Assembly (NCBI RefSeq): GCF_016055185.1
Contig: NZ_JAECVR010000001.1
Coordinates: forward strand, 112,345-136,344
Length of the DNA stretch: 24,000 nt
DNA from: Paenactinomyces guangxiensis
GTDB taxonomy: Bacteria; Bacillota; Bacilli; Thermoactinomycetales; Thermoactinomycetaceae
Direction of reading: 5' to 3'
The notes beneath the pieces are model-generated. The model saw only the letters and a program-made list of their open reading frames with translations, was not told the origin of the DNA and ran no database searches. This document shows, one piece after another, positions 1-24,000 of the stretch (positions within the stretch are counted from its first letter, which is position 1; each line of letters begins with the position of its first letter). A program made the position numbers and the translations under genes.

Positions 1-71
1 ATCAATTTGACTAACTATATCAAATAAATCGTCCACCTTCCGGGCATATTTGCAAATAGATTTGCGGTTGA

Positions 72-111
72 GAAAAAAGGAGTTTTCGGTTAATGCCGAT
101 CTCCTTTTTTC
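72..111. terminator. Intrinsic-terminator-type hairpin, usable on either strand
   Basis: The outer stem GAAAAAAGGAG (72-82) pairs perfectly with CTCCTTTTTTC (101-111). An inner stem TCGG (86-89) pairs with CCGA (96-99). An A-run and T-run flank the stem. A + strand gene may end at about 27 (frame-1 TAA), but that is too short to call. Confidence 0.5.
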
Positions 112-260
112 GTTGGAATCGTTTTACTCACGAATCTTTACAATCAAGTCCTCTACATCCTTTAATAATTGCCCTCTAACCAAATACTTATCAAAAGATT
201 GTTTTTTCAATAGAATCCCGAAGATGGTTAAAGATATTTCTATATCAGGAGATGAAAATT

Positions 261-662
261 ATGTTTCGTGCCATTTTTTTTGATCTGGATGAAACACTGC
301 TGGATCGCAGCCGTTCTTTATTGCGGTTTATCGAGTTTCAGTATAAGGTGTATAAAGCCTCTCTTAAACATATTCCGCTCCATCGGTGGCAGCAGCGTTT
401 TGTTGAGTTGGACGAAAAAGGTTATGTCTGCAAAAAGATTATTTATACCCGATTACTTGAAGAGTTTAAGGTTCAATCTTTTTCCATGCAGGAATTATAC
501 GCTCATTACCTCCACTCATTTGCGCCACACTGTGTTCCCATGAAGGAGATGGAGGAAACGGTTCGATCCCTTCGATCAGCCGGCAAAAAGGTCGGAATAA
601 TCACTAACGGCCTAACAGAGTTCCAAACCCGAAATATCAAACAGTTAGGATTGCTTCCTTAG
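261..662 (+). pseudogene. HAD-superfamily hydrolase (subfamily IA / YjjG-like), 3'-truncated remnant
   Basis: The N-terminus MFRAIFFDLDETLLD carries HAD motif I (DxDxT) and KVGIITNG carries motif II. The ORF stops at QLGLLP*, where full-length relatives continue for about 90 aa through the motif III Lys and motif IV DD. AGGAG at 247-251 sits 9 nt before ATG 261, and the track start at 252 lies too close to this RBS. Confidence 0.6.
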
Positions 663-674
663 CTCCTATCTCTA

Positions 675-691
675 CTCTATCCTGGATAGAG
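675..691 (+). terminator. Short palindrome or weak terminator after the HAD remnant
   Basis: CTCTATCC-T-GGATAGAG is a perfect palindrome, which as RNA gives a 7-bp stem with a 3-nt loop. It is followed by the T-rich CCATTTTCTATTTC. Confidence 0.3.
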
Positions 692-935
692 CCATTTTCT
701 ATTTCAATGAATATTTTGTTCATCTACTTGAAATTATGTAATAAATAGCCACATTTCTATACAAATGTATTATAATTGAATTATGAATTGTTAAAATACA
801 GGAGATGGTTTAATATCTGCTTAGAGTTATTGGAGATCGGTATCTCAAAGTGAAAAGAAGATATTAGGCAATTGGACAAAAATAAATTATATAAAAAATA
901 CCTGAATTAAAAATTTTCGGAAAGGGGCAGTTCCG

Positions 936-1538
936 TTGAAAATCAGGCCCAAATACCGAAAAAAGTACGGGTTGATTCCTTATGCTCTAAATCAATTAGA
1001 GCAGGCAGTGATGCCAAATGCGGCGAATCACCGTGAGTCATATCGATGTCCTGAGTGTAAACGGCCGGTCATGCTCCGGACCAGCAAGCTGAAAAGAAAG
1101 TTTTTTGCGCACCGTGTAAAAAGGTACTGCAAACTGGAGCGCTCCTCCTCTGTACTCGCCAAACACGTTCTTCGCCTCACCTTTGAACAGTGGCTGAAAG
1201 GCAAAGGTGATCCGATTGAAGTCTCTCACTTTTGCCAATCCCGTCAATCCATCCCTCGTGAGGAAATTGCTTATGTGAAGATTAATTCCAGTATGTCATC
1301 CCCGTTGGCAGCAGCCGATCTTGTCCTGTTTGACAACTTTGATGTTCCTTTTAGAGCATTTAGTTTTGACCATCGTAACCGTTCCGTTAGCCCCATTGCC
1401 GTGATGGAGCTTTCCTCGGAAGAAGTCCTTTCCAATCCCTATTTGCTGTCCCCGTTATATCCAAACAGTCAAACTCCTCCTTTTAAAAGTGATTCCGGTC
1501 CTGAACAATTAAGTCTGAGTCTGTTTTCATCAGATTGA
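936..1538 (+). CDS. Hypothetical protein with a CoiA-like N-terminal zinc ribbon (short, probably degenerate)
   Basis: The ORF is 200 aa with a TTG start at 936, preceded by GAAAGGGG about 8 nt upstream. An ATG at 1011 is an alternative start. YRCPECKRPVMLRTSKLKRKFFAHRV resembles the CoiA-family CPxC...HFAH signature. AADLVLFD...RAFSFD resembles the following nuclease-like core, but acidic residues are replaced. It is about half the length of canonical CoiA. Confidence 0.35.
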   Translation: MKIRPKYRKKYGLIPYALNQLEQAVMPNAANHRESYRCPECKRPVMLRTSKLKRKFFAHRVKRYCKLERSSSVLAKHVLRLTFEQWLKGKGDPIEVSHFCQSRQSIPREEIAYVKINSSMSSPLAAADLVLFDNFDVPFRAFSFDHRNRSVSPIAVMELSSEEVLSNPYLLSPLYPNSQTPPFKSDSGPEQLSLSLFSSD

Positions 1539-1635
1539 TTCCAGAACTTTTTATATCCCGCTCCTGTCTATGCAATTTCATCCCTCTGCTATAGAGAATA
1601 GACAAATTAGCCATATACCCCTTAAAACACATCTT

Positions 1636-1965
1636 CTATTCCACTTCAAAGTATAGATCCGCATGAAGTTGGCAACCGGGATTAAACCCGGCTCCGCAAG
1701 CAGGGCATTTGTAGCCGCAGGACAAATACTGGTTGATTGAAAGCTCAGTGTTACAAGCTCCGCACAAAACCGCTTTTTCAGCAAAACGGCTTTTCGGCCA
1801 GGGAATGGCAGAATGTCCGGCTGTTTCCTCATGGCAGGCATGGCACGGATAATACCGGCCGCAACAGGCAAACCTGATGGCGATGATATCCAGGTCGGTG
1901 GCATAGTGAATACAGCGTGTCTGGTTATCAATCGGTTTTCCGTATATAGATATCTTTTTCGTCAT
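1636..1965 (-). CDS. CHY-type zinc-finger protein
   Basis: The 109-aa product is rich in Cys and His. It contains RCIHY...CCGRYYPCHACHEE...CGACNTE...CPACGAGFNPGC, typical of the zf-CHY family. GAGGAA lies just upstream of the ATG. Confidence 0.7.
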   Translation of the reverse strand: MTKKISIYGKPIDNQTRCIHYATDLDIIAIRFACCGRYYPCHACHEETAGHSAIPWPKSRFAEKAVLCGACNTELSINQYLSCGYKCPACGAGFNPGCQLHADLYFEVE

Positions 1966-2025
1966 GGATTCCTCTGCTCCCTTGAATATGCAGTTTTGGA
2001 TTTTATCGTTTCCCCCTGTCTCTTC

Positions 2026-2031
2026 ATTGTA
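2026..2031 (-). promoter_or_regulatory. Candidate extended -10 promoter for the CHY zinc-finger gene
   Basis: The minus strand reads TTTGGTACAATG, which is TGgTACAAT, about 60 nt upstream of the ATG at 1965. No convincing -35 element is present. Confidence 0.35.
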
Positions 2032-2054
2032 CCAAACGAAAGATAGGGCATCAG

Positions 2055-2107
2055 GAATAAAACCCGCATTCGGGTTGAGATTTAAACGCTCATCCCCATG
2101 CGGGTTT
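2055..2107 (-). terminator. Intrinsic terminator closing the yhf operon
   Basis: The minus RNA reads AACCCGCAU...AACCCGAAUGCGGGUUUUAUUCC. Either a 9-bp stem (2061-2069 with 2098-2106) or a local 6-bp stem (AACCCG/CGGGTT, 2061-2076) ends in the same U-run. It starts 8 nt after the yhfW stop at 2115. Confidence 0.6.
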
Positions 2108-2114
2108 TACGGAT

Positions 2115-3311
2115 CTAACGTTGTAAATAAATTTCTCGTAAAAAGCTGGTTCCCGATTCCGTCGGAGGCAATCCAAAAAGCTGGCTCAACGTGGCTCCGA
2201 TATCGGCCATGGTTGTCCGAGTTCCGATTGGGCCTGGTTTTACTCCGGGACCTGTGACCAGAATAGGGGTGTATTCACGCGTGTGGCGGGAGTGGCCGAT
2301 GGTGGGATCATTCCCGTGATCTGCGGTGATGATCAGCAAATCATCCCCCTGTAACCGGCGCAGAAAACGGCCAAGCCACTCGTCCACTTGCTGTAACAGG
2401 GAAGCATACCACTCGGGATTTTCCTGATGCCCGGCTAAATCTGTTTCCTGAACAGTAACTAAAAAGGCGGCATCCCCTTTTTCAGTCGTGTATAACTGTT
2501 CTAATGCTTCCAATACCTGCTTTGTTTCTACATGTGGTAGAGCAACTCCCTCTCCATAGAGTACATCAGCGGTCTTTCCAATCCGGTATACAGGTACTCC
2601 GCTTTGCTCGGCCAAATAGGGAAACTGCTGTTCAATCCGTACTCCGTACCCTAAATGGCGAACCTGGTATCCCTCTCCGTACACCTTTGCCCGCGGACTA
2701 TCCACCCCCCACTGACCGGGATGGTGTTCCCGCACGACAGAGAGGATCTGTTCGATTGATGTATAAGGTCCGCCCAGGGCAATCACCCGGCTCACATCGA
2801 CCGTTTCACGCACCCGGCTCGCAATTTTTAACGTATCCGCAAATGAAATCCGTGAAAGATCTGCCGTTACATTGATAATATTCCCTTTGTCGCTTTCAAT
2901 GTTGTCGGCCACCACGACGGCATCTTCCACCAGCAGAATGGGACGGTGATCCCAGGGAACGGTTACTTTGCAGCCCGCTTCTTGCAAGGCGGAGGCAATG
3001 GATTCCCCCACCTCCCTCATCAACCGGCGTACCGGTTTTAACGGGCGGCTTCCCATCAGTTCCTGATGGCCCATATATGTATCCGCACCAAAATGGGCCA
3101 AAGCAGCCCTTCCGAATGCGCCCCGCGCTAGTCCCGTCCCGTCGACAAGCTGATTTAAACCCAGATGGTACAGAGTGGGAAGCGTGAGACCCGTCACCTC
3201 GCGGATATGAAGATAGGTATGGGCATTTACATCCTGAGGCCTCTCTTCTTCACAATCTTCCATCGCTCCAATGCCGAAACTGTCCAATACCAACAAGATC
3301 GCTTTAGGCAT
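2115..3311 (-). CDS. yhfW: YhfW-like phosphopentomutase-family metalloenzyme (putative phosphomutase)
   Basis: The product is 398 aa from ATG 3311, with GGAGAGG 8 nt upstream overlapping the yhfX stop. The track extension to 3434 overlaps yhfX and is not used. Motifs are LVLDSFGIG, GADTYMGHQE and ITADHGNDPT...HTREYTPILV, as in DeoB and E. coli YhfW. Confidence 0.85.
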   Translation of the reverse strand: MPKAILLVLDSFGIGAMEDCEEERPQDVNAHTYLHIREVTGLTLPTLYHLGLNQLVDGTGLARGAFGRAALAHFGADTYMGHQELMGSRPLKPVRRLMREVGESIASALQEAGCKVTVPWDHRPILLVEDAVVVADNIESDKGNIINVTADLSRISFADTLKIASRVRETVDVSRVIALGGPYTSIEQILSVVREHHPGQWGVDSPRAKVYGEGYQVRHLGYGVRIEQQFPYLAEQSGVPVYRIGKTADVLYGEGVALPHVETKQVLEALEQLYTTEKGDAAFLVTVQETDLAGHQENPEWYASLLQQVDEWLGRFLRRLQGDDLLIITADHGNDPTIGHSRHTREYTPILVTGPGVKPGPIGTRTTMADIGATLSQLFGLPPTESGTSFLREIYLQR

Positions 3312-3315
3312 TTTT

Positions 3316-4473
3316 CTATCCTCTCCAGTAAAAGTGAACCACTTCAGGTTTCCCTTGCCGGATGCCGCAAACCAGGGCGACATGCGACCGGGTGACAAAT
3401 ATTTGCGTACGGAAGGAGAAAATGGCTGTATCACCGGGGTGAATCTGCTCTATCGCCGATAATGCACCATAATAGTCAATATACTCAGCAGCGAGCGGAG
3501 AAGCAGGCACTTTCCGGCTAAGGATATCCGAAGATTTGGAACCCACAAATGCACCTGTCATCCGGGAGCGTCCGTAAAAACCCCCGCCAATGACATATGT
3601 ATGTGCGTCATCTTGATGTGAAACTTCAGTCACATAAATGATCGCCGGTATTTCCGGCAGATCTTCCCGCACTGCATGAAGAGGGGTTGTACCTGTCAGC
3701 GCATGACCCGGTTCACCATGAGTGACTCCGGCAGCCTTCAGTTCGGGGATGGTCAAACAGCAGGTGCCCCCCGGGCCATTGATCTGTTCAACTTTCACCC
3801 CTGCACCCTCCAGAATCAGACGGGCCGCTTTCAAAGTCTCCAAATTGGCCGTAAATTGATATTGGTCTCTGCCAGGGTCCATCTGCAGAACGGGAAAAGA
3901 AGTGACACCGGCGATTTTAATGCCTCCCAGCCATAACAGTTCAGGAATCATTCCGGGCAATTCCTGCAACGAAAATCCGCCCTGCTGCCCCGGGTAAATC
4001 TCATCTCCCTTTTTGATCACACGGAGCAAAACAGGTTGCCTCAACCCCATCTTTTCAGCTTGCCGGGACAGCTGCCGGGCACGTTCCAGGCTAAACAGAG
4101 TCACCACTTCAGGTTTGAGACTTAAAACCTCGTTCCATTCATTTTTTCCCGGTTGCACAAGATGTCCGACATGACCGAGCTGCACTCCGGCCCGATGCAA
4201 TATACGCGCTTCATCCATATCCACCGCCACTGCCTGTGGAATCCCCTGTTGTGAAATCCACTGGCAAAGGGGAGGAACCCGCCCAAACTGTTTGCTGATA
4301 AAATAAAGAGTCAGTTGAGCCTCTCTGGCGGCTGCGGCCAGCTTTGTCGTATTTTCCAGCACAGCATCCACATCAATTAAGTACGTGTTGGGAGGAATCA
4401 CCCCCTCCTGGTGAAGCTGAACTCCGGCTTGAATCAACCCCGGGTTGCGCCGGGACATCATATCAAGAAACAT
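3316..4473 (-). CDS. yhfX: YhfX-like fold-type III PLP enzyme (alanine-racemase-N-like)
   Basis: The 385-aa product is collinear with E. coli YhfX as I recall it. Matching segments are MFLDMMSRRNPGLIQAG..., TKQFGR-like ISKQFGRVP, GHLVQPG, GVTHGEPGHALTGT and FRTQIFVTRSHVALV. AGGAGGGG lies 4 nt before the ATG. Confidence 0.85.
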   Translation of the reverse strand: MFLDMMSRRNPGLIQAGVQLHQEGVIPPNTYLIDVDAVLENTTKLAAAAREAQLTLYFISKQFGRVPPLCQWISQQGIPQAVAVDMDEARILHRAGVQLGHVGHLVQPGKNEWNEVLSLKPEVVTLFSLERARQLSRQAEKMGLRQPVLLRVIKKGDEIYPGQQGGFSLQELPGMIPELLWLGGIKIAGVTSFPVLQMDPGRDQYQFTANLETLKAARLILEGAGVKVEQINGPGGTCCLTIPELKAAGVTHGEPGHALTGTTPLHAVREDLPEIPAIIYVTEVSHQDDAHTYVIGGGFYGRSRMTGAFVGSKSSDILSRKVPASPLAAEYIDYYGALSAIEQIHPGDTAIFSFRTQIFVTRSHVALVCGIRQGKPEVVHFYWRG

Positions 4474-4497
4474 GAGACCCCTCCTGTAAGTCCCCGG

Positions 4498-5634
4498 CTA
4501 TTTTTGTTTCCCGGTCCGCTGTACCTTCTCAATGGCCTGCTGCAAAATGCGAATCACGGTGTCGGCTCCCGACTTCATCGGGTTTATTCTTAACCCGCAG
4601 TCGGCCAATTCCGGCCTTGCTTCCAAAAAACTGCCGGATACGCGGTAGATCATGGGCAAGATTTCATATCTTGACTCGGCTCCCACCGGATAGACTGCGG
4701 CTCCAAGCGATTCACTGGCAGCAATCACTTCTCCCGCTATCGGCTCTTCCAATTCAACATTTACATTTTTGGATTGTGCATTGGTAATATAAGCCAGTCG
4801 TATGCCAGGTACTTCTCCTTCGTTTAATCTCCGGCACAACTCTTCCACCTGTTCCCCCTGCACAGCCAGGGAGACCGGAGCGAAAACGATCGAGCGCAAC
4901 AATTCCATCGCTTCCCATCCCTGAACTTGCCCGCCCCCCGAATAATTGATCCGATGTACTCCCTCAATGGCTTCCTGATGTCCGACGATCACTCCGATCC
5001 CTTCGGGGCCCAGCAGTTTAAATCCGGAAAATGCAGAGTAGTCCGCCCCCGCCTGCACTCCTGTCCGTGCTACTTTTAGCGCACAATAATTATCATCCAC
5101 CACAATGATACAATCATGGCGTACAGTACGCACACAGCTGATGAGCCGGTCCAGCTGGTACGTATCCTGAGGTTGCTGCCTGGCATGTTGAATATAAAAG
5201 AGACGGCATTCCGGATGTTGTTCAACCACTTTTTCCACTTCTGCCAGATCATTATAATCAGTAAAGATCGGCTGTAGATGGAGCATACGAATGATTTCTT
5301 TTGTTGTGGTATAAACAGGGGCCTGGTGCATAAACAGGGATTCTCCCGGTGAAAGCAACCAGCTCAACAGCGAGCGAATCGCTCCTGTTCCCGCCCCGCG
5401 TACCAGTGCAGCCGCTTCTGCTCCAAAAAACTCGGCCAACACCTGCTCTACTTTCGCCGTTGCGCGCGGTCGTTGAAAGTCGGGGTGAAGGCCGACATCA
5501 CCCTGCTGGTACCACTCTTCGCCGGAAAAGTGGCGTGAAATCGTATCAACCAACTGAAACTGAAGCCTCTTCGCTTCTTCCACTGTTAACGTGGAGAGAA
5601 CCCCCCCGGCATACGGCAATGATTCCAGATTCAT
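4498..5634 (-). CDS. yhfS: YhfS-like fold-type I PLP-dependent enzyme (aminotransferase/lyase-like)
   Basis: The 378-aa product contains GAGTGAIRSLL, a DDNYCALKVAR segment and the putative PLP-lysine motif SGFKLLGPEGIG. These match E. coli YhfS (SCFKLFGPEGVG) from memory. Its ATG overlaps the php stop by 4 nt (ATGA). Confidence 0.8.
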   Translation of the reverse strand: MNLESLPYAGGVLSTLTVEEAKRLQFQLVDTISRHFSGEEWYQQGDVGLHPDFQRPRATAKVEQVLAEFFGAEAAALVRGAGTGAIRSLLSWLLSPGESLFMHQAPVYTTTKEIIRMLHLQPIFTDYNDLAEVEKVVEQHPECRLFYIQHARQQPQDTYQLDRLISCVRTVRHDCIIVVDDNYCALKVARTGVQAGADYSAFSGFKLLGPEGIGVIVGHQEAIEGVHRINYSGGGQVQGWEAMELLRSIVFAPVSLAVQGEQVEELCRRLNEGEVPGIRLAYITNAQSKNVNVELEEPIAGEVIAASESLGAAVYPVGAESRYEILPMIYRVSGSFLEARPELADCGLRINPMKSGADTVIRILQQAIEKVQRTGKQK

Positions 5635-6563
5635 GTCAAGCTCACTTCCTTTTGAGCAAAAGCACTGGCAGGATTATCAATCAGCATTTGCCTGATCTGT
5701 TCCGCGGTGAACCCGGCTTGATTCAACATGGGGACAAACTCACGCAAAACCACATCATAACCGGGGCCGCCATTGCTGAAAAAATGTGATTTCCGCGTCA
5801 AGTCGGCGGAGAGAAGAACTTGCCCGCCATATCCTCTCTCCCATAGATCCAGCAGCATGGCCACCCGTTCCCGGTCCGGGAGATAATTGTTTTTCCCAAT
5901 CGTATCAAAGGCCACATAAGCCCCCGCTTCCACAACCCCGAATACCGCCTGTCGATCCTGATTAAGATCCTGATGCCCGATGATTAACTGATCCATGGGC
6001 AGACCGATCCGGCTGAAAAGTTCGATTTGCTGTAATGCCATCGTCCCGAGAGTAGTGTGGGTAGTGACGGGCAGACCTGTCATCATCCCTGCCAATCCGG
6101 CTCCTTCAAGCAAACATTGTTCTCTGGCGGTTATTTCATTCAAACTGCTGCCCACTTCACCGATCACTCCCGGAAAAATCCCCGTCCCGTCGATTCCCTC
6201 CCGAATCTCTTTCACCATAAACTCAGCAAATTGCTCACGATCCCAGTCTTTGATCTCCTCCGGCAAGTAGGGATCTTTATAACAGCCGGTACTGGCGATG
6301 ATCTGTAAACCTGTTCGGAGACTTAACTCCCGCAGATAAAGGACATCTCTTCCCATTCCAACATTGGTTACTTCAATGATGGAACGTCCGCCCGCCCGGG
6401 CAAAGCGCTGCAATTCCAACACCATCGCTTTTCGGTCGTCCAATCGGGTATCCGGGTCTTGTTTCACATGAGACAAGTCAATACAGCAATGTTCATGAAC
6501 CGCACAAATTCCTAATTGGCTTGCTTCAATCGTGCCTGTTACTGTTTGAATCATGGCAACCAT
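5631..6563 (-). CDS. php: Phosphotriesterase-homology protein Php (amidohydrolase superfamily, binuclear metal)
   Basis: Predicted metal ligands are HEH in CAVHEHCCIDLS, Glu in VIGEVGSS, His in VTTHTT, His in IIGHQD and Asp in LLSADL. The tail DTIGKNNYLPDRERVAMLL...RKSHFFSNGGPGYD closely parallels E. coli Php. ATG 6554 (MIQTV...) has better RBS spacing (GAAGGA 8 nt upstream) than ATG 6563. Confidence 0.9.
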   Translation of the reverse strand: MVAMIQTVTGTIEASQLGICAVHEHCCIDLSHVKQDPDTRLDDRKAMVLELQRFARAGGRSIIEVTNVGMGRDVLYLRELSLRTGLQIIASTGCYKDPYLPEEIKDWDREQFAEFMVKEIREGIDGTGIFPGVIGEVGSSLNEITAREQCLLEGAGLAGMMTGLPVTTHTTLGTMALQQIELFSRIGLPMDQLIIGHQDLNQDRQAVFGVVEAGAYVAFDTIGKNNYLPDRERVAMLLDLWERGYGGQVLLSADLTRKSHFFSNGGPGYDVVLREFVPMLNQAGFTAEQIRQMLIDNPASAFAQKEVSLT

Positions 6564-6572
6564 CCTTCATTG

Positions 6573-7883
6573 CTATTTCATCAAGGGCGGTGACATTAGT
6601 CCTGAAGCCACTAACAAGTTAGCGATAATACCTGTGACAATCGCACCAATCGGCCCGATCGCCATACGCACCACGGGCCGTCCGGCCGCCTCGTTGAGTA
6701 CATAAAATCCCCCGATCAAGAAGTACCCCAACCCCGGTGCCATCATATTGGCCGCATTTGCCCCTCCGATCAGCAGTGCTACTTCAAGAAGACGGGTCAT
6801 TGCGGTACGAATGTTCTCACCGGCTTCCCGCACACCCGGGTAGCGGTCCAGAAAGCGGGATACACTGCTTAACAGAAAAACTTCAATAAAGATGATTACA
6901 CACCCGAGAATACCTGCCAGCCACGGGTTGGGCGCAAGCAAGCCAGCCACAAAAATAAAGGTAAATCCAACCGGGCTGTAGACTCCGGTAGCAATTGCCG
7001 TACTGGCGATGAGAGGGATAAATCCAACGGCTCGTGCTGCAGCCGCAAGCGCGGCATCGGTCCGGTTACCTTCAGACAACAACTGTAAGGAAATGGGGTC
7101 TCCCGCCAATACCAACAGGTTGGCCGCAGCGGCAATCACTCCCCCCATCATCATGAAGAAAACAACTTGTTTGCGAATCCGATTCACTCTTTCGCTGAAA
7201 ATCGCGGCCAGATCCACCGGGGAGCTTCCATCCGTTTCAGGCTTTTTCTGGCGTATCGCAAAAATGATAAGAAAGATCATGCCTGTGATCAGAGCAACCC
7301 CTTCTTGATTCAATGTGACGGTTGATTGCCCGAACGTTAACAATTTTTGCTCATTGCACCACACAGCCAGCTGTCGGGCCAGAGCAGAGACGGCAAAGGT
7401 AACAATCCCTTTCTTGATGCTGAATTGCAAAGCGACGGCAAGAGCGGGGAAAGCCATAAAACCGACCACAACAGGTGCCCCGACTTGCTCCAGCGGTTTC
7501 AGCACATCAACCGGCAACATTTTGAATATATTTACAATACTGTCTAAACCGGCGGACAAACCCGCTCCATAAATCCCTCCGACTACGGCTGCTCCCGCAT
7601 TTCCCCAGCGATTGGAAGGAAGCGATAAGCCGATCATATCAGTTCCCAATAAAATACTGTGGATTAACAAAATTTTTGCGGTGAGGGAAAAGGGAATCCC
7701 AAATCCGATCACTAACCCGAAGCTCATGGCAAAGGAGGTGAGTGCCAGAGTACGCCGGTCCATTCTCCCCTCAATATTTTCCGGCAGGATGGGGCGAAGA
7801 CCATCATTAAATACAGCGATATTCCGGTTAGCCAGAAGCGCAGCCATCGCTCCGACCAGTGTGGCGAGAATCAGTTCTGTCAT
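6573..7883 (-). CDS. yhfT: YhfT-like polytopic membrane protein (putative transporter)
   Basis: The 436-aa product is hydrophobic throughout, with about 11-12 predicted TM segments. The N-terminus LANRNIAVFNDGLRPILPENIEGRMDRR parallels E. coli YhfT (AVFHDGIRPILPQLIEGYMNRR). Its ATG shares one base with the yhfU stop (TGATG). Confidence 0.85.
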   Translation of the reverse strand: MTELILATLVGAMAALLANRNIAVFNDGLRPILPENIEGRMDRRTLALTSFAMSFGLVIGFGIPFSLTAKILLIHSILLGTDMIGLSLPSNRWGNAGAAVVGGIYGAGLSAGLDSIVNIFKMLPVDVLKPLEQVGAPVVVGFMAFPALAVALQFSIKKGIVTFAVSALARQLAVWCNEQKLLTFGQSTVTLNQEGVALITGMIFLIIFAIRQKKPETDGSSPVDLAAIFSERVNRIRKQVVFFMMMGGVIAAAANLLVLAGDPISLQLLSEGNRTDAALAAAARAVGFIPLIASTAIATGVYSPVGFTFIFVAGLLAPNPWLAGILGCVIIFIEVFLLSSVSRFLDRYPGVREAGENIRTAMTRLLEVALLIGGANAANMMAPGLGYFLIGGFYVLNEAAGRPVVRMAIGPIGAIVTGIIANLLVASGLMSPPLMK

Positions 7884-8260
7884 CAGCCCGCCACTCCTTT
7901 TTGAAACTCTTGAATGGCCCGCATGATCATGGACACGGCCATCTCTTTGTGATCAGCGGTAAAGCCGAATGCTTTCTTCCCTGCCTGTACAGCTTCCCTG
8001 ATTTTCTGTTCAGTTGGCTGTCTTCCCGGCATGGAAACCGTCTCACATTGAGACGCACCCAGGATCGCAATCGCCATCGCCAGGGCTCCCCCGCCGCCCG
8101 TATGACAGGCGCCCAGATAGTAATCCCCCGTCCCTGTTTTCAAAGCCAGCGCAGCTTCGAGATCGGAACGGATCTCTGTGATGACTCCTTCGGGACCGTA
8201 CTTTTGCACCAATGCCTCCACTTCTTTTTTGTCAACCTGTCCGCCGATGATTATTTTCAT
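7883..8260 (-). CDS. yhfU: YhfU-like DUF2620 protein
   Basis: In this 125-aa product, GDYYLGACHTGGGGALAMAIAILG matches the E. coli YhfU core DYYIGACNTGAGAALSIAIAVIG. Its ATG shares one base with the yhfY stop (TAATG). Confidence 0.85.
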   Translation of the reverse strand: MKIIIGGQVDKKEVEALVQKYGPEGVITEIRSDLEAALALKTGTGDYYLGACHTGGGGALAMAIAILGASQCETVSMPGRQPTEQKIREAVQAGKKAFGFTADHKEMAVSMIMRAIQEFQKGVAG

Positions 8261-8640
8261 TAAGCATCCCCGCTTTCATCCATGTCCTGAAGGATTGAAA
8301 CATAATGCAGACGTAAGTACTCCTTTTCAACATCCGGGATGGAGTCATTCCATGTTTGACTGAGCCAGTCAATCTCTTCCTCGGCTGCTTCCATGCAGGG
8401 AGAACATCTGAGTTCCGCCAGGGACTCAGCCGTTAATCCGGTTGTCAGTCCATCTTTTCGAGAAATGCGTGTGAGAGCGGTCGCTAAATGGGTCGCCAAC
8501 ATTTGAAGTTTTTCCAGGTTAAGGGTACGTGTGCTCTTATTTTGCAGCCGATCACACGCTGTAAGTGTCACCCGGGCCGCCTCTGCTGAAACAACCCCGC
8601 CATGCACCAAAATTTCCAGCCGTTGCTCAAGTTGTTGCAA
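8260..8640 (-). CDS. yhfY: YhfY-like stand-alone PRD-domain protein
   Basis: The 126-aa product is mostly helical. It carries the PRD-type histidine motif LATHLATALTRI. The start is TTG 8640, with GGGGGGA 7 nt upstream. It has no CAT RNA-binding, HTH or EII domain. Confidence 0.75.
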   Translation of the reverse strand: MQQLEQRLEILVHGGVVSAEAARVTLTACDRLQNKSTRTLNLEKLQMLATHLATALTRISRKDGLTTGLTAESLAELRCSPCMEAAEEEIDWLSQTWNDSIPDVEKEYLRLHYVSILQDMDESGDA

Positions 8641-8661
8641 ATATTCATCCCCCCATCGGCT

Positions 8662-9594
8662 TTAATATCTTGGATATGTCTCCCCTTGTTCTACCATTTG
8701 CTGGACACGGCGAACCTGAACAGGATCCAGTCTGTCGATAATCGGATAAAACTCTTCTGTTTTGTGCGCCGTAACAACTACCGCTTCACTCATTGCCAGA
8801 GAAGTCTCATAGGCTTGTCTGGACTGAAGCTTTCCTCTTCCCAACGGTAAGGAGAATTTCACTTCATCTTTATTCCAGACAGCGGCATCGATTTTACCCT
8901 CTTTCAGCATATCCAGCAGTTGCATATAGCTGATTTCCACCCATTGAACCCGCTTCTCTTTACACTCATATTCCGTTAATAACGCCTGGTCAGTGGAGGA
9001 AGGGTCGATTCCGACATACATACCGTCGCGAATGACGGTTTCCCGGGGATTAGAAAAGAATACCTCATGCCCCGATACATAAGAGCCGGACCCCAACCCT
9101 TTTACGAGTTGGAGTTCCTTCGTTTTTTGGACGGCCACTTCCCCGGCAAATCGCGAAACCACCGCAAAGTCGTAGCGGCCATGTCGGAGTGTCTCAATCC
9201 GATGAGCCGCACCCCTCATATAAGCCAGACTAAAAGGAATTCCCTGTGATTCAAACGATTCCATCAATCCGGTCGCAAGCCCTTCATATTTTCGCGAATA
9301 GGGAAGCGGCATCACTCCCACCAACCGGCCCAGCCCGGCGACTTCCCACAGGGCGGCTTCATCTTTTTGGATTAGAAAAGTTCCCATGTGACCACGGGTT
9401 TCCAAACAAACTGCCTTCATTTCTTCCAATAATTTTAATGCTCCCTGGACCGTCCCCCTTCCAGTCGACAATTGCTTTACAAAGTCGTCAATCCTCGGGA
9501 TTCGTTCCCCTGCTTCCAGACTTAGCAGACGACGGGCAATTTTCATCGCTGCATAACCATTCTTCGTATAAAAAAGTTTACTGGTATCACTCAT
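8662..9594 (-). CDS. yhfZ: YhfZ-like transcriptional regulator (N-terminal winged-HTH plus periplasmic-binding-like C-domain)
   Basis: The 310-aa product has an N-terminal RIPRIDDFVKQLSTGRGTVQGALKLLEEMKAV segment that looks like a GntR-type HTH. The long C-terminal alpha/beta domain resembles YhfZ. It is the first gene after the predicted promoter. Confidence 0.75.
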   Translation of the reverse strand: MSDTSKLFYTKNGYAAMKIARRLLSLEAGERIPRIDDFVKQLSTGRGTVQGALKLLEEMKAVCLETRGHMGTFLIQKDEAALWEVAGLGRLVGVMPLPYSRKYEGLATGLMESFESQGIPFSLAYMRGAAHRIETLRHGRYDFAVVSRFAGEVAVQKTKELQLVKGLGSGSYVSGHEVFFSNPRETVIRDGMYVGIDPSSTDQALLTEYECKEKRVQWVEISYMQLLDMLKEGKIDAAVWNKDEVKFSLPLGRGKLQSRQAYETSLAMSEAVVVTAHKTEEFYPIIDRLDPVQVRRVQQMVEQGETYPRY

Positions 9595-9609
9595 TAGAAA
9601 TCACCAATA

Positions 9610-9623
9610 TACAGAATTCTGTA
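9610..9623. promoter_or_regulatory. Perfect 14-bp palindrome TACAGAATTCTGTA, candidate operator of the yhf operon
   Basis: The palindrome is read directly from the sequence. It lies between the predicted -10 (9634-9639) and the yhfZ start codon (9594), so it overlaps the expected transcription start and early leader. Confidence 0.5.
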
Positions 9624-9633
9624 CTCTAAAACC

Positions 9634-9662
9634 ATTTTAATATTTATATATAACTATTTCAA
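9634..9662 (-). promoter_or_regulatory. Sigma-A-type promoter of the yhf operon
   Basis: On the minus strand the -35 is TTGAAA (9662-9657), followed by a 17-nt spacer and the -10 TAAAAT (9639-9634). Confidence 0.55.
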
Positions 9663-9680
9663 TTGAGAATTAACGAAATA

Positions 9681-9696
9681 TTTATGCGCGCATAAA
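9681..9696. promoter_or_regulatory. Perfect 16-bp palindrome TTTATGCGCGCATAAA upstream of the yhf promoter
   Basis: The palindrome is read directly from the sequence. Its centre lies about 29 bp upstream of the centre of the -35 element, so it is a possible activator site. It partly overlaps the U-run of the msrA terminator. Confidence 0.35.
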
Positions 9697-9720
9697 AAAC
9701 GCCGACGATCCGGGTCGGCG
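9693..9720 (-). terminator. Intrinsic terminator of msrA
   Basis: The minus RNA reads CGCCGAC-CCGGAUC-GUCGGCG followed by UUUUUUAUG. It starts 11 nt after the msrA stop. Confidence 0.8.
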
Positions 9721-9730
9721 AGTACTGCAT

Positions 9731-10201
9731 TTAAATATGGCAGGAATCAATTCCCCGCTTTTGCAAATAACGCTGGTGATATTCCTCAGCACGGTAAAAA
9801 GAAGCAGCCGGTGTAATTTCCGTTACAATTGGATTTTTCCATTTGCCTGACTGATCCATTTTTTTCTTGGAGGCTTCCGCCAGTTCCTTCTGTTCCGGTG
9901 TGTGATAGAAGATCACGGAGCGATACTGGGTGCCTACATCCGGGCCCTGACGGTTGAGCGTGGTGGGATTGTGATTATTCCAAAATACATCCAGCAAATC
10001 CTCATACGAAACCTCTGCCGGGTCATACTCCACTTGAACCACTTCAGCGTGCCCTGTTTTGTCGGTACAAACATCTTCATAGGTAGGATTGACAGTTGTT
10101 CCGCCCATATATCCAACAGCCGTGTTTTTCACACCCGGTACTTTGCGAAAAGTTTCTTCCACTCCCCAGAAACATCCTGCTCCAAAAGTTGCTATAGCCA
10201 T
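9731..10201 (-). CDS. msrA: Peptide-methionine (S)-S-oxide reductase MsrA
   Basis: [18 protein letters not shown] carries the catalytic GCFWG motif, followed by GYMGG...[19 protein letters not shown]. The RBS AAAAAGGGGGG precedes ATG 10201. The track extension to 10228 is unlikely to be translated. Confidence 0.9.
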
Positions 10202-10226
10202 CTTGATCCCCCCTTTTTCTCTTCTC

Positions 10227-10254
10227 ATTATAATATGTCACGTCTGTCATGCAA
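10227..10254 (-). promoter_or_regulatory. Sigma-A-type promoter of msrA
   Basis: On the minus strand the -35 is TTGCAT (10254-10249), followed by a 16-nt spacer and the -10 TATAAT (10232-10227). Confidence 0.55.
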
Positions 10255-10281
10255 AATGTAAGTACCCAACCGGAAAGCAAA

Positions 10282-10860
10282 TCAGAGGTTTTTCGCTTCC
10301 CTGCCGTCAAAAACAAGATGTAACTTGCCGGTCACCGGATTAATCGTCAATCCATGGACCATCAGATGTGATGGGAAAAGAGGGTGATTTCTGATCAGAT
10401 TTACACTTTCCATCACTCCGCTTTCTACATCCTGACATCCGTGTAACCAGTTCTCGATGTCGACACCACTGTGGCGCAAGTTCTCCATTCTCTCTTTTGA
10501 TATTCCCTTTTTCTCCAGCTCAGCAAGAACAGGTGCCGCCTGCAGTCCGATCATCCCGCAATCCAAATGTCCCACAACAAATACTTCCTCTGCCTTTAAA
10601 AGAGTAACAGCGACCAAAAGACTTCGCATGACACTTCCATATGGTTCACAAATAAGAGCACCCGCTGTTTTTATCACTTTGGCATCCCCGTTTTTGAAAT
10701 TCATCGCTCGTGGCAACAATTCTGTCAAACGGGTATCCATACATGTGACGATCACCATTTTTTTGCTGGGAAATTTGTCCGTCCTGTAGGGTTCATACGA
10801 TTGACTGCTTACAAATTCTTCATTAAATGACAAAATCTCATCGAGATTGCTTACCAACAT
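10282..10860 (-). CDS. Beta-class carbonic anhydrase (B. subtilis YtiB-like)
   Basis: Zinc ligand motifs are VTCMDTRL and VGHLDCGM. The protein is collinear with YtiB, for example MLVSNLDEILSFNEEF against MSLLNDILEFNKTF. The start at ATG 10860 has AAGGAG 9 nt upstream. The longest ORF starts at 10893. Confidence 0.85.
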   Translation of the reverse strand: MLVSNLDEILSFNEEFVSSQSYEPYRTDKFPSKKMVIVTCMDTRLTELLPRAMNFKNGDAKVIKTAGALICEPYGSVMRSLLVAVTLLKAEEVFVVGHLDCGMIGLQAAPVLAELEKKGISKERMENLRHSGVDIENWLHGCQDVESGVMESVNLIRNHPLFPSHLMVHGLTINPVTGKLHLVFDGREAKNL

Positions 10861-10926
10861 GCTCTCATGCTCCTTTGCATCAGATTTCATCACTTAGTAC
10901 AAGGTAGTAAAAGAGAAGCACTTTGT

Positions 10927-10955
10927 ATAATAAAATTTATCCCGATTGTTGTCCA
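10927..10955 (-). promoter_or_regulatory. Candidate sigma-A promoter of the carbonic anhydrase gene
   Basis: On the minus strand the -35 is TGGACA (10955-10950), followed by a 17-nt spacer and the -10 TATTAT (10932-10927). Confidence 0.4.
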
Positions 10956-11163
10956 GTTCTCAATATGAACAAAAGCAAGAGGAAGATTCTATCATACAAG
11001 ACTGCATGATTGAAACCTGAAGCTATACGCTTTCCCTCAATGGGGAAAAGGCTTTCTCATAAACAGTCAGTTCGTATGATATACTTATGAGAGAAACAAG
11101 GTGATGAGAGGATCGGTATAACTATCACCAAAAATAAACCCTGAAGGAGTTTGAGATTGCCCC

Positions 11164-11409
11164 ATGAATGCACGGTTGAAATATATACTCATGAACATTC
11201 TCGGTTGGACTTTCCTCATCCTCGGTATACTGGGCATGGTTTTTCCCGTATTGCAGGGGCTTCTCTTCACTATTATCGGGCTGTTTATATTATCCGACTA
11301 TTCTCCCTGGGCTAAGCGTTTACTCCAAAAACTAAGAAACCGCTATCCTAAAATGTCTGCAAAGTCGGATAGGTTTTTGAAGAAATTGAAGTGGAAATCA
11401 ACCTCCTAG
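11164..11409 (+). CDS. Small two-TM membrane protein (YbaN/DUF454-like or PGPGW-like N-terminus)
   Basis: In this 81-aa product, NILGWTFLILGILGMVFPVLQGLLFTIIGLFILS resembles the GW..LG.LG.V.PVLP pattern of YbaN-type proteins. The tail is basic. The RBS GAAGGAG lies 13 nt upstream, which is long spacing. Confidence 0.45.
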   Translation: MNARLKYILMNILGWTFLILGILGMVFPVLQGLLFTIIGLFILSDYSPWAKRLLQKLRNRYPKMSAKSDRFLKKLKWKSTS

Positions 11410-11434
11410 CCATTCTTGTTTTAACTTCCATACA

Positions 11435-11461
11435 GAAAAAACCTGCAGCTTTTTCTGCAGG
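11435..11461. terminator. Terminator between convergent genes (stronger on the minus strand)
   Basis: CCTGCAG (11442-11448) pairs with CTGCAGG (11455-11461). On the minus RNA the stem is followed by UUUUUUCUGU, and on the plus RNA by UAGUUUGG. Confidence 0.65.
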
Positions 11462-11484
11462 TAGTTTGGCTTACAAAAAACCGT

Positions 11485-12129
11485 TCATTTTTCCTTTACC
11501 CGGCAAACTCCGAGACCGTCACCGATCGTCAGTAATATTGATTCAAGCCGGGGATCTGTAGCAATTTGCCGGTTAAACTTGCGAATCGTTTGCGGGGAAG
11601 GCCCTTGATCCTCTTCATCAAAAATACGGCCGGATTGGAGCAGGTTATCGGCAGTAATAATAGCTCCCGGGTTCGCCAGTTCAATTGCCTTTTCCAGATA
11701 GTAGATATAGCTTGGTTTATCCGCATCGATAAAAAAGAAATCAAATTTCTCCCCTTGACGGATCAATTGTTCCAAACTTTCCCTTGCATTTCCAACCTGA
11801 TAGGTAACGAGACTGCTTAACCCTGCCTTCTCAATATTTTCCTTCGCAAAGTCAGCGTGTTTTTGGCTGATTTCCAATGAGACCACTTTTCCGGTTCGCG
11901 GTAAAGCCCGGGCCAGCCAAATCGTACTGTAACCCCCGAGAGCCCCGATCTCCAGGATCCGTTTTGCACCGGATATTTTAGCAAGCAGATATAAGGTTTT
12001 CCCTACTTCAGACGGGACAGAGATTTGCGGCATCTCCCTTTCTGCCAGGTCCCGCTGATATGGACCGAAGTACTTCGTCCTCCTGAACAAACAAAGAACG
12101 GACATATTCTTTTTCCAACATGCAGGCAC
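11485..12129 (-). CDS. Class I SAM-dependent O-methyltransferase (caffeoyl-CoA OMT / YrrM-like), N-terminus apparently frameshifted
   Basis: GAKRILEIGALGGYSTIWLARALP is the SAM-binding motif, and FDFFFIDADKPSY and PGAIITADN follow. The family-typical N-terminus MLEKEYVRSLFVQEDEVLRSIS is encoded in another frame, from ATG 12121 with GAGGG 7 nt upstream. It joins this frame near 12051-12058 (see the frameshift finding). Confidence 0.75.
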   Translation of the reverse strand: MPACWKKNMSVLCLFRRTKYFGPYQRDLAEREMPQISVPSEVGKTLYLLAKISGAKRILEIGALGGYSTIWLARALPRTGKVVSLEISQKHADFAKENIEKAGLSSLVTYQVGNARESLEQLIRQGEKFDFFFIDADKPSYIYYLEKAIELANPGAIITADNLLQSGRIFDEEDQGPSPQTIRKFNRQIATDPRLESILLTIGDGLGVCRVKEK

Positions 12130-12222
12130 CCTCTTCCACTCTTTTTGTATTCATTGTTGCTTCTGTATAAGATCTCCGATGAAATATCAATAGTTTCCAA
12201 TTTCCGAATAAAAGTCCTGATC

Positions 12223-12375
12223 CTATTTTATCTTATGCAGCACAGAAATACTCCTGTTATTCTCATCCCCCACAAAAATAAATAAATCTTCAATCAAACA
12301 GTCAAATGCCCGGGCCAGTTTATTTGCAAGAATCAGTGACCCCTTATATTCTCTGCCAGGCGGGCATGGAAGACT
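12223..12375 (-). pseudogene. Remnant of a small XRE-family HTH regulator (5'-truncated and frameshifted)
   Basis: The minus frame reads GREYKGSLILANKLARAFDCLIEDLFIFVGDENN...*. This matches the C-terminal half of about 70-aa XRE regulators (ERGxxxPSlxxlxKlAxaFxxxiEDLF). The adjacent frame reads VKSSMPAWQRI*, resembling the helix-3 segment vSKStISaWER. There is no start codon, and the tRNA terminator lies directly upstream. Confidence 0.4.
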
Positions 12376-12392
12376 TTACCATCTCTGAAAAT

Positions 12393-12424
12393 AAAAAAGA
12401 TACCACTACATAAGTAATGGTATC
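12393..12424 (-). terminator. Intrinsic terminator of the tRNA-Gly gene
   Basis: The minus RNA reads GAUACCA-uuacuuaugua-GUGGUAUC followed by UUUUUUAUUUUC. The core stem pairs GATACCA (12399-12405) with TGGTATC (12418-12424). Confidence 0.7.
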
Positions 12425-12433
12425 ATTTTCCGT

Positions 12434-12507
12434 TGGAGCGGATGACGGGAATCGAACCCGCATTACTAGCTTGGGAAGCTAGGGTTCTGCCATTGAACTA
12501 CATCCGC
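12434..12507 (-). tRNA. tRNA-Gly (anticodon CCC), CCA encoded
   Basis: The minus strand reads GCGGATG-TA-GTTC-AATGGCA-GAAC-C-CTAGC-TTCCCAA-GCTAG-TAAT-GCGGG-TTCGATT-CCCGT-CATCCGC-T-CCA. This is a full 74-nt cloverleaf. The anticodon loop is TT-CCC-AA and the discriminator is U73, as in bacterial tRNA-Gly. Confidence 0.9.
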
Positions 12508-12520
12508 AAAATTCTTTTTT

Positions 12521-12549
12521 ATTATAACATGCACACTGGATTACAGCAA
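12521..12549 (-). promoter_or_regulatory. Sigma-A promoter of tRNA-Gly with extended -10
   Basis: On the minus strand the -35 is TTGCTG (12549-12544), followed by a 17-nt spacer ending in TGt and the -10 TATAAT (12526-12521). The tRNA 5' end lies 14 nt downstream. Confidence 0.6.
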
Positions 12550-12588
12550 GAAGACTTCAAAAAAATATACCGGCAACTCTCTTTCCTT

Positions 12589-12619
12589 AAAAAGTCAAGG
12601 TTCCCTGCCGGGAACCCTG
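12589..12619 (-). terminator. Intrinsic terminator of the acidic-N-terminus membrane protein gene
   Basis: GGTTCCC (12599-12605) pairs with GGGAACC (12610-12616) around a 4-nt loop, with two further outer pairs. The minus RNA continues ACUUUUUAAGG. Confidence 0.6.
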
Positions 12620-12636
12620 ACCTGGTCCGGATGAAT

Positions 12637-13071
12637 TTAAAATAGGATCCTGAATGGTACGATTAACGTCATAATGATCAACGCCAGCACGCCAATTCCA
12701 ACTGCCCACCAGCCCAGTGAGCTTCCTCTGCGGGCACTGATCACCCCAATAATAATTCCCGCCGGTGCCAATATATAAGGCCAGAGGAAAAAGGCAAGCA
12801 CTGACAAAATAATTGCTGTGATTCCTAATCCTCTTCCGGCATCAGCGGTTTCTCTTCCATCCTCTGCCCGTCTGTCCTTTTTTTCCCGAAGAGCTTCAGG
12901 AGATGAAACAGCCATGTCCTCGGCAAACTCCTCATCTCGCTTGCCTGCATCCAGGGCGGCATTCAACTCCCCATCATCTTGCGGCGAAGCTGCTGCATCC
13001 ACTCGTGCTTCGTCCGTCTGTACAGCCTCCGGGGACTGTCTTCGCTCATCATTGCGTTTATCTTTCGCCAT
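12637..13071 (-). CDS. Hypothetical membrane protein with an acidic disordered N-terminus and two C-terminal TM helices (DUF4190-like)
   Basis: The start is MAKDKRNDERR... from ATG 13071, with a GGGGGG RBS. The N-terminal approximately 90 aa are rich in D, E, A and R. The C-terminus GLGITAIILSVLAFFLWPYILAPAGIIIGVISARRGSSLGWWAVGIGVLALIIMTLIV forms two hydrophobic helices. Confidence 0.6.
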   Translation of the reverse strand: MAKDKRNDERRQSPEAVQTDEARVDAAASPQDDGELNAALDAGKRDEEFAEDMAVSSPEALREKKDRRAEDGRETADAGRGLGITAIILSVLAFFLWPYILAPAGIIIGVISARRGSSLGWWAVGIGVLALIIMTLIVPFRILF

Positions 13072-13098
13072 ATTTTTCCCCCCAGTAAATCCGAACCT

Positions 13099-13113
13099 AC
13101 ACATAGTATGTGT
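13099..13113. promoter_or_regulatory. Palindrome ACACATA-G-TATGTGT in the promoter region of the 12637-13071 gene
   Basis: The arms are a perfect 7 bp each, 28 nt upstream of the start codon. Function is unknown. Confidence 0.25.
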
Positions 13114-13120
13114 GTTTCAC

Positions 13121-13162
13121 AAAAAAACATGAAAAATCCATCCTGACAGGATCAGGATGGAT
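13121..13162 (-). terminator. Intrinsic terminator of the OppA-like gene
   Basis: A perfect 11-bp stem pairs ATCCATCCTGA (13136-13146) with TCAGGATGGAT (13152-13162) around a 5-nt loop. The minus RNA continues UUUUCAUGUUUUUUU. Confidence 0.85.
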
Positions 13163-13176
13163 GATGTGCATTTCTT

Positions 13177-14778
13177 TTATTTTTTATCTGCCTGTGTGTA
13201 ATCGTTCTGGCCAACCGGGTGGCGTATAATTCCTGTTACACCGGGTTGTTCGGCCGCTGCCGTATTGTAAAAGTACAGCGGAAAGAGGGGCATTTCTTCA
13301 AACAGGATTTTTTCAGCTTCATGAAGAAACTTGTCGCGCTCCTCCTGATTGGAGCTTTGGGCCGCTTTTTGCAGATACTCGTCATATTTTTTGTTGCTCC
13401 AGTTGGTTCGGTTCATCGAATGGTCGGTTTGGAAGCTTTCCAGGTAATTATAGGTATCATTGTAATCCGCCAGAAAACTGGATGTGGTCATAATATAGTT
13501 TTTGCTGCGCTGGTCAGCAAAGTAAACCTTGTTTTCTTTGGCCTGGAGCTGAATTTCCACACCAAGGTGTTTACGATACATCTCCTGAACCGCTTCAGCA
13601 ATTTTTTTGTTTTTCTCGGTCGTATTACTGTACAGAAGTGTAACCGTTGGGAGTTTGCTCCATCCCTCTTCCTTCATTCCTTCTTCCAACAACTTTTTCG
13701 CCTCTGCAAACTGGCCGTCCTGGATGAGGTTGCCGCCTTTTTGGCGGAAGTTATTGGGGGCAGAAGGGGCTACATACGCGTATGCAGGTTGCTCTCCGCT
13801 TTGCACAATCTGTTCGACAATCAATTTCCGGTCGACAGCCAGAGCAAATGCTTTGCGGATTTTAACGTTCGTAAACGGTTCTTTTTTCACATTGAAGCGG
13901 AAGAAGGCTAATCCGTTTGATTCCCAGGTTTTTACTTCACCGCTTTTGATCATCTGTGCCAGAAGATCTCCGGGAATTGACTTTTTGGCAATAACATCCA
14001 GTTTTTTGGTTTTATACATTTGATATGCAGTGTTGCTGTCTGTCACAATGGAGAAGTGAATCCCGCTTAGTTTTACAACTTCCTTGTTATAATAATTTTC
14101 ATTCCTGGCAACTTTAATATGTCCATCGTGTTTCCATTCGGTCATTTTAAAAGCGCCGTTGCTGACATAACTTTTCGCTTCATTGTAAAGGGCGGGATTT
14201 TGTTCAGCCCCTTTTTTATAAACAGGGGAGTAAACCGAATAGGCGGTCAGCTGAAGGAAAGAAGGTGTCGGGCGCGTCAGTTTTACTTCCAGTGTATAAT
14301 CATCCAGCGCTTTCACACCGACTTGATCCGCACTGCCCTTCCCTGTGTTATATTCCTCGGCTCCTTTTATAAAGTACAGAAGAAATGCGGCTTCTGAAGC
14401 GGTTTTCGGATCCAGAACCCGTTTCCAGGCAAATTCAAAATCGTGGGCTGTCAGGTTTTCACCGTTAGACCATTTGGTCTTGTTAAGAGTAAATGTATAA
14501 GTGAGTCCGTCGGAGCTCGTTTTCACTTCCTTGGCAATCGCTTTCTGGGGCTGATGATTTTTATCGAGTCTCATCAAACCGACAAACAGATTATGGGTTA
14601 CATCCAGCGAATCTTCATCAAAAGCTTTCGCGGGATCAAGTGAGGTAGGTTCTCCCGTTAAATTAAGATTGAGAATTTTTTCAGTCTTCTCAGTTTGGTC
14701 CGCCCCCGTTGTACAGCCGGTTAAACCACTTACAATTGCAATGAGTAAGACAATGGATAAGATCCCAAACTTTTTCAA
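13177..14778 (-). CDS. ABC-transporter peptide-binding lipoprotein (family 5 SBP, OppA/DppA/MppA-like), orphan
   Basis: The 533-aa product has a signal peptide with the lipobox LTGC (MKKFGILSIVLLIAIVSGLTGC). Family 5 features such as NLNLTGEPTSLDPA and KWSNGE.LTAHDF are present. The start is TTG with AAGGGGG 7 nt upstream. No permease or ATPase genes are adjacent. Confidence 0.85.
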   Translation of the reverse strand: MKKFGILSIVLLIAIVSGLTGCTTGADQTEKTEKILNLNLTGEPTSLDPAKAFDEDSLDVTHNLFVGLMRLDKNHQPQKAIAKEVKTSSDGLTYTFTLNKTKWSNGENLTAHDFEFAWKRVLDPKTASEAAFLLYFIKGAEEYNTGKGSADQVGVKALDDYTLEVKLTRPTPSFLQLTAYSVYSPVYKKGAEQNPALYNEAKSYVSNGAFKMTEWKHDGHIKVARNENYYNKEVVKLSGIHFSIVTDSNTAYQMYKTKKLDVIAKKSIPGDLLAQMIKSGEVKTWESNGLAFFRFNVKKEPFTNVKIRKAFALAVDRKLIVEQIVQSGEQPAYAYVAPSAPNNFRQKGGNLIQDGQFAEAKKLLEEGMKEEGWSKLPTVTLLYSNTTEKNKKIAEAVQEMYRKHLGVEIQLQAKENKVYFADQRSKNYIMTTSSFLADYNDTYNYLESFQTDHSMNRTNWSNKKYDEYLQKAAQSSNQEERDKFLHEAEKILFEEMPLFPLYFYNTAAAEQPGVTGIIRHPVGQNDYTQADKK

Positions 14779-14873
14779 ATTAGTACCCCCTTATTTGTTT
14801 ATCTCAAACTTTTTTCGCTTATAATAAAGAGAAATCCTGCAAAATGAAAATGTTTTTATGGGTAGCGAATGAT

Positions 14874-16190
14874 TTAGCCATTCCTGCCGATCAAAAACTG
14901 CAAGAAATCATCCTGCAATTGTTCTCCATGCTTCTCTTCCAGCAGTCCGTTGATCATCAAAGAAAAGATAAAACAAATTTTACCCTGATAGGACAGATAT
15001 CCCGATAAGGTTTTAACCCCATACACCGTACCCGTCTTGGCTCTGACATCCCATCCGGCCGGCAAAGACAATGTACGGTTTTTTAACGTGCCGGAAATTC
15101 CATATTGAGCCAAACTGTCAAGGAAAACAGAAAAGTAGCGATGCTTTGCGTAAAAGCGCAATAATTGCATCATACCTCTTGGCGAGGATAAGTTATACAT
15201 CGACAGTCCTGAACCATCCGCATAATTGCCCGGCAACGGCAGACCCCATTTTTGCAAGGTCAGATATACACACTTCTTCCCCGCTTCAACTGAACCCTTT
15301 CCACCGGCTTGGAGCCCCAGAGTACGCAAAAGGACCTCCGCAACCAAATTTTGGCTTTCCTGGTTAACGGTTTGAAGAACCTTGTGAAGCGGAGGAGAGT
15401 AGTGTGTAATCTGAACCTTTGCCTCGTCCATCCATTTGACCGGAACCGGTCGAACCCGCACGGACTTCGGATTAACGACGATCCCTTCCTTTTGACAGGC
15501 AAAGGACAAAGCCTGTGCAAAAAAGTGGGGACCTGACGGAACAGCAATTTCCACTTCTTGTTCCGTTCGGGAGAGCTTACCCGTCACCTCAAATTGATAA
15601 GACCCTCGCAGGCGGCGGATCAGATAATCGGATTGATCGTCGTCACTCCAGTGCATTTCGGAAACAGTGTGTGCTTCAATAAAAGGATAGGGATTTTTTA
15701 ATTCAGGTTTGGGACCCGTCCGGTCAACTTGAAAGGGAATGCGATTCCTTTCCAGATTAAGAGCATGGATGGGCGCCGCAAAGCCATTTTGCAAATCATC
15801 CCACATCCATCCGCTTCCCCGTGATTGCAGCACAAAAAGTGAATCATCCAATGCTGTTTTATTCAGAATAGTCACACCATTAGCTTTTAGTTCTGCCGCC
15901 ACTTTCCGGACATCATCCCATGTAAAAACAGGATCACCGCCGCCTTTTACCCAGAGAGTTCCTTCATGTACGCCGCAGGTTGTTTTCCAACGATAATCAG
16001 GACCAAGCAGATCAAGGGCAACAGCGGTTGTCCAGAGTTTATTGTTGGAGGCGGGAATAAACCATGTGTCTGCATTCCATTCTTCGGTTTCATTCGCGGA
16101 ACATTCGTGGACGCTGAAACCTATATTGGCACCCACTTCCCCGCTTTTTTTTCGCCAGTTGGAAAATAGCAGCTGAAATGGATTGTTCAT
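14874..16190 (-). CDS. PBP4/DacB-type (peptidase S13) D-Ala-D-Ala carboxypeptidase/endopeptidase, no signal peptide
   Basis: The active-site triad motifs are PASNNK (SxxK), DGSGLSMYNL (compare E. coli DGSGLSRHNL) and RAKTGT (KTG). The protein starts at the equivalent of the mature E. coli DacB N-terminus. An in-frame TAA lies 4 codons upstream of the ATG, and GGGAG sits 7 nt upstream. Confidence 0.8.
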   Translation of the reverse strand: MNNPFQLLFSNWRKKSGEVGANIGFSVHECSANETEEWNADTWFIPASNNKLWTTAVALDLLGPDYRWKTTCGVHEGTLWVKGGGDPVFTWDDVRKVAAELKANGVTILNKTALDDSLFVLQSRGSGWMWDDLQNGFAAPIHALNLERNRIPFQVDRTGPKPELKNPYPFIEAHTVSEMHWSDDDQSDYLIRRLRGSYQFEVTGKLSRTEQEVEIAVPSGPHFFAQALSFACQKEGIVVNPKSVRVRPVPVKWMDEAKVQITHYSPPLHKVLQTVNQESQNLVAEVLLRTLGLQAGGKGSVEAGKKCVYLTLQKWGLPLPGNYADGSGLSMYNLSSPRGMMQLLRFYAKHRYFSVFLDSLAQYGISGTLKNRTLSLPAGWDVRAKTGTVYGVKTLSGYLSYQGKICFIFSLMINGLLEEKHGEQLQDDFLQFLIGRNG

Positions 16191-16202
16191 GGGAGATCTC
16201 CC

Positions 16203-16583
16203 TTAAGATTTGGTATCTTTTGTAAGCTTTTGATCCAAATAACTATAAATGATTCCCACGATTTTACGATTCCAGCCAAAGTCAAACATTCTGCTGCGAA
16301 TCGCTGCATGAATATCGACAGCCAGGCGGATCGGTGTAATCTCATATATCGTAATCACAATATCATGTGTGAATCCGAGCGGATTTCTATACTCAAACAT
16401 CACTTCCCCGCGCTCTTTATCATAATGGACAAACTTAAAAGAAGGATGTTGTTTCGGCAATTGCAAAAGCTGATCACCCGCTTCGAGCGATCTCCCCCGG
16501 TAATATCGGCTACGCAGCCAGTCTTCGGGCGCACGGTCTCCGGTTTCGGTAATTCCGCTGAAAAAGCGTCGCATTCCTGACAT
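16203..16583 (-). CDS. Hypothetical cytosolic protein
   Basis: The product is 126 aa from ATG 16583, with AGAGGTG 5 nt upstream overlapping the gpsB stop. The track start at 16586 is a GTG. It has no TM segment and no motif I recognise. Confidence 0.55.
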   Translation of the reverse strand: MSGMRRFFSGITETGDRAPEDWLRSRYYRGRSLEAGDQLLQLPKQHPSFKFVHYDKERGEVMFEYRNPLGFTHDIVITIYEITPIRLAVDIHAAIRSRMFDFGWNRKIVGIIYSYLDQKLTKDTKS

Positions 16584-16593
16584 CACTTCACCT

Positions 16594-16872
16594 CTATCTC
16601 CGCATCATTTTTTCTAAACGATCAATACGGGCAAGAATTTCTCTAATAATTTCGTCATATTGGCCGGTTTGCTCCTGAACGCGATTATTTCGTCCGGTAT
16701 TTTGTTTCTTTGCCGCCCGAAGCTGTTCTTTTAAATATTCATTCTCCTGCAACACATCCTCATAACTTTTGATGACCAAATCCAAAAATTCATTTACTTC
16801 ATCAATATCATACCCTCTCATTACATGTTTAAAATCTTTATTAAAAATTTCCATTGGTGTTAATCGCTTCAT
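16594..16872 (-). CDS. gpsB: Cell-cycle protein GpsB (DivIVA-domain)
   Basis: In this 92-aa product, LTPMEIFNKDFKHVMRGYDIDEVNEFLDLVIKSYEDV is the DivIVA/GpsB N-terminal domain signature. A short C-terminal helix ILARIDRLEKMM follows. Confidence 0.85.
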   Translation of the reverse strand: MKRLTPMEIFNKDFKHVMRGYDIDEVNEFLDLVIKSYEDVLQENEYLKEQLRAAKKQNTGRNNRVQEQTGQYDEIIREILARIDRLEKMMRR

Positions 16873-16943
16873 GATGACTGCACTCCCTATTCAACTTTTC
16901 AATTCACTATTATATATGAATTTGCCCTTCTCTCAAACTAATG

Positions 16944-16983
16944 AAAAAAAGAAAACGCAGACCTTTTTTCAGTAGTCTGCGTT
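16944..16983 (-). terminator. Intrinsic terminator of the YlaJ-like gene
   Basis: A 9-bp stem pairs AACGCAGAC (16954-16962) with GTCTGCGTT (16975-16983). The minus RNA continues UUCUUUUUUUC. Confidence 0.8.
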
Positions 16984-16993
16984 CTATTTTGAT

Positions 16994-17599
16994 TTACTTC
17001 GCCTCAGGGAACGTGCGTTTAATGATATCCACCATATTGTTGATGATTCCGCTGACGGGCCGGCCGTTACGCAAATCCTGAACATATTGGTTCATTTGTT
17101 TTACAAATTCCGGATTGGCGGAAACATAAACATTTCGGATGGCCGGATCTGTAGCGCGGGCTCTGTTGGCGATATTCTTTTTCATTTGATCTGTTAATTT
17201 ATCATTTCCTTTTAACACGACAGCGACATAAGCATTTCTGCCTAAGATTGCCACTGCGGATGATTTAACCCGGTTTAAATCGGTAATGGAATCAGCCACA
17301 TCATCCGCGACACGGAAGTTTTGCGCCATCATATTGTTGGAGGTATTATAGCGGGCATTGTCTCTTACAATGCGGTAGGAAGGATAATTATTCCTGGTAT
17401 CATTTCCGCGATTGGCGATGGTTCTGTTTCTCACATCATCATCCCGCACGTAATTCCTTACATCATTACCCACCCGTGTGGTACGGTAACCCGGCCTTTC
17501 CAAGGATTCATCCCGCCTGTCATTGGTAGCGCATCCTACGCTAGTCAAGAGAAGGGTAAGGATGATCCATCCACTTAACAAACGATTCACTTTCATCAT
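16994..17599 (-). CDS. YhcN/YlaJ-family sporulation lipoprotein
   Basis: The signal peptide carries the lipobox LTSVGC. The C-terminal domain VADDVADSITDLNRVKSSAVAILGRNAYVAVVLKG...IRNVYVSANPEFVKQMNQYVQDLRNGRPVSG is typical of the family. The GAGGAGG RBS is present. Confidence 0.8.
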   Translation of the reverse strand: MMKVNRLLSGWIILTLLLTSVGCATNDRRDESLERPGYRTTRVGNDVRNYVRDDDVRNRTIANRGNDTRNNYPSYRIVRDNARYNTSNNMMAQNFRVADDVADSITDLNRVKSSAVAILGRNAYVAVVLKGNDKLTDQMKKNIANRARATDPAIRNVYVSANPEFVKQMNQYVQDLRNGRPVSGIINNMVDIIKRTFPEAK

Positions 17600-17704
17600 C
17601 TGTCCTCCTCTGGATCAGGAATTTGATTCACAGTTAGTATTTGATCATCAAGCAAAAATATGTAGCCCGTTCCCCTGAACCCTTGTCATTCCACTATTTA
17701 GTCG

Positions 17705-17744
17705 AAAAGAAAAAAACACCCCGCCCGACAATCGGACGAGGTGT
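17705..17744 (-). terminator. Intrinsic terminator of the YugP-like gene
   Basis: The arms at 17716-17728 and 17732-17744 form a 13-bp stem with two mismatches. The minus RNA continues UUUUUUUCUUUUC. Confidence 0.65.
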
Positions 17745-17751
17745 GTCTGAG

Positions 17752-18429
17752 TTAATCATCATCTCTTTGACCCAGGAAAATCAAAACAAACCGCAACAAC
17801 TCCAGCAAGGCTACGAGGGCTCCCGCCACATAAGTGAAGGCAGCGGCCCCAAGCACGCGATTGACGCCCTTCTCTTCATCCGGAGCTACAAACCCTTCCT
17901 GAATCATGATTCGTTTTGCCCGCGAACTTGCGTTAAATTCTACGGGTAATGTAACCAGGTGGAATAAAACAGCGATGGAGAAAAAGGCAATCCCAACCAG
18001 CAATAAGCCCGATGCCCTCATAAAGACTCCCGCCAACAACAGCCAGGGAGCCACTCCCGAAGTAAAGTTCAGAACGGGAACCATTCGATGGCGAAATACG
18101 AGGGCTCCATACTTCTCTTTATGTTGCAAGGCATGGCCGCATTCATGCGCCGCAACAGAAACGGCAGAAATGGAAGAAGATGAGTAAACGGGTTCCGACA
18201 GGCGAACAGCTGGTGCCGTCGGGTCATAATGGTCAGACAATGTTCCGTGAACCGGTTCGACGGGAACATGATGCAATCCGTTCATATCCAAAATTCGCCT
18301 TGCCACCTCAGCCCCCGTCATCCCGGATCGTGACCTGACCCGGGACCATCGACGGAAATTTGACCTGACTCTAAACTGAGCCCAGAGGGTAAGAATCAGG
18401 CCCAGTATAAACAGTAACAACCCAAACAT
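17752..18429 (-). CDS. yugP: YugP-family membrane zinc metallopeptidase
   Basis: The 225-aa product contains FRVRSNFRRWSRVRSRSGMTGAEVARRILD, the zinc site HECGHALQH (HExxH) and flanking TM helices. This is the pattern of the putative neutral zinc metallopeptidase family. Confidence 0.75.
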   Translation of the reverse strand: MFGLLLFILGLILTLWAQFRVRSNFRRWSRVRSRSGMTGAEVARRILDMNGLHHVPVEPVHGTLSDHYDPTAPAVRLSEPVYSSSSISAVSVAAHECGHALQHKEKYGALVFRHRMVPVLNFTSGVAPWLLLAGVFMRASGLLLVGIAFFSIAVLFHLVTLPVEFNASSRAKRIMIQEGFVAPDEEKGVNRVLGAAAFTYVAGALVALLELLRFVLIFLGQRDDD

Positions 18430-18559
18430 TCTTTATGCTCCCTTTCTATCCAAAATCCAATGATCATGTATGCTTATTTAGCCAGAATGATTTTTCACCT
18501 ATATTTATTCCTTTTCAAAGATTGAATTAAACTGTCAAAACTTGATCTAAAGAAGGCTT

Positions 18560-19711
18560 TCATCGCTGAAAAATGATCATGTCACTTTGTTTACGCATAC
18601 CCACGTTCAACACAAGGCCGACAGCAATAAGTTGGGTAGTAAGGGAACTCCCCCCATAACTGACAAAGGGTAAAGGCAGGCCCGTAATGGGAACAAGCCC
18701 CAGGGTCATACCAATATTTTGAAATACTTGAAACACAAGCATTCCGGTGACACCTGCAACAATATAAGATCCAAAACGATCATCAGACCGGGTGGCGATC
18801 AAAATCATCCGGTAAAAAAAGATCAGATAGACACATAACAATAAGCTTCCGCCGATAAAGCCATGTTCCTCCGCAAACACTGCAAAAATAAAATCATTAT
18901 GAGGTTCGGGAATCCAATTTCCCTGTGCCTGTGTGCCCTGATGGAGCCCTTTTCCCGTCATCATCCCGGAACCGATCGCAATTTTGGCCTGTGTCAACTG
19001 ATATCCCGCACCTGTAGGATCAGAGGCAGGATCTAAAAAGGTTTGAATGCGGCTGATCTGATGGTCTTCCAAGATCACCTGCAATAGGGGGTGATCAGTC
19101 ACATATAAAAGAAGAATCCCGCCGGAGATGATGGAAACGAGGAGAATCCCACTCATAATCCATTTCCAATCAAGCCCCCCCACCAGCAACATGCTGCAAA
19201 CAATTCCTACGAAAACTAACGCTGTACCCAGGTCGGGCTGTGATAAAATAATGAAAAAGGGAATCCCGAACAGACCCAAAATCAATCCCAATCCGGACAG
19301 GTCCCGCCACGAGGAAGGCTTCTTTTCAGACAGGAGCTTTGCCAGCAATAAAATCAGGATCAGCTTCATCATCTCTGAAGGCTGAAATTGAAAATTGCCC
19401 ACTCCAATCCACTGTTGTGCACCATTTACTTTAACACCCAGACCAGGAATAAATACGAGCAGTAAGAAAAGCAGTCCGATTCCATATAAGAGGTAGAGAA
19501 ATCTGCCTTGAGACAAAATTTTATAATCAAACAGGAGAACGGCGAACATAAATAGAAACCCCAATAAGTACCACCACGCCTGTTTTTCTACATAAGATTG
19601 GTTGTCAGTGTAGGTTGCACTGGAAATGGATACAATGCCAATAGTTGCCAGAATGAAGAGAATAAGTATGAGCAGAAAATCGATCTGCCAGATCAGATGG
19701 CTTTTTTTCAT
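18560..19711 (-). CDS. rodA: SEDS-family peptidoglycan glycosyltransferase, RodA-like
   Basis: The 383-aa polytopic protein contains QPSEMMK, PEPHNDFIFAVFAEEHGFIG and FQNIGMTLGLVPITGLPLPFVSYGGSS. The C-terminal motif closely parallels B. subtilis RodA. Confidence 0.7.
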   Translation of the reverse strand: MKKSHLIWQIDFLLILILFILATIGIVSISSATYTDNQSYVEKQAWWYLLGFLFMFAVLLFDYKILSQGRFLYLLYGIGLLFLLLVFIPGLGVKVNGAQQWIGVGNFQFQPSEMMKLILILLLAKLLSEKKPSSWRDLSGLGLILGLFGIPFFIILSQPDLGTALVFVGIVCSMLLVGGLDWKWIMSGILLVSIISGGILLLYVTDHPLLQVILEDHQISRIQTFLDPASDPTGAGYQLTQAKIAIGSGMMTGKGLHQGTQAQGNWIPEPHNDFIFAVFAEEHGFIGGSLLLCVYLIFFYRMILIATRSDDRFGSYIVAGVTGMLVFQVFQNIGMTLGLVPITGLPLPFVSYGGSSLTTQLIAVGLVLNVGMRKQSDMIIFQR

Positions 19712-19801
19712 TTTTAAACCCCTATTTCTCCTATCAATCTTACGTTCACCTTAACACAATTTTATTTTTCGCAAAACATGTGACTGAAGGAGTTTGTACA
19801 T

Positions 19802-20944
19802 ATGAAACGCGATAAACCCGACTTTTGGATCATATTGATTACCTTTTTATTACTCGGCTTCGGTTTGGTGATGGTATTCAGTACCAGCTATTATAAAGGC
19901 TTGACCGATTTCAAAGATCCCTATTTTTTCTTTAACAGACAGCTGGGATATGGCCTGACCGGCTTGGTTTTGTTTTTTATTTTCTCCAATATCCCCTATA
20001 CCATCTACAGAAAATACGTGGGATTGATCCTGATTATCTGTTTCGTATCGCTTTTGGTAGTACTGATTCCTCCAATCGGCAAAGTGGTAAACAATGCCCG
20101 CCGCTGGATTGACCTGGGGATTTTCTCTTTTCAACCTTCTGAATATGTCAAACTTGGCTTGATTATTTATACAGCTTCGATCATGATTAAGAAGCAACCC
20201 ATTATCGACAATTTTAAACGCGCGGTCATCCCCCCGCTCGTCGTGATTGGAATCGCCTGCCTGTTGCTGATGAAACAACCCCACTTCAGTGCCATTGTCA
20301 TTATTCTAACCACTTGTATCACCGTCATGTTCTGTGCGGGTACAAAAGTGAAGCACTTGCTGTTCCTCGCTCTGGTCGGATTGCCGGTCCTGGTTGTGGC
20401 TCTGTTTTTAGGAGATTACCGGGTTGATCGTATCACTGCTCTGTTCAACGGCTTCAGCGACCGCACCGGTGAAGGTTATCAGGTTACCCAATCACTGATT
20501 GCCATCGGTCCGGGTGGATTAACCGGTGCCGGATTGGGAAACAGCATCCAGAAATATGCCTATTTGCCTGAAGCACACACAGACTTTATCTTTTCCATCA
20601 TCGCAGAAGAGCTTGGTTTTATTGGCGGGGTCTTTCTTATTTCCCTTTTTATTTTCTTTATCGTTCGCGGGGTGCTTACCTCACTGCAAGCGCCGGATCA
20701 GTTCGGTACGTTGCTCGGAATTGGCATCGTTACCTTGCTGGCGGTTGAAGCCATTTTTAATCTAGCCGTTGTTACCGCTCTCTTCCCGGTAACCGGGGTT
20801 CCCTTACCCCTGATTAGTTACGGGGGAACCGCTTTGATGATGAACTTGGTCGAACTGGGGATCCTGATCAATATCTCCCGTTATCGGGTTCGAAAAGCAA
20901 AAGCGTCCAAGGCCGCTCCTTCTGCCCGGCCCGTACAAGCTTAG
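19802..20944 (+). CDS. ftsW: SEDS-family peptidoglycan glycosyltransferase, FtsW-like
   Basis: The 380-aa product contains LLGFGLVMVFSTS, QPSEYVKL, GLGNSIQKYAYLPEAHTDFIFSIIAEELGFIG (B. subtilis FtsW has [29 protein letters not shown]) and PLISYGGT. The RBS GAAGGAG is present. Confidence 0.7.
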   Translation: MKRDKPDFWIILITFLLLGFGLVMVFSTSYYKGLTDFKDPYFFFNRQLGYGLTGLVLFFIFSNIPYTIYRKYVGLILIICFVSLLVVLIPPIGKVVNNARRWIDLGIFSFQPSEYVKLGLIIYTASIMIKKQPIIDNFKRAVIPPLVVIGIACLLLMKQPHFSAIVIILTTCITVMFCAGTKVKHLLFLALVGLPVLVVALFLGDYRVDRITALFNGFSDRTGEGYQVTQSLIAIGPGGLTGAGLGNSIQKYAYLPEAHTDFIFSIIAEELGFIGGVFLISLFIFFIVRGVLTSLQAPDQFGTLLGIGIVTLLAVEAIFNLAVVTALFPVTGVPLPLISYGGTALMMNLVELGILINISRYRVRKAKASKAAPSARPVQA

Positions 20945-20951
20945 CTGATAG

Positions 20952-20989
20952 AAAATCCCCCTTTTGGCTCTGTGCAAAAGGGGGATTTT
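20952..20989. terminator. Bidirectional intrinsic terminator between ftsW-like and thiG
   Basis: A perfect 14-bp stem pairs AAAATCCCCCTTTT (20952-20965) with AAAAGGGGGATTTT (20976-20989) around a 10-nt loop. U-runs are present on both strands. Confidence 0.85.
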
Positions 20990-20991
20990 AT

Positions 20992-21759
20992 TTATGATGT
21001 GAACAGGCCTTCGCCGGGACTGCTCGCACTGGCATAGGGTTTTCTGGGGATTCTTCCGGCATCGTAGCCAAGACGTCCGGCCCTCACTGCCCATTTCATC
21101 GCTTCTGCCATTTTCACCGGATCTTTCGCCCCGGAAACGGCTGTATTTAAAAGAACCCCGTCTGCTCCCAGTTCCATCGCCTGAACAACATCAGCGGGGG
21201 AACCAATCCCCGCATCAATAATTACCGGTACAGGAGATTCCTCGATAATCAGCCGTAAATATGCAGGATTGAGCAACCCCTGGCCTGAACCGATCGGGGA
21301 ACCTCCCGGCATAATGGCATGGGCTCCGGCTTCCGCCAATTTTCTGGCGAGAACAGGATCGTCTGAGGTGTAAGGCAACACTATAAATCCTTCTTCAACC
21401 AAAAGGCGTGTTGCTTCCAAAGTGGCAATGGGGTCGGGAAGCAACGTTTTGGAATCGGCGATAACCTCCACTTTAATCATATCGCATAGATTGGAGGCAC
21501 GTGCAAGCCGGGCAATTCTTACAGCTTCCTCCACTGTGGTTGCGCCTGCTGTATTGGGCAATAACGTATAACGTTTCAAATCGAGCATCTCCAAAAAGTT
21601 AGGCTGGTCCGGATCATATATATCCATACGGCGAATGGCAAAAGTGAGCACTTCTGTTTCAGAAATCTCTACTGCCTTCTTCTGTACATCAAGTGAAGAA
21701 AATTTACCCGTTCCCAAAAATAAACGTGATTTAAATTCATAAGCGCCGATTTTCAGCAT
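20992..21759 (-). CDS. thiG: Thiazole synthase ThiG
   Basis: The 255-aa product contains [14 protein letters not shown]...[22 protein letters not shown] and PVIIDAGIG. Confidence 0.9.
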
Positions 21760-21767
21760 GGATCGAT

Positions 21768-21971
21768 TTAACCTCCTCCGACAAAATGAACAATCTCTAC
21801 TACATCACCCTCGCCCAGAACCGACTGAGGATGATCCTCTTTTTGCAGTACTTTGCGGTTGTGCTCCACTACCAGCACCCGCTGTCCCAAACGCAGATGA
21901 TCAAGTAAGTGGGCAATGGTAACAACCCCTTCGGCCACTAAATACTCTTTCCCGTTTAATTGAATCTTCAC
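21768..21971 (-). CDS. thiS: Sulfur-carrier protein ThiS
   Basis: The 67-aa product ends in VGGG. The start is GTG with AAGGAGGAGAGG upstream. It overlaps the thiO stop by 4 nt (GTGA). Confidence 0.85.
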
Positions 21972-23104
21972 ATTTCCTCTCCTCCTTTCACTTCTGACCC
22001 AGAAAAGATACGGTCCGGCTGAAATGGCTGTAAGACAGCGGGTTCTTCACCCAGAACCAGCCGGCAGATAAGACTTCCGGTAATCGGGCTGAGCAAAATA
22101 CCGTTTCGCTGATGCCCGCTGGCAACCAGGAGATTTGAAATCGCAGAACATCTGCCCAGATAAGGGTTTCCATCCTGTGAACCGGGCCGGACACTGGACC
22201 AAATCCGATTGATCCGGCCTTCAGCGAGTCCCGGCACCGTCCTGATGGCCGCTTCTAGCAGTGTTTGAACCGCTTTGGCATCAACTCCCGGGCCCATCTG
22301 ATGAGGTTTCTCAGTGGCACCGACAATAACCTGGCCATCAGCTTTAGGGACAAGATAAACGCTTGAGGTAAAGATTGTTCGTCCAATCAATGGTTGCTGC
22401 AGCAGGATCGACAGGGACTCACCCTTAATCGGAAAAACCGGAAGTTCCAATTGCATCCATTGGGCAATCCATTGGCTCCAGGCTCCTGCTGCCAAAACGA
22501 CATATTCCGGGCTCCATTTCCCCTGTGTGGTGACAACTTCAGAGATTCGGCCATTTCTTTGTTTTACATCAACAACCTGGCAGCCTTCAATCAATGTGGC
22601 TCCCAGCTTTTTCGCTGCCAGGGCAAACGCACGGGTTAAGCGCGGCGCGGAAACCTGGTGATCTTCAGGCAAATAAAGCGCTCCTGCTGCCTGCGCAAAC
22701 AGATGGGGTTCCAGGCGCAAACATTCTTCCCGGCTTAACCAGTAAGAGGTCTGTCCCGAGCTTTTTTGCCAATTTCCCCTCATCTGTAAGTGCTCCGCTT
22801 CCTGCTCATCAACGGCTACTTTTAATAAGCCTGCGCGATTCAACTCTATGTCTAACCCCGTCACTTCCCGCAATTCTTCCTGTAAGCGCGGAAACATCAA
22901 ACGGCTGGATAAGCAGAGTTCCGTCAAAGGACCCGGCTCTGCCATTTCTGATTGAGCCCCCAGCATTCCGGCTGCGGCCGAGGAAGCATGTGCCCCGATT
23001 CGGTCACGTTCCAGGACAATACTTTTTACGCCCGCTTTAGCCAGGTAATAAGCGATGGAACATCCAATCACTCCGCCACCGATAATGAGTACATCTTTAT
23101 CCAC
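21968..23104 (-). CDS. thiO: Glycine oxidase ThiO (FAD-dependent)
   Basis: DVLIIGGGVIGCSIAYYLAKAG is the dinucleotide-binding motif. The protein is collinear with B. subtilis ThiO (SAAAGMLGA, GLRPG..DG.PY.G, GH.RNGILL.P.TG). GTG 23104 has AAGGAG 8 nt upstream. The longest ORF starts at GTG 23113. Confidence 0.85.
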   Translation of the reverse strand: MDKDVLIIGGGVIGCSIAYYLAKAGVKSIVLERDRIGAHASSAAAGMLGAQSEMAEPGPLTELCLSSRLMFPRLQEELREVTGLDIELNRAGLLKVAVDEQEAEHLQMRGNWQKSSGQTSYWLSREECLRLEPHLFAQAAGALYLPEDHQVSAPRLTRAFALAAKKLGATLIEGCQVVDVKQRNGRISEVVTTQGKWSPEYVVLAAGAWSQWIAQWMQLELPVFPIKGESLSILLQQPLIGRTIFTSSVYLVPKADGQVIVGATEKPHQMGPGVDAKAVQTLLEAAIRTVPGLAEGRINRIWSSVRPGSQDGNPYLGRCSAISNLLVASGHQRNGILLSPITGSLICRLVLGEEPAVLQPFQPDRIFSGSEVKGGEEM

Positions 23105-23699
23105 CTTCTCCACTCCTTTTTAACTGCTGTACGGCTTGTTCCGGAGACGGATGGCTGTAAACAGCTGAGATCACGGCGATCCCTGCACATCCTGCTCCCA
23201 TGACATCCGCCACCTGATCTGGTCCGATCCCCCCGACAGCGATCACCGGGATCTTCACGGCTGCTACAATTTTCTCCAGCCGTTTCAACCCCATCGGTGG
23301 AACGCCCGGTTTGGAACGGGAAGGGAAAATATGGCCGACCATGATATAATCCATTCCATCTGATTCCGCCCGAATGGCACTTTCCAACGAATGAACCGAC
23401 CGCCCCCGGCGGATATGTGCAACCACATGATTATCAATTTTCCAATCGGCTGTATCTTCCGGGAGATGAACTCCGCCGCATCGCAATTGTTCCGCCACCT
23501 CCATATGGCGATTGATGATGAGAGAAGAGCGGGGAATGAGATTGTGGGACAAAATCTTTTTTGCTATTTGAAAAACTTGATCTTGTGATTTTGATTTAAA
23601 TCTTAAGTGAAAATAATCGACCCATGGCACAAGTCCCGGCCACAGTCGGAGGAGGTCATCTGTTTGCTGGTTTTCTTCGGTGATCACATGCAGCTCCAC
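23097..23699 (-). CDS. tenI: TenI-like thiazole tautomerase (ThiE/TenI family)
   Basis: (V)ELHVITEE matches B. subtilis TenI MELHAITDD. Other matches are GRSVHSLESAIRAE, DYIMVGHIFPS, IPVIAVGGI and GIAVISAV. GTG 23699 has GGGAGGG 5 nt upstream. The track extension to 23765 runs into the riboswitch terminator. Confidence 0.75.
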   Translation of the reverse strand: MELHVITEENQQTDDLLRLWPGLVPWVDYFHLRFKSKSQDQVFQIAKKILSHNLIPRSSLIINRHMEVAEQLRCGGVHLPEDTADWKIDNHVVAHIRRGRSVHSLESAIRAESDGMDYIMVGHIFPSRSKPGVPPMGLKRLEKIVAAVKIPVIAVGGIGPDQVADVMGAGCAGIAVISAVYSHPSPEQAVQQLKRSGEGG

Positions 23700-23710
23700 C
23701 AGTTTCCCTC

Positions 23711-23870
23711 CCAAACAAAAACACCGACATCCAGGGGACATCGGCGTTTCGATTTCATCATTCAACCATTCCCCACATTCCTTCCGCTGGTATCATCCAG
23801 TTCAAGTTCAAAGGGTTGGAACAAAGTTCCTCTCAGCACCTTTGGTGCACCCCCAGTGGTCCGACAAGTA
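23711..23870 (-). promoter_or_regulatory. TPP (THI-box) riboswitch with intrinsic terminator expression platform
   Basis: The minus-strand aptamer (23870-23771) reads ACCACUGGGGGUGC...GCUGAGAGG...AACCCUUUGAACUUGAACUGGAUGAUACCAGCGGAAGGAAUGUGGGG. This contains the conserved CUGAGA and ACCUGAUCUGGAUAAUGCCAGCG-like cores. The terminator at 23749-23721 (GCCGAUGUCC-CCU-GGAUGUCGGU, with G-U pairs) is followed by UUUUUGUUUGG. Confidence 0.9.
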
Positions 23871-23886
23871 TGTAATTGTCTATTTT

Positions 23887-23916
23887 ATTGTAGCAAGCTT
23901 GTTTCTGATCCGTCAA
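23887..23916 (-). promoter_or_regulatory. Sigma-A promoter of the thi operon
   Basis: On the minus strand the -35 is TTGACG (23916-23911), followed by an 18-nt spacer ending in TGc and the -10 TACAAT (23892-23887). The riboswitch P1 helix begins about 17 nt downstream. Confidence 0.6.
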
Positions 23917-24000
23917 CCAACTCGTCTTCTCATCTTGGGAGCAGCCCATCCCTCAGCAAACATGATCGTCTAGGGTACAGCTTCAATGGTAACATCTCCA

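Follow-up and report, generated by a model that had tools for sequence, protein, structure and literature searches.

The window analyzed here, a 24,000-nt stretch of the Paenactinomyces guangxiensis genome, carries all eight genes of the yhf operon, a kind known from Escherichia coli, as an intact block. We propose, with a probability of about 0.5, that it is one substrate-inducible catabolic operon acting on a small amine-bearing sugar-type nutrient via an anionic, probably phosphorylated intermediate. From the evidence below we infer the catabolic direction, the order of steps, that the intermediate is phosphorylated, and the type of substrate.

Gene identities and layout

Eight ORFs occupy positions 2115-9594 of the minus strand, co-directional and closely packed, with msrA on one side and a zf-CHY gene on the other. 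Their order, 5′ to 3′, is yhfZ-yhfY-yhfU-yhfT-php-yhfS-yhfX-yhfW. The genes and the two terminators are as follows.

9692-9720, minus strand: msrA intrinsic terminator, upstream of the block; stem 9700-9720 (7 bp, 6 GC pairs), then TTTTTT
8662-9594, minus strand: yhfZ; NF041241 equivalog, 369.8 bits (cutoff 260); PF14502 and PF14503 also match
8260-8640, minus strand: yhfY; PRD domain PF00874, 27.2 bits; TTG start
7883-8260, minus strand: yhfU; DUF2620, PF10941, 151 bits
6573-7883, minus strand: yhfT; PF10797, 580 bits
5631-6563 (start probably 6554), minus strand: php; PF02126, 246 bits
4498-5634, minus strand: yhfS; YhfS-like_C, PF22475, 148 bits
3316-4473, minus strand: yhfX; YhfX-like_C PF21279 and Ala_racemase_N PF01168
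2115-3311, minus strand: yhfW; PRK12383/NF009049, 491.9 bits (cutoff 254)
2050-2110, minus strand: operon-end intrinsic terminator; hairpin 2057-2110 (−27.5 kcal/mol, z = −4.0), then UUUUAUU

In BLASTP comparisons with the E. coli K-12 Yhf proteins, each product pairs only with its namesake, at 31 to 50% identity (YhfZ 35%, YhfY 31%, YhfU 33%, YhfT 38%, Php 41%, YhfS 50%, YhfX 40%, and YhfW 43%). Together with the profile matches, this bears out the original prediction, which had named all eight genes correctly; the coordinates, packing, and both hairpins that it described were also confirmed. This is the layout of a single, tightly coupled operon between two intrinsic terminators. The true start of php is probably 6554, giving 307 aa in agreement with the public gene call, and the yhfT-php gap then becomes 18 nt. 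For yhfW, a mechanical ORF start at 3434 was rejected, as the PRK12383 match and the public gene call favor the ATG at 3311 (398 aa). Alignments of homologs show that catalytic residues are kept in all five enzymes, and likewise in the PRD protein.

Distribution and mobility

A gene-neighborhood survey of the 80 best loci found this exact eight-gene order in 52, all of them from Bacillota, so the P. guangxiensis copy is typical. The cluster is common in Bacillus-like bacteria, which makes this copy an ordinary one, and in E. coli, where 5076 of 5426 genomes have it, it is near-core. Its occurrence in a Gram-positive organism had been taken as the sign of an ancient, mobile unit. That view is not supported for a copy of typical arrangement with nothing mobile beside it: the borders of the block show neither a tRNA, integrase, or transposase gene nor flanking direct repeats. 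Plasmids scarcely ever carry the cluster, and no mobilizable plasmid does: of 72,556 plasmid records, 6 have it, 3 of these being mislabeled E. coli chromosomes, and the typing of all six is non-mobilizable.

These observations also make it decidedly unlikely that the block is a genomic island recently acquired by P. guangxiensis. Such an origin would fit the patchy distribution of YhfT relatives (approximately 425 loci in 185,579 species genomes), the reshuffling of gene order between phyla, and the genes flanking the block, none of which is common to any of the 80 other loci, three from other Thermoactinomycetaceae included. It would also fit the base composition: GC is 51.3% in the block as compared with 45.1% elsewhere in the window, and the corresponding GC3 values are 52.0 and 47.8 (p about 0.005 across genes). 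The GC excess, previously noted only by eye, is thus real, but it is small, lies mainly at first codon positions (GC1), and is equaled by other genes in the window. The closest YhfT relatives (70 to 72%) include Melghirimyces and Planifilum, which we take to belong to the same family as P. guangxiensis, and this too argues against recent acquisition.

Regulation

YhfZ combines a GntR-like HTH (HTH_41) with a YhfZ_C ligand-binding domain; its C-terminal domain matches PDB entry 2OZZ. YhfZ is likely the operon's repressor. Two candidate control sites lie upstream of its gene.

9634-9662, minus strand: sigma-70-like promoter TTGAAA-17-TAAAAT, the region's best consensus match (10 of 12 positions; a consensus match only)
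9605-9626, minus strand: candidate YhfZ operator GAGTACAGAATTCTGTATATTG, directly upstream of the yhfZ ribosome-binding site

The candidate operator, positioned immediately after the −10 box, contains the perfect palindrome TACAGAATTCTGTA at 9610-9623, which has the form TACA-N6-TGTA. The motif occurs once in the window (0.08 occurrences expected by chance). The exact motif was found close to yhfZ in 43 of 77 loci; when up to one mismatch was allowed, 65 of 74 loci had it, compared with a background of 0.12 per 240 bp. This putative operator is a new point and is conserved across loci. Bound to it, at the promoter and transcript start, YhfZ would repress the operon until an effector binds.

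The yhfY product is a stand-alone PRD protein. Its H51 and R58 are kept in 100% of 70 homologs and its H112 in 97%. With its phosphorylatable histidines intact, YhfY may place the operon under further control by the PTS, the sugar phosphotransferase system.

Enzymes

Php is a binuclear metal hydrolase of the phosphotriesterase (PTE) family with conserved ligands H23, H25, E136, H169, H197, and D254. Its nearest solved structures are 4LEF and 1BF6 (2e-70), followed by 3PNZ (3e-48). YhfS is a fold-type I PLP enzyme (Lys206) in which K206 and D180 are invariant, and it matches PDB entry 4J8L (3e-107). YhfX is a fold-type III (alanine-racemase-like) PLP enzyme with an invariant K61 and matches 4KBX (1e-82). 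YhfW is a phosphopentomutase-like metalloenzyme of the alkaline-phosphatase superfamily; it matches Bacillus cereus phosphopentomutase structures (1e-35), and its metal ligands and Thr78 are conserved.

The nearest relatives of YhfS outside its own family are methionine gamma-lyase, cystathionine gamma-synthase, and cysteine desulfurase. This likeness to lyases of Cys/Met metabolism would fit an amino acid substrate as well as a sugar, and it counts toward an alternative that we regard as unlikely, in which the substrate is of the amino acid or peptide type: a fragment of peptidoglycan or spore cortex, a conjugate of a D-amino acid, or a molecule resembling an (acyl-)homoserine lactone. In loci that have an amidase, this enzyme would strip an acyl or peptide group; Php would open a lactone, lactam, or ester, YhfX would racemize the product, and YhfS would carry out a beta- or gamma-elimination. 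The alanine-racemase N-terminal fold of YhfX suits this scheme, as do an amidase-signature enzyme present in 22 loci and a PBP4B-like serine hydrolase, a secreted protein, present in 15. Also in its favor, lactonases are numerous in the PTE family, and the gene for E. coli PBP4B (yfeW) belongs to murQP, the operon for MurNAc recycling. The scheme, however, leaves no role for the phosphopentomutase-like YhfW or the HisJ-type phosphatase that replaces it, nor for the YhfU fold and the NagB association described below. PTS/PRD control, moreover, is typical of carbohydrates.

YhfU and YhfT

YhfU had been proposed as a transport candidate, a role that its structural model does not support. The AF2 model is confident (pLDDT 93.6), and its top Foldseek matches are all RpiB/LacAB sugar-phosphate isomerases (TM 0.6 to 0.7, E about 1e-4). 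The glycine-rich Cys52-x-Thr54-Gly loop is invariant, and Cys52 and Thr54 align with Cys66 and Thr68 of the E. coli RpiB catalytic loop (C66-G-T68). On this model, YhfU (DUF2620) can confidently be assigned an RpiB/LacAB-type sugar-phosphate-isomerase fold with a cysteine in the equivalent loop. At the sequence level, the similarity to RpiB is marginal (27 columns by hhalign, E 0.042), and Pfam LacAB_rpiB scores 13.6 bits in the YhfU family, for the E. coli protein only. No further RpiB catalytic residues are evident in YhfU, so the likeness consists of the fold and one loop.

YhfT is a polytopic membrane protein with an all-helical model (pLDDT 78.8) and is presumed to be the permease. The model has no structural relative among PDB structures, neither IIC nor another transporter, and the family is small (305 clusters at 50% identity). 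In all lineages examined, yhfU and yhfT stay adjacent even where other genes of the cluster are rearranged, and in the window the two overlap by 1 nt.

This coupling could indicate that YhfT, YhfU, and YhfY form an unrecognized PTS-like group translocator in which the YhfU cysteine passes a phosphoryl group to the substrate during import by YhfT. Such a system would explain phosphate-handling enzymes in a cluster without a kinase, none having been noted among the clustered neighbors of 80 loci, and it would suit the invariant YhfU Cys52 in its glycine-rich loop and the retention of His51 and His112 in the PRD protein. We nevertheless consider it quite improbable. By its model, YhfU does not resemble a PTS IIB protein, none being among its top 50 structural matches. 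Lactose- and galactitol-type IIB proteins carry their cysteine after strand 1 and RpiB after strand 3, and the modeled YhfU cysteine follows strand 3. The lack of a match between YhfT and solved IIC proteins or other transporters and the absence of any IIA gene noted in the neighborhoods also weigh against it. The catabolic reading that we prefer, for its part, names no source for any phosphate, which counts against it.

Accessory genes and substrate class

No substrate is assigned to the yhf proteins in the full text of searchable papers, in PDB entries, or in RefSeq names, and the original description of the cluster as an orphan therefore stands. The E. coli K-12 products are still named "putative" or "uncharacterized" in RefSeq, and PDB entries 4J8L, 4KBX, and 2OZZ are titled uncharacterized or hypothetical.

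Accessory genes in other loci point to an amine-bearing, phosphorylated sugar-type nutrient. A gene for a HisJ-family phosphatase is nearby in 5 of the 6 loci without yhfW and in none of those with it, adding to a phosphate theme already given by the phosphopentomutase-like YhfW and the proximity of Php to 3PNZ, with Lys224 and Arg257 retained. An amine or amino-sugar theme is given by the two PLP enzymes, a true NagB equivalog within or adjoining the cluster in 9 loci, the PBP4B-like hydrolase, and the amidase-signature enzyme, which has an intact Lys/cis-Ser/Ser triad in its 22 loci and in Cetobacterium. The operon in the window is without amidase, NagB, or PBP4B-like genes, so these hints to its substrate are indirect. 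They agree with the general idea, put forward in the original prediction, that the substrate is a sugar, sugar-phosphate, or lactone bearing an amine.

In the catabolic route that we favor, the compound would be imported by YhfT, and YhfU, the RpiB-fold cysteine protein whose gene adjoins yhfT and is translationally coupled to it, would act on its sugar or sugar-phosphate moiety at or just after uptake. Php, with its intact binuclear metal center and partly retained anion site, could then open a lactone or ester. The amino group might be inverted and removed by YhfX (racemase/epimerase-type fold) and YhfS (lyase/aminotransferase-type fold), after which YhfW would move the phosphate and so bring the carbon skeleton into central sugar-phosphate metabolism.

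It is very improbable that the cluster instead serves biosynthesis or modification, such as the production of an amino-sugar derivative. Sugar-modification pathways also use PLP aminotransferase-like enzymes, mutases, and isomerases, and ATP-grasp genes follow the Bacillus thuringiensis megaplasmid copy. Yet the architecture is typical of catabolic operons: a GntR-type regulator has an operator at the promoter of its own gene, and a PRD protein and a dedicated permease accompany it. The cluster co-occurs with the catabolic NagB, and glycosyltransferases, nucleotidyltransferases, and exporters were not noted among the neighbor families that recur.

Comparison with known systems

The Salmonella dga (D-glucosaminate) and frl/fra Amadori operons pair a regulator with dedicated uptake and with removal of the amino group from a phosphorylated amino-sugar derivative. 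The ammonia-lyase DgaE, a fold-type I PLP enzyme, has an amino-sugar-acid phosphate as its substrate, and the fra locus includes an amidase-type step. Canonical PTS or kinase steps serve these systems, whose enzyme families differ from those of yhf; to our knowledge, they lack PTE-family hydrolases, YhfX-type enzymes, YhfW-type mutases, and the YhfT/YhfU pair.

YhfU shares the fold of RpiB/LacAB (PF02502) but has no significant sequence match to it. By eye, the N-terminal loops place Gly-Gln of YhfU at the position of RpiB Asp9/His10, and counterparts of His99/Asn100 and of the arginine phosphate ligands are not evident. Unlike RpiB/LacAB, YhfU invariably has a membrane protein as its partner.

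Among Lmo2620/Bh0225-type phospho-sugar lactonases, Lmo2620 (3PNZ) is Php's closest PDB match after E. coli PHP and presumably also its closest functionally characterized relative after that protein. The binuclear metal ligands are the same. Taking the Lmo2620 phosphate ligands to be Lys242, Lys244, Arg275, and Tyr278, Php keeps two of the four (as Lys224 and Arg257) but has Asn for Lys244 and His for Tyr278. Against the NCBIfam model "phospho-furanose lactonase," Php scores 101.7 bits, far under the cutoff of 630.

The E. coli K-12 cluster (b3376-b3383) differs in several respects. Its order is Z-Y-X-W-php-U-T-S, its YhfY has Asn at the second PRD histidine, the Bacillota TACA-N6-TGTA operator was not found upstream of its yhfZ, and it adjoins frl (fructoselysine) genes, whereas the P. 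guangxiensis block has msrA and the zf-CHY gene as neighbors. The same eight families nevertheless correspond one-to-one in the two species, co-directional and packed, with the regulator first.

Gene content and gene order

All eight families of the yhf cluster (8/8) are present in the window, each in single copy, contiguous and on the same strand. The original prediction had placed eight yhf genes on one strand at 2115-9594, and by Pfam and NCBIfam profile scores each product matches the family for which it was named. By BLASTP against the E. coli K-12 Yhf proteins, each window protein pairs with its namesake alone, at 31 to 50% identity; the alignments are near full length, except for that of YhfY (74 residues). 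Public gene calls are concordant with the open reading frames (ORFs) called here. The yhfW start is 3311, the mechanical ORF start at 3434 not being the true one, and the php start is probably 6554.

The eight genes of the yhf block and their family matches
8662-9594 (-), yhfZ: NF041241 equivalog, 369.8 bits (cutoff 260); HTH_41 plus YhfZ_C architecture, with PF14502 and PF14503 matched
8260-8640 (-), yhfY: PRD, PF00874, 27.2 bits (cutoff 23)
7883-8260 (-), yhfU: DUF2620, 151 bits
6573-7883 (-), yhfT: PF10797, 580 bits
5631-6563 (-), php: PTE family, PF02126, 246 bits (cutoff 22.4)
4498-5634 (-), yhfS: YhfS-like_C, 148 bits
3316-4473 (-), yhfX: YhfX-like_C and Ala_racemase_N, both over cutoffs
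2115-3311 (-), yhfW: NF009049 (YhfW-type model), 491.9 bits (cutoff 254)

The gene junctions are as predicted: two pairs of genes overlap by 1 nt and one by 4 nt (ATGA), and the other pairs are separated by 4 to 24 nt. As predicted, too, terminators bracket the block, namely, that of msrA upstream and a strong hairpin past yhfW (-27.5 kcal/mol, z = -4.0). Within the block, 14 terminator-like matches were found, not clearly in excess of the 8.7 ± 3.2 in shuffled sequence, and none is convincing. The eight genes are predicted to form one transcription unit on indirect grounds: overlaps and short gaps, a single promoter-like site and an operator ahead of the block, terminators at the ends alone, and conservation of the block. 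The window order, Z-Y-U-T-php-S-X-W, differs from that of E. coli, Z-Y-X-W-php-U-T-S.

Other features were identified elsewhere in the window. The riboswitch lies upstream of the thiamine operon, and the two SEDS paralogues stand divergently, back to back, with about 90 bp between them.

Other features in the window
23761-23864 (-): TPP riboswitch, RF00059, 74.8 bits
23097-23765: TMP-TENI, thiamine operon
21968-23113: DAO-family FAD oxidoreductase, possibly ThiO, thiamine operon
20992-21759: ThiG, thiamine operon
19802-20944 (+): SEDS (FtsW/RodA/SpoVE) protein
18560-19711 (-): SEDS (FtsW/RodA/SpoVE) protein
12637-13104 (-): 155-aa ORF with no Pfam match
12434-12507 (-): lone tRNA-Gly(CCC), adjoining the 155-aa ORF

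Distribution and mobility

With one genome scanned per species, a YhfT relative was found at about 425 loci in 185,579 species. The best 80 of these loci are from Bacillota throughout (Bacillales, Thermoactinomycetaceae, Paenibacillus, and Clostridia), and 52 of them have the exact eight-gene order of the window, the commonest in the phylum. YhfT forms a compact family of small size, with 305 clusters at 50% identity among 1.84 billion representatives. The gene cluster is close to core in E. coli, where 5076 of 5426 complete genomes have it. Plasmid carriage is essentially nil (6 of 72,556 plasmid records); three of the six are mislabelled E. coli chromosomes, and the others are non-mobilizable megaplasmids from Cetobacterium, B. 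thuringiensis, and Vibrio halioticoli. Given these counts, the copy in this spore-forming Gram-positive organism is a typical case and no surprise. Gene order varies between phyla. The unit has clearly moved, and its genes have been reshuffled, in the course of long evolutionary time.

Recent acquisition of the block as an island in the P. guangxiensis genome would be a different matter. The GC richness noted earlier by eye is real (51.3% versus 45.1% in the rest of the window; GC3, 52.0 versus 47.8) but modest; most of the excess falls at first codon positions, and the block's GC is equalled by other genes of the window. No tRNA, flanking repeat, or mobile-element gene was found at the block borders, and no flanking gene recurs beside the cluster in the 80 other loci. 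We consider such a recent arrival doubtful.

Bacillus sp. T33-2 (about 9256-20473 of its locus) carries two yhfY-yhfU-yhfT modules, one stand-alone and the other within a full Z-Y-U-T-php-S-X-W-NagB cluster. Its second YhfT shares only 34% identity with that of the window, which suggests paralogous uptake modules differing in specificity. The 485-kb B. thuringiensis plasmid (8184-18711 of its locus) has a reduced cluster, Y-U-T-php-S-X, without yhfZ and yhfW and followed by two ATP-grasp genes. The locus labelled Roseburia sp. 1XD42-34 has a Clostridia label, yet shows a Bacillales-type order and 66% YhfT identity, and it is without the clostridial amidase insertion; it represents either a mislabelled or contaminated assembly or a transfer.

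Regulation

A perfect palindrome, TACAGAATTCTGTA, lies at 9610-9623, between a promoter-like site (9662-9634, minus strand, TTGAAA-17-TAAAAT) and the yhfZ ribosome-binding site, and occurs only once in the window. In 43 of 77 loci, the exact pattern TACA-N6-TGTA falls in the interval from -200 to +40 relative to yhfZ, against a background of 0.07 per kb; with at most one mismatch, it is found in the same interval in 65 of 74 loci (background, 0.12 per 240 bp). The consensus is aATATACAgaatatTGTATATTG, mostly directly 3' of the -10 box. The conserved motif marks, as a phylogenetic footprint, a putative operator, most simply one for YhfZ as an autoregulated repressor. The C-terminal domain of YhfZ matches 2OZZ, a solved, unannotated structure. 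This Bacillota motif was not found upstream of E. coli yhfZ, and the operon leader contains no riboswitch or other known RNA. A separate 16-bp perfect palindrome, TTTATGCGCGCATAAA (9681-9696), directly past the T-run of the msrA terminator, lies some 100 bp upstream of yhfZ; it may represent either an additional regulatory site or a chance occurrence.

YhfY keeps its PRD histidines, His51 (100% of homologues) and His112 (97%), together with Arg58 (100%), making control by PTS phosphorylation plausible; E. coli YhfY has Asn in place of His112.

Encoded enzymes and transport candidates

Judged by their conserved residues, all of the yhf enzymes look catalytically intact. In Php, the six binuclear-metal ligands are conserved (H23, H25, E136, H169, H197, and D254). 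Of the eight proteins, it alone matches E. coli Php, and it lies in the same cluster; its score with the E. coli Php equivalog model NF007373 is 281.3 bits, below the cutoff of 486. Its closest solved relatives by sequence are E. coli PHP (4LEF and 1BF6), followed by 3PNZ, which we take to be the phospho-sugar lactonase Lmo2620. The model for phospho-furanose lactonases of the Lmo2620 type, NF045706, gives 101.7 bits, far below its cutoff of 630. Lmo2620 presumably binds the substrate phosphate through K242, K244, R275, and Y278; two of these four residues, Lys242 and Arg275, are kept in Php as the conserved Lys224 and Arg257, whereas Lys244 is replaced by Asn and Tyr278 by His.

YhfS has conserved Lys206 and Asp180 and YhfX conserved Lys61; their solved relatives, 4J8L and 4KBX, are titled "uncharacterized protein YhfS" and "uncharacterized protein YhfX," respectively. 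In YhfW, the metal ligands and the Thr78 nucleophile are conserved, and the solved relative is a Bacillus phosphopentomutase. YhfW falls below the cutoffs of both models for the phosphopentomutase DeoB (TIGR01696, 141.5 versus 341.2 bits; NF003766, 168.5 versus 256 bits) and belongs instead with the separate model NF009049.

Structures of YhfU and YhfT were predicted from alignments of homologues. The YhfU model is confident (pLDDT, 93.6), and its best 22 matches in the PDB are all RpiB/LacAB sugar-phosphate isomerases, as are 25 of the best 26 (TM, 0.6 to 0.7; best E, 1e-4). In a weak profile comparison, the invariant Cys52-His-Thr54-Gly-Gly of YhfU aligns with the catalytic Cys66-Gly-Thr68-Gly of E. 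coli RpiB. In the Pfam PF02502 gathering test, the window YhfU has no match, and E. coli YhfU reaches 13.6 bits, below the cutoff of 24.7, over the same Cys-loop stretch, so kinship at the sequence level is marginal only. RpiB catalytic residues beyond the Cys-x-Thr loop are not evident. Since the fold and the Cys loop fit and the sequence match is weak, YhfU is RpiB-like in its predicted model but not classifiable as an RpiB-type protein. The fold moves it from the transport candidate that it was thought to be to a predicted sugar-phosphate-isomerase-like protein.

The YhfT model is of moderate quality (pLDDT, 78.8) and has zero structural matches in the PDB. A PTS permease with YhfU as IIB and YhfT as IIC was rejected from the folds, as no PTS IIB is among the top 50 YhfU matches and YhfT is without a structural match in the PDB. 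In every lineage examined, yhfU adjoins yhfT, however the other genes rearrange.

Accessory genes and the substrate

All ORFs of the 80 loci were clustered, and cluster representatives were profile-scanned.

Accessory genes at the 80 best YhfT loci
Short amidase-signature enzyme: 22 loci, plus Cetobacterium; Lys/cis-Ser/Ser motifs intact; within or adjoining the operon
Secreted PBP4B-like serine hydrolase: 15 loci; beta-lactamase fold
NagB: 9 loci; true glucosamine-6-phosphate deaminase equivalog, 330 bits (cutoff 236.9)
HisJ-family phosphatase: 5 loci, all within the six without yhfW; 0 among yhfW-containing loci
Pyrimidine-type nucleoside hydrolase: 3 loci; RihA/UriH-like

The loci that have a HisJ-family PHP phosphatase and no yhfW are L003, L004, L061, L063, and L065; all except L065 also have the secreted PBP4B-like hydrolase (4/5), and L003 and L004 have the RihA/UriH-like nucleoside hydrolase as well.

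The accessory genes, considered alongside the phosphopentomutase-like YhfW, the RpiB-fold YhfU, and the Lmo2620-like Php, suggest an amine-bearing compound of the sugar type, processed in the form of a phosphate ester. Removal of an amide bond would take place in certain lineages, and some would produce glucosamine-6-phosphate. An amino acid or a peptidoglycan fragment as substrate is favored by the lyase-like relatives of YhfS, the racemase fold, and the amidase and PBP4B-like hydrolase among the accessory genes, but YhfW, YhfU, and NagB speak against it, and we regard that substrate as unlikely. No kinase was noted among the clustered neighbors of the 80 loci. Its absence would be accounted for if YhfT, YhfU, and YhfY formed a new PTS-like group translocator; the folds contradict this arrangement, which we hold to be improbable.

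Proposed role and comparison with known systems

We propose that yhf is a YhfZ-repressed, PTS-modulated catabolic operon, and we place the probability of this reading at about one half. YhfZ would repress the operon, with modulation by the PTS. The compound would be taken up by YhfT, with YhfU acting during uptake; Php would open a lactone or ester, YhfX and YhfS would carry out epimerization and deamination, and YhfW would shift the phosphate. A biosynthetic role for the cluster is scarcely credible.

More speculatively, and with the odds well against it, YhfT/YhfU with YhfY may represent a new class of uptake machine (a PDB-orphan permease, an obligate RpiB-fold cysteine partner, and stand-alone PRD control), acting as a PTS-like group translocator or a transport-coupled isomerase and feeding an undescribed pathway for amino sugars derived from cell wall, spore cortex, or glycation. 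If true, this would supply a substrate for Php, an orphan enzyme since 1998, and a new transport mechanism in YhfT/YhfU would be of wider interest.

The claim that no substrate or pathway has been published holds within the literature, PDB, and RefSeq records searched. The full-text literature searched, which holds few papers from subscription journals, assigns no substrate to any Yhf protein; an assignment may have been published elsewhere. Literature matches to "b3379" refer to a strain name and not to the gene. Structures have been solved for Php, YhfS, YhfX, and the YhfZ C-terminal domain, and no function is named in the PDB and RefSeq records searched. For experiments, the conserved operator offers a handle for reporter and inducer screens, and the accessory genes narrow the substrate search to amine-bearing phospho-sugars or cell-wall-derived compounds. 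The yhf cluster is already known, with an annotation for each of its families in public databases, and is among the better-known orphan operons, a standing that one further copy leaves unchanged. New in this analysis are the conserved operator, the assignment of a fold to YhfU, a YhfT without structural relatives, and the accessory-gene pattern.
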